Shown here one piece after another: positions 1-64,000 of a DNA stretch of 64,000 bases (position 1 is the first letter of the stretch; each line of letters starts with the position of its first letter). Below the pieces are notes generated by a model that did not search any database, was not told the DNA's origin, and was given only the letters and a program-made list of their open reading frames with translations. This stretch comes from a virus, in IMG/VR virus record IMGVR_UViG_3300020429_000529, positions 262,762-326,761 of that record; one strand, written 5' to 3'. The position numbers and the translations under genes were made by a program.

Positions 1-1
1 C

Positions 2-1249
2 GATAGCGGCAAGTCTTCGCTGATTGATGTGTATCTCGAAGATATCCTCGAAGATGATTCGATCAACATTCAGGTTATCAACGCCCCTGAAGTTCTCGAT
101 GACTTTGCGTTCCTTGCGGTCAATCGATCGAATCTTGCTGGTTCGATGACCGAATCGCAGCAAGGTCGAGTATTTGGTCTTGTCCTTGATAACCGAGGCG
201 TTTGGGATGTTTTGATTGGTCCCGAGGCTATTCTGCGAGAGACAGATACCGGCGGTGTATTCTCATGGCTGAGCGAAGAGTATACAAGAGAACTCATCGA
301 TGACGATGAGGCGTATGACTTCGAGTTCAATAATCCTGCTGGCTTGCCTTCAGAGGTACGCAATGCGATCTCATTGATTCCTGTTCCTGGGTATCCTCAA
401 GTTTGGACGCTTCGTATAGAGAAAGGCGTCAAGGATTATCTGAGGGCTCAGCGAACGGGCGCTAATCGCAACTCAACAACAGGTTGTTCTGTTGATATTG
501 ACATTCTGGTAACAGGCAGATTTACCGGCGTTCAAGGCATCTGCAGAGTCACAGTCTTCTTTGACGTTTACTGCGTATTCGATACTGGACTTTGTGATGT
601 CTTCTGGAATCTCATCAATCCGCCAGAGCCTTCTGGTCCAGATTTGATTGAGAACACGCTGGCTTTCTCGTATCAGTCGCTTACTGACTGTAATAACTTG
701 ACCCAGGACGCCGATGGAGACAATACAGAGATCAATGCTCCTGTTCTTGTCAATGTCACAGGCGTTCCTGTCTTTGAGAATGGCAATGGTCTGCTTCTTC
801 TTAAGTCCTACTATTCTGCCGAAGTTCAAGGCTTCTACTTCCCGAGAGGCGAAGACCTCACTGGTGTTCAGTATGAAGACTGTTCGTCTATTGGAGACAA
901 CTTGCAGCTTGCAACGAGGCTGAATACGCCTGCAATCTATCTGCCTGATGCGCCAGATCAACCGATTACGGACCCGTTTGAGATTGCTGCTCAGTTGGAG
1001 ACCGCGGATTCGTACATGTACGTCAAGCCTGCTTTCCAGTTCCCCTCTTCAGATCCCCAGAGAGATTGCGGGGCCGAAGAGATTGTCATTATTGGCGTAG
1101 GCTACCAGTTCAAGAACTGGACCGCAAGTTCGGGAACTCGTTCGGACGATATCATGTTTGGAGTCAATCTTGTTCTGCCAGGCGGCGTGTTTGCCTCGCC
1201 TGATTTGGACCTTTGTTACCGATACTACTACAACAGAGAGGAAAGCTAA
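2..1249 (+). CDS. hypothetical Cys-containing protein, 5' partial (frame open to window edge; track start 29 is GTG)
   Basis: 406-aa ORF with no upstream in-frame stop to position 2; no recognisable motif. Confidence 0.45.
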   Translation, partial: DSGKSSLIDVYLEDILEDDSINIQVINAPEVLDDFAFLAVNRSNLAGSMTESQQGRVFGLVLDNRGVWDVLIGPEAILRETDTGGVFSWLSEEYTRELIDDDEAYDFEFNNPAGLPSEVRNAISLIPVPGYPQVWTLRIEKGVKDYLRAQRTGANRNSTTGCSVDIDILVTGRFTGVQGICRVTVFFDVYCVFDTGLCDVFWNLINPPEPSGPDLIENTLAFSYQSLTDCNNLTQDADGDNTEINAPVLVNVTGVPVFENGNGLLLLKSYYSAEVQGFYFPRGEDLTGVQYEDCSSIGDNLQLATRLNTPAIYLPDAPDQPITDPFEIAAQLETADSYMYVKPAFQFPSSDPQRDCGAEEIVIIGVGYQFKNWTASSGTRSDDIMFGVNLVLPGGVFASPDLDLCYRYYYNREES

Positions 1250-1253
1250 GTAG

Positions 1254-3092
1254 ATGGGCGCAGGGTTTGACGAACGCAAATGGTGGCACACGGTCCTCAA
1301 GGTTGGGTCCGTAGAGTTCGGTACGCGAAGCGGAGCCGCTAACGAAAACCCTAATGACCGCATCACGGCCCGAGTTCAAGACACCTGCGATCTCACAGAC
1401 ATTCCTGTTCCCGCATGGGATGGTCTTGAATCGCCAGGCTTCTTTATCTACCGTCCTGCTTTTTCTGATGTTTCCGGTGCTGCCAAATCGATTGATTCCT
1501 ATGAGGCCGCTCTGGACCTTGCAAATAGAGAGCCGTTCACTTACGAACTCTACGTTGCGTATGATTCGTCGGATGCGGCCTGTACGTCCGTAGGGCCTCC
1601 TGACACTCATGATCCCGATGTCTTTGCCTCTCTTGTAGATGACTCAGGATTCGTTTTCACGCATCCCAATATCGCTTCCATCGATTCGATCGGCTGTTGC
1701 GAGATCGATCTTGACAATCCAGGCGACCCCATCGATCCAGGCGATCTTCAAGAGTGTTCTCGCATCTGGTATTTGAACATTGAGTCATCGCCGCAGTTGT
1801 ATTCGTATGACTTTGACAGAGATCCTGGACAAGAGATTCAGGATCGAGGGACTATGGCGTCTCAGCTTGGCGGCGGAACTAACTTCCATGACATCGCATG
1901 GGATGATGACGATCGCCTTTGGGCGCTTGAGTCAAACGGTATCCGTCAGGTTATTCCTGGTAGTTCTTCGGTCATTGCGAATGTTCTCGATTATGTCACT
2001 ATAAACGGCGATACATCAAACCTTTTCCCTATATCTGTGAGTTCTACGGGTTCTCCGGGTATGACTTACAATCAGCATAGCCAGCGCATGTATATCACTG
2101 CAAATGGTAGGCTGTTTGAGTTGGAGAAATCAGGAACAGGACAGCCCCCGACTCAGTGGACTGTTGTTAGAGAGGCGGAAGTAGGAAGCGATCTTCGAGA
2201 CCTGGCTGCAGACCCTTTCAATGTGATGTATTGCATCTACAACGATAGTCTTGCAACTGTAGACATTGCAGATGCCTTCGGCACCGTTCAGTATGTCAAT
2301 GGCGAAACAGGCGACTTTGCCAACTTCAATGGTCTTGATTTCATCCTAACCCTTGGAGGCGGTAGTCTCGCAACGCTATATGGTCTTGATGTAAACGGAG
2401 ATCTGGTTGAGATTGATTTTACTGATGGATCGAAGACGATCATATCGGATATCACGAGTAATCCTGGTTCAGTAGTTGGAGCATCAAGTTGTCAGGCTGG
2501 CGAAGACAATAGCCTTCCGGTCTTCCCGTTCTATCCCGGCGAATCTCCATGGATTTTCATGCTCGATGGTTCTACCTCTATGAATGGCATTCCTACTGGT
2601 CGAACCGATTCGAGGTGGGAGATTCTCATCAACGGTATGGTTGCCTTTATCGAGAACAATGTTCGTCTTGGAGAAAGGTTGTTCATGGTTATCTTCGGAC
2701 CAGAAAACAACCCAAGACTTTCGCCAGAGTTCACTTTCAACACAACAGGAGATATTCAGGCGGCGGCTGATTGGATTGCAAACCTTTCTGGTTTCCCAAA
2801 CAACTCCACGAACTTCTGCGAAGATGGACCCTTCAATACATCATGGCTTGATAGGCCCGAGTTCAACGGTATCAACAGCATCGTTGTTGTTGGAGACGGC
2901 GGATTCAGCGCGCCTTGCCCTGATGGAAGCGCGCTATTTGACTACTGTTTGAACGTTATCACGTTCTTCAGAGGGAACGGAAATCCCAACGCTATTGTTC
3001 GAGCGGTTGGCATCTACCCCAGTTCAGACGGACGAGCCGACTTGATGCAGTTGGGCGCGGCTGGCGACGGCGGTTACACGGAATGGATCTAA
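1254..3092 (+). CDS. hypothetical protein with C-terminal vWA-like domain
   Basis: 612-aa ORF; DxSxS-like motif IFMLDGSTSM followed by a Rossmann-like segment suggests vWA/MIDAS. Confidence 0.5.
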   Translation: MGAGFDERKWWHTVLKVGSVEFGTRSGAANENPNDRITARVQDTCDLTDIPVPAWDGLESPGFFIYRPAFSDVSGAAKSIDSYEAALDLANREPFTYELYVAYDSSDAACTSVGPPDTHDPDVFASLVDDSGFVFTHPNIASIDSIGCCEIDLDNPGDPIDPGDLQECSRIWYLNIESSPQLYSYDFDRDPGQEIQDRGTMASQLGGGTNFHDIAWDDDDRLWALESNGIRQVIPGSSSVIANVLDYVTINGDTSNLFPISVSSTGSPGMTYNQHSQRMYITANGRLFELEKSGTGQPPTQWTVVREAEVGSDLRDLAADPFNVMYCIYNDSLATVDIADAFGTVQYVNGETGDFANFNGLDFILTLGGGSLATLYGLDVNGDLVEIDFTDGSKTIISDITSNPGSVVGASSCQAGEDNSLPVFPFYPGESPWIFMLDGSTSMNGIPTGRTDSRWEILINGMVAFIENNVRLGERLFMVIFGPENNPRLSPEFTFNTTGDIQAAADWIANLSGFPNNSTNFCEDGPFNTSWLDRPEFNGINSIVVVGDGGFSAPCPDGSALFDYCLNVITFFRGNGNPNAIVRAVGIYPSSDGRADLMQLGAAGDGGYTEWI

Positions 3093-3096
3093 AGAC

Positions 3097-4098
3097 ATGA
3101 GAGACCCATTTGATGTAAGCCAATATAAGACCTCGTTCGGATTGAACGAGAACTATGCGCCGAATCCGTTTTCATTTGCGGACTTCACGGAATCTTTCGC
3201 GCTCGTCGCAGAGCAAATCCGAATCCGTCAAGCATGTATTCATGTTGGTTTCGGAGTCCCGCTTGATCTGTTTACCAATGTAGAAGCGTATGATGTTTCT
3301 ACTCCTGCTTCGTTGACCGCTGGTGTTGAGCTATTTCAAGATGCTGTGATTGAGCTTGTTGAAGGTACGATCGTCGATCAGTATGCCAAACTACCAGGCT
3401 GCGGTCTGTTTGTTGGCTTCTACACGTTTACCTCGAACGGGTTGCCGATTCTTGGCGAAGGCAGTATCGCTCCGGGAGGAGTCTTTACACCTCCGCCCAA
3501 TCCTGATGACATCACAGACATCATTGATTTTGCGAAAGCGATTGGCGAACGCCTCAATGACATCATCTTTGCGCTGAACAACCTCAGTTTCATTCATGGC
3601 AAGATGGTTTACGAGTATCCGTTCGATGATTCTTGCGGCGATGATTCGTCTCCTGGAACTACTGGTATTTCATCATCGCCAGGTTCATCGCCTGGTTCGT
3701 CAGTTGGTTCATCGGTTGGTTCATCGCCTGGTTCGTCAGTTGGTTCAACGCCTGGAACAGGATCTTCGCCTGGTTCGTCGGTTGGTTCGTCCCCGAACTC
3801 CTCGGTCGGATCATCCCCGAACTCTTCGGTCGGCTCTTCGCCTGGTTCTTCTCCGAACTCGTCGCCTGGTTCGTCTGGCGGTTCTACTCCATCAACAGGA
3901 ACCTCTGCCGGTTCGTCGCCTGGCTCCTCGCCCGGTTCCACTCCGGGAACTGGTTCGTCGCCTGGATCTTCGTCTGGTTCTCCGCCTCCAACGTCGCCAG
4001 GCTCTTCGTATGCTTCGTCTTACGGAAGCCCGCCCGTTTCGCCTGTCGGACCCGTTTCGCCGATCTTTGTCGGACCTGGTGTTGCTCCTGTTGTTTGA
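3097..4098 (+). CDS. Ser/Pro/Gly-rich tandem-repeat (mucin/collagen-like) protein with N-terminal globular domain
   Basis: Globular N-terminus of about 185 aa, then SSPGSSVGSSPN-type repeats encoded by a DNA tandem repeat. Confidence 0.6.
   Translation: MRDPFDVSQYKTSFGLNENYAPNPFSFADFTESFALVAEQIRIRQACIHVGFGVPLDLFTNVEAYDVSTPASLTAGVELFQDAVIELVEGTIVDQYAKLPGCGLFVGFYTFTSNGLPILGEGSIAPGGVFTPPPNPDDITDIIDFAKAIGERLNDIIFALNNLSFIHGKMVYEYPFDDSCGDDSSPGTTGISSSPGSSPGSSVGSSVGSSPGSSVGSTPGTGSSPGSSVGSSPNSSVGSSPNSSVGSSPGSSPNSSPGSSGGSTPSTGTSAGSSPGSSPGSTPGTGSSPGSSSGSPPPTSPGSSYASSYGSPPVSPVGPVSPIFVGPGVAPVV
3655..4020 (+). repeat. coding tandem repeat (about 18-36 nt units, ggttcatcgcctggttcgtcagtt-like)
   Basis: Direct repetition visible in the sequence; encodes the S/P/G repeats of the 3097..4098 protein. 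Confidence 0.7.
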
Positions 4099-4140
4099 TG
4101 TTTTGGCCGATACACATGATGAAGCCTTTTGGGATGATGA

Positions 4141-5187
4141 ATGTCAGAAGAGAAGCCTATACAAGTCAAGGTTCCCCCGCCGCGTAAGCGTACTGATCCG
4201 AATGCGGCCTACGTCAACAAAGGCGCAGTTCCGGGCAACCCTGACAATCTAACAGTTGAAGACGAAAAAGCCTTCAAGGGATTCATCCCTAAGAGAGGCG
4301 AGATGGCTCTGTATGATTCGCAAGGCCACAACTTCAACATGCGAGATATGTATCGAGGGTCTCAGGCCTTTCTCGTACTTTCAGGCCCATCCCTCAATGA
4401 TCTTGATCTCTCGCAACTAAGAGAGCGACGAGGCATTGTGACAATGGGAGTCAACAACTCATGGGTTGTTTACAAGCCTCAACTGTGGGTTGGAGTAGAT
4501 GATCCTGGTAACTTTGTAGACATTGGATGGAAAGACCCGTCCATAACAAAATTCGCGCCCGCTGGACATTGGCATAAATGGCTTGTTGTCAAAGAAGACA
4601 ACGGCACATTCCGCCGTAGCCAGTTTAGAGTAGATGACATGCCTAATGTCTACTACTTCCGTCGAAATCACAACTTCGATGTCAAGAAGTTTCTTCATGA
4701 ACCAACCGTCAACTGGGGCAACGAAGACAAGGGCATTGATGCTCTTGGCATCAAGGGCGGGCGGAGCGTTATGCTCTCTGCCATCAAGATTCTCTACTAC
4801 CTTGGCTTTCGAACAGTCTATATGCTCGGCGCTGATTTCAACATGTCATCGGAAGCAGACCAGAACTATGCTTTCAAGCAGCACAGAGACAGCGTAAGCG
4901 TTTCGGGAAACAACGCAACCTATGCAAAGCTCAACAAGCGATTCACTGCCTTGCTGCCAGAGTTTGCGGAAGAAGGCATGCGAATCTACAACTGTTACCA
5001 GAAGAGCGGACTAACAGCCTTCCCGTACATGAGCTACAACGAAGCATTGGATCGAGCCAGCGCAACTTGTAGTAAGCCCATTGACACTGAGGGTTGGTAC
5101 GATCGCAAGGAACGAGAACGAGCAGCAGAGAAGGCTCGCAAAGAGCAAGAAAAGAAGGCAACTGAAGAAGATGAAAGCGATCGCTGA
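4141..5187 (+). CDS. hypothetical protein, possibly glycosylation-associated
   Basis: 348-aa ORF co-oriented with two glycosyltransferase-like genes; basic/acidic charged C-terminal tail. Confidence 0.45.
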   Translation: MSEEKPIQVKVPPPRKRTDPNAAYVNKGAVPGNPDNLTVEDEKAFKGFIPKRGEMALYDSQGHNFNMRDMYRGSQAFLVLSGPSLNDLDLSQLRERRGIVTMGVNNSWVVYKPQLWVGVDDPGNFVDIGWKDPSITKFAPAGHWHKWLVVKEDNGTFRRSQFRVDDMPNVYYFRRNHNFDVKKFLHEPTVNWGNEDKGIDALGIKGGRSVMLSAIKILYYLGFRTVYMLGADFNMSSEADQNYAFKQHRDSVSVSGNNATYAKLNKRFTALLPEFAEEGMRIYNCYQKSGLTAFPYMSYNEALDRASATCSKPIDTEGWYDRKERERAAEKARKEQEKKATEEDESDR

Positions 5188-5882
5188 TGGCTTTGTACGT
5201 TTCACTCTATACGAAGAACACCGCTTACGAGCGCATTGCAGGTCAGCTTGAAGAATCGCTGAAGAAGTTCGACCTTCGATACAGGATCTACGCTGTCGAA
5301 GATCAGGGTTCTTGGACAAAGAACACCTATCTCAAGCCAGAGATCATTCTCGATGCCTTAGAAGGCGAAGAAGACATCGTATGGATTGATGCAGACAACA
5401 TTGTGTTGAGGCGTCCTGAAATCTTCGATGACGGTATGGATTGCGATCTGGCTTTTCATAGTCGCATTGTAGATGATGGAGGTTGGAGTCCGTTGTCATC
5501 GGTCATGTATTGGAAGCAGACCCAGGCTTCTTTAGAGCTTGTTCGCCTCTGGCTTCAAAAATCTCAACAAGGCGAGCTTGGCAAAGCAGGCATGAAGATC
5601 CCTATTGAGCCTGGTTTTGTTACTCGCATGTATACAGACAAGCAAAACGATCAACATACGTTTGCAAATGCCCTTTGGGAACTGGTCAACGAAGGTCGAG
5701 ACATTCGCATTGCTGACCTTTCCAAGGAGTATGCCATGAAGTACGACTCTGTGAATCGAAGCTTCCATGATCCATACATCATCATGAATCAGGCGGGTCG
5801 TATCTTCAACAAGGAAGAAGGATCAAAGCTAAGAAAGAAGCGCCTAAATACCGATAGAGATAGATGGGAAGGCGCTGTCTGA
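5187..5882 (+). CDS. nucleotide-diphospho-sugar transferase-like protein
   Basis: WIDADNIVL DxD-type motif; start ATG overlaps upstream stop (ATGA). Confidence 0.5.
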   Translation: MALYVSLYTKNTAYERIAGQLEESLKKFDLRYRIYAVEDQGSWTKNTYLKPEIILDALEGEEDIVWIDADNIVLRRPEIFDDGMDCDLAFHSRIVDDGGWSPLSSVMYWKQTQASLELVRLWLQKSQQGELGKAGMKIPIEPGFVTRMYTDKQNDQHTFANALWELVNEGRDIRIADLSKEYAMKYDSVNRSFHDPYIIMNQAGRIFNKEEGSKLRKKRLNTDRDRWEGAV

Positions 5883-5894
5883 GAAGGAGCAAAC

Positions 5895-6566
5895 ATGGAC
5901 GCAGTAAGGATTTTCATTGGTAGCGACATCTACAATGTCAAAGCCGAACGAGCATTGATTTTCTCGATCAAGCATCACGCTTCAGTCCCGACTGAATGCA
6001 ACATCATGAGTCGCTTTGACCAGCATGACACATGGACAGGTTGGCAATGCACCGATCAATGGGCTACCTGTTTTAGCTGCTTCCGTTGGGGCATCCCTGC
6101 GGCATGCGGATTCGAGGGTCGAGCGATCTACCTTGATAGCGATCAGATCGTTCTTGCTGACATTGCAAAGCTTGCAAACATCGATCTCAAGGGGAAGGCG
6201 ATTGGAACAACGCCAAAGCGGGAATCAAGCGTTGCTGTATTTGATTGCGCCAAGTTCAAGGATTGGGATCAGTTCCAGCTTGATGATCTGAAGCAGAACG
6301 CTGCCAAGACCAATCAATACTACAAGTGGCTACGAGATGCTGGCGAGGTAGAGTTTATCTCTCAGCAATGGAACTGTCTCGACGGAGAGGGCTACGATCC
6401 TGTTGAAACGAAGCTCATCCATTACACAAAGCTCACAACGCAGCCTTGGCATCCTGCTCCGCACCGATTCCAATACAAGCCGCATGATCGACCTGATCTT
6501 GTTGAAATCTGGCGTCGTTACTATGAGCTATCCTACGATCATCCCGAAGTTCTTGAGAAGCCCTGA
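5895..6566 (+). CDS. glycosyltransferase family 8-like (glycogenin/LPS glucosyltransferase fold)
   Basis: GT8 signatures YLDSDQIV (DxD) and HYTKLTTQPWHP (HxxGxxKPW-like). Confidence 0.6.
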   Translation: MDAVRIFIGSDIYNVKAERALIFSIKHHASVPTECNIMSRFDQHDTWTGWQCTDQWATCFSCFRWGIPAACGFEGRAIYLDSDQIVLADIAKLANIDLKGKAIGTTPKRESSVAVFDCAKFKDWDQFQLDDLKQNAAKTNQYYKWLRDAGEVEFISQQWNCLDGEGYDPVETKLIHYTKLTTQPWHPAPHRFQYKPHDRPDLVEIWRRYYELSYDHPEVLEKP

Positions 6567-7255
6567 GGCTTCGCCGATAGTTCTCGGCACTTGTGATGGT
6601 CATGGTAGTTGGGCTGCTTGAGTTCATCTGAGCCGCTCGGAGCCATAATACCGACAAGGGCATGCTTATCGCCTCGAAGAACCGGCGCTCCTTGATGGAG
6701 CATCCAGGAATCGAACAAAACTCCGTGACCTCTCTTGACAGGCAAGGATAGAACCTTGCCTTTTTCATTGATGCGGAACTGAGTTTCTCCGCCAATGAGG
6801 TTGTGACTTTGAAAGTCAGATAGGTAGACAAGGAATGTCCCGATTCTATCAGGCATGAGGTCATTGGCATCAGAATGCCAAGTAAACTTCATTTCGGGCT
6901 TGTACCAGAGATATTGCCAGAGAGCATAGTTGAGATCCCAGGGATCCTGATCGGACTTGAGAAGATCCGTAACCAATGGCCTCATGTCTTCAAGCATTCT
7001 TGCAAAGTAGAGTTGTTCGGGAGTCATTCTGGATGCCTCAAGACAAAGCACATCTCGACGCTTCTTCTTGATCTTCATCTCTTTGTAATGATTGCCAACT
7101 CCGCCTTCGACGTAGGATTCTTTGGCGTTGTCTCCAATGAGATTCAAGATGTAGTCGCACTCTTCCGGAGTGAGAAGCTCAAAGGTCCATATCTTACCAG
7201 GCAAGACCTCTTTCATCTTGAGTTTTTTGATATCTACCTTGAAGTGTTCTCCCAT
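6539..7255 (-). CDS. 2OG-Fe(II) oxygenase, prolyl 4-hydroxylase-like (track ORF extends to 7468 with a low-complexity N-terminal extension)
   Basis: HSDANDL...TFLVYL...GGET.F....PK.G.LFDS..LHQG matches the P4H HxD...H/R-x-S core; ATG at 7253-7255. Confidence 0.6.
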   Translation of the reverse strand: MGEHFKVDIKKLKMKEVLPGKIWTFELLTPEECDYILNLIGDNAKESYVEGGVGNHYKEMKIKKKRRDVLCLEASRMTPEQLYFARMLEDMRPLVTDLLKSDQDPWDLNYALWQYLWYKPEMKFTWHSDANDLMPDRIGTFLVYLSDFQSHNLIGGETQFRINEKGKVLSLPVKRGHGVLFDSWMLHQGAPVLRGDKHALVGIMAPSGSDELKQPNYHDHHKCRELSAKPQGFSRTSG

Positions 7256-7515
7256 GGAATCTCTATCGGCTGGCCGATATAGATCACATGAGCGGATGCC
7301 CTTTTCACAACAAATCTCAAGGCAAGTTCCCAGAGCAGGATAAATTCGAGTTGTCGATTTATCGTCTTCACCCTGACGGGGCTCGTTTTGAGAACGCAGA
7401 ACCGACTCGGAAGGGCGAGGCTCACAAAAGTCAGAATGAAGTTGGAGCCCTGAGATTCTGCGGACCATTTGTCCATGCTGGCTCTTGCGGAGTTTGGGCT
7501 TATCCGCCTGTTGAT

Positions 7516-8133
7516 ATGGACATCACATATCTCGGAGATGGTCAATGGGATATCGAGCAACTCTCTGAGTATACGCCGCTTGACGGAATCGTTATCAAGA
7601 ACAACTTGAGAACAGAAGACAAGTTTCGATCGATCTATCGAGGCGGTCGGATCAGCGTGGGTAAAGTTGAACCTGATCTGATTCAGATTTGGACTGGTTG
7701 CATATTCAGAACTCCGCCAGGTTGGGGACTGCATGTTCGTCAGCCGATCAACTTCCCCGAGGCCTACAACAGGCCATATCACATACAAGAGGGGATCATT
7801 GAGTCAGACTGGCTTTGGTATGACATCTGGTTCAATATCAGATTTCATCGCGCAAATGAAAAAGCAGAACTACGCAGAGACATGTGGCCTCCTCTTGCTC
7901 AGCTTGTCCCCGTGAGAAAAGAAGCCTACGCAAAATGCGAAATCCAAGATCAGATCCTTGACAGGAAAACTGAGGATGGCGGCGAGGTTTGGGATTTCTG
8001 GCAAGAATACAACTACCAGAAATGGTACGCAAAGAACGAAAAAGACTCACGAACGTATAATCGGACCAGGAAGCTTCTCAGAGGCGAGGAGCGAAGAAAT
8101 AAAAGCCCCGGAGACGGTTCCACAAAGGAATGA
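7516..8133 (+). CDS. hypothetical protein (alternative longer start at 7288 would overlap the oxygenase gene)
   Basis: First ATG that clears the divergent gene is at 7516; no motif recognised. Confidence 0.35.
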   Translation: MDITYLGDGQWDIEQLSEYTPLDGIVIKNNLRTEDKFRSIYRGGRISVGKVEPDLIQIWTGCIFRTPPGWGLHVRQPINFPEAYNRPYHIQEGIIESDWLWYDIWFNIRFHRANEKAELRRDMWPPLAQLVPVRKEAYAKCEIQDQILDRKTEDGGEVWDFWQEYNYQKWYAKNEKDSRTYNRTRKLLRGEERRNKSPGDGSTKE

Positions 8134-8163
8134 ACCGGCCTCCCTCAACTCGAAGTTAAGGGT

Positions 8164-8790
8164 ATGAGGAAGAGCTTTGAGAATGTCAAAAGTATAACTC
8201 TCAGAGGCAGACGATATCGGGTTTATCTGGTCACAAGGATGGGGACCGAAGATAACCCGATCTATGGTCTTTGCTCTCCGCCCAGCGAAAAAGGGCGATG
8301 CATATCCTACTACATTGGCTTGAAAGGCGAGAGGCGTCTTGATGTTCTCATTCATGAGATGCTGCATGCCTGTTTCTGGGACATCGCAGAAGAAGGCATC
8401 CAGTTCGGCGCAACATCGATAGCGAAGGCGCTTTGGCGTATGGGGTATCGCCTCAGCACAGACGAAGAAGTGCCCGTTGTCCCGCCCGACGTTGATTACG
8501 TCACGATCCGAGGTCGGCGATACAGGTTTGAACGAGTCTCAACGAAGGAAGTATGGTTTCATGCAGGATACCATACTTGGACTTCTGCTCCGCATGAGAA
8601 GAACAAGTTCATGAGGATCAAGAAGGGGATCAAGAAAGAGACAGAGCTTCAAGCGATTCTTAAGAGTCTCATCACAGCATGCTACTGGGACATGGATAGC
8701 GAGTCTGTTCGAGAAACGGCCAAGGACATTGGTCATGCTCTTTGGAGAATCGGATATCGTCGTCGAGCCAAGGACATTGATAGCAAATAG
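8164..8790 (+). CDS. internally duplicated two-domain protein, first copy with HExxH motif
   Basis: Two copies of about 95 aa (ITLRGRRYRV...WRMGYR and VTIRGRRYRF...WRIGYR); HEMLH only in copy 1. Confidence 0.5.
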   Translation: MRKSFENVKSITLRGRRYRVYLVTRMGTEDNPIYGLCSPPSEKGRCISYYIGLKGERRLDVLIHEMLHACFWDIAEEGIQFGATSIAKALWRMGYRLSTDEEVPVVPPDVDYVTIRGRRYRFERVSTKEVWFHAGYHTWTSAPHEKNKFMRIKKGIKKETELQAILKSLITACYWDMDSESVRETAKDIGHALWRIGYRRRAKDIDSK

Positions 8791-8803
8791 TCGAAGAACA
8801 GGT

Positions 8804-9160
8804 ATGAACTGGTACAAAACTCTCAAAATGGCTCAGATCGGCGCGCCTGTAGACATGAATGCTACTGAAGCGGTCTATCAAAGACTTCTTCAAGCGGATC
8901 GCTCACAAGCCGATGGAGCGTCCGCTGTGGACGACCTCTACGGACAGGGCTACGACCCAGCCTCGATCGAGGGAGCCATTCAGGAGGCTGTCAGACGCAT
9001 CGTGGGGCCTAATGCTGACGAGACCATGCTATCGCCTGCTCAGCAGAGCGTTTTGATGGCTCTGAGGTCTCAATCCCAGGCACCTCAGCCGCCTGGTCTT
9101 CCTATGGAGCCTATTGATGCTCCGATGGATGAGCCCATTGGCGAAGCATGGTACAATTGA
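8804..9160 (+). CDS. hypothetical protein, MNWYK N-terminal family
   Basis: ATG 8804 preceded by gaagaacaggt; N-terminus MNWYKTLK shared with three ORFs at 40.5-42.4 kb. Confidence 0.5.
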   Translation: MNWYKTLKMAQIGAPVDMNATEAVYQRLLQADRSQADGASAVDDLYGQGYDPASIEGAIQEAVRRIVGPNADETMLSPAQQSVLMALRSQSQAPQPPGLPMEPIDAPMDEPIGEAWYN

Positions 9161-9195
9161 AAAAAGGCCCCGCCCGAAGGCGAGGCCTTTGTTTG
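9160..9195. terminator. bidirectional rho-independent terminator between convergent genes
   Basis: aaaaaGGCCCCGCCcgaaGGCGAGGCCtttgttt, with A-tract 5' and T-tract 3'. Confidence 0.7.
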
Positions 9196-9213
9196 TATCA
9201 GCTTGGCTGAGAG

Positions 9214-10866
9214 TTAGTCGGTCAGCGATCCCGACATGAACGACGAGATGACGTTCGGAGTCGCCGTGTCGAAGCCAACAACATCGAGCATTCCCGGGTC
9301 GCTGGGGTCAGCGATCGAGAAGCCGTTGGAGTTCATCGCAACGACTGCGAGCTTTGCATCCTCAACCCTCTTGGCGCGGTAGCGCTTGAGAGCCTCGAAC
9401 GGGTGGATCGAGCCGTAGTAAGTCTCCGAGTCCGTGAGGACCATGAAGGAGTCGAAGTCATCCTGCAGCGACATGGCGTGCGTCATGGGCAGAGAGCAGT
9501 CCGTGCCGCCGTAGGTGAGACCCGACATCTTCTTGAGAACCTGGTCAAGACGCATACGCGGAGTGATTCCAGCGTCCTTGATTCCCGTATCGAAGACCGT
9601 GATCTCGTAGTTGTTCTCGACGCGAGCCGTGACCATGCTGAGTACCGCCGCAGCCTCCGCGCAGGAGACGTTTTCGATACCGCTGCAAGCAACGCCCATC
9701 GAGCCCGAGGCGTCGATTCCGATGAAGTAGTTCTTACCCGTCGCCTCGACGTTGCCGAACGACGCGTAGAAGGCCTCATCCAGAGCATCAACGATGCGCT
9801 GGTCCGCCTGCCAGGTAAGCTTGCCTCGGAATCCTCCGCCCTGCGAGTAGGTCTTGAGCGCTACAAGGACCGAGAGCGGGTGCACTCGGCTCTTGCGCAG
9901 GTACGACTCGTCCGTGAGCTTGTCAAGAACGATCGCACGGTTCGCGCTCTTACCCGTACCAAGCACGCCGTAGCTCGTCAGACGACCGAGCGAACGGATC
10001 AGCGCCGTGAGCGGCATGCCCGGAAGCATGACCTCCCAAACCTCGCCCTTCGAAGCGAACTCCTTCGGGATCAGTTCGTGCGGCAGGTTGATCTTGTCCG
10101 CGCGGTACTTCTCGATGAGGTCAGCGACCTCCTGAGCCGAACCCGCAGCCTTCATCTGCTCCGCAGCGCGGAGAATCTTCAGGTCTGCAGCGATACGCCC
10201 CGGAAGCTTGCCCTTCGTGACGTAATCGTAGACGCGGTTGTGCTTGGTGTCGCCGAACGGGTGAGCCTTACGCATCAGGTCGCGGTGCGACCAGCGAGAC
10301 TGCGTAACGCCCTCCTCGGTAACGCGCTGCGGGTACTTCACAACCTGGTACGCCAGGCGCGAAGCATCCATCTCGTTGTACCAGCGAGCGATCGCCTTAC
10401 GGAGGCCCGTACCCCAGCCGCGCATCGCCGAAACGTACTGCGCGAACTGGAACAGGTGCGTACCGATACGAGCGACCTTCGGCAGCGAAGCGAGCGCGTA
10501 GGAACGCACTTCGGCGTCCTCAGACGCAGCCGCGATCGCAAGAGCGAAGAGCGCAGGCTCGTTCTTCGGAGCGCGTCCGGCGTCAGAGATCGCGACGATC
10601 TCATCGACCACTCGCTTTCCGTCCTCCTTGAGGCAGCGCAGGATGCAGTTGGCGTTGTCGATCGTGAGCTTGCGCTCGCCGACGTAGTAAGTACCGCCCT
10701 CTGAGCCGAGGATCAAGAATCGGCTGAGCCGATCCCAATCGGAGACCTGAAAGACGTACCCGCCTGCGTTGTTCTTGACCTGATTCTTCCCAAGAGCCTT
10801 GCGGGTCTGAGGAGTCGTTCGCATTCCAAAGTGAGTTGAGTACGCCATTTCTGTCACCCCTTTCAA
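9214..10866 (-). CDS. rsr: Ro60/TROVE-domain ribonucleoprotein (Rsr) with C-terminal vWA domain
   Basis: 550 aa; TROVE-like N-terminal region and C-terminal vWA with DxSGS MIDAS (IGIDASGSM); same architecture as Ro60/Rsr. Confidence 0.8.
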   Translation of the reverse strand: MKGVTEMAYSTHFGMRTTPQTRKALGKNQVKNNAGGYVFQVSDWDRLSRFLILGSEGGTYYVGERKLTIDNANCILRCLKEDGKRVVDEIVAISDAGRAPKNEPALFALAIAAASEDAEVRSYALASLPKVARIGTHLFQFAQYVSAMRGWGTGLRKAIARWYNEMDASRLAYQVVKYPQRVTEEGVTQSRWSHRDLMRKAHPFGDTKHNRVYDYVTKGKLPGRIAADLKILRAAEQMKAAGSAQEVADLIEKYRADKINLPHELIPKEFASKGEVWEVMLPGMPLTALIRSLGRLTSYGVLGTGKSANRAIVLDKLTDESYLRKSRVHPLSVLVALKTYSQGGGFRGKLTWQADQRIVDALDEAFYASFGNVEATGKNYFIGIDASGSMGVACSGIENVSCAEAAAVLSMVTARVENNYEITVFDTGIKDAGITPRMRLDQVLKKMSGLTYGGTDCSLPMTHAMSLQDDFDSFMVLTDSETYYGSIHPFEALKRYRAKRVEDAKLAVVAMNSNGFSIADPSDPGMLDVVGFDTATPNVISSFMSGSLTD

Positions 10867-10878
10867 TCGACTCAGAGC

Positions 10879-11424
10879 CTATTCTCTGAGTATGTGAGTG
10901 ATCTCACAAACTAAATCTTCAATGTGCCTGACATTGCCTCTCGGCAACGCAAACCTGTCTCTGTTCCGTCTAATGAATGACCTTATGCGTTGCAGGTCAT
11001 TCTTGTCAAGTTCCCTCGACGAAATTTCTGCCCGAACTGCTTCCTTCCACTCTTTCAGGTCAGATTTCCGAATCTCCAAGCGAGGATCAAACGGAGTCAT
11101 CCAACCAGCTTCGATGTTCGCCTCCATGAAGTCGCTATAAACCCAACTGCTGATCTCGTATTCATCCTCATGGAGGAAATCTCGACCGGCCTTGTGGATC
11201 GAAAGCGCTCGATGGTGCCCGTCTCGTATGTAGAGGGCCTCGTCTTCGAAGCGAGCGATCTGAATCAGTTGTAGGTGCCCTTCTCCTGTTTCATTCAAAT
11301 GGCGCTGAAGCTCTGCAAGGTTGAACCTGCCTCCCTTGCGGACATGTTCGATCATCCGAGAGATTTGGTCAGTGTCTCTCAGATCGGCATGAGTCGGCAA
11401 CAATTCAGCAATGCGCAGCATCAT
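10879..11424 (-). CDS. ParB/sulfiredoxin-like nuclease domain protein
   Basis: IRDGHHR motif (ParB N-terminal DGHHR signature); stop lies 13 nt upstream of the rsr start. Confidence 0.6.
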   Translation of the reverse strand: MMLRIAELLPTHADLRDTDQISRMIEHVRKGGRFNLAELQRHLNETGEGHLQLIQIARFEDEALYIRDGHHRALSIHKAGRDFLHEDEYEISSWVYSDFMEANIEAGWMTPFDPRLEIRKSDLKEWKEAVRAEISSRELDKNDLQRIRSFIRRNRDRFALPRGNVRHIEDLVCEITHILRE

Positions 11425-11490
11425 ACTGCCATTGTATCATGGTCCTATTCACATTGTTCGGAGGAACGTGGGATTCCTCATGTCAGTAAG

Positions 11491-11565
11491 CGGGGTACAC
11501 GGGGATCGAACCCGCAGCCTCCGGATCGACAGTCCGGTGTTCTTCCATGTGCGAACTCCTACCCC
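11491..11565 (-). tRNA. tRNA-Asp(GTC)
   Basis: Manual cloverleaf: GGGGTAG acceptor, anticodon loop CTGTCGA, T-arm GCGGGTTCGATCCCCGT, discriminator G; 75 nt; no encoded CCA. Confidence 0.65.
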
Positions 11566-11579
11566 GAGTTCTATGTAAG

Positions 11580-11653
11580 CGAGGCCGAAGGGACTCGAAC
11601 CCTCAGTCTCCGGATCGACAATCCGGGGCATTCACCAATTATGCTACGACCCC
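11580..11653 (-). tRNA. tRNA-Asp(GTC), second copy with U32 anticodon-loop variant
   Basis: Cloverleaf GGGGTCG...; loop TTGTCGA; T-arm GAGGGTTCGAGTCCCTT; 74 nt. Confidence 0.6.
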
Positions 11654-11799
11654 AAGTTTTCAAGACGGCAGACTGGTCTTTCACCAATCACGCAGCACAA
11701 CAGAGCGCAGTATCAGAAGGTCTTGGCGTCCGATCAAGGACAGATCCTTATGAGTAACCCCGATGTCGCATGCGGTTGTCCCGCATCGCTACCGTCAAA

Positions 11800-11927
11800 A
11801 GCCGCTGGCAGGATTCGAACCTGCATCCTCCCGCTCCATATGCGATAACCGTTTGTCATCGACTCCTTCGCAGGAGTATGGGTTCGACGAACGACCGTTA
11901 GGCGCTCTACCGTTGAGCTACAGCGGC
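11800..11927 (-). ncRNA. tRNA-like RNA (128 nt): canonical acceptor, D-arm and T-arm, but anticodon arm replaced by a structured domain of about 80 nt
   Basis: GCCGCTG/CAGCGGC acceptor, GCTCAACGGTAGAGC D-arm, GCAGGTTCGAATCCTGC T-arm; no 5-bp/7-nt anticodon hairpin; insert has a CTCCT-GCGA-AGGAG GNRA hairpin inside a CCATA/TATGG stem. Confidence 0.5.
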
Positions 11928-11947
11928 AATCAGTATTCAGTTGTAAA

Positions 11948-12073
11948 TGGCCGGGGCAGGATTCGAACCTGCAAGATCAATTTATGAGATTGATGTGTTG
12001 ATAACCTTCATTCATTCGGCTCATTGCTGAGCATGTTATCGACAAAGGGTTGGTGCCATTACACTACCCGACC
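11948..12073 (-). tRNA. tRNA with CAT anticodon (Met/Ile2-type) carrying a D-loop insertion of about 52 nt (126 nt total)
   Basis: Acceptor GGTCGGG/CCCGGCC; D-stem GTGT...ACAC enclosing the insert (GATAAC/GTTATC stem plus GCTCA-GCAA-TGAGC hairpin); anticodon arm TCAAT-CTCATAA-ATTGA; T-arm GCAGGTTCGAATCCTGC. Confidence 0.45.
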
Positions 12074-12087
12074 TAAGTTCCTTTCAA

Positions 12088-12161
12088 TAGCGGATACGGG
12101 GATCGAACCCGTCTCTGCGGCTTATGAAACCGCCCTCTGCACACCAGCCGAGTCATCCGCA
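12088..12161 (-). tRNA. tRNA with CAT anticodon (Met-type); 1:72 is U-U unpaired
   Basis: Anticodon arm GCGGT-TTCATAA-GCCGC; T-arm ACGGGTTCGATCCCCGT; acceptor 6 bp GCGGAT/ATCCGC plus T1/T72 mismatch; 74 nt. Confidence 0.5.
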
Positions 12162-12380
12162 ATCTAAACACGGTTTGCAGGTCATTCTCCTGCCGGGCCT
12201 ACCCTCGGATCAGTCCGAGATCGGTCAGCGTTTGCAACCGCTCCTGCTTCTCGCAGGCGGAACCGTAAAACGTAGCGCCGTCTTTCGACGAGCGCTACAT
12301 GGGGCCGGTTGCGGGTGCCGAAGCACCAGCGTGGCCTCCACCACTTGCTCTTTTGCTTGAGAAGCAAGAAACTCGTTCAA

Positions 12381-12454
12381 TAGCGGGGGAAGGATTCGAA
12401 CCTCCGACCTTTTGGTTATGAGCCAAATGAGCTACCAGACTGCTCTACCCCGCA
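12381..12454 (-). tRNA. tRNA-Met(CAT), initiator-like
   Basis: Near-identical to bacterial tRNA-fMet: GCGGGG-TA-GAGCAGTCTGGTAGCTC...CTCATAA...GGTTCGAATCC; 1:72 U-U mismatch; 74 nt. Confidence 0.6.
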
Positions 12455-12532
12455 ATCAATAAAACAGATATGTTGGCGTTGCTTGGACCTTTGTGTGAGA
12501 TAAGTTAACCAATCAACTTCGACCTGTTTTAA

Positions 12533-12604
12533 TCAGAGTGACAGGAATCGAACCTGCTTAGACCTGGCCCCAAACCAGGCGACCTGCCAATGGCCCACAC
12601 TCTG
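12533..12604 (-). tRNA. tRNA-Pro(TGG)
   Basis: C1-G72, A73; anticodon arm CCTGG-TTTGGGG-CCAGG; T-arm GCAGGTTCGATTCCTGT; 72 nt. Confidence 0.65.
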
Positions 12605-12780
12605 TAATCGATGCTTGCTCCGTCCTCACAACCTCTTACTCTTGGACAGAATCGGGAGCTTACCCCGACAGACTTGCCTTCTTAGGGCGTGCGATCGTGC
12701 GCCGAGGTTTGGTAACGCCGATCTTATCTCCCCGCCTAAACGGGTCTCTGCAAACATCATCTGCTATTCGATTGTCAAAG

Positions 12781-12855
12781 TCGGAGTGATTGGATTCGAA
12801 CCAACGACCTTCTGTCCCCCAGACAGACGCGCTCACCAAGCTGCGCCACACTCCG
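12781..12855 (-). tRNA. tRNA-Pro(GGG)
   Basis: C1-G72, A73; anticodon arm TCTGT-CTGGGGG-ACAGA; T-arm GTTGGTTCGAATCCAAT; 75 nt. Confidence 0.65.
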
Positions 12856-13059
12856 AAACAAGAACAAGTATGGGGTGCCAAGGGAGACCCGACAGATAAT
12901 GTAAGCTCCTGCCTTTGACAGCAGTACGAGACACTTTGCGATTCGCTGGGCTCTGCCGATCTCAGCAAGCTGAGATTTACCCGAGAATCATGTCTCAAGC
13001 TTTTCGCGTAATTGATAACCCTACAGCTTCGACCTGTTCTTCTTATTCAGTTTTCAAAG

Positions 13060-13133
13060 TCAGGATGAAAGGATTTGAACCTTCGACCTCTTACTCCCGA
13101 AGCAAGCGCTCTGCCAAGCTGAGCTACACCCTG
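13060..13133 (-). tRNA. tRNA-Pro(CGG)
   Basis: C1-G72, A73; anticodon arm CTTGC-TTCGGGA-GTAAG; T-arm GAAGGTTCAAATCCTTT; 74 nt. Confidence 0.6.
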
Positions 13134-13247
13134 ATGATTCGCAAGTATGGGGCGGCAGAAGAGTTTGGCTTTCGCCACTTTGTGATCAATACAAGGTGTT
13201 AACCTTCAAACCTTCGACCTGCGAGTCGTTCTTATTCAGTTGTCAAG

Positions 13248-13353
13248 CGCCCTCGATTGGATTCGAACCAACTGTAACCAGGATAACCGTTAACTGTCGG
13301 CCCAATCGGGCATGTTGTCGCCAACGGATCGTGACCCTTGCGGGTCCGAGGGC
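13248..13353 (-). ncRNA. tRNA-like RNA (106 nt): acceptor stem and T-arm present, GNRA hairpin immediately after 5' acceptor strand, no anticodon arm identified
   Basis: GCCCTCG/CGAGGGC acceptor; GTTGGTTCGAATCCAAT T-arm; GACCC-GCAA-GGGTC hairpin; GCCC-GATT-GGGC hairpin. Confidence 0.45.
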
Positions 13354-13894
13354 ATTCTAAAAAAAAGCAGGTATGGGTCGCAGAAGGCGTTACGTTTCAA
13401 GTTAACCTTGTTGCATCGACCTGCAATCGTTCTGTGTTTTGTACGAGGCGTGGGATTCCTCGGTCTGTCAGTGTCTCATCTATCGATCATCGGCAGAGAA
13501 GACTCCCAAGATTCCACGCAGTTTCCTACGAAAATCTTGGACTTTATTCAGTTGTGGAAGTGAGATCGACCTGCTTAGGGGCTCAGATTAGGCCGCCGTA
13601 TCAGTAAACCCGAACGGCGGCAATGCAGGGTCTTCTGCACTTCCGTGGCGATTCGGTTGATCGCCAATCATCTTGTTGATGGTCCGTTCCATGGTCTCCT
13701 CGGTCGTTCAGAGAGGGGCTGTCCCCTCATATAACGCAGAGCTTAGCAGTTTGTTCCGCCCTGTCAAGAGCCTCTATCGACTTTTTTCGCTCTCGACATG
13801 AATGGCAGTATACCAACTCAGTCGTCACCTGCAACCACTTCTTCGTCAGTGGCCAGAATTCCTTCTTGAATATCCAAAAATCTGCCGAACAAGG

Positions 13895-14530
13895 TCATTG
13901 GGTCGTCATGCCGACTTCGGCGATCCCCATTTCTTTGCGGATCTCGGTCGAAGACAACCCGATCAGCGCATCATTGAGAGGCTCTTCGGGTACAAAGTTG
14001 ATCGGCAACTGACCTGGCAGATCGTTGATCGTCCAGAGCTTGTCGTTCATGCGCCTCGGGTAGACATGGAACAAAGCTCTGATGCCCTGCGTCCCGACTG
14101 TCGAGTGCATGGAGACGATCCGCAGCGCCGTATCGATACCGATATGGATATGGATGTCTCGGACAGCAGCAAGAACGCCAGTCTTGTCGTAGAAGAGAGG
14201 ATGCTTCGAGACGATCAGCGGACCTTCGTCGTTGAACTGAGTCGCTCGCCCTTCCATGATCTTCGACTCGATCGTGCCCTTGTTGGCTCGGTCGATTGAC
14301 ATCTCGTAGCAGACATGGGCCGTAGGACCGGCGATCTCCGCTGCTCGCTGGTAGATGGCTCGATGGCCGTCATGGATGGGATTGAAAGATCCTGGTACGA
14401 GATGCAGTACCGAATCGCCGAACGGATGTTCGTCGCCGTTGATCGGATCGATCGCGCCGTTGGGATGGCGGACAAAAGCAAACAACGGGTCGTTCTGACA
14501 GGTGTGGTATGCGATCTCAAAGGTATACAT
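13895..14530 (-). CDS. nicotinamide/nicotinate mononucleotide adenylyltransferase (NMNAT, cytidylyltransferase superfamily)
   Basis: GSFNPIHDGH, the (H/T)xGH nucleotidyltransferase motif; start overlaps the upstream stop. Confidence 0.65.
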   Translation of the reverse strand: MYTFEIAYHTCQNDPLFAFVRHPNGAIDPINGDEHPFGDSVLHLVPGSFNPIHDGHRAIYQRAAEIAGPTAHVCYEMSIDRANKGTIESKIMEGRATQFNDEGPLIVSKHPLFYDKTGVLAAVRDIHIHIGIDTALRIVSMHSTVGTQGIRALFHVYPRRMNDKLWTINDLPGQLPINFVPEEPLNDALIGLSSTEIRKEMGIAEVGMTTQ

Positions 14531-15217
14531 TCAACCCTCTCCGTCAAGCCAGTGGTTGTGGTCTTCGGTCAGACCTCCGCTGCCAGAATCGTAGAGACGA
14601 GCAATATACTCGCCATTATTCAAGCTGGCAAACGACGGGTCATTGAGAAGCAGCGACATAACGGCGCGAGAGATAGATTCATCTTCCGCTCGACGCCGAC
14701 CGGCGAGCGCCTGCATGTTGACGCCTCCGTCAACAATGTAGAGAGCTTCCCATTCGGCCTTCTCTTGCTTCGAGATGGCGATCTTGTAGAACTCTCGGCT
14801 TCCGTCAGGTCGATGGATGCCTACAAAGGCTCGGTTATCGCCTCGACGCCAGCGCGTCGTCGTCAGCGCCGCTGAAATTACGATGCTGATGATCGGAGCA
14901 ACGCTGTTGCCCCTGTTGCGATGTTCGAGCGCTTGCAGGTACTTGGAGATGGTCTTCTCGGAGCAGAAGTCGAACTTGTCGAGCGCTCCAAGCGTCGGCT
15001 CAAGGAACCTCAGCGTTTCGCCCTGCTCGTAAGGCATATGCATGCCCAGGATCCTCGCAGAGGCTCCAGGAACGATCAGAAGCTCTCCGAGGCTCATGCC
15101 GCCGCCCGTAGCGAACAGCGACAGCAGAGGAGCCTTAGAGCCGTCTCCTACCTCGTCCAGATACCTCTCAGAGAACTGGACGACGGCTTCGGGATAATCG
15201 AGTACCCATTGACTCAT
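14531..15217 (-). CDS. CinA C-terminal domain-like protein (possible NMN deamidase PncC-like)
   Basis: LFATGGGMSLGELLIVPGASARILGMHMPY resembles the CinA_C ESCTGG...PGSS...GG.V.Y signature; lies between NAMPT and NMNAT. Confidence 0.4.
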   Translation of the reverse strand: MSQWVLDYPEAVVQFSERYLDEVGDGSKAPLLSLFATGGGMSLGELLIVPGASARILGMHMPYEQGETLRFLEPTLGALDKFDFCSEKTISKYLQALEHRNRGNSVAPIISIVISAALTTTRWRRGDNRAFVGIHRPDGSREFYKIAISKQEKAEWEALYIVDGGVNMQALAGRRRAEDESISRAVMSLLLNDPSFASLNNGEYIARLYDSGSGGLTEDHNHWLDGEG

Positions 15218-15225
15218 GATCGCTC

Positions 15226-16788
15226 CTAAGCGGCGGCTGCCGCCTTCATTGCAACGATCTCGGGCAGTTCGGCTCGTTCGCGGACCTCAGCAAAAGTCCA
15301 TTCCTGAACGATCTCCCCGTCTCGGAAGACCTCAACAAGCAGGTCTCCGCCGAAATCATCAACATTCTCATTGAGGGTATTGATGGTCCGCAGCGTACCG
15401 CCATCGTTGACGAGCGCCAGCAGACCTCGCTTGCTGTTCTTGCTGCTGCCGGTCTTGGGTTGCTTGTAGACCTCAAAGCCTTCGCCGTTGATCTCGCTGT
15501 AGCAAGCCTTGAAAGCGCAAGCGTAGGTGTCTCGGTTCATCTTCTGCAACAGAGCGCCGCCGCTGCCGAAGGCCAGGTTCTCGACAGACCATCCGGCATC
15601 GACAACCGCTTGCAGAATCGCTCGGAGGCTTCGCCAGTTGATACCATCGCCCTGAATGACTCGAATCGAGTCATGCAGAACCTTGTAGCCCTTGGCGTTT
15701 TCGGTGTACCCGAACTTCTCGCCGAGGACTTCGAGAACCTTGGGGACGATCTCGGTCGGTTCGCCCGAATCGGGACGAACAACCAGAACGCCCTCTCGTT
15801 CCATGATCTGTTCCTTGAGTTCTCCGCCCCAGACATCGGCGCAGAGTCCGAACAGGTCATAGGAATCAGAAACGCAGGCAACAAAGCCCGTTGGGAACTG
15901 TTCGACCAGACGGCGACAGATTTCTCGTTCGCCTTGCGGACCCTTGATGGTCATGATCGAGTGTTCGGTTGCGGGGATGCTGTAGCCGCTCATTGTTCGG
16001 CTGTAGAACTCGTCCCATGCTCGGAACGAATCATCTGCATCCCAGTCGCCATGAGGAGTAATGCCAATTCGATCGTATTCGAGCAGCTTCTCGAACTCGT
16101 CGCCCTGGTAGAACTGCGTTGTCATCTCGATCGCAGCCATCGTATCGGTGCCTGCAAAGTTGACGAGATGGGCCGCTCCGCCCAGCGCTGCGCTTTCGAC
16201 GCTCGATACGCCTCGGTAGCCGAAGTCATGCAGGCGACTCGGCATGAGGATGGGGATCAGATGATCCTCGGTCGTCATCTGCATGAACTCGAAGATGGTC
16301 TGCTTGCAGGAGCGAGACAGCGAGGCGACGGTCATTGGATACCAGACTTGTACGAGAATGGTTTCCAAGAAGTTCGTCAGCCAGAAGCAGTTCGGGTCGG
16401 TGTTCTCGATCATCATGAGGACATTCGAGACCGGAACGACCGTACCTTCGGGGACGGCCCGAATCGTTACCGGCAGTCGTCCGCCATGGTTCTTGATGAT
16501 GTATCGCCAGCCCTCTTCATTGAAGAGCGTTTCATCGCCCATGAAGTGGTGCTTACAGAAGGCCTTGATGCGAGGCAGATCATGGTAGCCAACGACGCCG
16601 CCTCGGAAGAACCGCTTGAGGAAGTATTGCAGACCGAAGAAGACGGTTTCGTCAGAGAAGTCTGAACCCGCCCTCGCCTCGAAATACGAGACCAGCCGCT
16701 CAACGCCTTCAACATAAAGACGATGATGCGTGATCTTGTAGCTGTCGGTAAAGTTGGGCAACGAAAGATGAAGTGCCTGCGCTACCAT
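15226..16788 (-). CDS. nadV: nicotinamide phosphoribosyltransferase (NAMPT)
   Basis: 520 aa; N-terminal SYKITHH...YFLKRF and overall NAMPT/NadV-like sequence; adjacent to NMNAT as in phage NAD salvage modules. Confidence 0.75.
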   Translation of the reverse strand: MVAQALHLSLPNFTDSYKITHHRLYVEGVERLVSYFEARAGSDFSDETVFFGLQYFLKRFFRGGVVGYHDLPRIKAFCKHHFMGDETLFNEEGWRYIIKNHGGRLPVTIRAVPEGTVVPVSNVLMMIENTDPNCFWLTNFLETILVQVWYPMTVASLSRSCKQTIFEFMQMTTEDHLIPILMPSRLHDFGYRGVSSVESAALGGAAHLVNFAGTDTMAAIEMTTQFYQGDEFEKLLEYDRIGITPHGDWDADDSFRAWDEFYSRTMSGYSIPATEHSIMTIKGPQGEREICRRLVEQFPTGFVACVSDSYDLFGLCADVWGGELKEQIMEREGVLVVRPDSGEPTEIVPKVLEVLGEKFGYTENAKGYKVLHDSIRVIQGDGINWRSLRAILQAVVDAGWSVENLAFGSGGALLQKMNRDTYACAFKACYSEINGEGFEVYKQPKTGSSKNSKRGLLALVNDGGTLRTINTLNENVDDFGGDLLVEVFRDGEIVQEWTFAEVRERAELPEIVAMKAAAAA

Positions 16789-16811
16789 TGGTTGTTCCTT
16801 GCTCTTGCGGC

Positions 16812-16982
16812 TTAGCTGCCGACCGTGTACCTGATTCCCTTGACGATCAGTCCCTTGGGCGAGATCAGGGCGACTTGGGACTTGGCGTCATCCAGATCGC
16901 ATCCATTTTCTCGTACAAGGATCTCGATGAGTTCATCCTTGCTGACCGTCTTGATTTCCATGGTGGGTGTTTCGTCGCTCAT
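16812..16982 (-). CDS. small hypothetical protein (56 aa), absent from ORF track
   Basis: ATG(16980-16982)...TAA(16812-16814) in the gap between NAMPT and the channel gene, co-oriented. Confidence 0.3.
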   Translation of the reverse strand: MSDETPTMEIKTVSKDELIEILVRENGCDLDDAKSQVALISPKGLIVKGIRYTVGS

Positions 16983-17016
16983 GGCTGTTCCTCCCTAATG
17001 CTCCACGCAGCCCTTG

Positions 17017-18129
17017 TCAGTGGCCGAAGTATTTCATGCTGATTTCCTTGATCTCGTCCTGGGAGGCAAGGATAGCAAGATTCGCCTGTTCAACGAGAGG
17101 GCTTCCTTGACGGAAAGCGATGCCGTAGTTCTGCGGGGCGAATGTCGTATCCGCCATGACGACGACATCTTGACCTTCTCCGTTCGCGAAAAACGCCAGG
17201 TTCGGGACATCGCCAACAACAGCCTCGACTCGGCCCATGATAAGAGCAGCGATACACTGGTCGTAGTTGTCGTACTCCCTGACGATGCCATTGTAGAACT
17301 CAACCTCATCGACGCTGGTCGTTCCGCTGACGACAGCGATCTTCTTGCCCTTGAGATCGGAGGGACCATCGATCCGAGCTTCAAACTGCTGAACAACATT
17401 GAACGAGGTAATCGAAGCAGTCAGCGAACTGACGAGGATTGCAACGCAGAAGAAGCAGAGGACAGCAACGATTCGAGCGGCAACGCGCTTGGGGTAAACA
17501 TCGCCGTAGCCGATTGTCGAACCTGTTGTAAAGGCGAGCCAGACAGAGTTTGCGCTGCCCTTCATGACTTCCATAAAGGTCAGTCCGTCGTCGTCATTAG
17601 CATCTTGCTTGCGCTGATCGTCTGTAATGTAGAGAAGAAAACCAAAGACGCAGAGAGCCGCCAAGAACAATGCGCAGATGACGAGAAGGTTGACGATCAG
17701 GGGGATGCGGACTTCGATCCATGCTTGAATCGATGAAACAAAATCCTGGTTCGATTCTTCGGCGATCATAATGCCGAGACCCGTATTCATGTACGGTTGA
17801 GAGAAGTCGTAGATCTGCTCTCGTTCGAGATTGATCGTAATCCCGTTCATGATGCCGTCGATCTGATTGTCGCCCTGAAGCGCCGTGAACAGGTCGGCAA
17901 AGCGATCAAAATGAACAACCTCGACTTGCCAGTTGGCTGTGTCGCCGATCGTTGACAGAACTTCTGCATCGAAACCAGACATTGAGCCGTTTTCGCCTTC
18001 GATGAAGAAGGGTTCTTCGGCGACGATACCGATTCGAACAGTTCTCGGTTCAGAGACCTGAATGGGATCGCTCTGCGCCGATGCGACTGTTGCAAAGAGT
18101 GCGATGACTGCAAGAACGAGAGTCTTCAT
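17017..18129 (-). CDS. GluR0-like ligand-gated potassium channel (SBP lobe 1 - M1-P-M2 with TIGYGD filter - SBP lobe 2)
   Basis: Signal peptide MKTLVLAVIALFATVASA; family-3 SBP-like halves interrupted by two TM helices and pore helix with TTGSTIGYGDVYP; AGGAGA 7 nt upstream of ATG 18129. Confidence 0.65.
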   Translation of the reverse strand: MKTLVLAVIALFATVASAQSDPIQVSEPRTVRIGIVAEEPFFIEGENGSMSGFDAEVLSTIGDTANWQVEVVHFDRFADLFTALQGDNQIDGIMNGITINLEREQIYDFSQPYMNTGLGIMIAEESNQDFVSSIQAWIEVRIPLIVNLLVICALFLAALCVFGFLLYITDDQRKQDANDDDGLTFMEVMKGSANSVWLAFTTGSTIGYGDVYPKRVAARIVAVLCFFCVAILVSSLTASITSFNVVQQFEARIDGPSDLKGKKIAVVSGTTSVDEVEFYNGIVREYDNYDQCIAALIMGRVEAVVGDVPNLAFFANGEGQDVVVMADTTFAPQNYGIAFRQGSPLVEQANLAILASQDEIKEISMKYFGH

Positions 18130-18144
18130 CTCGGGTCTCCTGAG

Positions 18145-18180
18145 TTTGAAAAAGCCCCTCGTCCTGCGGAACAGGACGAG
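18145..18180 (-). terminator. rho-independent terminator downstream of the PspA-like gene
   Basis: CTCGTCCTG-cggaa-CAGGACGAG hairpin followed on the minus strand by GGGGCTTTTTC. Confidence 0.7.
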
Positions 18181-18200
18181 AGGCAAAGTGAGGGGGTGAT

Positions 18201-18899
18201 TCAGAAGTCTACGGACGACCCGCTGCCGCCGTACTTGTCTTCGAGGCTCTCGGCGTTGCCAACGCCAGCCATTTCCTCGAAGCTCTCGGCCTCGGCTTCG
18301 GACTGCTCGACGCTGCGCTCCAGGTCGTCGAGAGCCGAAAGGCCCTTGCCCTCGCTGAGGCCGTTCTGCGCCTTGGCGAACTTCGTGCGGATTGCCGCCG
18401 ACCGCTGGCGAGCGGCAAGGCTGACGACATTCTGCTCGGCGTTGCTGACCTTCTGGCGAGCCTGTTGCAGACGGGTCTGCATCTGCTCGAACAGCGCGCC
18501 GTCTCGCTTGATGTCCGCTTCGAGGCGAGAGACCGTCTTCTGCGCCGTTTCGAGCGCATCGAGGGCCTGCTGACCATCCTTGCGAGCCGCGGCGAGTTCA
18601 TCGGCCTTGCCTTCGAGAGCTTCGCCGGTGTTGCCGTCCTTGAGAGTGCCCGCATGGGCCTTGATCTTGTCGTAGATGCCCTGGTACTTGGCGACATCGG
18701 CCTTGGCAGCATCGAGCGCCCTGGTGTTCTGCTTCTGCGCGGCGCGAAGGGAAGCGATCTCGCTTGTGAACTTGGCGATCTCTTTCTTGGAGTCTTCGAT
18801 CGCCATCTTGCCCTTCGTTACATCATCGACATCGATCGCCTTGGCAACATCGTCAGATGCTTTGCGGCCTCGGCGGAAAATTGCGTCCATCAGTCCCAT
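18201..18899 (-). CDS. PspA/IM30/Vipp1 family protein (paralog 1)
   Basis: MGLMDAIFRRG... N-terminus and extended coiled-coil composition typical of PspA. Confidence 0.6.
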   Translation of the reverse strand: MGLMDAIFRRGRKASDDVAKAIDVDDVTKGKMAIEDSKKEIAKFTSEIASLRAAQKQNTRALDAAKADVAKYQGIYDKIKAHAGTLKDGNTGEALEGKADELAAARKDGQQALDALETAQKTVSRLEADIKRDGALFEQMQTRLQQARQKVSNAEQNVVSLAARQRSAAIRTKFAKAQNGLSEGKGLSALDDLERSVEQSEAEAESFEEMAGVGNAESLEDKYGGSGSSVDF

Positions 18900-18972
18900 T
18901 GTATTCTCCTGGGAAGTTGAGTTCTTCGTGTTCGGGTTTGTTTCGAGTTCAGACGTTCAGCGGCGGAGACGT

Positions 18973-19467
18973 TCAGCCGTTGCTGATGATCGCCTGCATG
19001 GTCAGGTTCGTCAGGTTGATTGCCGACTGCAGCTTGAGGAGCGAATGCTCCAACTCCTCGCGGGAGAAGTCGCCGAGCGGAACCGAATCGATGACCGTGA
19101 TGGGAGACTCGTCGAGATCGCTGATCTGATCCGTCGCTGCGGGTTCATCGATGTTCGTTGCGAAGGGCTTGATCTCGCTGTTGATGCTGACCAGACGCAT
19201 GAAGAGCGCCAGTGCCGTGTCGTTGTCGGGGATGTCAGCGAGCTTGCCGATCTGCGATTCGATGACGAGTTCGCTGTCATCGTCGGAGATGTCGAGGATT
19301 GCGACGAAGTTCTCGTCGCCAACGGGAAGAACGATCGAAACGCTCTTCTCCGCTTCGTCAGTCTCGATGATCCCGTACCCGAGATCCTGAACCGCCTCCG
19401 CCAGTCCGGCGATGTCGGCGATTTTGGTTGATGCCTCAGTTGCAGGCGTTGCCGTGGCCGTCGTCAT
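18973..19467 (-). CDS. acidic hypothetical protein
   Basis: 164-aa D/E-rich ORF co-oriented downstream of PspA. Confidence 0.4.
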   Translation of the reverse strand: MTTATATPATEASTKIADIAGLAEAVQDLGYGIIETDEAEKSVSIVLPVGDENFVAILDISDDDSELVIESQIGKLADIPDNDTALALFMRLVSINSEIKPFATNIDEPAATDQISDLDESPITVIDSVPLGDFSREELEHSLLKLQSAINLTNLTMQAIISNG

Positions 19468-19538
19468 GATTGACTCCTTCGTCGTTTTTCGCGCTGTCCG
19501 CTTCAGCGCTGATGTTCAGCGGATTGGGGTTCTTCTGG

Positions 19539-20243
19539 TCAGCGTTTGATGACCATCATTTCATGCGAGCCGATACTTGTTCCGAAGAACAGTTGAATCA
19601 ACCCGCCGTCGTCGTTGTCGGGATTGCCCATCTCAAGGATGAGCGCCTCGGGGCTATGCGCTCCCTCGGCTTCTGTGTCGTATTGAACGACAGTCGTCAA
19701 GAGCCGATCGCCCTGCGGAGGGTTGCGGCTTGCCCATGCTTGCAGGGGCGAAAAGCTCTTTCTGATGAACTGACACTCGACCGCAGGACCATCTTCAGGA
19801 ACCTGGTCATAGAAGAACTCATTAGCGTATTCGAGACTTCCGATTTCAAAGTCATCGGTGTCTTCGGGTTCTTCGAAGATGTATTCCTGCTCTGCGTCAA
19901 GAATGTCTTGACGGTTGCCGCTATCAAAGCCGCCAGCTTCGTAGAAGATGGTGAAATCAGGCTCGGCATCGGGAACGATGGTAACGAGCAGGTAAACCTC
20001 GGTTCCGTCATTATCGAGCTTGAAGAACAGCCATTCGCAAAGGCCGTCCATCTGTCTGATTTCGTAGACAGAGCGAACAACGCACTCTTGCCCTCGTAGC
20101 CCAACGCCCTGACCGAGAGACGCCATGAGCGCTTCGGTGTCGTTGATGGTGATGAAGCTTTCTGGTCGAACTTCTCGCCAGAAATCAGCTTTGGATTGAT
20201 CGAGTATCTCTGACATGGTTTCTCCGAATCGTAGGTCGTTCAC
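19539..20243 (-). CDS. hypothetical protein
   Basis: 234-aa ORF, same strand block. Confidence 0.4.
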   Translation of the reverse strand: MNDLRFGETMSEILDQSKADFWREVRPESFITINDTEALMASLGQGVGLRGQECVVRSVYEIRQMDGLCEWLFFKLDNDGTEVYLLVTIVPDAEPDFTIFYEAGGFDSGNRQDILDAEQEYIFEEPEDTDDFEIGSLEYANEFFYDQVPEDGPAVECQFIRKSFSPLQAWASRNPPQGDRLLTTVVQYDTEAEGAHSPEALILEMGNPDNDDGGLIQLFFGTSIGSHEMMVIKR

Positions 20244-20252
20244 CCGTTAGGG

Positions 20253-21041
20253 TCAACTCCCTTTGACGACAGCGATGACGACAACAATGATGACAGCGAT
20301 GACGACAACGCTGATGATGACGCCGAGGATGCCGAAGCCGCCGCCCGAGGCGTGATAGACCTGCGGCTGACCATAGGCGTAGCCGTACTGTCGCATCTGC
20401 GTGTTCATGAACATCGCATCAGTCATCATGTCGTACAGAATGAATGTCCCCAGAGCGTCCATGTACCCGTAGCCGCCGTGGGATTGATTGTAGGTGATGT
20501 TGTAGGTTTTCCCTCCGACGCTTGTCGATTGAGGGATATAGTCTGGTCGGGTCGAGGGTTGAGATGAGAAGCTCGTGGGATACTTCTGTTTGATCTCAGC
20601 GCCCTTCTGTTGCTTGAACGCAGCCGTCGCATCGGACCTGCTGTTGAAATGCGTGCCTTGCTTCTTGGCTCGATCGTGGAGAGCCTTCTCCGCCGCCGTC
20701 TTCTGCCTGGCTTCGGCCTTCGACATGCGAGGCTTTGTTGAACCCTTCTTGCTGCCCCAGCCGCTCTTGCTGCTGGTCGCCTTGTCGTTCTTCTTGTCGT
20801 TTTTGTTCCAGTTGTTGTTCTTGTTGGACTTCTGAGTCGTCTTCTTCGGCTGAGAAGCCTTCGGCTTGCTGTACGATCGGCTGCTGCTTCTGCTGCCGCC
20901 TCGCTGACCGTAGGCATCAGCAGGAACCGCAGCGCACACCGTGAAGGCGAGCAAAGCGCAAGCCAGAAGCTTGCCAGGTTTCGAAATGTCCGGCAGCTTC
21001 GGGAGTCCGAGGGCTGCTCTCTTTTTGATCCAAGTCAACAT
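20253..21041 (-). CDS. basic low-complexity protein with C-terminal TM anchor
   Basis: N-terminal signal/TM, K/S/N-rich linker, C-terminal VIISVVVIAVIIVVVIAVV helix. Confidence 0.4.
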   Translation of the reverse strand: MLTWIKKRAALGLPKLPDISKPGKLLACALLAFTVCAAVPADAYGQRGGSRSSSRSYSKPKASQPKKTTQKSNKNNNWNKNDKKNDKATSSKSGWGSKKGSTKPRMSKAEARQKTAAEKALHDRAKKQGTHFNSRSDATAAFKQQKGAEIKQKYPTSFSSQPSTRPDYIPQSTSVGGKTYNITYNQSHGGYGYMDALGTFILYDMMTDAMFMNTQMRQYGYAYGQPQVYHASGGGFGILGVIISVVVIAVIIVVVIAVVKGS

Positions 21042-21190
21042 CGTCGTCTCCTTATGAGGAATCTGAGCCGATCGATTTTCAACCGACTCCTACAGTATGA
21101 CAGCTTTCCTCTTCACCTGCAAAGGCGAAGCGGTCAGTGGCTCGCAGATACAACTATAAGGGAAGCGTTTCGGGAGATTCTGGTTGCAGA

Positions 21191-21781
21191 TTAGCTGCGA
21201 ATAAACCATGAATCATCAACCTGCGTTTTTACGCGATCTTTGATCTGCTCCATAAACCATCGCAGAGGCCTGTTGCTCTTGCCTGCAGTATGGTTGTCAA
21301 TGATGTTGAAGATCAGGAAGAGATCCCAATCTTCAATCTCGTTGACCAGCCGATCAAGACGATCCTGATTGAAGGAACCCTTCTTTTCGAATCGCCGGTA
21401 CAAAGCAAAACTTTCATCATGGTATTGCACCATGTTGAGCATGTCTTCATCATCAAGGAACTTCGACAAGAACTCTCTTGCAAGAGAGGCATGACTGTAC
21501 GGGCTATCAATGGAAGAACCAGGCGTTGCATGGATCTTGCGAATATCATGAACATGAATCAGAATGAGCAGCTTCATGCGCTGAACATCATCGATCATGT
21601 TCTTCCCGTAGAAGTAATCGAGGTTCGATTCAAGCTCTTGAATGTGCGCTCTGATGGTTCCTTCATTATGCCCAGAGCGAGGCTTGCCCCAGTCAAGTCC
21701 AGCCTGGTAGAGTTCGTCTTCGATAATTTGATCGAAAGCGAACCGCAGAGTTTCAAGGCTCTGATCCGTTTCCGTTGACAT
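21191..21781 (-). CDS. hypothetical protein, possible HD-domain phosphohydrolase
   Basis: LILIHVHDIRK resembles the HD motif; weak. Confidence 0.3.
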   Translation of the reverse strand: MSTETDQSLETLRFAFDQIIEDELYQAGLDWGKPRSGHNEGTIRAHIQELESNLDYFYGKNMIDDVQRMKLLILIHVHDIRKIHATPGSSIDSPYSHASLAREFLSKFLDDEDMLNMVQYHDESFALYRRFEKKGSFNQDRLDRLVNEIEDWDLFLIFNIIDNHTAGKSNRPLRWFMEQIKDRVKTQVDDSWFIRS

Positions 21782-21802
21782 ATCGTGTTGTCTTTCTGTT
21801 GC

Positions 21803-22153
21803 TCAAAGCAATCGCATGGGGTCAAGAATGTCCCTGATACGGTTTGCTGCTTTTAGACGATCTTGGGCTGTCATCTCTGGTATGATAAGCGCAGCATAGG
21901 ACTCAAGAAGGCACATGAGTACCTCTTTTAGAGCCGCTCCATCAATAGCTATTCCTTCCATCTTTTTTGTCTGGACGAGTTTCAAAACATCGGGTCTTTC
22001 GTATGCATCGAAATACTCCGAATCATCGTACAAGACAATATGACCATGGTCGCCCTGGTAATCATCATTCTCATCGAACACGCCTACAAATGCGTTCTTG
22101 AGATCAATGTTGATCGGCGGCTCTTGCATATGTTCGAGCAGGTCCATGGTCAC
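21803..22153 (-). CDS. hypothetical protein
   Basis: 116-aa ORF. Confidence 0.35.
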   Translation of the reverse strand: MTMDLLEHMQEPPINIDLKNAFVGVFDENDDYQGDHGHIVLYDDSEYFDAYERPDVLKLVQTKKMEGIAIDGAALKEVLMCLLESYAALIIPEMTAQDRLKAANRIRDILDPMRLL

Positions 22154-22254
22154 CTCCCTGAAAAGGTATCCGCGCCGTATCCGACGCGGACACCTCGACG
22201 AAGAACTCCAACGAAGAGATTCTACCTCAAAACGCTTTCACTTTGTTCGAGAAA

Positions 22255-23523
22255 CTACGCACCTGGAATTTCGGAGATCTTTTCCCCGATAACAAACCTA
22301 TGTTCGCCTGGTGCAATCTCATGCTGACCAATCTGAGTGGGCTCATCCGATAGATTGCTGACGAGCAGTATCTCGATACCAGCTACCTTCACGCCTGACC
22401 ATTGGACTCCGCTCTCCTTGTCTGTTTCGACGTTCATGATCTCTTTTTCGATCGGTAGTCTGAACAGAGCATCAAGAGAGTGCCATGCCTCCATAGCGAG
22501 ATCCATGTAGTCTCTCTGGAATGACTGAGCGAAGCAGTAGAAACAATCAGCGCCTCGCATACGGAAATGCATCATCAGAGCTTTGTTGTCTGTTTCTGAT
22601 GGCTTGGGAGCGTGGTAAAGATTTTCTCCGCCCGAATGGTAAATGTATTCGCCGACCCACGGGATAAGCATATGGCCTTCGGGTAGATGTCTCTTTGCAG
22701 CGCTCAGTCTTTCGAGTCCCTGCCAGAAGATCGCAGCGCGAGGGTTCGGAGCGACTATCCCATTCTGGATCCAGTCGATGCAATGCACCGATGCTGTTTC
22801 ATACGGGTAGGTTGATGGCATAGAAACATCAAGGCAGTCAAGATACATTGAAACCGGGTTGTATCCTTCCTCTTCCCACCTTGTTAGGAGATCTCTTCTG
22901 TCGGGCCAAATCATGCCCTCGTCGCGAGAGTTTGCCGAGTTGCCATAGTTTCCAAGGCGTGCCTGATTGATGCGAGGATCAGGATGTTCTCGAATCATGC
23001 GATGAATCTCTCGCACGTTCTTCTCAATCATCTCGACATCGCCCTCAAGATCCATGAAGACGTAATCAAGTTGAGCGATGTTATCGAGCGCCAGTTGCAG
23101 CGAATCTGGCTGACCTCGCCTGTCTACGTCATCGCCGTAGGGGAAGGGCGAGTTGTATTGGCGCATCATGATGCCAATCGGCTCTCCTCGCTCTTTCATC
23201 ACGCGAGAGAGTTCGATTGCGTACCAGCCGTACCAGCCGTCGTCGCTATAGCGAGGACCGCCATGAAAGCCGCCTGTATGGGGTACGGGCGAATAGCCAA
23301 GAGGATGCTGTTCGTATTGAATATCAGGTACATCCGAGCCGTTGAGCCTTGACGGGAAGTCTGCTCTGTTTTCGGGATGACCGTAGAAGAAGTCAGGAAA
23401 GATGATCGGCTTTTTGCCGAAAGTCGCCTTCTTCTGCTTGTCGATTTCGACTTTCTTGCCTGGTTGCAGCTTGACATTCGCTGCTTCGACTGCTTTTATT
23501 ACCTGAGCTTGTGTTGGTTTCAT
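22255..23523 (-). CDS. hypothetical protein (422 aa)
   Basis: Long ORF with W/Y-rich content; no motif recognised. Confidence 0.45.
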   Translation of the reverse strand: MKPTQAQVIKAVEAANVKLQPGKKVEIDKQKKATFGKKPIIFPDFFYGHPENRADFPSRLNGSDVPDIQYEQHPLGYSPVPHTGGFHGGPRYSDDGWYGWYAIELSRVMKERGEPIGIMMRQYNSPFPYGDDVDRRGQPDSLQLALDNIAQLDYVFMDLEGDVEMIEKNVREIHRMIREHPDPRINQARLGNYGNSANSRDEGMIWPDRRDLLTRWEEEGYNPVSMYLDCLDVSMPSTYPYETASVHCIDWIQNGIVAPNPRAAIFWQGLERLSAAKRHLPEGHMLIPWVGEYIYHSGGENLYHAPKPSETDNKALMMHFRMRGADCFYCFAQSFQRDYMDLAMEAWHSLDALFRLPIEKEIMNVETDKESGVQWSGVKVAGIEILLVSNLSDEPTQIGQHEIAPGEHRFVIGEKISEIPGA

Positions 23524-23609
23524 TGCTCTCCTTGGTTGAGGTATGTTGATACCTCATTTTTCGAGAGACAATGATACCTGTCCTTGCGAGAACAGTTCAG
23601 GTCGCAAAA

Positions 23610-23882
23610 TTAGGCAAAGTTCTTAGCGAGTTGATCGGTCATGAACGCTGAGTAATGCGTTAGCCGATCAACAATCCGAGTGTCCGGTCGGAAGTCGCTG
23701 CAGATACCGGATTTATGAACGCTGAGACTGCGATCTTCGCCCGTATGCTTGCGATGAGAGTACGAATGATGACCGCAGGTTCCCCAATCGTCGTTCGGGA
23801 ACTGACCATGCGCGCAGAGGCCGCAACTCGGTTGGAGTTGGTATTCAATCTGCTTGAGTTTGATGGTCTTGTTGGCGTCCAT
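23610..23882 (-). CDS. small Cys/His-rich (zinc-ribbon-like) protein
   Basis: CGLCAHG...WGTCGHH; ATG at 23880-23882 lies 2 nt after the GluQRS-like stop (longer track start 23915 would overlap). Confidence 0.4.
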   Translation of the reverse strand: MDANKTIKLKQIEYQLQPSCGLCAHGQFPNDDWGTCGHHSYSHRKHTGEDRSLSVHKSGICSDFRPDTRIVDRLTHYSAFMTDQLAKNFA

Positions 23883-23884
23883 TT

Positions 23885-24727
23885 TTACGCTCTCGCTCGG
23901 TACTTCCTGTCCCATGCCTTGAGCTTGTCAAGGTCAAAGTTGGCGTTGTTGTTTCGCAGCTTCCCTTTGCCCCAGAACATCTCGATCATCCGATCCTTCG
24001 GTAACAGCTTCGTCGTCTTGTCGTCAGTGGTCGGAGACCATCCGAGACGAGCAACGCAGTTGAGTATAGCGTCGGGATGGTAGGATTTCATCAACTCGTC
24101 AAGAGATAGTCCATCGTCTCGCTTTGACAGTTTTCTGCCCTCGTGCATGATAAGACCGACATGGTAGAAGTCTGGCAGATCAGCGCCGAGCGCAGCAAAC
24201 AGCATCGCCTGGAATGACGTATTCGTCGTATGGTCCTTGCCTCGGATGACGCAATCGATTCCAAGCTCTATGTCGTCGATGACGGTTGCGAAGTTGTAAG
24301 TCGGCGTCCCGTCTTGTTTTCGTAGGATCTTGTTGCCAGCAATGCTCTTGTCGGTATCAGAGATACAGATCTGACCAGCGATGCCGTCTGTCCAGTGATC
24401 GAGATCGACGCCTCGGAGATCGCTCAGAACAACTCCGTAACCATTGTCGCTTGCCCATCCATCTGCGATGAGCCGATCGATGTAGCTGTTGTAGATGTCG
24501 ATACGATCGCTTTGATGAACGAGATCATCGTAGTCGAGACCAAAGTGCCCGAGCATGCTGACGATCTCTTTTGTATGGATCGCTTTTGATCGAGATTTAT
24601 CGGTGTCATCGATCCGTACAACAAAAGAGCCGCCCGTTGAACGAGCGGCTAACCAGTTTTGGTATGCTGTTCTAAGCGAGCCGAGATGCGGCGATCCCGT
24701 TGGCGATGGTGCGAATCTCGTTTTCAT
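23885..24727 (-). CDS. truncated class-I glutamyl-tRNA synthetase paralog (glutamyl-Q tRNA(Asp) synthetase-like, catalytic domain only)
   Basis: HIGH-type RFAPSPTGSPHLGS; KLSKR (KMSKS-type, as AKLSKQ in GluQRS/YadB); 280 aa with no anticodon-binding domain. Confidence 0.7.
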   Translation of the reverse strand: MKTRFAPSPTGSPHLGSLRTAYQNWLAARSTGGSFVVRIDDTDKSRSKAIHTKEIVSMLGHFGLDYDDLVHQSDRIDIYNSYIDRLIADGWASDNGYGVVLSDLRGVDLDHWTDGIAGQICISDTDKSIAGNKILRKQDGTPTYNFATVIDDIELGIDCVIRGKDHTTNTSFQAMLFAALGADLPDFYHVGLIMHEGRKLSKRDDGLSLDELMKSYHPDAILNCVARLGWSPTTDDKTTKLLPKDRMIEMFWGKGKLRNNNANFDLDKLKAWDRKYRARA

Positions 24728-24743
24728 GGCTCAATCTCCTGAA

Positions 24744-24818
24744 TGACGCTGAAGGGAATCGAACCCTCGGACTTCTCCTTGAGAGGGAGAGATTTCTACC
24801 AGCAGAAACTACAGCGCC
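24744..24818 (-). tRNA. tRNA-Glu(CTC)
   Basis: Acceptor GGCGCTG/CAGCGTC; anticodon arm TCTCC-CTCTCAA-GGAGA; T-arm GAGGGTTCGATTCCCTT; 75 nt; 17 nt upstream of the GluRS-like start. Confidence 0.6.
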
Positions 24819-24823
24819 TCGAA

Positions 24824-24895
24824 TGACCCCTACGGGACTCGAACCCGTATTACAGCCTTGAAAGGGCCGCGTCCTAACCATTAGACGAAGGGGCC
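24824..24895 (-). tRNA. tRNA-Glu(TTC)
   Basis: GGCCCCT...; D GTCT-AATGGTTA-GGAC; anticodon arm CGGCC-CTTTCAA-GGCTG; T-arm ACGGGTTCGAGTCCCGT; 72 nt. Confidence 0.6.
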
Positions 24896-24905
24896 AGATT
24901 GTAAA

Positions 24906-24980
24906 TGACGCTGACGGGACTCGAACCCGCGAACTTCGGGATGAAAACCCGAGATTTCTGCCCACAGAAACTACAGCGCC
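24906..24980 (-). tRNA. tRNA-Glu(TTC), U32/U38 loop variant
   Basis: Same acceptor as 24744..24818; anticodon arm TCGGG-TTTTCAT-CCCGA; T-arm GCGGGTTCGAGTCCCGT; 75 nt. Confidence 0.55.
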
Positions 24981-24987
24981 ATGTAAA

Positions 24988-25062
24988 GTGACCCCACCGG
25001 GATTCGAACCCGGATTCCGACCTTGAGAGGGTCGTGTCCTAAACCTGCTTAGACGACAGGGC
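24988..25062 (-). tRNA. tRNA-Glu(CTC)
   Basis: GGCCCTG...; anticodon arm CGACC-CTCTCAA-GGTCG; T-arm CCGGGTTCGAATCCCGG; three G-U pairs in acceptor; 75 nt. Confidence 0.5.
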
Positions 25063-25075
25063 CAAAATTTGAAAG

Positions 25076-25150
25076 CACTCCCAAGGGGATTCGAACCCCT
25101 ATCGCTTGGATGAGAACCAAGTATCCTGAACCAGATTAGACGATGGGAGC
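25076..25150 (-). tRNA. tRNA-Glu(CTC), U32/U38 loop variant
   Basis: GCTCCCA...; anticodon arm CTTGG-TTCTCAT-CCAAG; T-arm AGGGGTTCGAATCCCCT; 75 nt. Confidence 0.5.
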
Positions 25151-25210
25151 GTCTACCAGCGAGGACGGTTCACTCTTCAGTTGTGTTGGGAACGGAGAGC
25201 GACCGCGGCG

Positions 25211-25399
25211 TCAGTGAACCTGACGTTCCTGTTCTTCGAAGTGTTCTCGAAATGCGGTCATAGCTCGATCCATAAGGGGTTCTTCGGCGAGTATAGCAGT
25301 AATCCTCTTCACTTCCACGCTATTCCCCAAGATTTTTTGCGTTAGGGAGATTTTTGCTATGGCTTGACCCCTTGCAGGTGATAGCCTATTATGCTCCAA
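25211..25399 (-). CDS. small hypothetical protein (62 aa)
   Basis: ORF in the divergent intergenic region; weak. Confidence 0.2.
   Translation of the reverse strand: MEHNRLSPARGQAIAKISLTQKILGNSVEVKRITAILAEEPLMDRAMTAFREHFEEQERQVH
25364..25392 (+). promoter_or_regulatory. sigma-70-like promoter (TTGACC-17-TATTAT)
   Basis: ttgacc ccttgcaggtgatagcc tattat about 30 nt upstream of the plus ORF. Confidence 0.55.
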
Positions 25400-25421
25400 T
25401 GGCTACTCTTGACTCAAACTT

Positions 25422-26528
25422 GTGGAGGTCGTTTTGGCAATAGGCATCTCAACAGAGAGGGCTACCGAGCTTCTTTCGACAGTCGCTACGCCCAAAGTCC
25501 GTATGAAGGCTATCGGCGGCGCTCAACACCGATCTACAGCAGTTCTCAAAGAGGTTCAAGGCGATCATGCAATCGTCTTGCCCCACGGTCATCGGAGAAC
25601 AGAGCGCATTCCTCTCTCGGACCTGTCGGAATGGAAGGCCGCAAACGAATCAGGACACAAGAGGAAGACGCCTCCTCCGAAAGGGAAGCCGCAACGCCAA
25701 CCTCGTCTTCCATATCAGTCAGTGCAGCATGGTTCAGGAACAGAGCAGGCGACGAAGCATGTTGTCTTCAGCCGCAAACAGAAGGGCATGTTCGGAGGAA
25801 CCAAGCGCCGATGGACATCGCAGACCACGATGTGCATCCAATACGAGACAGAGGCAGGCGCAAAGAGATCGGCAGCCAAGCTTCGCAGAAACAACGAGTC
25901 AGACGACGCCGAGGTTATGACGGTTGTTGCAGGTCGCCAACTCGCAATCGAACTGCATCAGAAAGAGCCTGAGTCAATAGTTGTCGAGGAAGAGAAGCCT
26001 TCTGTCTCTTTCCCTTTCGACCAGTTTGCGGGAGATCTTCTCGAACCTTCGATCGCATCGATTCTGTCTCTCGACTTTGAACGCATGCAGTCTTTGGACG
26101 CTGGAAAATTTACTGCGGCCATGGACAAGCGGACCAAAGCAATCAGCGATCTTCTCGAAGTCAAAGACATGATGGTCGATGCCATTAATGCCGTCAAAGC
26201 AGCAGACGCAGAAGTACGAGAGGCAGCAAGGTCGGTCCTGGTCAGCGGCGACATCGATTTGGCAGAAGCCAATGGCAAGGCGAAATCGACGGTTGAAAAG
26301 CCAACCGCGCCAAAGATAACCGTCAAGGCAGTTGTCGAGGGGATTCTTCTTGAAGAGCCCAACTCGCTCTTCAAGAAACACCTGGTTACAAAGGTTGTTG
26401 ACACTGGAATTAGCAAGGCTAAGCATCCTCGTACCAGCGTCGGCATTGCCATCGGCAAGATGATCGAGAATGGGATTATCAAAGTCAACGGCAACAGGAC
26501 CCTGCAGTGGGTTGGCGATGGCGCATGA
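25422..26528 (+). CDS. hypothetical protein (start ambiguous: GTG 25422, TTG 25434 after GGAGG, or ATG 25503)
   Basis: 368-aa ORF; GGAGG at 25423-25427 favours TTG 25434. Confidence 0.45.
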   Translation: MEVVLAIGISTERATELLSTVATPKVRMKAIGGAQHRSTAVLKEVQGDHAIVLPHGHRRTERIPLSDLSEWKAANESGHKRKTPPPKGKPQRQPRLPYQSVQHGSGTEQATKHVVFSRKQKGMFGGTKRRWTSQTTMCIQYETEAGAKRSAAKLRRNNESDDAEVMTVVAGRQLAIELHQKEPESIVVEEEKPSVSFPFDQFAGDLLEPSIASILSLDFERMQSLDAGKFTAAMDKRTKAISDLLEVKDMMVDAINAVKAADAEVREAARSVLVSGDIDLAEANGKAKSTVEKPTAPKITVKAVVEGILLEEPNSLFKKHLVTKVVDTGISKAKHPRTSVGIAIGKMIENGIIKVNGNRTLQWVGDGA

Positions 26529-26552
26529 AAAAGGCGGCTTTCGCCGCCTTGA
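26528..26552. terminator. hairpin terminator between convergent genes (stronger for minus strand)
   Basis: aaaaaGGCGGCtttcGCCGCC; the minus-strand reading gives a T-run after the stem. Confidence 0.55.
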
Positions 26553-26572
26553 GTAGATTGCCTTGAAACGAG

Positions 26573-27262
26573 TTAGACTTCGTTCTGCGTGATGACGATT
26601 CGTCCGTTAGACTTGGACTCCGTATACTTCGGGTTTGTCCAGAAAACGCCGATTGTTCCGTCGCTGTTCTGACGCTCAACATAGCGGCGCTTGTAGTCGG
26701 GACCAACCGATCTCATCTTTGTTGAGGTCAGAAGGTTCTTCCATTCGCTCCATGTCTTGCCGTTCTCTCGGATACGGAACTCATAGCTATAGGTTCGGTT
26801 CAGGTCAATATCGATCTGACTCTTGTTGACGCTTTGCAGAACCTCAAGAGATGGGACAGCGAAGCCGTCATACGCTCGGAACGAGTAGATCAGAACAGAG
26901 TCGTTCTTGCGACGAATCTGCCAATCTGTGTAGGTATGGCTCGCGCTATCTGTAGAAACGGCAATGCGAGTTTCGTTGGGACGAGAAATCGGGTTTGCGC
27001 CAAGCGCTCCCCTTGCAACAGAGGTCGAGGACAGGAACTTATGGCTGATGGTAAAGGCCCTGAGCGGAACGCCGCCTGAGCCGCCTTCGCCTGCTCCAAC
27101 GCCGCCCTCTTCGCCTACCTGTCCTCCCATTCCTGGTTCGATCTCGCCGCCGCTAACCTCGCCGCCTTCAAGATCTCCGCCGCCAATGCTTCCTCCGCCG
27201 AGACTTCCTCCGCCGCCAACGCCTTTACCAAATACTGGCATAGCTCTGCCCTCCGAATACAC
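26573..27262 (-). CDS. Gly-rich N-terminal region plus C-terminal beta-rich domain protein (start likely internal MPVFG)
   Basis: GGGGSLGGGS repeats then a globular C-terminus. Confidence 0.4.
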   Translation of the reverse strand: MYSEGRAMPVFGKGVGGGGSLGGGSIGGGDLEGGEVSGGEIEPGMGGQVGEEGGVGAGEGGSGGVPLRAFTISHKFLSSTSVARGALGANPISRPNETRIAVSTDSASHTYTDWQIRRKNDSVLIYSFRAYDGFAVPSLEVLQSVNKSQIDIDLNRTYSYEFRIRENGKTWSEWKNLLTSTKMRSVGPDYKRRYVERQNSDGTIGVFWTNPKYTESKSNGRIVITQNEV

Positions 27263-27313
27263 ATAAGTTGAAGACTATGCCTCACTTTATTGCTTCCAGA
27301 GAACTATTCCTTC

Positions 27314-27871
27314 TTATTCAACGTAGATCGGGTCGATCTCATAGCCGGAAATGGCGCTGAGATTGGCCCAATCTCTTGATACAAGATATCCGGCTATAGA
27401 CAAGAACTCGTTGATATTTTCTTCATCGCTACTATTCAATGCGTGTTGATTCAGTCTCTTGGCTGCTGAAACAAGCGAGTTGTATCTGCCGTTGTCAAAC
27501 CTGTTGTATGTGTCTCTGAATGAGGCGAGCAGTTCCATCTTGACATCCGGGTCATCAATTTCAACGACATTTTGAAGGCCGAAGAAGATGCTATCAAAAC
27601 CTTCTTCGATAGCCTTTGTCGCTTGACCATAAATATCAGATACTATTTTGTAGATAGATACAGTTGCAGGAACTTCTTCTGATGCAAGAAGAACATATTC
27701 AGGATTGCAATCTGGTTCCATATCGGCATAGATAGCATCGATGCCATCCATTATGATTTGCATCTGCGATGTTCCAAGAGATCCTTCGGCGATCAAAAAT
27801 GGATCATCAATCGAACCGATGCCGTCTGGATATGTTTCGCTTACCAAGAAGTAGTAGATATCGCAAGCCAT
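27314..27871 (-). CDS. hypothetical protein sharing a C-terminal module with 29190..29915
   Basis: C-terminus SLVSAAKRLNQHAL...RDWANLSAISGYEIDPIYVE parallels GMLAAVKTLNRHVL...RSWQSLSRAAGFSISDDYVEG. Confidence 0.45.
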   Translation of the reverse strand: MACDIYYFLVSETYPDGIGSIDDPFLIAEGSLGTSQMQIIMDGIDAIYADMEPDCNPEYVLLASEEVPATVSIYKIVSDIYGQATKAIEEGFDSIFFGLQNVVEIDDPDVKMELLASFRDTYNRFDNGRYNSLVSAAKRLNQHALNSSDEENINEFLSIAGYLVSRDWANLSAISGYEIDPIYVE

Positions 27872-29187
27872 TATGGTGCTACTCCTGTCCTGATAAACTG
27901 CAAATGCCCCATGACCTCATCATAGAGAGTTTCAATTGTGCCGCCTCCGTCAAACCAGCTTCTAACAAAGACGATAGGTATTACTTCATTATGCAACAGG
28001 TCTGCAATGTAATACGATATGTTGGTAGAATCATTGCCGCTGTTTATCCAAACCAGATTTTTACCAAGAACGCTATCGGGAGAACTTGTAGCATCAGAAT
28101 ACCATTCAGGATTGGATCTCCACCAGCTTCGATCGACCATAACCCGATCCCATCCGTTATCACTATTCCAGTGAGTTTCCGATGTCGGATGTCTTGGTTC
28201 GCAGTAAACCTTTCTACCCTGAAGGGCCAAAAGTTTGCGGATCATGTCCTGCGCTTCATATCGAGCCTCTCCTGGTTCAATCCTTGGATTATCTTCAGTT
28301 GAGCTTGCTCTATACGGAACATCAAGACATAGTTCTAAGCGAGGATACCTGAGAATAGGCTTAAGCGATTTGAAGAATCGTTCAATAAAACTTCGCGCGT
28401 TTTCTCCTGATCTTTGCTCTATGTAGTTGTTGTCGCCTCTTAGCGTTCCCATGTAAACAAAAATTCTTACATTAGGATTGAGGCTAAACAAATACTCCAT
28501 TGCATCAAACCATTCATCTCTCCAAATACCTTGCTCTGGGTATAACTCTTCTGATTCAACAAACTGGTCAAATTGAAAGTCTGTATCGCCTGTATATTCT
28601 TGAGTTCTACCAAAAGGTGTCCATATGAACTGTTGATATACTCCTTCTTCAATACTTGGTCCAGGATTCGTGGTTGCAAAGTTCATATGACCATTACTTG
28701 CTCCCCATCCGAGACCAAGCGGATTTTGATCCGATGCAGAGTTTGCTCCAACGTTCCAGTATTGGATGAGCTTATTGCGACGAAAATCTTCGAATGACAT
28801 CTCGATTTCTTGGCCGCCAGTTGTCCCGATGCGACCTACAACCCGAAAAGTAAATTCAAGATCAGGTCCGCCTTCATCGTAGTTTATTGTGAACTCTTGC
28901 CAATATGCTCCAATATAATCACCGTCATGGATGTCTCCTCTTCTTGAGGCTGGTGTAATCGGTAACTCGTGAACATCTGGCGTTACAAAAGTGACAGGCA
29001 AAGAGTCTGAATCGACGCTTACGCCCCTCCCCCAAGAAGCGCTGCTAACGCTTTGCAAGGTTGTGCCTGCAGAGACAAATAATCGGATGGTCGATGGGCT
29101 TATCCCTGATTCAACAACAGCATCAGGCATGACATATGTCTCGCCATTGGCAACCGCATCATTATCGATTGTTATTGTGATTGGCAT
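27871..29187 (-). CDS. hypothetical protein (438 aa), W/Y-rich
   Basis: Long ORF; start overlaps the stop of the downstream gene. Confidence 0.45.
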   Translation of the reverse strand: MPITITIDNDAVANGETYVMPDAVVESGISPSTIRLFVSAGTTLQSVSSASWGRGVSVDSDSLPVTFVTPDVHELPITPASRRGDIHDGDYIGAYWQEFTINYDEGGPDLEFTFRVVGRIGTTGGQEIEMSFEDFRRNKLIQYWNVGANSASDQNPLGLGWGASNGHMNFATTNPGPSIEEGVYQQFIWTPFGRTQEYTGDTDFQFDQFVESEELYPEQGIWRDEWFDAMEYLFSLNPNVRIFVYMGTLRGDNNYIEQRSGENARSFIERFFKSLKPILRYPRLELCLDVPYRASSTEDNPRIEPGEARYEAQDMIRKLLALQGRKVYCEPRHPTSETHWNSDNGWDRVMVDRSWWRSNPEWYSDATSSPDSVLGKNLVWINSGNDSTNISYYIADLLHNEVIPIVFVRSWFDGGGTIETLYDEVMGHLQFIRTGVAP

Positions 29188-29189
29188 AT

Positions 29190-29915
29190 TTAGCCCTCAA
29201 CATAATCGTCGCTAATAGAGAATCCAGCAGCCCTTGAGAGCGATTGCCAGGATCTTGGGACCAAGATACCTTGATCGAAGAGAAAGGCATCCAGATTGCC
29301 GTATCCGCCCCTCAGGAGAACATGACGATTGAGAGTCTTGACTGCTGCCAGCATACCAGTAGGATTGCGATACGCATCGCTTACGATCTGGTAAGAATTG
29401 TAAAAAGGCGTCAGCAGATCGGCTTCTGGTATAAGATCGTTCAATCCAACAATTTCGTAGACTGCGCTGAAGAACTGCTCGACAGCTTGGCTGGTGTTCG
29501 TTCTTGTTTGGGCGTAAAGGTTGGCAACAGATTCGTATGTGTCTCGGTTGATGAGATTTTCATCAACGCCAATCACGACCACGTTGAACGTGAAGATAAA
29601 TGGAGTTGGGTTTGTCCCGTTGTGAGGAATGGAAATGTTTGCGAGGAAGCTGCCTTCGGTAGACAAATCAAATGTCAGAGTTCTCCCCAGGCTTCCTCCT
29701 CCAAAGATAAGCGCGCCGCTCGTTGTCCCATTAATGGAAAGAGGGCTTTCAACAGTGGTTTGACCGAGAGCAATAACAGAGTTTCCTACGCTCCGAATCC
29801 GAATTTGAATGGTATCGGTTCCTTCGGGTATATGCGGGAAAACATAGATACGCTGCCCGTTTTGAGGCAGGTCAAATCCGTTGGTATTGTCGAGTAAGGC
29901 GAGTTCACTTGGCAT
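29190..29915 (-). CDS. hypothetical protein (paralogous C-terminal module)
   Basis: See 27314..27871. Confidence 0.45.
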   Translation of the reverse strand: MPSELALLDNTNGFDLPQNGQRIYVFPHIPEGTDTIQIRIRSVGNSVIALGQTTVESPLSINGTTSGALIFGGGSLGRTLTFDLSTEGSFLANISIPHNGTNPTPFIFTFNVVVIGVDENLINRDTYESVANLYAQTRTNTSQAVEQFFSAVYEIVGLNDLIPEADLLTPFYNSYQIVSDAYRNPTGMLAAVKTLNRHVLLRGGYGNLDAFLFDQGILVPRSWQSLSRAAGFSISDDYVEG

Positions 29916-29965
29916 GGCTTAGCTCCATATCGTCTATACGACGATTTAAGCTTTGATGCCTTCGG

Positions 29966-30814
29966 TCAATTGAAGCAATCGTCGCCTCGATCGTCTGCCC
30001 ATTCGCTTTCATGAACAATCAAGACTTCGATCGCCGAATCCTTTGATCCGCCGGTCTGCATGTGCTTTTTGACTGTTCTGGTATGGAATGTGCAATCCAG
30101 ATCTTTGTAGAGATCCCGAATGACCTCGCCGTCGTAATAGCTGATTGCCCAACTCCCTTGGAGTTCCGCTACAGCATCTCTCATCGCCACATGATCGAAA
30201 CCGTCTTTCTTGTTGACATGGTAGAAGTCTTTTTCGACTCCCTCATAAGGAGGATCGAGATAGAAGCACGCCTGAGGCGAGTCCCACTTCTTGAGTAGCT
30301 CCCGATAGTCCAGGCACTCGATGTAAGCATCCTTCAGACTCGTTGCGGTTTTCTGGATGAGAGGCGGCAGCGTAGCCCATGTCATGCAGATATTTTCGCC
30401 ATGAAGAGAGATACACCAGTTACCTGTTTCTTTGCCGAAGATCGACTGACGGTTATAGATCAGGTAGTTTCTGGCCCACTCGACAGGATCCCCGTCTTTC
30501 CATGGCTCGGCAGGATCTTCGATGTAGGCGACAGCATTCGAAAACTCTTCTCGACTGTACGGAGTCAAGGCAACTTGATCGACAAGCTCAGTAGGGTTAT
30601 CTCGAAGGACTCGAAAGAAGTTGACAATATGACCGTCCAGATCATTGTAGATCTTGCGATACTTGCTCTTGTTGGATTCCTGACTCAGAGCAAGGCCAAC
30701 AGCGAATGAGCCGCCGAACGGCTCTACATAGATCGTATGGGAGGGGAGAAGTCCCCTGATCCATTGAGCCAGTTTAGCCTTACCTCCGACTCGCTTCACG
30801 ATCGTGTCTGCCAT
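29966..30814 (-). CDS. N6-adenine DNA methyltransferase, Dam/D12 class
   Basis: VEPFGGSFAV (motif I) and DPPY (motif IV). Confidence 0.7.
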   Translation of the reverse strand: MADTIVKRVGGKAKLAQWIRGLLPSHTIYVEPFGGSFAVGLALSQESNKSKYRKIYNDLDGHIVNFFRVLRDNPTELVDQVALTPYSREEFSNAVAYIEDPAEPWKDGDPVEWARNYLIYNRQSIFGKETGNWCISLHGENICMTWATLPPLIQKTATSLKDAYIECLDYRELLKKWDSPQACFYLDPPYEGVEKDFYHVNKKDGFDHVAMRDAVAELQGSWAISYYDGEVIRDLYKDLDCTFHTRTVKKHMQTGGSKDSAIEVLIVHESEWADDRGDDCFN

Positions 30815-31329
30815 CAGTTCCCGTCCCAGTTCTGCCAGTCAGCGTCTCGACGCTTGCGCTTCATGTAGAACCTGCCGGGCATCGTTGAATACTTGATGAT
30901 CGACTGAAACGCCTCGGTCGTGCCATGATTGGCGCATTTCTTGTAAACCGTCTGAGCGCGTTCTACGATGCTTCTATCGACAAAGAAGATGCCGTTTTCG
31001 TCAGCAGACACGATCGCATGTAGCGTGATGCCATCGTACTCTTGCTTCAGTTTTCTCTCAGGTATATGGAACGATTGAAACGAGAAAGGCTGCGTACCGT
31101 CTTTCCATTCTCCTTTGACCTCTACTTCGACCCGGTGAACAGTGTCATTGGTCAAGGGATCAAGAATGAGAATGTCAGCATACTCGCCTGATCCTATCTT
31201 GTCCTGGTGAGGGACTGCTTTCCACATCGGGAAGCGTGCCTGCAGCGCCTCGATGACGGCAAGCTTGCCCCGAGCATCATTATCTCGATGAGAGGTTGGA
31301 TCGAATGGCTTGTGAGAACATGACATCAT
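30814..31329 (-). CDS. PD-(D/E)xK-type nuclease-like protein, candidate restriction partner
   Basis: ADILILD...VEVEVKGE fits D-(D/E)xK; stop overlaps the MTase start (ATGA). Confidence 0.4.
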   Translation of the reverse strand: MMSCSHKPFDPTSHRDNDARGKLAVIEALQARFPMWKAVPHQDKIGSGEYADILILDPLTNDTVHRVEVEVKGEWKDGTQPFSFQSFHIPERKLKQEYDGITLHAIVSADENGIFFVDRSIVERAQTVYKKCANHGTTEAFQSIIKYSTMPGRFYMKRKRRDADWQNWDGN

Positions 31330-31369
31330 ACTGAATCATCGACCGATCCTAAATCGGGTGATTCAGAAG

Positions 31370-31804
31370 TCACTCTGATGAGTTGAGAGCGTTGAGCTTC
31401 TGTACCATTCTCTCAATCTTCACCCGAGTTTCTGCGATAGTCCGTGCCTCATCGAGCAAGTATGAAACATCAATATGACTCTTGTCGATGACGCCAGAGA
31501 TTCCGCATTTGAACAGCTTTTTCAGGAAGTCGTAGTCATTGAATTCCAAGATGACAAACACCGAAGCCTCGGGTTCGTGATCTTTGATCTTCTTGATTTG
31601 ATCGATGCAGGATTGCTGACTGTCCACATGCTGAGCGCATACATACAGGTCATGATCGAAGCTGCAGTTCTCAAAGTTGTCAGCGATCTGGATTCCAAGA
31701 TCAAGACCTTGAGAATGGCTCTCGATTTCTTCCAACAGTTCTTTGCGGAACTGCTTGTCATCATCGATTATGAGAACTTGTACGCCGTGAGGAGTCTTAG
31801 ACAT
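31370..31804 (-). CDS. stand-alone response-regulator receiver (REC)-like domain protein
   Basis: VLIIDDD acidic pocket, conserved Lys region; 144 aa. Confidence 0.45.
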   Translation of the reverse strand: MSKTPHGVQVLIIDDDKQFRKELLEEIESHSQGLDLGIQIADNFENCSFDHDLYVCAQHVDSQQSCIDQIKKIKDHEPEASVFVILEFNDYDFLKKLFKCGISGVIDKSHIDVSYLLDEARTIAETRVKIERMVQKLNALNSSE

Positions 31805-31854
31805 CGTTTCTTCATCCTTTAGGTTCTTCTTTGCAGATCCAAGGGTAAATACCT

Positions 31855-32331
31855 TTACGGGCCCTGCGTTGGGTTGGATGTCGAAGGCTGAGACTGAGGC
31901 TGAACTACCGTTGTATCAGGATCTTTTACAAGATTTGGCAAACGATACACAATTGTTGCAACGCCTCCGACAAGTCCTGTTAGACCGATAATGGCGCTGA
32001 CAATCAGAGCGATCCAGGTCTTTGGACTTTTTACGGTTTCGATAAACTTGTCAACCTTCTTGTAGAACTCTTTCCGCTCTTTGGCGTCGTCTTTGGTCTC
32101 AAGACGGCTCAGAATGTCCCTGAGCAGGTCGTTCTGTCTTTCATGAAGGTCGTTGAGCTTGTTTGTGACGGAGCCTCTGTTGTCTCGAATCTCTTTTGTG
32201 AGTTCGTCAACTTCGACTCGTTGTTCAGCGATCGCGGAACGCAACTGAGACAACGCATCAGCGTGTTTGACATTTTCATCGATCATACGATCGAGGAAGT
32301 TCAAAATGACCTGGTTCATTGAGTCTGACAC
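31855..32331 (-). CDS. coiled-coil protein with one TM helix
   Basis: Heptad-rich N-terminus, WIALIVSAIIGLTGLVGGVATIV helix. Confidence 0.4.
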   Translation of the reverse strand: MSDSMNQVILNFLDRMIDENVKHADALSQLRSAIAEQRVEVDELTKEIRDNRGSVTNKLNDLHERQNDLLRDILSRLETKDDAKERKEFYKKVDKFIETVKSPKTWIALIVSAIIGLTGLVGGVATIVYRLPNLVKDPDTTVVQPQSQPSTSNPTQGP

Positions 32332-32419
32332 TTGCCACCCCCGCGCCTGAAAACAACGTAGGCTACAAATGGGTCTTACGAGCGGGAAGGCTTAGATCCC
32401 TTCGCCCGAGTGTCAGCGG

Positions 32420-34006
32420 TTATTCAAATTGTGACAGCTTATAGATATGGCTTCCTTCGGGTATATGGTCTTCGGTAGACCACCCGTCGCTGAGGAACCA
32501 ATACCACTTGGTCGGATCTTGAGGATGGACATCATCTCCCATGCCGTCCGTGATAACGAAGACAGCATCAGGATATCTCTTGAGTTCGCCTTGCTTCAAG
32601 AGTTTTTGGACGTGCTTCTCAAGAATCCTGAACGACGTACCGCCTCCTCCTCGCAGATCTCCGCCATCGAGATCTACGGGATTTACCTCAGTGTCAAAGC
32701 AGAAAGTCTTGACATTGAACCTGTCAGTCGGCAATGATTTCGCGGCCTTGAAGAATCGTTCGGCAAGATGGAAGCATGATCCGCTGAAGTCCTGGTAAAA
32801 CACAACATCGATGCGTTCAACATCTTTGTGTTCGTCCGTATGCTCCGAAGGAACCATGAGATCCAGATCCAATGCCATCAGCCTTCGATTTTGTCTTGCC
32901 CATTGTTCAACAGAAGACTCATCAGACAAGTAGCGACGAGACCATTTCTTGATGATGGTCTCCCACTTGCGCTTCTTTTTGACTCTGCGAGACTCAGGAT
33001 GGAAGACGATATTTCCTGCGATGCTGCCAGCTTCTCGTCCGCCAACATCGCCGCCCTCGCCCTTATCCTTGTCCTGACCCTTCTTGTTGGCTGCGTTGCC
33101 TTCCTCGGTCTTGTTGATGCGCTTGTTTACGTCTTCCTTTTCTTCGTCGCTTAGACGCTCGTTGAGAGCATCGGAGATTTCCTTCTTGACATCCCCGTTA
33201 CTGAAGTCTTCGAGACCCGAGTGATCGTCAAGGACTCGACCCCCGACATCGCTGCCGAGACCGTCTCCCTGCTCATCGCCCTGATCTTCTCCGCCTTTGC
33301 CGCCAGAGCCCGATCCCTTGCCTTTGCCCTTGCCGAACTTGCCTCTGAGCTTCATTCCGCCGGATTCTTGGATGACGACATTTTGTTCGAGCAGATGGTA
33401 GTAATACTCGAACGGCTTGTTCGCCATAACCTGCGAAGCATGCTCTTTGAAGACGGTATCGATCCAGCAGAGAACCGTATCATCGCCTCTGTCGTTTGTT
33501 GTTGGTTCTCCTGGCTCGCACAGAGGGCTCATATCGATCGAAGCTCGATTGAAGCCAAACTTGCTGACCAGCATATGATTGACAACGATATCAAGAGCGA
33601 TATTGGCAAGCTGCGGAATGGGGCAATCTTTGCTCCGAATACCGTGATTGAGCATGACATGGAGACATTCATGACAGATGATGAATGCCTTGGTGTACGC
33701 GTTCAATCTCTCCCATGCAACGGGATTGAACATGAAGTCAGTGTTGTGGCCTTCTTGGTTGAACGCAACAGCAGCGGTAGGAACCCTAAACGTCAGAGAC
33801 GGCGTTCCCATGTCAAACAACTGGTAGAAAACGCCATGAAAATCTTCAAGATCGTTGGCGATCTCGCTTAGCTCATCATCGATGTTGAGGCGCAGCAGCC
33901 TCTCCCGCTCTTGTGGCGGCATCTTCTCAGGAGCATAGTTGACATGGAAGTCTTCGAACGAGTTGGCCGAAGGCAAGCCGTCTTTGACTGCAGGTTTCGC
34001 GCTCAT
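32420..34006 (-). CDS. VWA-domain protein with N-terminal putative HExxH metallopeptidase domain (DUF2201-like MoxR partner)
   Basis: CHECLHVMLNH HExxH; C-terminal YQDFSGS MIDAS-like and ITDGMGD; start overlaps the MoxR stop. Confidence 0.55.
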   Translation of the reverse strand: MSAKPAVKDGLPSANSFEDFHVNYAPEKMPPQERERLLRLNIDDELSEIANDLEDFHGVFYQLFDMGTPSLTFRVPTAAVAFNQEGHNTDFMFNPVAWERLNAYTKAFIICHECLHVMLNHGIRSKDCPIPQLANIALDIVVNHMLVSKFGFNRASIDMSPLCEPGEPTTNDRGDDTVLCWIDTVFKEHASQVMANKPFEYYYHLLEQNVVIQESGGMKLRGKFGKGKGKGSGSGGKGGEDQGDEQGDGLGSDVGGRVLDDHSGLEDFSNGDVKKEISDALNERLSDEEKEDVNKRINKTEEGNAANKKGQDKDKGEGGDVGGREAGSIAGNIVFHPESRRVKKKRKWETIIKKWSRRYLSDESSVEQWARQNRRLMALDLDLMVPSEHTDEHKDVERIDVVFYQDFSGSCFHLAERFFKAAKSLPTDRFNVKTFCFDTEVNPVDLDGGDLRGGGGTSFRILEKHVQKLLKQGELKRYPDAVFVITDGMGDDVHPQDPTKWYWFLSDGWSTEDHIPEGSHIYKLSQFE

Positions 34007-35673
34007 TAGATAGACATCTCTTCCAACTCGGAGTTAGAACGTTGCTTTGGGGAGACAGCGTTTCCCTTGGGCTTGATGATGAGTTCTCCCGTGATCTTTG
34101 AGTAGTTTTTGTGACTTGCGCTGCTATTGTGGCCGTAGTAGATGTAGAAGATGTAGGGAGCCAAATCAAAGACCTGCTGAGTAGTGATCGTAGGATCGGC
34201 TTCTCTGAGGTTATGGATAACCGTGTTGACCATTCTGTGGTAGTTCTGATTGCCAAAAATGGTGTTTGGGTTTGAGCGAGAGGCGTAGAACTCCAAAATA
34301 GAAAGACACGCCTTTGCTTCAACTTCGCTCATATCGGGCTTGGTTATCAGCGGTTCCAACTCTTCAAAGACCCGAGTTCGGTAGTAGTTGTTGACCGCAG
34401 AAATTCGGCAGAAGTGGGCGATTTTACGAATGGCAGTATCGAAGTTACCCGAAAACTCGGTTTCGGACTCGTACATCTCGTAGCCCTTGTCAACAATCTC
34501 GTAATCAGAGACAAGCGAATCCTTCTTCTTGCCGCTCAGGCTCTTCGGAAGTTCCTTGGTCCCGAGATCCAGATTTTCGATACTCTGGTCATTGTTCTCG
34601 GATATGAATTCCAGCGCTTCCTTTGCTCGCTTCTTGAGACGGATGTTCTGACCGCCATTAGCGATGATCTCGATGATGTCTTTGTAGGTTGCAGGATTGG
34701 AGAAGAGATCTTCTTGAATCTCTCGATGAGAGGAAACCAAAGAGATCAGTTTCTCTTGGTCAAGCAGAGGCATGGCGAATTGACGGGATGCATCATCCTT
34801 GACGATACGATCCTTGACCGCTTCGTAGTTGTTCTCTTTGCCAAGCCACTTGCGAGCTTCATCGATATTGCTACTCTTCATGAGTTCGGCAAACTCTTCA
34901 TCAGGAATACCTGATCGAATAGACTGATGCAGCTTGTTGGGATTTGAAGCCTGAGGAAGAATAGATCGCAGACTCAGACCAACCCGATTGGCCTTGATCG
35001 CGTACTCAAGACGACGAGGCGATACTTCGAGCTTGACAGTATCGGGAAGAGAATTCCACCAATCGCATGCAGCCTTAGCGACCGAGTTGCCATACTCCGA
35101 AGACAGGTAGCCTTCATCTGGCTTGTATGGAATTTCGATCTGAACTTCGAAGCGATCCTTCTGAGCAGGATCGAGCGCTTCAACATCGAATTCGAGGTCA
35201 TCGTCCTCTTCGGGGTTGATAGCCGCCCAGATTACCTCAAGATTCGGCATGGGATTGCCGTTGATGGTTCCGAACTGAAGAAGCTCCATGACGGCGTTAC
35301 GAACCTTCTTGTGGGCTCGGTTCAACTCGTCAAACATGATGCCTCGAACAGAGGCAAGAGCCAAAGCCCTTGGCCTCACAAAGTCAAGAATCTCGGTCTT
35401 CTTGCCATCGATTTCAACTTCTACAGGTCGAGGAACGCCAACAAGGTCTGCCCACGGATCAAGAGTGGCTGCTGAGAAGTAAAGCCATTCTTGATTGATG
35501 CGACCTGGCTTCTCGTTGCCATCGTCGTCGGTGTAAGGGAAGTTGCGCTCGAAAGCGGCTTTTACTTTGCTCGTCTTGCCGACACCATGACGCCCCTCAA
35601 ACAGGACATTCAGACCTGCTTTGATGAAGGAATCAAGCTCTCGATCTTGCGGCATCTTCTTTGAAAAGGCCAT
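34006..35673 (-). CDS. MoxR-like AAA+ ATPase (AAA_5 type)
   Basis: Walker A GRHGVGKTS; Walker B IMFDELNRA. Confidence 0.65.
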   Translation of the reverse strand: MAFSKKMPQDRELDSFIKAGLNVLFEGRHGVGKTSKVKAAFERNFPYTDDDGNEKPGRINQEWLYFSAATLDPWADLVGVPRPVEVEIDGKKTEILDFVRPRALALASVRGIMFDELNRAHKKVRNAVMELLQFGTINGNPMPNLEVIWAAINPEEDDDLEFDVEALDPAQKDRFEVQIEIPYKPDEGYLSSEYGNSVAKAACDWWNSLPDTVKLEVSPRRLEYAIKANRVGLSLRSILPQASNPNKLHQSIRSGIPDEEFAELMKSSNIDEARKWLGKENNYEAVKDRIVKDDASRQFAMPLLDQEKLISLVSSHREIQEDLFSNPATYKDIIEIIANGGQNIRLKKRAKEALEFISENNDQSIENLDLGTKELPKSLSGKKKDSLVSDYEIVDKGYEMYESETEFSGNFDTAIRKIAHFCRISAVNNYYRTRVFEELEPLITKPDMSEVEAKACLSILEFYASRSNPNTIFGNQNYHRMVNTVIHNLREADPTITTQQVFDLAPYIFYIYYGHNSSASHKNYSKITGELIIKPKGNAVSPKQRSNSELEEMSI

Positions 35674-35733
35674 GCTTACCTCGTCATAGTGAGTTTACGG
35701 CATCATTGTAACACGAAAAGTCTTCACATACAG

Positions 35734-36192
35734 TTAGAGAAGACTGCTCATCACTCGGAAATGTTCTTCTTCATCTGCAAGTAGATCGCTTGCGAGATCG
35801 GCAGTTGCAGGATCGTTTGCGAGTTCTGCTTGTTCGATGAGCGCCTTGTAAATCTCGATTGCTTCGAGTTCGGCTTTCATGATAGCAGATACGCTGAGTT
35901 CAGGGCTTGAGGCGTTGCTCATTTCATTCTGCCCCTCGGAGAACTCAGCATTTCTCACATCAAAGGCAGATGGCACCGGATAGCCGAGAGCAAAAAGACG
36001 ACTGGCGAGTTTCTTGGCGTGCCCGAACTCTTCATCAATATCAGGCTCAATCAAATCCCGGACAATCTGACCATTGAAGCCTTTCAGATTGTGAGAGAGT
36101 TGGATATACGCAAGAGCGGTGTTGATCTCTGCGAAGTATCCTTCACGAAGCAGGCGATGAACTTCAGCTTGTGGCTTGGACGACGCTTCCAT
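35734..36192 (-). CDS. ferritin-like diiron protein (bacterioferritin/Dps/rubrerythrin superfamily)
   Basis: Paired E..H helices: EEFGHAKK, LLADEEEHF. Confidence 0.55.
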   Translation of the reverse strand: MEASSKPQAEVHRLLREGYFAEINTALAYIQLSHNLKGFNGQIVRDLIEPDIDEEFGHAKKLASRLFALGYPVPSAFDVRNAEFSEGQNEMSNASSPELSVSAIMKAELEAIEIYKALIEQAELANDPATADLASDLLADEEEHFRVMSSLL

Positions 36193-37252
36193 CTACTTCT
36201 CCTCGGGCGTATGCCCCGCAAACGGTTTCAAGAAGGACTCCGCATACGAGATACGGATCGATGTTTGCTGCTGGTCGTCGGTCCTCAAGGTATCCCTTGC
36301 CTTCTTTGACGATTGCAGGCGGAACTCGGATTGAAGCCCCTCTGTCCGATTCTCCAAATCGGTATTCTTCAATACTACAAGTCTCGTGTTCACCTGTGAG
36401 TCTTTCGTGATTTTGATGTCCGTAGACTTTCAGGTGTTCATCAACTCGCTCTCCGATGGCTTCGCAGATCGCCGTCCAATGTTCCGCAGGGCACTTGTTC
36501 CGCATCTGTCGAGTGCTGAAGTTCGTATGACAACCAGCGCCGTTCCAGTCGCCCTTGATTGGTTTGGGATCAAGCTTGATGGTGCATCCGTGCTGTTCGC
36601 CAACTCGATTCAGAAGGAAACGGGCAAGCCAGAGATTGTCGGCGGCATCAAGAGCCTCAAGCGGTCCTGTTTGGAACTCCCATTGCGACGGCATAACCTC
36701 AGCATTGGTTCCAACGATGCTCATATCTGCCCAGAGACAGGCTTCAAGATGATCGTTGCTGATATCTCGGCCCCACGCAACATCATCTCCTACGCCGCAG
36801 TAGTATTTACCTTGCGGAGAAGGAAAACCAGAGATAGGCCAACGGTAAGGAGCGGTTCCTTCTCCGTCATAGATGGTGTATTCTTGCTCGAAAGCAAACC
36901 ACATTTTATGGCTTTCGTACTTCTCAGCAAGTTCAACAAGACCTGCTCGGGTGCTTGTTTCATGGGGCTTGCCATTAGGGTTGGCAACATCGCACAAGAC
37001 AATCAGAGACATGTCACCTGATGAAGCATTGGGACGGTAGAGAGGATTTTCGATTACTCGCACGGGCTTGAGAATTATATCGCTCTTGTTCCCAGGAGCC
37101 TGGTTGGTGCTTGACCCATCGAAACCCCAGTCGGGATAGTGTTCGGGCTCGAAGCTTCGAAACTCTTCAACATTCATCACCTTGATCTTTGATCTCAGGT
37201 TCTTGACAGCGTTACCATCAAGCCATACATACTCAAGCACCAGCCGAATCAT
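36164..37252 (-). CDS. glutamine synthetase type II (track ORF extends to TTG 37363)
   Basis: MIRLVLEYVWLDG N-terminus, GKYYCGVG and NGAGCHTNFS motifs typical of GSII. Confidence 0.7.
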   Translation of the reverse strand: MIRLVLEYVWLDGNAVKNLRSKIKVMNVEEFRSFEPEHYPDWGFDGSSTNQAPGNKSDIILKPVRVIENPLYRPNASSGDMSLIVLCDVANPNGKPHETSTRAGLVELAEKYESHKMWFAFEQEYTIYDGEGTAPYRWPISGFPSPQGKYYCGVGDDVAWGRDISNDHLEACLWADMSIVGTNAEVMPSQWEFQTGPLEALDAADNLWLARFLLNRVGEQHGCTIKLDPKPIKGDWNGAGCHTNFSTRQMRNKCPAEHWTAICEAIGERVDEHLKVYGHQNHERLTGEHETCSIEEYRFGESDRGASIRVPPAIVKEGKGYLEDRRPAANIDPYLVCGVLLETVCGAYARGEVDGSVVQATS

Positions 37253-37733
37253 TCTTGTTCTCCTCCGCGAGAAATACGCTCTCGACATCCGGCTGAATGA
37301 AGTCAGCAGGTATGTCATCTGTTTTTGTCGGTAGTCTAATGAGATCGCTTGCGAGACTGCCAATGGCTCTTTCTCGGAACCGCTTGGACCGCTGCAGGGC
37401 TTCTTCTATGGAACTGTCTCGAAACGCCATGACCTCTTCTCCTCAACGACCATATCGGTCTTCTGTGGCCAGTAATTCACTGGCTCTACAGCGATTTGAG
37501 GCAAAAGCCTCTTTGATGCGTGTAGTTCTCTTATCCGATGACAGAGTTGGCCGAAAGAACACATTGGCTCTTGGAGGACCGCCTTGTGAGGCTCCCCATA
37601 ATCGATCTCAACTTCTCGGACTGCTCCGTTTGCGAGGAACGAATACGGTTGTCGTTCGCGAACACGCTGACCAGCTTCAGGTGCCGCCGATTTAGGGTAC
37701 AATGAGGTTGCAGTATAAGTCAAAGGTGACATC

Positions 37734-38252
37734 ATGAGCGACCAGGCGATTGCCGAAAAACAACGCAACTACTCGTTTCTCTCGAAGAAGGCCGACTCGC
37801 TCGATTCGGTTGAGATCGATGGTCAAGAGTTTGTTGTTCCAGCGCAGAACGGTTCATGCTATTGGGCCATCATTAAAATCGGGTATCTTCATCATGATGA
37901 GCCCCTCTCACTCGATACTTTCATCGATGAGGTGGCCGAGCTTCTCGAAGAACGAGACCCCATCAAGTGGGACAAGTTCAAGAATAAGAAGCGAGTCAAG
38001 ACGCTGAAGAACGGAGAGGTTGTCGAGAAGCCCGCAAACTGTTGGCGGAAGAGAATCGAGACCAATATCAAAACTTTGACCAGAGATGGCGGCAGCAATC
38101 CTTATGGTCAAAGGCTGATTGAAAGAGGTCACATTCTTCGCTATGAGCCCTTCCACTTCGGAGGCAGAGGGGCTTTTGTGTTGCGCACGAATACCAATAG
38201 GCCGCTTGAACTCAAGAAGGGACGATCATCTCGCGACTCCGAGAAGGAGTAA
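37734..38252 (+). CDS. hypothetical protein
   Basis: 172-aa ORF with aaggtga SD-like upstream. Confidence 0.4.
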   Translation: MSDQAIAEKQRNYSFLSKKADSLDSVEIDGQEFVVPAQNGSCYWAIIKIGYLHHDEPLSLDTFIDEVAELLEERDPIKWDKFKNKKRVKTLKNGEVVEKPANCWRKRIETNIKTLTRDGGSNPYGQRLIERGHILRYEPFHFGGRGAFVLRTNTNRPLELKKGRSSRDSEKE

Positions 38253-38308
38253 CGCAGTCGTTCCCGTAAAGCAACATACGCAATGTCGCGGATAACAGGA
38301 GAGCCAAA

Positions 38309-38497
38309 ATGGGATTCATTCTTGGACTGATCGTAGGCGTCGTCGTTGGCGGCGGTCTTGTCATCGTTTTTGGCAAGAACAACAAGAAGAAGGTAGAGGC
38401 TGCTCGTTCGGCAATCGTCGATGCATATGAGAAAATCAAAGACAAGTTTGATGGCGATGAGGACGATGCAAAGCAGGCAGTTGACAAGATTCGCTAA
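38309..38497 (+). CDS. small single-TM protein
   Basis: acaggagagcc SD; GFILGLIVGVVVGGGLVIVF helix. Confidence 0.4.
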   Translation: MGFILGLIVGVVVGGGLVIVFGKNNKKKVEAARSAIVDAYEKIKDKFDGDEDDAKQAVDKIR

Positions 38498-38578
38498 CTT
38501 ACCAGGCGATGACTGAACAGATAGACCGTCGCCTGTTGAGAAGCAGGCGGCGGTTTTCGCATATAGCCGATATAGACC

Positions 38579-38764
38579 ATGGTTGATCGATGCATCTGTT
38601 TTGATACCACCTTCAAGGAAATCCTTGAGCTTGTTGAGAGCGGTAAGACGCTTGAAGAAGTAATGGAAGAGACAGGGGCGGGCCAAGGTTGCGGAATGTG
38701 CATTCCATACATACAGCTAACCATTGAAACAAAACAGGTCGATCATCCTGTGACTAAGTTCTGA
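38579..38764 (+). CDS. BFD-like [2Fe-2S]-binding domain protein (bacterioferritin-associated ferredoxin-like)
   Basis: CxC...GCGxC pattern: CICFDTT...GAGQGCGMC. Confidence 0.5.
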   Translation: MVDRCICFDTTFKEILELVESGKTLEEVMEETGAGQGCGMCIPYIQLTIETKQVDHPVTKF

Positions 38765-38774
38765 GGAGACAGTT

Positions 38775-39101
38775 ATGGCAATGACATGGGAAGAGGCGCA
38801 GCAAGGCGCTCTCGCTAATCTGATGACTGCGCTGGTTGAGCTTTCACTCAACGGGGCTACGCTTGATTCCAACGCAAGAGATGATCTTGAGGAAGTAATC
38901 GATGATGCCAAGACTGACCTGAATACGCTCGGCGGTCAAGATCTGGATTCAAATATCGATGGCTCCCTTGAGACAGCAATTGAAACTCGCGCTACTGAAA
39001 TCGGAAACATTCAAGCGGGCAAGCTCAAAGATGGAACCCTTATCATCGGCGGCGGCAAGGGCGGCGAAATCGGAGGAGAGGGAGAAGGCGGCATTCTTTG
39101 A
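38775..39101 (+). CDS. hypothetical protein
   Basis: 108-aa ORF. Confidence 0.35.
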   Translation: MAMTWEEAQQGALANLMTALVELSLNGATLDSNARDDLEEVIDDAKTDLNTLGGQDLDSNIDGSLETAIETRATEIGNIQAGKLKDGTLIIGGGKGGEIGGEGEGGIL

Positions 39102-39117
39102 ATCAGGTGACTTTCTG

Positions 39118-39555
39118 ATGGATAGAATGAAGCAGAAGGAGAATGCGATGTTTGGATGGTTTGTGGTAGCTACAAACGCAGTTCAACTTGCGATACTGGG
39201 CAGAGATACAGCGAACCGAGCCCGGAAAACCAAGCTCGGTCGCAATATCGAAAAGAATGTCCGATCTATACCTGAAACTCAGCCTGTCAAAGCAATCCGC
39301 TCGACGAGAGTGGTCCGTTCCTTGGAGGATGGTTGTTCGAAGCTCGTCTCTGCGGTAGGAGATCAGTTGTCAACTGACGAGGCAGAACCGCAGAAGACTG
39401 AAGAGGGCGCTGCGGTTGATTGTCAGGAACATTCGAGTTCAGATAACCAGAGTCCAAAGCAGGCTGAACAACCCGCTGTTGCCAAAACTCCTCAATCGAA
39501 AGACCGCTCAACGGAACAAACATGTCCAACAACTGATTCCTGCCAGCAAAAATAA
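39118..39555 (+). CDS. hypothetical protein, conflicts with convergent ORF on the opposite strand
   Basis: ATG 39118; 3' 270 nt overlap with 39287..40354(-); both overlap regions are low-complexity. Confidence 0.2.
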   Translation: MDRMKQKENAMFGWFVVATNAVQLAILGRDTANRARKTKLGRNIEKNVRSIPETQPVKAIRSTRVVRSLEDGCSKLVSAVGDQLSTDEAEPQKTEEGAAVDCQEHSSSDNQSPKQAEQPAVAKTPQSKDRSTEQTCPTTDSCQQK

Positions 39556-40354
39556 CCGCATCGGTTATCCCAAGATCCCTACATGCAGTAAACCAGATTT
39601 CAAGCGTTCGAGGACCATGCGCTCCTGCTGTACCGTCGCTTGATGTACCTTGAAGCCAGAACGAAGGTATTGCTTGCTTTCCGAGCGAACGAGCATACTC
39701 CTGTATGCGTCGGATGTTCTTGTAGTGGTAATCGTATTTGCCCTCATCAGTATCTTGGTCGGCTATTGATTCATTGACCTGATACGAATGAACATCGATG
39801 AAATCTTGGTATTCAAGAAGAGGAGCAAGCTTCTCTTCTTCTCCATCAACTCTTTCAAGCCCTCGCCTTGACTTTGTGACAAAGCTACAGCCCGGCAGAT
39901 GATACCAAGCATGCTTTGCTTTCGGGTATTTCTTTTTCATCATCTCAAGGAATACAATCATTGCTGGTTGAACAATGTCGGTTATCCGTTCAATCTCTTC
40001 GGGATCTTCGATAGAGTCAGCCGATTGCGTTTGCCCCCAAGTCCCCCAATACTCGCCGATTGGAGGTAGGGTCTCGTTGTCATATAGCATATACCCGTCC
40101 CAGTCGGGAGGAAGAAAGTCTACTCCATCAAGATTACGCTGGGCTTCTTCTACCCAATCCATAGTCCTGCCGGCGGCAAGATCATCGATGTCATAGAAAT
40201 GGGGAGCTAAACTTGTTCCGTAGTGGCGAAAGGCTCGGATTTTGAGATTAGTCTGAGTAAACCAGACGTAATCTTTCTTGGTGTGCGGCCCGAGGTCTAA
40301 CGATCTCAGTTGCTCTACGGGCAAGTTGATACCAAAATGAATACGAGCGGTCAT
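39287..40354 (-). CDS. hypothetical protein (possible glycoside hydrolase-like), C-terminal tail uncertain
   Basis: ATG 40354 preceded by caGGAGcgaac; W/Y-rich globular region, Q/P-rich tail. Confidence 0.4.
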   Translation of the reverse strand: MTARIHFGINLPVEQLRSLDLGPHTKKDYVWFTQTNLKIRAFRHYGTSLAPHFYDIDDLAAGRTMDWVEEAQRNLDGVDFLPPDWDGYMLYDNETLPPIGEYWGTWGQTQSADSIEDPEEIERITDIVQPAMIVFLEMMKKKYPKAKHAWYHLPGCSFVTKSRRGLERVDGEEEKLAPLLEYQDFIDVHSYQVNESIADQDTDEGKYDYHYKNIRRIQEYARSLGKQAIPSFWLQGTSSDGTAGAHGPRTLEIWFTACRDLGITDAVIFAGRNQLLDMFVPLSGLSIEEFWQQRVVQPALDSGYLNSNVPDNQPQRPLQSSAVLPRQLTTDLLPQRRASNNHPPRNGPLSSSGLL

Positions 40355-40499
40355 GGTTCGCTCCTGTTGAAAAGGTTGATGCTGTTGCTGTAGCACTACA
40401 GGGGCACAGATAAAACCCCTTGCGAAAACCAGTTTCGTTAGGGATAAACCTGATGTAAATCTGATTCAGATAGGGAAAACGACCCACCCGAACGGAGGG

Positions 40500-41561
40500 T
40501 TAGAAGCCGGTACTCTCGTTATTCGGATATCTTGTTCCGTAGATCGATGATCGCCAGTCTGTAGAGTATTCGGCCTTTTGTCGGGCATAGTTAATGTGGG
40601 GGATGTTGGTTTTTGCAAGCCTTGATCGATCGATTGCATCCCATGTATTGACAATCAAGTAACGAGTGATGATGCTGTTCGGAGCTTCTTCAAAGTCTCC
40701 ATCCGTAAACTTCTTGTGAGTCTCAGCAACAACATGCTTCAGTTTGTCGAAATCGGATCGAGCAACTGACTCTTCATCAGTGCCGTACTTCCAAAACTCT
40801 TCGCAAACCATGATACCATTGTGCCAGTTCCAGGCATTGAGAGTAAGAACAATCAACTCTCTGGTCTTTGTGTAGCGACACGAAATCTCGTAGGCATCGA
40901 TGACCCATCTCTTGTAATCGCCAAATGACCAAGTAACCTGTTCTTGCTTGAAGTTAGGATAGTCAGTGATCTCTTCGTGATTGCCGTTTTCCATTGCCTT
41001 CTGCGAAGCCGCTGTCTTCTCTCGACCGTAACTACTGGTCAGATCGCGAACAGTTCCGGTCTCGCCGAAACTCGTATCGCCATCGTATTCAAGATATTGC
41101 TTGTAGTATCCCTCAAGGCGACCCTTGGCAAAGACTTCGAGGTCTTTCCAGATCTTTTTGTCATCGCAGTATTCGCAGTCGAACTCTGCATTATCTCTGG
41201 GGTATGCTTTGCCGCTGTCATCGGGATCGGATAGGTTTGGATTATTCTCAGGTATGACAATGAACTTGATACCTATCGAGAACGTACTGTCCTCATCATG
41301 CTTGTAGAACTCTTGGCAACGGAAGTAGTATGTCGGGCATTGCCAGTCTCCGCCCGCTGAGCGAAGTTCGGCATAGACAACCGTCTTGGCATGGTTGCCG
41401 ATGTTGCCCATGTCAATCTCTTTGTCTGCGACAACATCGTCGTTCTCGGTATCAAAGCTGATGCCTGATCGCTCCATTTCGTCGCGCAACAAATCTCGCC
41501 AGAGACTCTGAATCTCTTCGTTATACTCGAAGTCTCGTTTTGCGATCTTGTACCAGTTCAA
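40500..41561 (-). CDS. MNWYK-family protein (353 aa)
   Basis: TTG start overlapping upstream stop; N-terminus MNWYKIAK. Confidence 0.5.
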   Translation of the reverse strand: MNWYKIAKRDFEYNEEIQSLWRDLLRDEMERSGISFDTENDDVVADKEIDMGNIGNHAKTVVYAELRSAGGDWQCPTYYFRCQEFYKHDEDSTFSIGIKFIVIPENNPNLSDPDDSGKAYPRDNAEFDCEYCDDKKIWKDLEVFAKGRLEGYYKQYLEYDGDTSFGETGTVRDLTSSYGREKTAASQKAMENGNHEEITDYPNFKQEQVTWSFGDYKRWVIDAYEISCRYTKTRELIVLTLNAWNWHNGIMVCEEFWKYGTDEESVARSDFDKLKHVVAETHKKFTDGDFEEAPNSIITRYLIVNTWDAIDRSRLAKTNIPHINYARQKAEYSTDWRSSIYGTRYPNNESTGF

Positions 41562-42085
41562 CGTAGCTTCCTATACCAGTTAGAACTCGTCTTTGGCTGA
41601 AGGCCTTCGTTGACCTCTTTACCTTGGTCTTGCCAGTCGATTTTCTCGCGGCTCTTGGATTCGGCAATCTCTTTGAACTCGTCGAAAGGAACTTCGGTCA
41701 TTCCGCCAAAGAAATCGCTTCGATCATAATGATGCAGGTATGCTGTTTTCGCAGCTTCAGCATCATCAAATCCAAGCATAACCTTCTCTTCGTCAAACTC
41801 GTGATCTTTGTACGGATTGACTTGGTGAACAACGTAAGCGTTCTTCGCTTCCCAGTTGGGGCCAAGGTAGACATCGAGCCCTTCCTCGTCGCCGCCCTTC
41901 TGAGAAAAGATGAAGCCGTAATCGTACTTCATCTTGGTTCGCCATTCATGACCATCAGGATCTACGCCGATACGTTCTGTACCAGCGGGATTCTCTACAT
42001 TGATGCGAAGTCCGTTGAAGTCTCGGATCATACCAAGATCTTCTTCGGGCACTTCTGCATGTTTGATGGTCTTATACCAGTTCAT
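41558..42085 (-). CDS. MNWYK-family protein (175 aa), also ends SNWYRKLR
   Basis: ATGA overlap with upstream stop; N-terminus MNWYKTIK. Confidence 0.5.
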   Translation of the reverse strand: MNWYKTIKHAEVPEEDLGMIRDFNGLRINVENPAGTERIGVDPDGHEWRTKMKYDYGFIFSQKGGDEEGLDVYLGPNWEAKNAYVVHQVNPYKDHEFDEEKVMLGFDDAEAAKTAYLHHYDRSDFFGGMTEVPFDEFKEIAESKSREKIDWQDQGKEVNEGLQPKTSSNWYRKLR

Positions 42086-42369
42086 AGTAATGTCTTCTTT
42101 GCCAGAGGCAGGTCAAATTTCCCAAGGTATCCGCCGTCCAAAGATACGTCGCACTTATCTGTTACGGCTCTGCCTGAATGATCTGCTGCATCAGTTTGAG
42201 CAAGAACATTGTGAAGAGCAACGGTCATGCCGCATCGACTGCATCTATTGGTCAGAAAAGCGGTCCATGGACCAAGCGAATGACCAAGATCTTTCGCTTT
42301 ACTCTCAGCAGCGGCAATGTGACTGTCTCTGACAGAATGGACTTCCTTGAGCTTGTGATACCAGTTCAT
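42082..42369 (-). CDS. MNWYK-family protein (95 aa)
   Basis: N-terminus MNWYHKLK; first gene of a three-gene coupled unit. Confidence 0.45.
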   Translation of the reverse strand: MNWYHKLKEVHSVRDSHIAAAESKAKDLGHSLGPWTAFLTNRCSRCGMTVALHNVLAQTDAADHSGRAVTDKCDVSLDGGYLGKFDLPLAKKTLL

Positions 42370-42454
42370 GCTATGAGAGTATTTCGTCTAACTTTCAACA
42401 ATCCCTTCAAGTGTTTAGCGGCAATGGGTCGCAGAAAAAGACGATAGAAGAACC

Positions 42455-43102
42455 ATGAGCCAGCTTGAAGTTATTGATGATCTGTCTCCGTCTATGCCGA
42501 GTATCGGATCTTGGCCCTTTGAGAAGTGGCATTCCACCAACAATACAGGATACTATCACAAGTCATCCGAAGCCCCTTCTCCAAAATATGACAATGAGTC
42601 ATATGCCTTGCTCGATCCCATTCTCCGCCCCCTCTGTTTGTCCTTGCATCAGCAGAACATCTTGACGACTCCGAGCCGCTCAGGCTCTTTCTACGAGCGT
42701 TCGGATCTCAAGCAAGTATGGAATCAACTCAAGGCGGAAGAGCGCCTCATACGCCGTCGAGGGCTCTCTGTGACGAATGCAGATACCAAAGAGCAAGTCT
42801 TGTTTACAAACAAGCGGTATCAGTTGCCGTGGAATACGTTTGAGGATTTTGAGAAAGAAGCCGATGCAAGTCACAGGATCGGATGTCTCGGGATCATAGT
42901 TCCCGAAAACTTGCAGCGACTCAGCGAAAAGTTGAAGGAATTCAACTACTCGACTTCGTATACGAAGGTTGAACACGCCGCTGATTTGGATGGCGGTTCT
43001 CAGCTATTCCATGTCACTGTTCAAGCGCCGGATGAGGATCAGCAGACTCAAGAGTGGCGTCTTGTGACAGTTTTCTTTCTGAAGCTGCTGAACGAGAAGT
43101 AA
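42455..43102 (+). CDS. hypothetical protein
   Basis: 215-aa ORF. Confidence 0.4.
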   Translation: MSQLEVIDDLSPSMPSIGSWPFEKWHSTNNTGYYHKSSEAPSPKYDNESYALLDPILRPLCLSLHQQNILTTPSRSGSFYERSDLKQVWNQLKAEERLIRRRGLSVTNADTKEQVLFTNKRYQLPWNTFEDFEKEADASHRIGCLGIIVPENLQRLSEKLKEFNYSTSYTKVEHAADLDGGSQLFHVTVQAPDEDQQTQEWRLVTVFFLKLLNEK

Positions 43103-43103
43103 C

Positions 43104-43430
43104 ATGGCAGAGTTCAAAAAGACGTTGCGTATTGGGGCAGCCGTTTTTCTCGTCCTCACAGGACTGTCGATCATGGTGTCGTCGCTTGCCCTTGGCGCAG
43201 GCGTTATCTCCCTGACATCATCTGAGATCAGCGTTCAAAAGTACCGAGAAGGCTTCATTGAAGGATACGATCGAGGCTATGACCAGGGATTAGAGGACAC
43301 GATCAGGGCTCTTCTCGGGACTGGTCTGTTGCCCGATAGCGGCGAAGGCGTCATTCCGATTGATCCCAATGGTCCGAAGATTTACCCCGAGATCCCGAAT
43401 CTCGAAGACGAAGTAGAAAGCCAAACATGA
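43104..43430 (+). CDS. small membrane protein
   Basis: N-terminal TM helix AAVFLVLTGLSIMVSSLALGAGVI. Confidence 0.4.
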   Translation: MAEFKKTLRIGAAVFLVLTGLSIMVSSLALGAGVISLTSSEISVQKYREGFIEGYDRGYDQGLEDTIRALLGTGLLPDSGEGVIPIDPNGPKIYPEIPNLEDEVESQT

Positions 43431-43810
43431 AAACGATCATCGCAGGCAGCAGAGACATCGCAGACTACGAAGCCCTTTGTCAGGCTATCGAAGGCGCTCC
43501 GTTCGGAGTAACTCACTTTATCTCAGGCGGAGCAAGAGGCGTTGACTCAATGGCAGAGCGATATGCCAAAGAGAACGAGATGCCGATTACGATTTTTCCC
43601 GCGCAATGGTCGAAACACGGAAGAAGGGCCGGACCCATTCGTAACTCTCAAATGGCTGCGGAGGCAGAAGCCCTAATCGCCCTTTGGGATGGAGAGTCTC
43701 GGGGAACCGCTCACATGATCGAGACTATGAAGAAACAGAACAAGGCAACTCATGTTGTCATTTTACAGTCATCGGGTAAAGTTCCCCTCGATGACGACAT
43801 ACTTTCTTAG
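43427..43810 (+). CDS. SLOG/DprA-like Rossmann-fold protein (DUF2493-like)
   Basis: IIAGSRD...GGARGVD...WDGESRGT pattern. Confidence 0.4.
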   Translation: MKTIIAGSRDIADYEALCQAIEGAPFGVTHFISGGARGVDSMAERYAKENEMPITIFPAQWSKHGRRAGPIRNSQMAAEAEALIALWDGESRGTAHMIETMKKQNKATHVVILQSSGKVPLDDDILS

Positions 43811-43820
43811 GAGGAAGACA

Positions 43821-44042
43821 ATGGCTTTTTACAAGACAACGACTGCGGATCACAAGCCGTCAATTGGCGTGCTTGCTGATTTGATTCGCAAGCATGGCGC
43901 TCACTCAGGAGAGGTAGAAGCGTACATGACCCGTTTCCAAGACGACACTTCATTCTGCAAGAGAGCCAATCTATTGATCGGCGCTGGCGGAATTGTCGAT
44001 GTGATTGCAGAGGGCACAAGCGATGCCCAAGATGAGGAGTAA
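43821..44042 (+). CDS. small hypothetical protein
   Basis: AGGAGGAAGACA-ATG strong SD. Confidence 0.4.
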   Translation: MAFYKTTTADHKPSIGVLADLIRKHGAHSGEVEAYMTRFQDDTSFCKRANLLIGAGGIVDVIAEGTSDAQDEE

Positions 44043-44045
44043 GGA

Positions 44046-44807
44046 ATGATTTCGACCGAAGAACTACAAGAGACGCTGAATATCAAACTCGCCGAAGAAG
44101 TTGCAGCAGAAATCGCAAACACCTTTGAGACAAGGGCAAATAACGAGAACCTTGAGCTTGAGTTCCGAATTCCTGCGGGACAAGGGCGAATGGAAGGTAC
44201 TCTGGACGGTCCTAACACCTGGTTCAAGTTCGATGCCGAAGAAGGCACGACTCTTGCGAGGGTCAGAGACATCATTGTTGATGTGTTCTCAGAGGATTTC
44301 GATCTGAATGACGGTAAGGCGTCGGCCCGTATGGATGCCCGCCGCAACATCATTGATGGTTTCGTCGATCAGGTCAGAACCGTTCTCAACAGCGGTCAGT
44401 TCCATGAGGAGATTGCTGGCACGATCCGTCGAGTTTGTTTGCAGAACATCCCCGAAGAGATCCATCCGCTCGATGTCATTCGTTTCTTGGAGATCGAGAT
44501 CGGAGACGGCAATCCCGATGAGGTTCTGCTCATCATCGAAAAGAAAGCGCTCGTTGACTCTGCGACAGGGCAGTTCATAAACCCGCCTGTCTCCGTGCAA
44601 GAAGTTCTGCATGAAGAGCATCGAGAGACTGGTAAGGATTTCAATCAGATCATCGAAGAGAAGAAGGCAGCAGGCGACGAGCGATTCGACCTTGTTACAG
44701 GTGCCAGAACTGTACGGTATGCTTTCGAGGTCCATTGCGATATCGCCGTAGACTACTCTCTTGCGGAGCGATCTGATGTCCCAAAGCCTCGTATTGCCCA
44801 AACCTGA
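44046..44807 (+). CDS. hypothetical protein
   Basis: 253-aa ORF. Confidence 0.4.
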   Translation: MISTEELQETLNIKLAEEVAAEIANTFETRANNENLELEFRIPAGQGRMEGTLDGPNTWFKFDAEEGTTLARVRDIIVDVFSEDFDLNDGKASARMDARRNIIDGFVDQVRTVLNSGQFHEEIAGTIRRVCLQNIPEEIHPLDVIRFLEIEIGDGNPDEVLLIIEKKALVDSATGQFINPPVSVQEVLHEEHRETGKDFNQIIEEKKAAGDERFDLVTGARTVRYAFEVHCDIAVDYSLAERSDVPKPRIAQT

Positions 44808-45348
44808 AGAACTGAAGATTCGTCTTAGTCCGTATTCGACTCTGTACGAAAGAGCCCAAGAAGTACCCGTCTCCAAAGAGGGTTTCGAGGACGCTGATTC
44901 TACGCGAGCATACTGCGATCGACTTATTGCTCTTCTCGAATCAACAGGCAACAGAGGTATTGGCCTGGCTGCAAATCAGGCAGGACTATTGTTGCGCATC
45001 TTCATCTGTCGAGACAATCTCAACGATCCTGCTGCAAAAGATCGCCCTTGCCGAGCATATATCAACCCGAAGATTTTGAGCGGCTATGGGGGCAAGATCG
45101 CCGAAACAGAAGGATGCTTGAGTTTTCCAGGCGTCAATGGACCCGTCGAAAGATATCAGACAATCGATGCGGAATGGTACGATATTAATGGAGCGAAGCA
45201 TCATCAGCCTTTGACGGGTCTGCATGCACGGTGTTTCATCCATGAAGTCGATCATTTGGATGGGGTAAATATCCCCGACCGTTTCGACGATGCCGCCCTC
45301 AAGAGGAACAGAGCGGCCCTCAAGCGGCTCGGATATCGCCGCCACTGA
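44776..45348 (+). CDS. def: peptide deformylase
   Basis: GIGLAANQ, EGCLSFPG and HEVDHLDG motifs. Confidence 0.75.
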   Translation: MSQSLVLPKPEELKIRLSPYSTLYERAQEVPVSKEGFEDADSTRAYCDRLIALLESTGNRGIGLAANQAGLLLRIFICRDNLNDPAAKDRPCRAYINPKILSGYGGKIAETEGCLSFPGVNGPVERYQTIDAEWYDINGAKHHQPLTGLHARCFIHEVDHLDGVNIPDRFDDAALKRNRAALKRLGYRRH

Positions 45349-45357
45349 CTCCCGCCG

Positions 45358-45386
45358 TTGCAGGTGTAACGATATGAGGCTATGAT
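45358..45386 (+). promoter_or_regulatory. sigma-70-like promoter (TTGCAG-17-TATGAT) with TTGCAGGTG extended -35
   Basis: ttgcag gtgtaacgatatgaggc tatgat upstream of AAGGAG-ATG 45461. Confidence 0.5.
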
Positions 45387-45460
45387 AGTGAAGCCTCAAT
45401 ATGGGACAGCCTTCGTAGGGCAGACCCATGGAGATCGAACACCGACGAAGGAGTCAAACG

Positions 45461-47356
45461 ATGCTGACGCGAGTGATTCTGGGGATCTTCGCCATGGTCC
45501 TGACGACCGTGGCGAACGTCGCCCATGCGCAAGACGGAAAGAGTTTCACCGATCAGTTGGGCCGAGCGCCCATCGGCGATGTCGAACAGGACGGGCCCTG
45601 GAATGTCGGCTACATTCTTTGGGGCGCAGACCTCATTACCTTCAACGCCAATGGCAACAACCTGACGACGCAGCGAGGTTCGCTCTTCGACGAGAAGGGA
45701 CTGAACATCAACCTGGTGTCTTGCGATGATCCCTACGAGGCGATCCGCAGGTACATGGCTGGCGATCTTCATGTCCTTCGCATGACGGGCACCATGGCGG
45801 CGCTCGCTGCGGATGTCATCAATGCCGACCCGAGAACGAGGACGCATTACCTCCTGCAGATGTCATGGAGCGGCGGCGACCACCTTGTGGTTCGAGGCAA
45901 CATCAAGACGGTCGGCGACATGAAGGGCAAGACCTTCGCTGTTCAGCGGGGCGGTCCTCATATCAAGCTGATGAACGATGCGCTCGCCACGGACGGGTTG
46001 ACCTGGGGCGATATCAATGTCGTTTGGGCCGACACCATCACGGGGCCTGGCAGCGCCGCTGAGTTGTTCAAGAATGACCCGAACATCGATGGCTGCACCG
46101 TTGTTACTCCCGACATGTTCGGTCTGACCGGCGGTTTGCAGGCGATCGGCGACGGTCGAGATGGAACGATCAACGGTTCGAGAGTTCTGGTCTCAACGGC
46201 TGAACTGTCCCGTTCGATCGCCGACTGCTTCTTCATTCGCGCCGATTTCTGGGACTCGAACCGAGCCGAGGTCGAGGCGTTCGCTGCCGCTTGGCTCAAG
46301 TCTGCCGAACAGATGGTTCAGATGTCTGCCGAGTACGACGATCGAGGCAATGCCGACTACGAGGATGTTCTTCGGTTTGCCGTCGAGACCTACGGCAAGG
46401 TAGCGCTTCCTAATGAAGCCGAAGCGCATGGTCTCTTTCTCGATGCTCGTATCGTTGGGTATCCTGGTCAGATCGTCTTCTTTGAAGAGTCGAACAACCC
46501 TGTCGGCTTCGACAAGTTCTCTGACGAAACGATCGGCATTGCTCGTACTCTCGGGTATGTTCGCAATCCCAACTCCTTCCTGCCCACTCCGCTGAACTGG
46601 GGCTCTCGTTCGTTCGTCGGCTACCTCGACAACACGAATGTTCAGCGCAAGGAGCGCTTCAACGAGGAAATCGTTGCGGAGATCGAGAACTTCGACCTGG
46701 GCGATTTCGACGATCGAACCATCACGAAGTTCGAGATCAACTTCGATGTTGGTCAGGCAGACTTCCCTTACGCTCGCTTCGCTTCATCGTTCGATCGAGT
46801 TCTTGAGCAGCTTCCTCGATACGGTTCTGCTGCGATCGTCATTCGAGGTCACGCTGACCCGACTGCTACGCTGCGAGACATCGTTCGAGCGGGCAAGGAA
46901 CTTGGCGTCATTACCAATCAGCAGGGCGAGGGAGCGGATGCGGTCTACACGATCAGCGGTCGTCCTGTTCGCATCACCAGCATCGAGAACCTGATTCAGC
47001 TTGTCGAAGGCGGCGCTTTCGACGGAGCGGGCGTTGCGAATCCTCGGGAGACCTTCTCTGCGGCTATTCGTCTTGCAAGCAACCGAGGCGAATCGGTTCG
47101 GCAGATTCTCATCGAAGAGGCCGAGAAGCGAGGCGTCTACCTTGATCCTTCTCAGATCCAGGTTCAGGGCGTCGGCATTCGAGAGCCGTTGTACGCTCGT
47201 CCTTCCGGTTCGGGTTCGATGCCCGCTCGCGGTACGCCCGAGTTCAATCAATGGATGGACGAGGCAAGGCGTCAGGCGGCTGCCAACCGTCGTATCGAGT
47301 TCCGTCTGATCCGAGTCTCTGCTGAAGCGCAGAACGCTCAGGACTTCGACTTCTGA
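45461..47356 (+). CDS. secreted NitT/TauT-type substrate-binding-like domain fused to C-terminal OmpA-like domain
   Basis: Signal peptide MLTRVILGIFAMVLTTVANVAHA; SBP-like core; C-terminus VIRGHADPTAT...NRGESVRQILI OmpA_C-like. Confidence 0.5.
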   Translation: MLTRVILGIFAMVLTTVANVAHAQDGKSFTDQLGRAPIGDVEQDGPWNVGYILWGADLITFNANGNNLTTQRGSLFDEKGLNINLVSCDDPYEAIRRYMAGDLHVLRMTGTMAALAADVINADPRTRTHYLLQMSWSGGDHLVVRGNIKTVGDMKGKTFAVQRGGPHIKLMNDALATDGLTWGDINVVWADTITGPGSAAELFKNDPNIDGCTVVTPDMFGLTGGLQAIGDGRDGTINGSRVLVSTAELSRSIADCFFIRADFWDSNRAEVEAFAAAWLKSAEQMVQMSAEYDDRGNADYEDVLRFAVETYGKVALPNEAEAHGLFLDARIVGYPGQIVFFEESNNPVGFDKFSDETIGIARTLGYVRNPNSFLPTPLNWGSRSFVGYLDNTNVQRKERFNEEIVAEIENFDLGDFDDRTITKFEINFDVGQADFPYARFASSFDRVLEQLPRYGSAAIVIRGHADPTATLRDIVRAGKELGVITNQQGEGADAVYTISGRPVRITSIENLIQLVEGGAFDGAGVANPRETFSAAIRLASNRGESVRQILIEEAEKRGVYLDPSQIQVQGVGIREPLYARPSGSGSMPARGTPEFNQWMDEARRQAAANRRIEFRLIRVSAEAQNAQDFDF

Positions 47357-47384
47357 TCGTTGGGCATCGAGCAATAGGAGACTC

Positions 47385-48311
47385 ATGATGAAGATCATCG
47401 CAACACTCATCGCGTTCATTCTCGCGCCGCTTTGTATGGCGCAAGATTCGACGCCCAACGCCTTCTACCAGGACAATGTTGTCGTCGTCTTCGACGCCAG
47501 CGGTTCCATGGAGTGGGAGTTCAAGGGCGGAGGCACCGGCGAAGACCGCATCACGGTCGCTCGCAGGTCTCTCAAGGCCGTTCTGCAGCAAATCCCTTCG
47601 ACCACGAATGTCGGCATTCTCGTCTTCGGCGGGCAGCGAGGATGGATCTACGAGCTTGGACCCGCTGATCCGCAGAAGCTCGCTGAGGCTGTCGATCGCA
47701 TCAGAACGGGCGGAGGTACGCCTCTCGGTTCGTACATCAAGCAAGGCTGCGATATGCTGCTCTCTCAAAGAGACCAGCAAAACAACAACGGCAACTACAA
47801 GCTGCTGATCGTAACGGACGGCGATGCTGATGATGGGCGAGAAGCTCGACTGATGAACGAGTACGCCCCCATGGTCAAGCAGCGGGGCATCGTTCTTGAT
47901 GTCATCGCTCTCGACTTCGAGGGAGGTAATCGCCATGCGTTGTCGCAGCATGCTTCGATCTATCGTCCGGCGAATGACCCGAATGCAATGACTCAGCAGT
48001 TGCAGGAGGCTTTTGCTGAGGTCGGCGGTACGGATACGGTTGCATTCGAGGAAGCCATTGAAGAGATTGCTTTCCTTGACAGCGACAGGGCTCTTGCGCT
48101 GATTCAGGGGTTTGCGAATCCTCCGAATCAACCGCTCGGACAGAATGCTATTCCGACTAATGCGAGACGACAGGTCAATGGTTCTTCTGCTCAGCAGTCT
48201 CAATCGCAGCAGACGCAGGGGGCCGCTCCGATCGGAGCTATCTTCGGAATCGGAGCCATTGTCGTTGTCGTCATCATTGTGATCGTCATCCTCTCTGCCA
48301 TGAGGTACTGA
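47385..48311 (+). CDS. secreted von Willebrand factor A domain protein with C-terminal TM anchor
   Basis: Signal peptide; VVVFDASGSM MIDAS; GGTPLG; C-terminal IGAIVVVVIIVIVIL helix. Confidence 0.6.
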   Translation: MMKIIATLIAFILAPLCMAQDSTPNAFYQDNVVVVFDASGSMEWEFKGGGTGEDRITVARRSLKAVLQQIPSTTNVGILVFGGQRGWIYELGPADPQKLAEAVDRIRTGGGTPLGSYIKQGCDMLLSQRDQQNNNGNYKLLIVTDGDADDGREARLMNEYAPMVKQRGIVLDVIALDFEGGNRHALSQHASIYRPANDPNAMTQQLQEAFAEVGGTDTVAFEEAIEEIAFLDSDRALALIQGFANPPNQPLGQNAIPTNARRQVNGSSAQQSQSQQTQGAAPIGAIFGIGAIVVVVIIVIVILSAMRY

Positions 48312-48312
48312 T

Positions 48313-49896
48313 ATGCCCAGCAAAGGACCAGCAAGAACGCTGGCGATTGCGGGCGTATGGATTGTCGTCATCCTCGCAATCGTCCTGACCGTCAAGTTCA
48401 TCGTCTTTCCATCGCAGAAGCAGGCGGCGATCGACGAGACCAGCGCATCAAGCCGCTACAAGGAAGAGGTTCGTTTCGGCCTCGACAACTTTTCGTCCTA
48501 CGCGACAATCCGTTCCGAAGATATGGCGAACGATCTCGGACAGTCGGGTATCCGCTTGGAGCTTGTCTCCGACAATGCCGACTACACCGATCGTCTGAAG
48601 CGCATCAAGAACGGCGATCTTGATATGGCGGCGTTTACTCTTGACGCCCTTATCCTCGCTACGATCGAGTTGGGCGAAGCTCCCGCTGTTGCGGTCGCCA
48701 TGATCGATGCGACGGTCGGCGCTGATGGGATCGTTGCATGGGAGTCATCTGTCGCCAGTCTTGACGACCTGAATACGGCTGATGCGAGAATCCTCGGTAC
48801 GCCCCTGTCTCCGAGCGAAACCGTCAGCCGTATCACCAAATCGCACTTTCTGCCCAACATGCCAGATAACAACTGGTTTCTTGAGGCAAATGGCGCGCAA
48901 GATGTTTTCAACAGAATGCGACAGTATCGAGGAAAGCGGGTCGCATTTGCTCTCTGGGAGCCTTGGCTATCGAAGGCTGTTGCTGATCCTGGTATTCATG
49001 TCCTGATTGACAGCGGCAACATGCCCGATGCCATTGTTGATGTCATCGTTGTTCGCCGTCAGTTCCTTATCTCGAATCCGAGCGCTACAAGAGCGGTAGT
49101 CGAATCGTACCTGAGATCAGCTTACTCGCATCAGTCTGATATGCCCGCTCTTCTCATGGCCGATGCCAAGCAGCATGCAGATGAAATAACTCTCGACCAG
49201 GCTAAGTCGATTGTCAAGGGCATTCTTTGGAAGCGAACGATTGAGAACTACGCTCATTTCGGCTTGCTGCCAAGGCATGAGGCTGGCGGTCTGACCCATA
49301 TAGAGGACATGATCGCCAATATCACTCGGGTTCTGGTAGATACTGGCGCTATCTCTGCGGACAACATTGTCTATGGCAGAGAGAACACGCTCTACAACGA
49401 CAGCATCTTGCAGGCGATGCGAGAGAACAACTTCCATCCCGGCGATCGCAGTACCGTTGTCCAGAACTCGGGCGGTCGAGCAACCCTTGGAGACCTGGCA
49501 ACGGGCGCTCGTCCTGATCTTGGAAGCGTTCGAGGCGTTGAACAACTGCCGCCATTGTCCGAAGAGGAATGGAACTCCCTTATCGCTGTTGGAAGCCTCA
49601 AGGTCGAAGAACTCGATTTCCGTCGAGGAAGTTCTGACCTGAGCGGTTCGAGCAAGCGAGAGCTTCGGACGTTGGCGACGACGCTTGAAAACTTCCCTCG
49701 GTACTACTTGCTCGTCATCGGTAAGTCTCAGGGCGAGGATTCGGAATCGAATCGAACGTTTGCCCAAGAAAGAGCGCAGTCTGCGCTGGACTACCTTACC
49801 GATCTCGGCGTCAACCCCAATCGTCTCCGAGCGATCGGAACCGTAACCAGCGATTCATCTTCAGTTCAGTTCGTCGTAGGACAAAGGTCGTACTAA
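48313..49896 (+). CDS. membrane-anchored SBP-like domain fused to C-terminal OmpA-like domain (paralog of 45461..47356)
   Basis: N-terminal TM; C-terminus YYLLVIGKSQGEDSESNRTFAQERAQSALDYL OmpA_C-like. Confidence 0.5.
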   Translation: MPSKGPARTLAIAGVWIVVILAIVLTVKFIVFPSQKQAAIDETSASSRYKEEVRFGLDNFSSYATIRSEDMANDLGQSGIRLELVSDNADYTDRLKRIKNGDLDMAAFTLDALILATIELGEAPAVAVAMIDATVGADGIVAWESSVASLDDLNTADARILGTPLSPSETVSRITKSHFLPNMPDNNWFLEANGAQDVFNRMRQYRGKRVAFALWEPWLSKAVADPGIHVLIDSGNMPDAIVDVIVVRRQFLISNPSATRAVVESYLRSAYSHQSDMPALLMADAKQHADEITLDQAKSIVKGILWKRTIENYAHFGLLPRHEAGGLTHIEDMIANITRVLVDTGAISADNIVYGRENTLYNDSILQAMRENNFHPGDRSTVVQNSGGRATLGDLATGARPDLGSVRGVEQLPPLSEEEWNSLIAVGSLKVEELDFRRGSSDLSGSSKRELRTLATTLENFPRYYLLVIGKSQGEDSESNRTFAQERAQSALDYLTDLGVNPNRLRAIGTVTSDSSSVQFVVGQRSY

Positions 49897-50669
49897 TGCC
49901 TCGTCGAGAAGCCTTCAAGCAAAGAGTCATGATTGAGACAGCGGCATCGCTGCCGGTCCTGATTCCGACTGTTCTCGGAGTCACGGCGGGTATCGCTGGT
50001 ATCATCACGACTCCCCTTGTCGCCGCAGGCGGAGGCATTCTCGTCCTGATCGGCGGTGGTATCTGGGCGACTCGGATGATGAGCCCTCAAAGCGATATCC
50101 ATGAGAAGACCTGGAAAAAGATGGCAGAGGAAGAAGAGCGCAAAGAACAGGCTCGACTCGATGCTCTAAGCGAACATCTTGAACAGGACGGCGACCATCG
50201 AACAGAAAGCGCTCTTTCGGATATGCGGCAACTGATCCATTCGCTTAAGACTTCTGAGTTGTCAGCGAATGTCGTTCAGTCAGAAGGAATTGTTGACAAG
50301 GCGGAGCGCCTGTTCGAGGCTTCGGTAGACATGCTCGAAAAGACCCTTGGCGTCAATGCGACGATCTCGGGTTTGAGCAGAGGAAGCTCGGCTCGGGCGA
50401 GACTGGAAGAACAGCGCGAGCATATGGTAACGGAGGTACTGACCAATGTAGACCGACTAAGCAGCATCGTTGCCAAGATGCAGACCCTCGGAGCAACAGG
50501 AGACTTTGATTCTGCTGAGGGTCTTCGCGCTGAACTTGAATCGGATTTGGAAATCGTCGCGGAAGTCGAAGAACAGACTCGGCGCTGGGCGCGTGGCGAT
50601 TTTAGCCCCACATCGGGTATAGATTACGATGCCCTCGCCGAGGAAGGAGAACTCCATGGGACTCATTAG
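49896..50669 (+). CDS. membrane protein with cytoplasmic coiled-coil
   Basis: Gly-rich TM hairpin then heptad-rich region. Confidence 0.4.
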   Translation: MPRREAFKQRVMIETAASLPVLIPTVLGVTAGIAGIITTPLVAAGGGILVLIGGGIWATRMMSPQSDIHEKTWKKMAEEEERKEQARLDALSEHLEQDGDHRTESALSDMRQLIHSLKTSELSANVVQSEGIVDKAERLFEASVDMLEKTLGVNATISGLSRGSSARARLEEQREHMVTEVLTNVDRLSSIVAKMQTLGATGDFDSAEGLRAELESDLEIVAEVEEQTRRWARGDFSPTSGIDYDALAEEGELHGTH

Positions 50670-51495
50670 AGCATTTGGACGACTGTGGCGAGCGATTATT
50701 CTTCGTATCTCTGGTAACGCAGAGAACAAGGCTGATCGCATGATGGAAAACGCAAGCGCCATCCGTCAGGAATATCGAGAGATCAGCACCGAACTGCAGG
50801 GCGAACTCACCACCTTCCGAGATTCTGTTGGGCGCATGCTCGCTCAGAAAAAGTCGTTCGAGAAGAAGTCTGACCAGCATGCGACTGAAGCTGAGCGTTT
50901 CGGCAGAATCATGCGAGGCGCTCAGGCGAAGGCCAAGGCGTATGCCGACGAGAAGGGGCTTACGAAGGAACAGGCGCAGTCTGATCCCCAGTTCGTTACG
51001 CTCATGTCGGCGTATCAGGACGCCAAGACCAGTTTCGACCAGGAAACTGCGGCTGCCACAAACTACGCCAACGACGCTGCTGACATGCAGAAGAATCTCG
51101 ATTCGTACATGATCCAACTGCAGCAGAAGCAGCGCATGGTCGAGCAGGTCGCCCGAGAAGGTTCGACGGCGGAGGCTCGGGCGCAAGCGGCGCAGGAGAA
51201 GCAGCGTCTCGCCGAACTGCAGGCGGGAATGTCTTCGCAGAGCAGCACGACAGATCGCCTCAACAAGATCCGAGGCATCGTCGATCAGGTCGAGAGCCGA
51301 GCGGAAGTTACCGCCGAACTGGCGGGCACCAACACGACGGCGCTCGATGCGGAACTCGAACACTACGGCGAGCATGGCGCTGCCGCAGATCAGTTCATGG
51401 GGGACATCTTCGGCACTGACGGAGCCGACGATACCTCAAGGGCTGAGCATATCGAGATCGGGGGCGGAAGCGGCGACGGTAAGCCGAACGCCTGA
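50656..51495 (+). CDS. PspA/IM30/Vipp1 family protein (paralog 2)
   Basis: GAAGGAGAACTCC-ATG; MGLIRAFGRLWRAII N-terminus and coiled-coil. Confidence 0.65.
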   Translation: MGLIRAFGRLWRAIILRISGNAENKADRMMENASAIRQEYREISTELQGELTTFRDSVGRMLAQKKSFEKKSDQHATEAERFGRIMRGAQAKAKAYADEKGLTKEQAQSDPQFVTLMSAYQDAKTSFDQETAAATNYANDAADMQKNLDSYMIQLQQKQRMVEQVAREGSTAEARAQAAQEKQRLAELQAGMSSQSSTTDRLNKIRGIVDQVESRAEVTAELAGTNTTALDAELEHYGEHGAAADQFMGDIFGTDGADDTSRAEHIEIGGGSGDGKPNA

Positions 51496-51556
51496 GCGGA
51501 GCGGCTTGTTGCCGCCGGTAAGAACACACTTCTCAATGACGAAGGAGTCAAAGAAC

Positions 51557-52741
51557 ATGAGACTGTCAAGCATCATCATCGGGACCATTGCAGCCGCCGT
51601 TATCGGCTGCGGCGGTCAGGTCGCTGCCAGCACGAACGAGAGCGCCGATTACCCCGTCGTTACTCACCTGTGGAGCGAGTACCCGTCCTGGTCTGTCTTC
51701 GGCGTTGCGGGCAACCGCGCCGTCGCTCCTGACGAGGGCATCACCTTTGTCGGCAACGGCAAGAGCATCACCATCGAGGCTGGCGAGAGGTATGTCCTCG
51801 TCAATCCGAAGACCGGCGGGTCGATGGGCGTCCTCGAAGATCTCTATGAGATCGACTACAACTTCAGTCAGAAGGATTACGACCCGTGCATGCAGTTGTA
51901 CGGCAACGGCAATGCCGATTCCGTCTGCCTGACCAACATCGACATCCTTCCTTCTTCTCTCAGTCGCCCGTCTGTCATGATCCTCGCTACTTCGACGAGC
52001 GACAGCGCTGATGCGTTCATCGTCGAAGAGAGTCTGGTCGGCGAAAACCTTCTCGCAACTCTCGACAACATCCGCAAGGCGGGCATCGAGGTTCGAGGTC
52101 TCGACAAGTCGGTTTCCGACTTCACTCTGTTCCGCGCCATCGAGGAGGCGGGCGGCAATTGGGAAGACTACGCTGATCTCTGGTCCTACGCTGATCCCGC
52201 CGTCGCTGCTACCGGCATGCAGCAGCGCGATGACAAGTTCCAGGCGATCGTCGTTTGGAATCCCTTCAAGATGGAGACGCTTGCTCGTCGAGGCGACAGC
52301 GTTCGGGTCGTCGTCGATTCTGGCATCATCCCCAATGAGATCATCGACAGCGTATTCATGTCTCAGGCGCTTCTCGATCAGCCCCACGGCGAGCGAGCGG
52401 CGCAGGGCATCATCCATTCGTTCTACGCTGTCTGCGACCGCATGAACGCCTCGACGACAAGGGATGACACTCTCATCGCTATCGGCGAGCGGTTCAGCAA
52501 TCTCAGCCTTGGCGCTATGCGTCAGGTCGTTCGCGAGACCGTCTTCTACGATACCCCGGCGAAGAGCTTCGGCCTCATGACCGATCCGAACTTCCCCGCC
52601 ACCATGGATCGAGTTACGCAGTTCTCGCTCGACCGCGATGCCACGGACCAGCGAGCTACGGTCAGCTTCGGCAATGAGCGAGGCTCCAACCTCCGCATCG
52701 ACGCTTCGTTCATCGAGGCGTACCAGCAGAGCCAGCCCTGA
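51557..52741 (+). CDS. ABC transporter substrate-binding lipoprotein (NitT/TauT-like)
   Basis: GAAGGAG SD; lipobox AVIGC; SBP-like. Confidence 0.5.
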   Translation: MRLSSIIIGTIAAAVIGCGGQVAASTNESADYPVVTHLWSEYPSWSVFGVAGNRAVAPDEGITFVGNGKSITIEAGERYVLVNPKTGGSMGVLEDLYEIDYNFSQKDYDPCMQLYGNGNADSVCLTNIDILPSSLSRPSVMILATSTSDSADAFIVEESLVGENLLATLDNIRKAGIEVRGLDKSVSDFTLFRAIEEAGGNWEDYADLWSYADPAVAATGMQQRDDKFQAIVVWNPFKMETLARRGDSVRVVVDSGIIPNEIIDSVFMSQALLDQPHGERAAQGIIHSFYAVCDRMNASTTRDDTLIAIGERFSNLSLGAMRQVVRETVFYDTPAKSFGLMTDPNFPATMDRVTQFSLDRDATDQRATVSFGNERGSNLRIDASFIEAYQQSQP

Positions 52742-52810
52742 TCTGCGGCCACTCGCGTCGGCTTCGGCTGATGCACTCGCTGCGCCTCGCCCCCAGCGGG
52801 GCGCAGTTTT

Positions 52811-53632
52811 ATGATACGAGGCAGTATTTCAAAACGACGAAGCCTCTTCTTTAGCCTCCTCGCTGTGGCGATCATTGCGATCGGGTATGTTTCCCTATCG
52901 TGGATCATGAACAGTCGAGCCGAGGCAAGGGGAGAGTCCCTAAGCACGATGCCCAACGTCCAACAGTTGTGGGGAGGCTTCAAGGAAGTCTTTACGCCGC
53001 ACTACAGGTCGGGCGAGATTTGGGCCAAGCAAGACGCCATCGCTACGGGCACTCGCTTTGGCCTCGGTCTGTTGGCAACGATTGTTGGATCGATTTCGAT
53101 CGGTCTGATCTCTGGTTGCTTCCGAAGCATCGATGCTTTCTTTACTCCGATCCTTGTATGGATCGCCAAGATTCCGCCTACGGCTGCGCTACCAGTATTT
53201 TTCGCGCTGCTCGGAGCCGACAACACCATGTTCATCGGCCTCGCCATCTTCGGAACCGTTACTGGTTTGTATATGACGAGCCGCAACTCGGTCCTCAACA
53301 TCCCCGAACAGTTGATCCACAAGTCATACATCCTTGGCATCGATCATACAACGGCTGTTACGACGATTGCCGCACGAATGAGCCTCCCGCATATCATCGA
53401 AGGCATCCGTCTCTCCATCGGTCCTCTCATGGTCTATCTGATCGCTGCTGAAGCGCTGAGCGCTGATGTCGGCTTCGGATACACCATTCGAGTCCAGGCT
53501 CGCATCAATGACATGAAGGTCGTTTATCCTTACCTGTTGATGCTCTCGATGTTCGGGCTCTTTGTTGACTGGATCTTTGTTTGGCTCAAGCGGCTTCTCT
53601 GCTCATGGGCTATTGAGAAGCAGGAGAAATAA
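52811..53632 (+). CDS. ABC transporter permease
   Basis: Six TM segments, binding-protein-dependent permease-like core. Confidence 0.6.
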   Translation: MIRGSISKRRSLFFSLLAVAIIAIGYVSLSWIMNSRAEARGESLSTMPNVQQLWGGFKEVFTPHYRSGEIWAKQDAIATGTRFGLGLLATIVGSISIGLISGCFRSIDAFFTPILVWIAKIPPTAALPVFFALLGADNTMFIGLAIFGTVTGLYMTSRNSVLNIPEQLIHKSYILGIDHTTAVTTIAARMSLPHIIEGIRLSIGPLMVYLIAAEALSADVGFGYTIRVQARINDMKVVYPYLLMLSMFGLFVDWIFVWLKRLLCSWAIEKQEK

Positions 53633-53634
53633 TC

Positions 53635-54615
53635 ATGCCAAACAGAAAGCCCATTCTAAGCATCAAGAACCTCAGCCAATGGTTCGGCGATGTTCATGTT
53701 CTTGACAACCTGAACATTGACATCTATCCCGGAGAAATTGTTGCCCTTGTTGGACCAAGCGGTTGCGGCAAGTCTACGGTCCTCAACTGTATCACGGGGA
53801 CGTTACGGCCTAAGCGCGGCGAGGTCGTCCTTAGAGAGGCTGACGGCTCTCTCGTAAGCGTCAAGGGGCCGAGCCGAAGCCTTGGGCGAGTCTATCAGAA
53901 CTACTCGCTGTACCCCTTCTGGTCCGCTCGCAAGAATGTCGCCGCTGGACCGATGTTCAGAGAATCCAATCCCATCACCCGATGGACAGGGCATCCTTCC
54001 CTCAAAACCGGATGGAGAGGCGGTATTTGGTGGTGGTGGAAGGCCCGCAAGCGGCACCTTCTTCAAGCCGACCAGGAACTTGCTCGTCTTGGCCTTGGGG
54101 GACATGAGCGAAAGCTACCCAAACAACTCTCAGGCGGGCAGCAACAGCGAGTCGCAATTGCTCAAGCGCTTATCAACAAGCCAAGGGTTCTCCTGATGGA
54201 TGAGCCTTTCGGCGCTCTTGATGAAGCGACCCGAGAAAGGGAGCAGAAGTTTCTTCTGTCTCTCTACCTTGAGAACAAACGGGCTATTGCCGCTGGTCAA
54301 GAGCCTCCGAATACTGTCATCATCGTGACGCATGAGTTGAGCGAGGCAATCTATGTCGGCTCTCGCATCATTGGACTCAGCCAATGGAGAGATTCGAACG
54401 GAGACGGAGAGAGAACCGAGCATCCGAACGGTGCTGCCGTTCTACTCGACGAACCGTGTCCCATCTTTGATCCTCATGACACAAAGGACAAAGATGCTTT
54501 TATTGACCTGAGTCATCGCATTCTCGATGAGGTTTACGAGCCCAAGGAAGCGAACATGGTCAAGGATCTGCAAGAGACTCGTAAGCAGGTCAGCAGGATG
54601 GATGCCGAGTCATGA
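53635..54615 (+). CDS. ABC transporter ATP-binding protein
   Basis: Walker A GPSGCGKST; signature LSGGQQQR; Walker B VLLMDEP. Confidence 0.75.
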   Translation: MPNRKPILSIKNLSQWFGDVHVLDNLNIDIYPGEIVALVGPSGCGKSTVLNCITGTLRPKRGEVVLREADGSLVSVKGPSRSLGRVYQNYSLYPFWSARKNVAAGPMFRESNPITRWTGHPSLKTGWRGGIWWWWKARKRHLLQADQELARLGLGGHERKLPKQLSGGQQQRVAIAQALINKPRVLLMDEPFGALDEATREREQKFLLSLYLENKRAIAAGQEPPNTVIIVTHELSEAIYVGSRIIGLSQWRDSNGDGERTEHPNGAAVLLDEPCPIFDPHDTKDKDAFIDLSHRILDEVYEPKEANMVKDLQETRKQVSRMDAES

Positions 54616-54977
54616 GACCCGATGAAGTCGAAGTCGGTCAAGAGGTATGGATCAAGAACCCATGGGTTGATTCCATGGGCAACAACCCCATGCTTCCAAT
54701 CCTGAAAGGAAAGATCGAACAGATCAATGAAGCCAACGCCAGAAGAGCGTGTTGGGTATCAGGCGTCAACAGGTGGCTCTATCCCGAAGCCCTGCATCGA
54801 ACAAGGGAAGAAGCGGATAGCGTGCCTGCGGCAACTGTACCTGCGTATTCTTTCGTAGCAACAGTCAACGCCAATGTTGATAATGAAAAGTTGACTGATG
54901 CGGAGTTCAGAGAGTTCGTTCGCAATTCGCTACCGCTGGTCAGAGAGCTATTCGTGGAGCCTCTGTCGTCGGTATAA
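54612..54977 (+). CDS. hypothetical protein
   Basis: 121-aa ORF overlapping the upstream stop. Confidence 0.4.
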   Translation: MRPDEVEVGQEVWIKNPWVDSMGNNPMLPILKGKIEQINEANARRACWVSGVNRWLYPEALHRTREEADSVPAATVPAYSFVATVNANVDNEKLTDAEFREFVRNSLPLVRELFVEPLSSV

Positions 54978-54998
54978 GCATTCGGAGTTGTAGCCATC

Positions 54999-56219
54999 AT
55001 GCAGTTTGCTTTCGATGGAATCGATATCGCCAAGCCGTCTAATCTTCGTCGCATGAACCTCAACCGAGACGAAATTGATCGTCTGCGCATGTTTTGTTCA
55101 TCGGAGGAACTCCGATTCATCCCGCATCCTGCTTTTGAGTCGGGCACCGAGTTCCCCGACCCTATGCCAGAGTACCATCCGGACATTACCTGGTTTGTGA
55201 ATCTTGTTTCTTCGGATGCAACTGATGTCCACAGAGTTCGCCCTCCTGTGGATATTATTCGTTTGACTGCTGCTGAAGAGGACATGCTCTTTAGCCGGTA
55301 CAACTTCCATCGACGCCGACTGTATCTTGTTCAGGAAGAATGGATCAAGAACGGTCGCAGAAGCATGTTGATTCGAGACATTCGAGCGATTCTCCATGAC
55401 ATGCTTATGGTTGAACAGATCGAGGAGCGAATCTCGCATTTCAACCTGGGACTCTGCGTTGCGATGGCGAAGAAGATTCGACGAGAGGGCGACTACGAAA
55501 CGATGTCTGAGTTGTGGAGCGAATGCAACATCGCTCTTCTTCGGGCGATCAGAGGATTCGATTCCAGTCGAGGTTTCAAGTTCAGCACCTACGCTTGTCG
55601 AGCCATGCTCAAGGCCATGAGCAGAGAAAGGCAGCGCAACGCCAAGCATCGCAGCAGGTTTATCCCCGCTTCGTGCTTTGGCAGAGAAGGCTCTGATGCC
55701 GAAGAGCGTCATGCCTTCATGAATGCCATGGGCGAGTCTCCTGATGAGTTAGGCGATATCGTTGACTCGAATCATGATTCCTTCATTCACGATCAGGTTC
55801 AATTCCTTCTAACCAATCGCCTTGATTTCGGTCCTGAGCATTCTCTGACCGATCAAGAGAGAACTGCTATCCTTCACAGGTTTGATCCTAATGGAGGTAG
55901 CGGTATGCAGGGGCTCGTGACGCTTGAGAACATCGGCGAGATCATGGGCGTTACGAAGGAACGAGTCAGGCAAGTTATCAACAGCGGACTTTCCAAGATC
56001 CGCGACATCATCATGCACTTTGACCCGACTTCTGATTTTGAACTCGAAATTCCGCCCAAGCAGGAAGAAATCTCTGACGAAGATGATGTCAGAAGCGTCT
56101 TTACTGTTGTGGCGACAAACCAGGAGCCTTACGATGACGGATCTCTCGCTGCCACAGTTACACAAGACGATGATTTCGGAGTTTCAATGCTCGGGATGCT
56201 CTCGGGGGTTGAATCCTGA
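54999..56219 (+). CDS. sigma-70 family RNA polymerase sigma factor
   Basis: Region 2 RGFKFSTYACRAMLKAM; region 4 HTH LVTLENIGEIMGVTKERVRQVINSGLSKIR. Confidence 0.7.
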   Translation: MQFAFDGIDIAKPSNLRRMNLNRDEIDRLRMFCSSEELRFIPHPAFESGTEFPDPMPEYHPDITWFVNLVSSDATDVHRVRPPVDIIRLTAAEEDMLFSRYNFHRRRLYLVQEEWIKNGRRSMLIRDIRAILHDMLMVEQIEERISHFNLGLCVAMAKKIRREGDYETMSELWSECNIALLRAIRGFDSSRGFKFSTYACRAMLKAMSRERQRNAKHRSRFIPASCFGREGSDAEERHAFMNAMGESPDELGDIVDSNHDSFIHDQVQFLLTNRLDFGPEHSLTDQERTAILHRFDPNGGSGMQGLVTLENIGEIMGVTKERVRQVINSGLSKIRDIIMHFDPTSDFELEIPPKQEEISDEDDVRSVFTVVATNQEPYDDGSLAATVTQDDDFGVSMLGMLSGVES

Positions 56220-56726
56220 CGAGTGCGACAGCTTCAAGTACCATAAGCATGATGAAGGCAATGCTGGTTTCGGTTGCCATAATCATTCGCCTGGTACTAT
56301 GCTCGCTGGCGTGATTGTTACGGGAGGGAAGCAGGCGATTCAGAATGTCGTTCTTGGCTTGCCCAAGGGCTTCGATCGTTGCGGCCCTGTCGATTTCAAC
56401 AAGCAAGGCGTTTTCGTTCGCTTGTTCGACAGCACCGATCAGCTTGAGGGTCATTGGAACGAACTGAATATCCCCGTTTGGGCGATGGAGCGGGACGGCT
56501 TTTTGTTCGTTCGGACCTACATGCCTCGCATCAATACCTGCTATGTCGATGTCATTCACAACGGCAGCAGGGAAGCTCTTGTTCCGAGCGCTGTTGATGT
56601 CGGCGTTTTTGCCGATCAGATCGATTGAAAATTCGTCATGGCTTGCAGGTGCCGTATTTACTCGGTACACTAAAGATGAGCCCAAGCAGGCACTTCACCC
56701 GAAACGCCCGAAACGGAGGCAATCCA

Positions 56727-57299
56727 ATGACAGCATGTACGAGTCGATACACGCCCGACCAGGCAATCAATGCCGTCTGGCATCACTACATCCAACTGGG
56801 CGGTTTGCCTGCTCTGAGCATGGATGGTCGCAAGCTGTACCACATCGATGGCAACGGCTGCGCCATCACCGTTCTCGCAACGCCCGCCATGCGAGAGATG
56901 CTCGCCCTCACAGACCACCATGTCTCGCCCGCCTGCGAGCTTTCGAACCAGAACATCAACATCGCCGAGATCATCGATGCGCCGGATTGGTGTCGAGGCA
57001 GAGTTCTTGAGTTCCTGCAGTCCATCCAGAGCGCCCACGATGCCGCTGGCGACGAGTACCGCTTGAATCTTCTGGGCGGCGAGCCGAGGGGTCTCTGCCA
57101 CGACATCTTCTGCACTCGTCTCGCCCGCGAACTGGCGAATGTCTGTCGAGAGTTCGATCTCACCAAGCTGGCGCAGGATCTCAAGCTGCGCGATCGACCT
57201 GTTCGCCGAGACATCCCTGCGAAGCAGATCATCGACGACGCTCCGAAGTTCGATGTCCAGGAGTCCGAGGCTCCGTCCGAACTCGTCGGCGCTCTCTGA
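56727..57299 (+). CDS. hypothetical protein
   Basis: aacGGAGGc SD then ATG 56727. Confidence 0.4.
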   Translation: MTACTSRYTPDQAINAVWHHYIQLGGLPALSMDGRKLYHIDGNGCAITVLATPAMREMLALTDHHVSPACELSNQNINIAEIIDAPDWCRGRVLEFLQSIQSAHDAAGDEYRLNLLGGEPRGLCHDIFCTRLARELANVCREFDLTKLAQDLKLRDRPVRRDIPAKQIIDDAPKFDVQESEAPSELVGAL

Positions 57300-57366
57300 A
57301 CAGCAAGTCGCTTCATCTCTTTTCTCCCCACGCAAGGCTTCGCCAATCGGCGGAGCCTTGTTTCTT

Positions 57367-57395
57367 TTGCAGGTGTCGTTCGTAAGCAGTAGAAT
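57367..57395 (+). promoter_or_regulatory. sigma-70-like promoter (TTGCAG-17-TAGAAT) with TTGCAGGTG motif
   Basis: ttgcag gtgtcgttcgtaagcag tagaat upstream of GAGGG-GTG 57430. Confidence 0.5.
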
Positions 57396-57429
57396 GAAGG
57401 CGGCTCTGCCAAGATAGCGAGGGTTACAG

Positions 57430-58110
57430 GTGTACGACCTATTCTTTGACGGATACGCTTCAGTTTTCTCTGTACCAGCAATGCTGGCAACGTTTTTCTT
57501 GGGCATCAAGTTCGTCTTGATGATGACGGGCGGCTCGGAAGACGGTAGCGAAATTGATGCGGATGGCGTTGATATCGATGTTGACGCCGACGTTGATGTA
57601 GATGCTGGCGATATCGATGCGGATGCGGCTGAGATCGATCATGACTCGGCTGAGTTTACCTCCAAGAGCCACAGCCACAACAAACAGGCTCGTCCATCGG
57701 GTTTCAAGCTGCTGACGACCATGACGCTTGCCGCTGCCATTATGGGAGGCGGCTTTGCTGGTCTCGCAACTTTCCGCTCAACAGGAGATAACCTGTTTGC
57801 GGCAATCATCGCTGCTGGCATCTTCGGGTTCATCTTCATGTTTACCTTCGCATGGCTCATGCGATTCATCTTTACCTTGAGCGAGCATGGAACCATCACG
57901 GTTGGCGATGCTTTGTATGAGACTGCTGTTGTCTACATTTCTGTACCTGGCAAAAGAGGCGGCAGAGGCGAAGTCAAGGTTCTCGTAAACGGACGTATTC
58001 GGTATTTCCGCGCCGAGACTGACGAAGAAACAATCCCTTCCGGTGAGGAAGTATACATCATCGATGACCAGCCTGCGGATGGACTGGTTATTGTTGCCCG
58101 CAAGGACTGA
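57430..58110 (+). CDS. NfeD/YqiJ-like membrane protein with OB-fold C-terminus and Asp-rich linker
   Basis: TM-acidic repeat-TM-OB fold; immediately upstream of a flotillin gene as in yqiJK. Confidence 0.6.
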   Translation: MYDLFFDGYASVFSVPAMLATFFLGIKFVLMMTGGSEDGSEIDADGVDIDVDADVDVDAGDIDADAAEIDHDSAEFTSKSHSHNKQARPSGFKLLTTMTLAAAIMGGGFAGLATFRSTGDNLFAAIIAAGIFGFIFMFTFAWLMRFIFTLSEHGTITVGDALYETAVVYISVPGKRGGRGEVKVLVNGRIRYFRAETDEETIPSGEEVYIIDDQPADGLVIVARKD

Positions 58111-58124
58111 GCAAGGAGCAAGCT

Positions 58125-59792
58125 GTGGACAAAATAATGTCTGGACCCATTCTGTGGCTGATAGTTGGAGGAGCCTTCATCGGCCTCTTCATCTTTGTGA
58201 TGATGGTCATCAAATCGCTCTACAAGCGATGCCCCTCCAACAAGGTGCTGGTCATCTATGGTAAAGTCGGCGGCGACTCTGCCAAGTGCATGCACGGCGG
58301 CGGTTCGATGATTATCCCGCTGATTCAAGACTATGCCTACCTGAGTCTTGAACCGCTCGTCATCGACATCCCTCTTGAAGGCGCGCTCTCGCTCAACAAC
58401 ATCCGAGTCAATGTTCCGTCAACCTTCACGGTCGGTATCTCAACCGAACCGACCCTCATGGCGAACGCTGCCGAGCGTCTGCTTGGTCTGAACCAGAAGC
58501 AGATTCAGGATCAGGCGCAGGACATCATTCTCGGTCAGCTTCGTCTCGTGATCGCTACCTTGTCGATTGAAGAGATCAACAAGGACCGCGAGAAGTTCAT
58601 GAATCTCGTCAACGAGAACGTGACGCAAGAGATCAACAAGGTCGGTCTCGAACTTATCAACGTCAACGTTCGAGACATCACCGACGAAAGCGGGTACATT
58701 ACCGCTATCGGTCAGCGCGCTGCCGCCGAAGCTGTCAACAAGGCCCGAGTCGAAGTCGCTGAGCAGGAGCGAGACGGCGAGATGGGCGTTGCCAAGGCGA
58801 GCCGAGAGAGGGCCGTCAAGGTCGCTGAGGAAGATTCGCTCGCTGAACAGGGCCGTAAGACCGCTGAGCAGTCGCAGCGTATTCGGCTTGCTCAGCTTGA
58901 GGCTGAGGCTGTTTCTGGCGAAGCCGAATCTCAGCGGACCCGAGAGATTGCCGTTGCTCAGAGAGAGGCTGAGACGGCTTCTGCGATGGCCGAGGCTGCT
59001 CAGTCTCGTCGTATCAAGATCGCTACCGCTGAGGCGACTGCAAGACAGGGCGAAAACGAAAGCTCTGCTCTGGTCGCCAAGTCTGACGCCGAGCTTGCCA
59101 AGACGCGAGCCGAATCGTCGCAGACTGCTGAAACGGCGCAAGCCTCGGCTCGTCGAGCGATTCTCGAAGCCGAGGCTGAGGCCGAGACTGCTCGACTCCA
59201 CAAGGAACTGGTCGTTCCCGAAGAGGCCGAGAAGAGGCGAATCGAGATTGAGGCGGAAGCCGAAGCGGAACGAGAGCGTCGTCGAGCGAAGGGCGAGGCC
59301 GATGCGATCTTCGCTCGCTACGATGCCGAAGCTCGCGGTACGCAGGCGGTGCTTGAGGCGAAGGCCGAGGGCTATCGCAAGATGATGGAGGCTTGCGCTG
59401 CGAATCCTGACATCGCTCCGACGCTGCTGCTTATCGAGCAGTTGCCGACGCTTGTTGATGCTCAGGTCCAGGCGATCTCGAACCTCAAGATCGACAAGAT
59501 CACGGTTTGGGAAGGCGGCGGCGGAGCCAACGGTCAGACCTCGACCGCCAACTTCCTCCGCAACATTGTTCAGGTTCTTCCTCCGCTAACCGATCTCGCC
59601 CGTCAGGCGGGGATCAAGCTGCCTGACGCGCTCGGTCAGATCGAGGAGATGGCGAATATGAGCATCAAGAACCCGCAGGTTGTTGATGTTGATGCCATCG
59701 ACGAAGATGAAGAAACCGGAGAAGCCGTTTCGCCGGGTTCGACGGGCAACGCGAAACTTGCTGCTACTGTCATCGGCGGCAAGGACGACTAA
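58125..59792 (+). CDS. SPFH/Band-7 flotillin-like protein (YqiK-like)
   Basis: N-terminal TM, SPFH core, long EA-rich coiled coil. Confidence 0.7.
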   Translation: MDKIMSGPILWLIVGGAFIGLFIFVMMVIKSLYKRCPSNKVLVIYGKVGGDSAKCMHGGGSMIIPLIQDYAYLSLEPLVIDIPLEGALSLNNIRVNVPSTFTVGISTEPTLMANAAERLLGLNQKQIQDQAQDIILGQLRLVIATLSIEEINKDREKFMNLVNENVTQEINKVGLELINVNVRDITDESGYITAIGQRAAAEAVNKARVEVAEQERDGEMGVAKASRERAVKVAEEDSLAEQGRKTAEQSQRIRLAQLEAEAVSGEAESQRTREIAVAQREAETASAMAEAAQSRRIKIATAEATARQGENESSALVAKSDAELAKTRAESSQTAETAQASARRAILEAEAEAETARLHKELVVPEEAEKRRIEIEAEAEAERERRRAKGEADAIFARYDAEARGTQAVLEAKAEGYRKMMEACAANPDIAPTLLLIEQLPTLVDAQVQAISNLKIDKITVWEGGGGANGQTSTANFLRNIVQVLPPLTDLARQAGIKLPDALGQIEEMANMSIKNPQVVDVDAIDEDEETGEAVSPGSTGNAKLAATVIGGKDD

Positions 59793-59811
59793 GACTTTCT
59801 TTCGCAAGCGT

Positions 59812-59836
59812 CCCTCAACCGAGGGGCGTTTGTTTT
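59812..59836 (+). terminator. rho-independent terminator after the flotillin gene
   Basis: CCCTC-aacc-GAGGG then cgtttgtttt. Confidence 0.6.
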
Positions 59837-59837
59837 A

Positions 59838-60176
59838 ATGAACGCAAATCGCATGAAGATTCTAACCGAAGCGCTTAGGTCGGGTCGCTTTAAGCAATCT
59901 CAAGATCCTGAGATTCTAAATGAGAGATGCGACGATCCTGAGCAGTGCTGCGTCGGTGGAGTAGTCTTGAATCTTTTACAGGATTATGGACTGACTCGCA
60001 AGCCTATATGCGCAAGAAAATGGCTTGGCATGAGCGAAGCAGAAATAAGTCGATTTGCCGCATGGACAAGTCAAATGAACCTGCTAAAAACGTTCGATGA
60101 AATCGCAGATTTGATCGATGACGAGGTTCAGAAGCAGACCACTGACAGCGGATTCGCTATGGTATGGAGACCATGA
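59838..60176 (+). CDS. hypothetical protein
   Basis: 112-aa ORF. Confidence 0.4.
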   Translation: MNANRMKILTEALRSGRFKQSQDPEILNERCDDPEQCCVGGVVLNLLQDYGLTRKPICARKWLGMSEAEISRFAAWTSQMNLLKTFDEIADLIDDEVQKQTTDSGFAMVWRP

Positions 60177-61153
60177 TTCGTTACGGCCTTTGCTGCATCT
60201 CGAACGAGCTTCAACGCCAAGGCTCGAAGTTCCAGACAATGACCTTCAAGCGATTCAGCGCGCTTGATCGAGATGAAGCTGTCGCAACGCTCTGCGGACG
60301 GTACGCCAACAATCTCCGAGTCATCAGCGCCATTCTTGACCAATGCGCCGAGCATGGCTGGATCTATCGAGCTTCATCCGATATTTTTCCGCTGATGACT
60401 CATCCTGACTCTGGCCTCGTCTACGACGACCTGCCTAATGCTGCTGAACTCGATGCTCTGTTCGCAGAGTGCGCCGATAAGATCAGCAGGCACGGTATCC
60501 GAGTCTCTTGTCATCCAGATCAGTTCAATGTCCTCGCTTCCAAGAATGATCGGGCGGTCGAAAACACGATCCGAGAACTCGATCATCATGGTTGGTTCAT
60601 GGACAAGATCGGCGCTCCTCGGAGCTATGAAGCTCCCATCAACATCCATGTCAACTGCTCAAGCGACTCGCCCGAAGTCGTTGCTCGTCGCTTCGCCAGA
60701 AACCTCGCTCGCTGCTCTGAGGCTGTCCGTAGCCGCTTGGCCGTCGAGAACGAAGACAAGGGCATCTGGACCGCCGAAGCCCTCTGCGGCGTCCTCTCGC
60801 TCGAAGCGAACGTTCCTGTCACCTTCGACAATCTCCATCATGCCTGCAATCCCGGCAGCATCAGCGAACAGGCGGCTTTTGAGCTATGCTACCTGACTTG
60901 GCTGCATTATGGAGATATCGTTCCTCTCTTTCATTACTGCGAGGCGCTACCAGACCAGCCCAACCCTCGCAAGCATGCAGAGATGCCTGTTGGCTATCCG
61001 AACAACTACGGCATGCCCGTTGACTTCGATATTGAACTCAAGGGCAAGGACGATGCTATCAAGCAGCTTGAGATCAATGTCGCTCCTGTCCGGGAAGAGC
61101 AACGGGCGAGGGCCGCTGAGTTTGTCCGCCAGGCAGAAAGCATTGGAATATGA
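60164..61153 (+). CDS. uvdE: UV damage endonuclease (UvdE/UvsE family)
   Basis: MIRYGLCCISNEL N-terminus and TIM-barrel endonuclease-like length and pattern. Confidence 0.6.
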   Translation: METMIRYGLCCISNELQRQGSKFQTMTFKRFSALDRDEAVATLCGRYANNLRVISAILDQCAEHGWIYRASSDIFPLMTHPDSGLVYDDLPNAAELDALFAECADKISRHGIRVSCHPDQFNVLASKNDRAVENTIRELDHHGWFMDKIGAPRSYEAPINIHVNCSSDSPEVVARRFARNLARCSEAVRSRLAVENEDKGIWTAEALCGVLSLEANVPVTFDNLHHACNPGSISEQAAFELCYLTWLHYGDIVPLFHYCEALPDQPNPRKHAEMPVGYPNNYGMPVDFDIELKGKDDAIKQLEINVAPVREEQRARAAEFVRQAESIGI

Positions 61154-61659
61154 CGAAGATCGCTGTATATGCTGGTAGCTTTGATCCGCCTACGAACGGT
61201 CATCTTTGGATGATCGAGCAGGGCTCCAAGATGTTCGATCAACTGATCGTCGCTGTCGCTGTCAATCCAGAGAAGAAGTATTCCTTCGACATCGACCAGC
61301 GATTCGATTGGCTACAAGAGATTGTTGGACCCTTTGCTACTCATTACGGCGCAGAACTCTGCACGATCGGAGACTCGTTTCTGGTTGATTTCGCGCAGCA
61401 GATGAAAGCCTCATACATACTGCGAGGTATCCGAAACGAAGGCGACTTCCTTTATGAGCGAAGCATGAGGAATGTCAACGGAGACCTGCATCCTGACATA
61501 CAGACGGTCTTCCTGATGCCTCCCCGAAACCTATGCGAGATTTCTTCCAGTCTCGTCAAGGGCCTTGTTGGACCGAGGGGCTGGCAGAGAATTGTCCGAA
61601 ATTACGTCCCAGAATGCGTTTTCAGGGGCCTTGAAAAGGCTGCCGAAACCGACCACTGA
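61150..61659 (+). CDS. coaD: phosphopantetheine adenylyltransferase
   Basis: IAVYAGSFDPPTNGH, RGIRN, ISSSLVKG motifs. Confidence 0.8.
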   Translation: MTKIAVYAGSFDPPTNGHLWMIEQGSKMFDQLIVAVAVNPEKKYSFDIDQRFDWLQEIVGPFATHYGAELCTIGDSFLVDFAQQMKASYILRGIRNEGDFLYERSMRNVNGDLHPDIQTVFLMPPRNLCEISSSLVKGLVGPRGWQRIVRNYVPECVFRGLEKAAETDH

Positions 61660-61677
61660 CGGCTCCATCAGGATATC

Positions 61678-62907
61678 ATGGGTATGGGTAGCGAAGACAA
61701 AGTTCGGATCGCATCGGATTTTGCGACGTTTCCGTTCCGCCTGATGTCGCAGAATGCGCCTATCAACTGGGGACAAGGAGCAGAGCCGCAGATCCAACTG
61801 CGCCAGAAGGATGTAAATCTTCGTCTTGCTGAAGACCTGCTAAAGAGCAATGCTCCGATCCTCTACGCTGATGATGTTCTTCTGACCCACAGCGTCGAAG
61901 GCAAGGATCGTATCGATCTTCGCAAGATCCGAGACATCCCCACCGCTGTACCAGCATTCGACCGCATGTTCATCGAAGTCGATATCAGCGACAACATCGC
62001 CGAGACTGTCGATGCGCTCGCCGGATATGTCGTCAGCGACCCGTTCAACAGAGAGTTGACCGAGAAGCTGAGAGACACGATCTACTCTCATGCGAACAAG
62101 CTGAACAGCCGCAACATACCTGTTACCGAGGATGACATCAAAGGCATTGATGTCGAGAAGGCGGAAGGGAACGGCGACGACTCGATTGAGGAGTTGCAAA
62201 AGCTCTTTGCCGGATTCCGTATCCCCAAGTGGATTTTCCGCGCAGGTCCGATCGACAAGGAAAGCATTCCGATCATCGAGACCGCTCGCTTCATTGCCAT
62301 CTACCCGTATATCTATGGTCATCATATCAGCGACGACCGAGGCTCTCAATGCATCGGTCCTGTTGGATGCGTCTACTACATGGTCGATCCCAATAAGGGA
62401 CTCGTCCGCTCTCCCAATGGCGAGCCTTTCATGTTCTGGCTCGACCCGACAGAGGCCAATGAAGAGACGCACTACATCGAAAAGAATGCTGAGTATTTCC
62501 GAGACTGCGTAGAAACTGCGGCGGCTGTCTGTCTGCGATCCATGGCGCTGCTCAACTGCTCGAACGTCGAGATTGTCAAGACCGGCGAAACGAGCGAGGG
62601 CGGCAAGAAGGCGAGACAAGCTCGCCGCAAGCACGGCGGTCATCATCGAGGCGGCTTGAAGCACCATGAGCTTCGGGTCAAGGTCGGCAAGCAGTTGATC
62701 CGAGTCTCTGGCGACAAGGATTCGACAGGAGGCAGAGCCCTCGGTATGGTCCGCGGGCACTTCCGAGACTACAGTAGGGGCAAGGGCCTCTTTGGGCAGT
62801 TCAAGTATCCAGCGGTATGGGTTCCTCCCCATGCCCGAGGCAATGCAGAAAATGGCGTAGTCACCGCAGACTACGTTTTGACAGAAGGCAATAATGAAGA
62901 TTCATAG
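61678..62907 (+). CDS. hypothetical protein (409 aa)
   Basis: Long ORF; His/Arg-rich segment near the C-terminus. Confidence 0.45.
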   Translation: MGMGSEDKVRIASDFATFPFRLMSQNAPINWGQGAEPQIQLRQKDVNLRLAEDLLKSNAPILYADDVLLTHSVEGKDRIDLRKIRDIPTAVPAFDRMFIEVDISDNIAETVDALAGYVVSDPFNRELTEKLRDTIYSHANKLNSRNIPVTEDDIKGIDVEKAEGNGDDSIEELQKLFAGFRIPKWIFRAGPIDKESIPIIETARFIAIYPYIYGHHISDDRGSQCIGPVGCVYYMVDPNKGLVRSPNGEPFMFWLDPTEANEETHYIEKNAEYFRDCVETAAAVCLRSMALLNCSNVEIVKTGETSEGGKKARQARRKHGGHHRGGLKHHELRVKVGKQLIRVSGDKDSTGGRALGMVRGHFRDYSRGKGLFGQFKYPAVWVPPHARGNAENGVVTADYVLTEGNNEDS

Positions 62908-62950
62908 CAGATCTGGTAAACAGCAGTCAACTGTTCAAGACCGTCCGACG

Positions 62951-64000
62951 ATGGTCATGTATACCTGCGGCCCGACTGTTTATGACGATTCGCATATCGG
63001 CAATTTCCGCAGTTTTGTTATGGCTGATTCGCTCCGCAGATGGCTTGAATCGCCATTGCGTGTTGATAATCCTCCCAAAGTCCGACATGTCATGAACATT
63101 ACGGATATCGGTCATCTGACCGAAGATGATATCGACAGAATGACAATCGGTATTTCTCGGAGCGGAATGGCTTCTGTTGAACTGGTTGCCATTCATTACA
63201 CGAAGCGATTCATCGAAGATGCAAAGCTTTTGAATATCAAGGTGGCAAGCGAGGCAGATAACAATCCTCGTCTCATGCCTCGCGCATCCGATTATATTCA
63301 AGACATCATTGATGCAATCATGTCTATGATTGAAGTCTGCAAGGCTTATGTCACCGAGGACGGCGTGTTCTTCGACGTTTCAAGCTTTCCTCGACATGGA
63401 GAGGTTGCGGGAGATAGATTAAACGATCAACCAGGAATGGGCGGTCGTCTGACTTTTGAGCAGGCTGCCGGGAAAAGAAACCCCGAAGACTTTTTGCTTT
63501 GGAAGAAAGATTTCACGCATCTAATGACCTGGAAAAGCCCCTGGGGTAGAGGTTATCCTGGTTGGCATATTGAATGCTCGGTTATGGCCTCTGCAATGGG
63601 GCATGACGATATGACCGGCATCATTGATATCCATACCGGAGGCGAAGACAACGCCTTTCCTCATCATGAGGCAGAGAACGCTCAATCTTGCTCGATGTTC
63701 GGCAGAAACCCGCACAAGACCGTCTTCTCTCGCCACTGGTTCCATGTCGCTCATCTACAGATCAGCGACAAGAAGATGTCCAAGAGCGAAGGCACGTTCA
63801 TCCGCATCAAGGATCTGACGGAACTCGGCGTATCGGCTGCGGCGGTTCGCATGTTCCTTCTTTCCGCGCACTACAGAACAAACCTGCTCTACGATGGTAC
63901 AAGGTCAATCGCTCAGTACGAGCGCATGCTCGAAAAGTGGCGTCATATACCAGCGGCCCAAACAACGAGCGACGAGTTCAAGGAAGAGTTCGCAAGAGCC
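62951..64000 (+). CDS. cysS: cysteinyl-tRNA synthetase, 3' partial
   Basis: YTCGPTVYDDSHIGN (HIGH), KMSKS, WHIECS zinc motif; runs off the window end. Confidence 0.8.
   Translation, partial: MVMYTCGPTVYDDSHIGNFRSFVMADSLRRWLESPLRVDNPPKVRHVMNITDIGHLTEDDIDRMTIGISRSGMASVELVAIHYTKRFIEDAKLLNIKVASEADNNPRLMPRASDYIQDIIDAIMSMIEVCKAYVTEDGVFFDVSSFPRHGEVAGDRLNDQPGMGGRLTFEQAAGKRNPEDFLLWKKDFTHLMTWKSPWGRGYPGWHIECSVMASAMGHDDMTGIIDIHTGGEDNAFPHHEAENAQSCSMFGRNPHKTVFSRHWFHVAHLQISDKKMSKSEGTFIRIKDLTELGVSAAAVRMFLLSAHYRTNLLYDGTRSIAQYERMLEKWRHIPAAQTTSDEFKEEFARA

Follow-up and report, generated by a model that had tools for sequence, protein, structure and literature searches.

Membrane sensors, among them PspB/C and LiaI, trigger PspA systems (PMC7619361). 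More elaborate operons have been described by comparative genomics only: PspA, TM-Snf7 and AAA+ genes are extended by those for an ABC ATPase, a permease and a substrate-binding protein (SBP)+OmpA protein, as exemplified by OGG56892.1 of Cand. Handelsmanbacteria, and membrane remodelling linked to solute transport has been proposed (Ravi et al., 2024, mSystems, PMC11237479; section 18, Text S2.2, Table S3). Here, we describe a related operon of eight genes, A to H, in a 64,000-nucleotide stretch of DNA (hereafter, the window) that looks like part of a ~500-kb marine huge-phage genome. We consider it somewhat more probable than otherwise (roughly 0.55) that the operon encodes a solute-uptake module coupled to wall anchoring and membrane maintenance, which would be an auxiliary envelope module of the phage.

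The eight genes form one tightly packed envelope operon, of which A, B and C are the periplasmic front end (Table 1). All eight are co-directional, with gaps of -14 to +69 nt between the window ORFs: the D start and the C stop share 1 nt, and the first 14 nt of E lie within the end of D. The gene coordinates of A, B and C match ENA gene calls on a 99%-identical contig. From its sequence pattern, the hairpin between F and G may serve as an attenuator or terminator inside the operon; searches of the window region and of eight bacterial loci yielded no riboswitch.

Table 1. Features of the operon and its surroundings (positions in the window).
Feature	Position	Strand	Description
gene A	45461..47356	+	signal peptide ...VAHA/QD (slash, cleavage); NitT/TauT-type SBP-like domain; C-terminal OmpA-like domain with two insertions
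gene B	47385..48311	+	secreted vWA protein with full MIDAS (DASGS...T...D), low-complexity linker and C-terminal TM anchor
gene C	48313..49896	+	N-terminal TM anchor, NitT/TauT-type SBP-like domain, ~45-residue flexible linker, OmpA-like domain
gene D	49896..50669	+	two N-terminal TM helices, then ~190-aa helical cytoplasmic domain; conserved DGDPRTE motif
gene E	50656..51495	+	divergent PspA/IM30/Vipp1-like protein (ESCRT-III superfamily), cytoplasmic
gene F	51557..52741	+	lipoprotein (...VIG/C); NitT/TauT-type SBP; presumed cognate SBP of the importer
candidate attenuator/terminator	52779..52807	+	GC-rich 12-bp hairpin then T-run, between F and G; pattern match only
gene G	52811..53632	+	ABC permease, SsuC/TauC/NtrB type
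gene H	53635..54615	+	ABC ATPase; variable insertion after Q-loop region; conserved C-terminal extension
NfeD-like/flotillin gene pair	57430..59792		downstream of the operon

Like those of Ravi et al., the present operon combines a gene of the PspA family with a helical partner anchored by TM segments, an ABC ATPase and permease, and a signal-peptide SBP-OmpA fusion. The proposed logic is also common to both: the OmpA domain attaches to the wall, the SBP captures the solute to be transported, and transport and membrane remodelling are coupled. Most bacterial copies of the present operon end with a ninth gene, K, which follows H in 47 loci and encodes a classical AAA+ ATPase, a further likeness to the Ravi operons with their two-domain classical AAA+ protein. 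Several differences are evident. The SBP is of the PBPb/SBP_bac_3 type there and of the NitT/TauT (TauA/SsuA) type here, where two SBP-OmpA proteins are accompanied by a third SBP, a lipoprotein; a vWA protein with a MIDAS is a fixed addition; the genes are arranged in another order; no Snf7 homology is detectable in D; and the window copy, in its huge-phage-like genome, has no AAA+ ATPase gene K in the window.

A and C share a TauA/SsuA-type SBP fold followed by a C-terminal OmpA-like domain, as the sequence-only reading had claimed, with the same gene boundaries. C (527 aa) scores 39.4 bits against Pfam OmpA (cut-off 27.2) and 25.4 bits against NMT1_2 (cut-off 24.7). Its AF2 model (pLDDT 90.5) comprises a TM helix (6-43), an SBP lobe pair (51-~372) and an OmpA-like domain (424-524). 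The top Foldseek match is TauA 6ssy (E 3.5e-14, TMt 0.76), and the family profile matches OmpA-like structures at E 6e-14. In its topology of TM helix, periplasmic spacer and C-terminal OmpA-like domain, C resembles MotB among the TM-anchored OmpA-like proteins (MotB/MotS, YiaD, Pal-type), but its spacer is a complete SBP fold and no MotA-like partner is present. Canonical OmpA-like domains bind diaminopimelate via a conserved Asp. The domain of C retains the conserved Arg but, in contrast to MotB-type anchors, not the Asp, and thus its wall binding is uncertain. That of A, which matches structures 3td3, MotS and OprF-C, keeps the Asp/Arg pair of such anchors: D466 and R542, the canonical peptidoglycan-binding residues, are each conserved in 29 of 29 sequences. 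The C-terminal tail of A (...SDFDF) is disordered in the AF2 model, yet invariant.

The protein between them, B (308 aa), had been read as a vWA/MIDAS protein with a C-terminal anchor, and this was borne out: it scores 43.6 bits against Pfam VWA, its MIDAS is complete (DxSxS, T, D) and conserved among the 84 sequences aligned, and a signal peptide and a hydrophobic anchor are apparent at its N- and C-termini, respectively. The fusion architecture itself is no rarity. The earlier claim had presupposed that this architecture is not a commonplace of annotated, ordinary operons; relatives occur in 345 species genomes and in 230 clusters at 50% identity with E≤1e-30, under generic labels such as 'ABC transporter substrate-binding protein', 'OmpA family protein' and 'phosphate ABC transporter substrate-binding/OmpA family protein', but not in 'ordinary' characterised operons.

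At least seven bacterial phyla share the gene order. Related loci are found in Verrucomicrobiota, Planctomycetota, Kiritimatiellae, Poribacteria, Hydrogenedentota, Omnitrophota and Sumerlaeota, and the order is kept in most of 90 related loci, including Pirellulaceae SH449, 8 IMG/VR contigs and 80 bacterial loci. Per gene, the number of the 90 loci fetched with a match was 83 for A, 88 for B, 90 for C, 67 for D, 53 for E, 66 for F, 62 for G and 61 for H. Truncation at a contig end accounts for most of the gaps, and in some loci D and E have also diverged beyond the reach of tblastn. A Pirellulaceae clade has neither E nor K, which indicates that the A-B-C/F-G-H core can do without PspA.

F-G-H is a NitT/TauT-type ABC importer, with the standard SBP-permease-ATPase set of TauABC, SsuABC and NrtABCD/CmpABCD. 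F scores 82.7 bits against TIGR03427, below the cut-off, and its fold matches SsuA (5.8e-7) and TauA (3.8e-6). TIGR03427 is the best curated family for A and C as well, and all three share the TauA/SsuA fold; each falls far under every curated equivalog cut-off. The operon differs from the known NitT/TauT importers in this respect, in the OmpA-like domains of two SBP-like proteins and in its four non-transport genes. The transporter had been taken for a separate system, but F, G and H sit in the same conserved operon as A-B-C. Consequently, the view that A, B and C form a sensing or anchoring complex rather than a transport component keeps its domain calls, two SBP/OmpA fusions around a MIDAS vWA protein, and loses its non-transport role, which is unsupported because most of the 90 loci have F-G-H in one operon and in synteny with A-B-C. 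An envelope anchoring or sensing assembly of A, B and C is plausible.

Is the operon then an ordinary nutrient importer with several SBPs? A and C would be extra tethered SBPs that pass the same N- or S-containing solute to G/H, and the vWA and PspA-like genes would be incidental neighbours. The fold and best family common to A, C and F fit such an importer, as do the hairpin 3' of F, typical of importer operons, the Pirellulaceae variants and the AF2 model of C, in which the SBP domain begins ~8 residues past the TM helix, as in membrane-anchored SBPs of Gram-positive bacteria and archaea. However, B and D hold fixed positions in 88 and 67 of the 90 loci, and E and the highly conserved AAA+ ATPase are also fixed in most lineages. 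Moreover, A is better conserved than the cognate SBP F (mean column identity, 70% against 49%), its OmpA residues and C-terminal tail among the conserved parts, and a shuttle SBP tied to the wall is hard to square with docking to the permease. We therefore regard a plain importer as rather unlikely.

D and E, which lie between C and F, were absent from the sequence-only reading. The family profile of E matches Vipp1/PspA structures colinearly (E 7e-6) and 11 of 20 E orthologs match PF04012 (best 5e-8), while the window E alone reached no PspA threshold; these matches identify E as a divergent PspA/IM30-like protein. For D, no family was detected and there is no detectable PspA or Snf7 homology, but its place in the gene order is the one taken by the 'TM+Snf7-like' partner in related operons. 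Judged from sequence, D and E would tie the operon to ESCRT-III-type membrane maintenance. As in the classical Psp/Lia modules (PspA-PspB/C of E. coli, LiaI-LiaH of B. subtilis and PspA with the SPFH protein YdjI), the PspA-family gene adjoins a possible membrane recruiter. Unlike those modules, the present operon lacks a PspF-, PspB/C- or LiaFSR-type regulator, its E family is very divergent, and it joins a PspA-like gene to periplasmic wall-binding proteins and an importer.

The module could instead be a periplasmic sensor or anchor complex, as first suggested: A, B and C would not feed the transporter but sense a solute or the state of the wall and alert the PspA module to envelope stress, and F-G-H would only tune the level of the signal molecule. 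The peptidoglycan-binding residues of A are in keeping with this, the TM anchors of B and C and the two-TM D could relay information across the membrane, and membrane sensors trigger PspA systems elsewhere (PMC7619361). Nevertheless, domain and family searches revealed no recognisable signalling output domain (kinase, GGDEF, anti-sigma) in A-H, the transporter is strictly co-inherited, and a sigma-factor gene downstream of H is confined to the phage lineage (the window and locus L003) and not found in bacterial loci. Such a complex is accordingly an unlikely explanation.

How might a coupled uptake and anchoring module work? A small periplasmic solute would be imported by F-G-H. C would be anchored in the inner membrane, its binding domain held at the surface of that membrane and its long linker letting the OmpA-like domain reach the wall, while A would be held on peptidoglycan through its Asp/Arg residues. 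B may bridge the assembly via its MIDAS site, for which the invariant, disordered ...DFDF C-terminus of A is a purely conjectural candidate ligand. On the cytoplasmic face, by analogy with LiaI and LiaH or PspB/C and PspA, D may recruit E, which would stabilise or remodel the membrane at that site, and in bacteria K may recycle the E polymer. If so, the phage operon would keep uptake and membrane integrity going in the infected host.

Capsid, portal and terminase genes were not found within the 64-kb window; with no virion gene there, the term phage rests on context and relatives. The element has been assembled repeatedly from Tara Oceans data as ~498-502-kb contigs, and ~0.5-Mb Tara contigs encode a protein with 100% identity to D. 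The window carries 12 tRNAs in two arrays and a majority of ORFans, with PHROG matches to NAMPT, HNH, methyltransferase and endonuclease and also a Ro60 gene. A 488-kb IMG/VR genome is collinear with about 20 kb of it, and a published huge phage, the 595-kb 'uncultured phage' LR756511.1, carries the operon with both D and E. It might be supposed that the window comes from a bacterial chromosome, giant plasmid or other extrachromosomal element, the operon being in its native cellular context: besides lacking virion genes, it derives from a Tara sample of the 0.22-3 um cellular size fraction, and several operon-bearing IMG/VR contigs have a bacterial-type AAA+ gene and could be misclassified. 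This seems distinctly improbable in view of the tRNA arrays, the ORFans and phage-typical PHROG matches, the repeated assemblies, the collinearity, the deposited phage and the long branch of the window operon, which is 43-44% identical to every bacterial copy. The host is probably from the Verrucomicrobiota/Planctomycetota group.

Within the phage lineage, the operon has been passed on at 30-60% protein identity. Membrane and surface proteins of huge phages have been suggested to alter host susceptibility to other phages (Al-Shayeb et al., 2020, PMC7162821), and by extension the envelope proteins expressed here might alter the cell surface or periplasm and exclude superinfecting phages. Such a conflict role is highly improbable, since all eight genes, those for the cytoplasmic ATPase and the PspA-like protein among them, are retained with family-invariant residues and inherited in the lineage, and no defence-related signal emerged from domain and family searches.

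SPFH proteins are linked to the operon system. ESCRT-III-superfamily protein, AAA ATPase, SPFH and periplasmic-type SBP genes also recur together in archaeal ESCRT loci with ProX-type SBP genes (Makarova et al., 2024, PMC10936438), but these use Vps4 and bona fide ESCRT-III and have no common operon structure with ours; the homology seen here is at the superfamily level. As in the classical Psp/Lia modules, SPFH/flotillin and NfeD-like genes are associated with the PspA-family gene: on a Poribacteria chromosome (locus L070), two Band-7 genes and an NfeD-like gene are inserted between D and E, and the window has its NfeD-like/flotillin pair at a distance of 2.8 kb downstream of H.

Eight co-directional genes, designated A to H, are packed into an operon in the window: two proteins in which a substrate-binding protein (SBP) is combined with an OmpA-like domain (A and C), a vWA protein between them (B), a helical protein with two transmembrane (TM) helices (D), a PspA/IM30-like protein (E), and an SBP, a permease and an ATPase of the NitT/TauT type (F, G and H). 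The sequence-only reading had placed A, B and C exactly where three co-directional ORFs are found, with boundaries that agree with those of the genes called on an ENA contig that is 99% identical, and had regarded the ABC transporter as separate from them. The separation does not hold: F-G-H is packed in the same operon as A-B-C, and the order is conserved in relatives. Its interpretation was partly right; the features are real, rightly placed and non-random.

Features of the window and of its eight-gene operon (positions in the window)
Feature	Position	Strand	Description	Junction with next gene
Ro60/TROVE protein	9214-10866	-	with vWA domain; about 0.6 kb from tRNA array 1	
tRNA array 1	11490-13133		Asp x2, Met x3, Pro x3	
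NAMPT	15226-16788	-		
GluR0-like protein	17017-18186	-	SBP_bac_3 ligand-binding domain, ligand-gated/potassium-channel pore	
tRNA array 2	24744-25150		Glu x4	
Glutamine-synthetase-like protein	36164-37363	-		
Three consecutive overlapping genes	40500-41561, 41558-42085, 42082-42369	-		
Peptide deformylase	44761-45348	+	directly upstream of operon; syntenic in L003	
A	45461-47356	+	631 aa; SBP, OmpA-like	28 nt gap
B	47385-48311	+	308 aa; vWA	1 nt gap
C	48313-49896	+	527 aa; SBP, OmpA-like	1 nt overlap
D	49896-50669	+	two-TM helical protein	14 nt overlap
E	50656-51495	+	PspA/IM30-like	61 nt gap
F	51557-52741	+	lipoprotein SBP; profile matches SsuA, TauA	69 nt gap, strong hairpin inside
Hairpin and T-run	52779-52807		12-bp, GC-rich, between F and G	
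G		+	permease	2 nt gap
H	53635-54615	+	ATPase	
ORF	54612-54977	+	121 aa; overlaps H stop	
Sigma-70-family gene	54999-56219	+	regions 2 and 4	
NfeD-like membrane protein	57430-58110			
Flotillin	58125-59792		Band_7+Flot	
Cytidylyltransferase-like protein	61150-61659	+		

The same A-H order is found in the complete chromosome of Pirellulaceae bacterium SH449, in 8 IMG/VR contigs and in 80 loci drawn from 345 species genomes encoding a C relative. In a tblastn search of the 90 loci fetched at that stage, matches keep order and strand across loci, with A present in 83, B in 88, C in 90, D in 67, E in 53, F in 66, G in 62 and H in 61; genes are missing mostly because contig ends cut the loci, and in some loci D and E have also diverged too far to be picked up by tblastn. 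The operon is carried by Verrucomicrobiota (Limisphaerales, Pedosphaera), Planctomycetota (Pirellulales, Phycisphaerae, Sedimentisphaerales), Kiritimatiellae, Poribacteria, Hydrogenedentota, Omnitrophota, Sumerlaeota and Victivallales. A sigma-70 promoter scan gave no more matches than shuffled sequence. The hairpin between F and G is a possible intra-operon attenuator, which would raise expression of A-F over that of G-H.

Both A and C had been read as fusions, and both adopt the type II periplasmic-binding-protein fold, with two lobes that can be superposed on TauA/SsuA, together with an OmpA-like (PF00691) domain recognized by its beta-alpha-beta-alpha-beta-beta fold or by profile match. 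C passes both Pfam cut-offs, scoring 39.4 bits for OmpA against 27.2 and, narrowly, 25.4 bits for NMT1_2 against 24.7. A confident AlphaFold2 (AF2) model of C, built from 33 homologs (pLDDT 90.5), agrees: a TM helix (residues 6-43) is followed by a two-lobed binding domain (51 to about 372), a low-confidence linker and the OmpA-like domain (424-524), and the closest structures are TauA, SsuA, ThiY, Thi5 and CmpA/NrtA. A falls under the Pfam cut-offs for both domains when searched singly (NMT1, 19 against 20.5 bits); PF09084 is found on nearly all A homologs among the matches listed. Every NCBIfam equivalog cut-off is widely missed by A, C and F, for which TIGR03427 is the top common curated match, far under its cut-off in all three. 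In pairwise BLAST among these proteins similarity is seen for C and F alone (E 2e-6), and the kinship of A to C and F is seen by fold and profile only. A has the highest mean column identity among the periplasmic proteins, 70%, compared with 49% for F and 44% for C. Database searches gave 461 proteins for A at E<=0.001; for C, 1.84 billion representatives were searched, and the family comprises 230 clusters (50% identity, E<=1e-30).

Conserved motifs bear on what these domains may contact. The OmpA motif of the A family reads R-G-H-[S/A]-D-P-T ... L-S-x-x-R-A ... N-x-R-V-E-F, and D466 and R542 are each kept in 29 of 29 aligned sequences; we take them to be the Asp/Arg pair contacting diaminopimelate in canonical OmpA domains (D271/R286 of A. 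baumannii OmpA; GHTD, LSxxRA). In the C family the arginine, R487, is kept in 33 of 33, and the aspartate position is variable (S, R, A or T, and Q in the window copy), so that wall binding by C is less certain than that by A. B scores 43.6 bits against Pfam VWA (cut-off 23.8), and a signal peptide and a C-terminal hydrophobic anchor are visible in its sequence; its MIDAS (DxSxS...T...D) is complete, with DASGS, GGGTPLG and TDG(D/E)A kept in an alignment of 84 sequences. The C-terminal tail of A, S-D-F-D-F-COOH, is disordered in the AF2 model and near-invariant (D, F and D in 29 of 29, the final F in 27 of 29). We propose this tail as a candidate acidic ligand of the B MIDAS.

What is transported by F-G-H? 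An assignment of F as a urea/guanidine binder, from its best match to TIGR03427, was dropped (82.7 bits against a cut-off of 333.9). As a further clue to the ligand, riboswitches were sought with Rfam: none was found in window 44-57.5 kb (E<=1), and none reached the gathering threshold in 8 bacterial loci. In H, the Q-loop region is followed by an insertion with little conservation (residues about 112-140), which contains a WWWW run in the window copy; a C-terminal extension, GLSQ...RTE...GA..YD.P.P.F, is kept across the family. The operon could be a plain importer with multiple SBPs, A, C and F; however, B and D are strictly co-inherited with the transporter, which argues against a plain importer, and we regard this explanation as unlikely.

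For D and E of the window, single-sequence searches of Pfam and NCBIfam gave nothing usable, and family alignments were required. Window E alone matches no family, though it looks PspA-like by eye. A profile of 20 E orthologs matches Vipp1/PspA structures (E 7e-6) in two colinear segments, and Pfam PspA_IM30 (PF04012) is matched by 11 of the 20 (best 5.4e-8). E is therefore a divergent member of the PspA/IM30 family, of the ESCRT-III superfamily, and may polymerise on membranes and protect them. D has a positively charged N-terminus, two N-terminal TM helices and a helical domain of about 190 aa predicted to be cytoplasmic; no homology to any family, the E family included, was detected. A relationship of D to PspA/Snf7 was sought and not detected: hhalign against the E family gave 0.6% probability, and the PDB profile search and Pfam (20 members) were negative. 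D is thus not called an ESCRT-III protein, although its position and its architecture, TM helices plus a helical domain, fit the membrane-anchored Snf7-like partner in the operons of Ravi et al.

In most bacterial copies the operon has a ninth gene, K. Clustering of flanking ORFs revealed a highly conserved protein of about 607 aa directly 3' of H in 47 loci (for example, L064:14830-16653), with 36-95% identity to the query, a value that exceeds 50% for the majority of the bacterial loci. Its AAA domain is of the classical kind, and by sequence it is nearest to VAT/Cdc48/p97, with Vps4 more distant. The 64-kb window does not contain K, and neither do the parts fetched of the 488-kb IMG/VR contig L003 (about 5 kb past H) and of the phage genome LR756511.1. 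A Pirellulaceae clade lacks both E and K. A reduced seven-gene form, A-B-C-D-F-G-H, without E and the AAA+ ATPase, is seen in four Pirellulaceae/Planctomycetales loci (L001, L059, L068, L077), and the periplasmic/transport core can therefore exist without both.

Bacterial operons in which PspA and membrane-anchored Snf7-like genes occur with a two-domain AAA+ ATPase have been described (Ravi et al., 2024; PMC11237479), and it was suggested that the OmpA domain acts on peptidoglycan and the binding domain on the transported solute, tying remodelling to transport (PMC11237479). The window copy likewise unites a PspA family protein, an ABC ATPase, a permease and an SBP-OmpA fusion in one operon, and contains no two-domain classical AAA+ ATPase. 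In contrast to those operons, which have PBPb-type binding domains, A-H has TauA-type ones; its SBPs number three, of which two are SBP-OmpA proteins, a vWA protein is a fixed component, and the genes are ordered differently. The association of archaeal ESCRT genes with ProX-type SBP and SPFH proteins (Makarova et al., 2024; PMC10936438) is analogous. A-H is a variant of an operon class so far described only computationally; no experimental work on any operon member was found in the literature. Beyond earlier descriptions, there are a vWA protein and a second SBP-OmpA protein, the operon is widespread in the PVC group, bacterial copies have a ninth AAA+ gene, and phage-like genomes of about 0.5 Mb recurrently carry the operon without this ATPase.

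These features can be arranged into a model. F-G-H would import a small solute. C would be anchored in the inner membrane as a binding protein, its linker letting the OmpA-like domain reach the wall; A would be bound to the wall, and B may bridge the assembly via its MIDAS site. At the cytoplasmic side D might recruit the PspA-like E, which in bacterial copies would be recycled by the AAA+ ATPase. Uptake would in this way be coupled to the maintenance or remodelling of the local membrane. The sequence-only reading had proposed a sensing or anchoring complex; no signalling output domain is present, which argues against this, and we hold it to be distinctly doubtful.

In a more far-reaching reading, to which, all its parts taken jointly, we give a probability of roughly 0.12, the operon would encode an ESCRT-III-like machine, specific to the PVC group and allied bacteria, that spans the envelope and remodels membranes. 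A and C, wall-anchored and ligand-binding, and the MIDAS bridge of B would mark a periplasmic site, where a polymer of E, anchored by D and recycled by the Cdc48/VAT-like AAA+ protein, would bend or repair the inner membrane; this would be a cargo-coupled invagination, vesicle or tether system, not a simple importer. If so, several huge-phage lineages would have captured the machine without its AAA+ ATPase, reshaping the host envelope in long infections. PspA/Vipp1 proteins are now recognized as bacterial ESCRT-III relatives, and several questions have been raised. How are they positioned? What triggers them? Do they use an AAA+ recycler? A Vps4-like partner is apparently absent in bacteria according to a 2025 review (PMC7619361). 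The operon joins a PspA-like protein and usually a classical AAA+ ATPase with SBPs that are putatively wall-anchored, a vWA protein with a MIDAS, and an ABC importer, in fixed order in hundreds of genomes, and offers a concrete, testable system that includes the complete genome of a named strain, SH449.

The NfeD-like/flotillin gene pair lies 2.8 kb downstream of H. In a Poribacteria chromosome (L070:10470-13861) D and E are separated by an insertion of an NfeD-like gene, related to the window copy at E 1e-4, and a pair of Band-7 genes. Cooperation of PspA with flotillin is reported for B. subtilis (PMC8581546). The sigma-70-family gene is also found downstream of H in L003 and is absent there in the bacterial loci. 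In phage, the module, followed by this phage-lineage sigma factor and the flotillin pair, might keep the infected cell's envelope and uptake in working order; a role in superinfection exclusion seems a very long shot. Immediately 3' of the sigma factor, a gene without known family (about 56104-56628, +) is matched at 41% identity by a homolog on a 436-kb IMG/VR contig (L005, about 11556-11957), where this homolog is inserted between C and D of the operon, suggesting a loose link of the gene to the operon.

The window appears to represent 64 kb of an element of about 500 kb, and it is likely to derive from a huge phage. Indirect support comes from its tRNA arrays, collinearity with L003 and the presence of the operon in LR756511.1. 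ARAGORN found 12 tRNA genes in two arrays, and Rfam gave two more tRNA-like matches missed by ARAGORN, one of 128 nt at 11800-11927, which may be interrupted, and one at 24906-24980. Between about 39.3 and 61.1 kb the window and L003 are collinear, their proteins being 31-62% identical; the operon occupies the corresponding place in L003, and D- and E-type ORFs are recognizable there. A protein with 100% identity to D of the window occurs on 24 contigs, of which many are 0.2-1 Mb long; Tara Oceans station 128 (DCM, 0.22-3 um) is represented among them, as is CEWJ01144027.1, an NCBI contig of 498,513 bp. A 98-99%-identical relative is on an ENA contig of 502,461 bp. When the 11.5-kb region was compared with the phages of GenBank by Megablast, nothing matched; a protein search reached LR756511.1 (595 kb, 'uncultured phage'), which has A-B-C-D-E-F-G-H amid unrelated surroundings. 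Among about 35 other window ORFs scanned with PHROG and Pfam there was no virion hallmark, and a huge phage is therefore likely, not proven; a non-phage origin appears improbable.

In a neighbor-joining tree of A+C+H, the window has a long branch, and its identity to every bacterial copy is 43-44%, which points to old capture and retention rather than recent transfer. With the copies thus equally distant, no bacterium stands out as a recent source of the phage operon. Genes resembling pspA have already been noted in phages, namely gut Jug phages (PMC12880540). Repeated carriage of the operon in phage genomes of about 0.5 Mb, with the sigma factor and the flotillin pair, suggests multi-gene control of host envelope and uptake; huge phages would thus use whole multi-gene envelope modules, not only single auxiliary genes.

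The majority of the window ORFs have no family. Besides NAMPT, the Ro60/TROVE protein, the glutamine-synthetase-like protein, peptide deformylase and the sigma-70-type factor, the window encodes an HNH endonuclease, a DNA methyltransferase and an endonuclease. In Rfam, no Y-RNA-like family was above threshold. The GluR0-like gene is an ion channel carried by a putative phage. The three overlapping genes share the N-terminal motif MNWYK/H, and the middle one has an inorganic pyrophosphatase (InPase, PF18823) domain.
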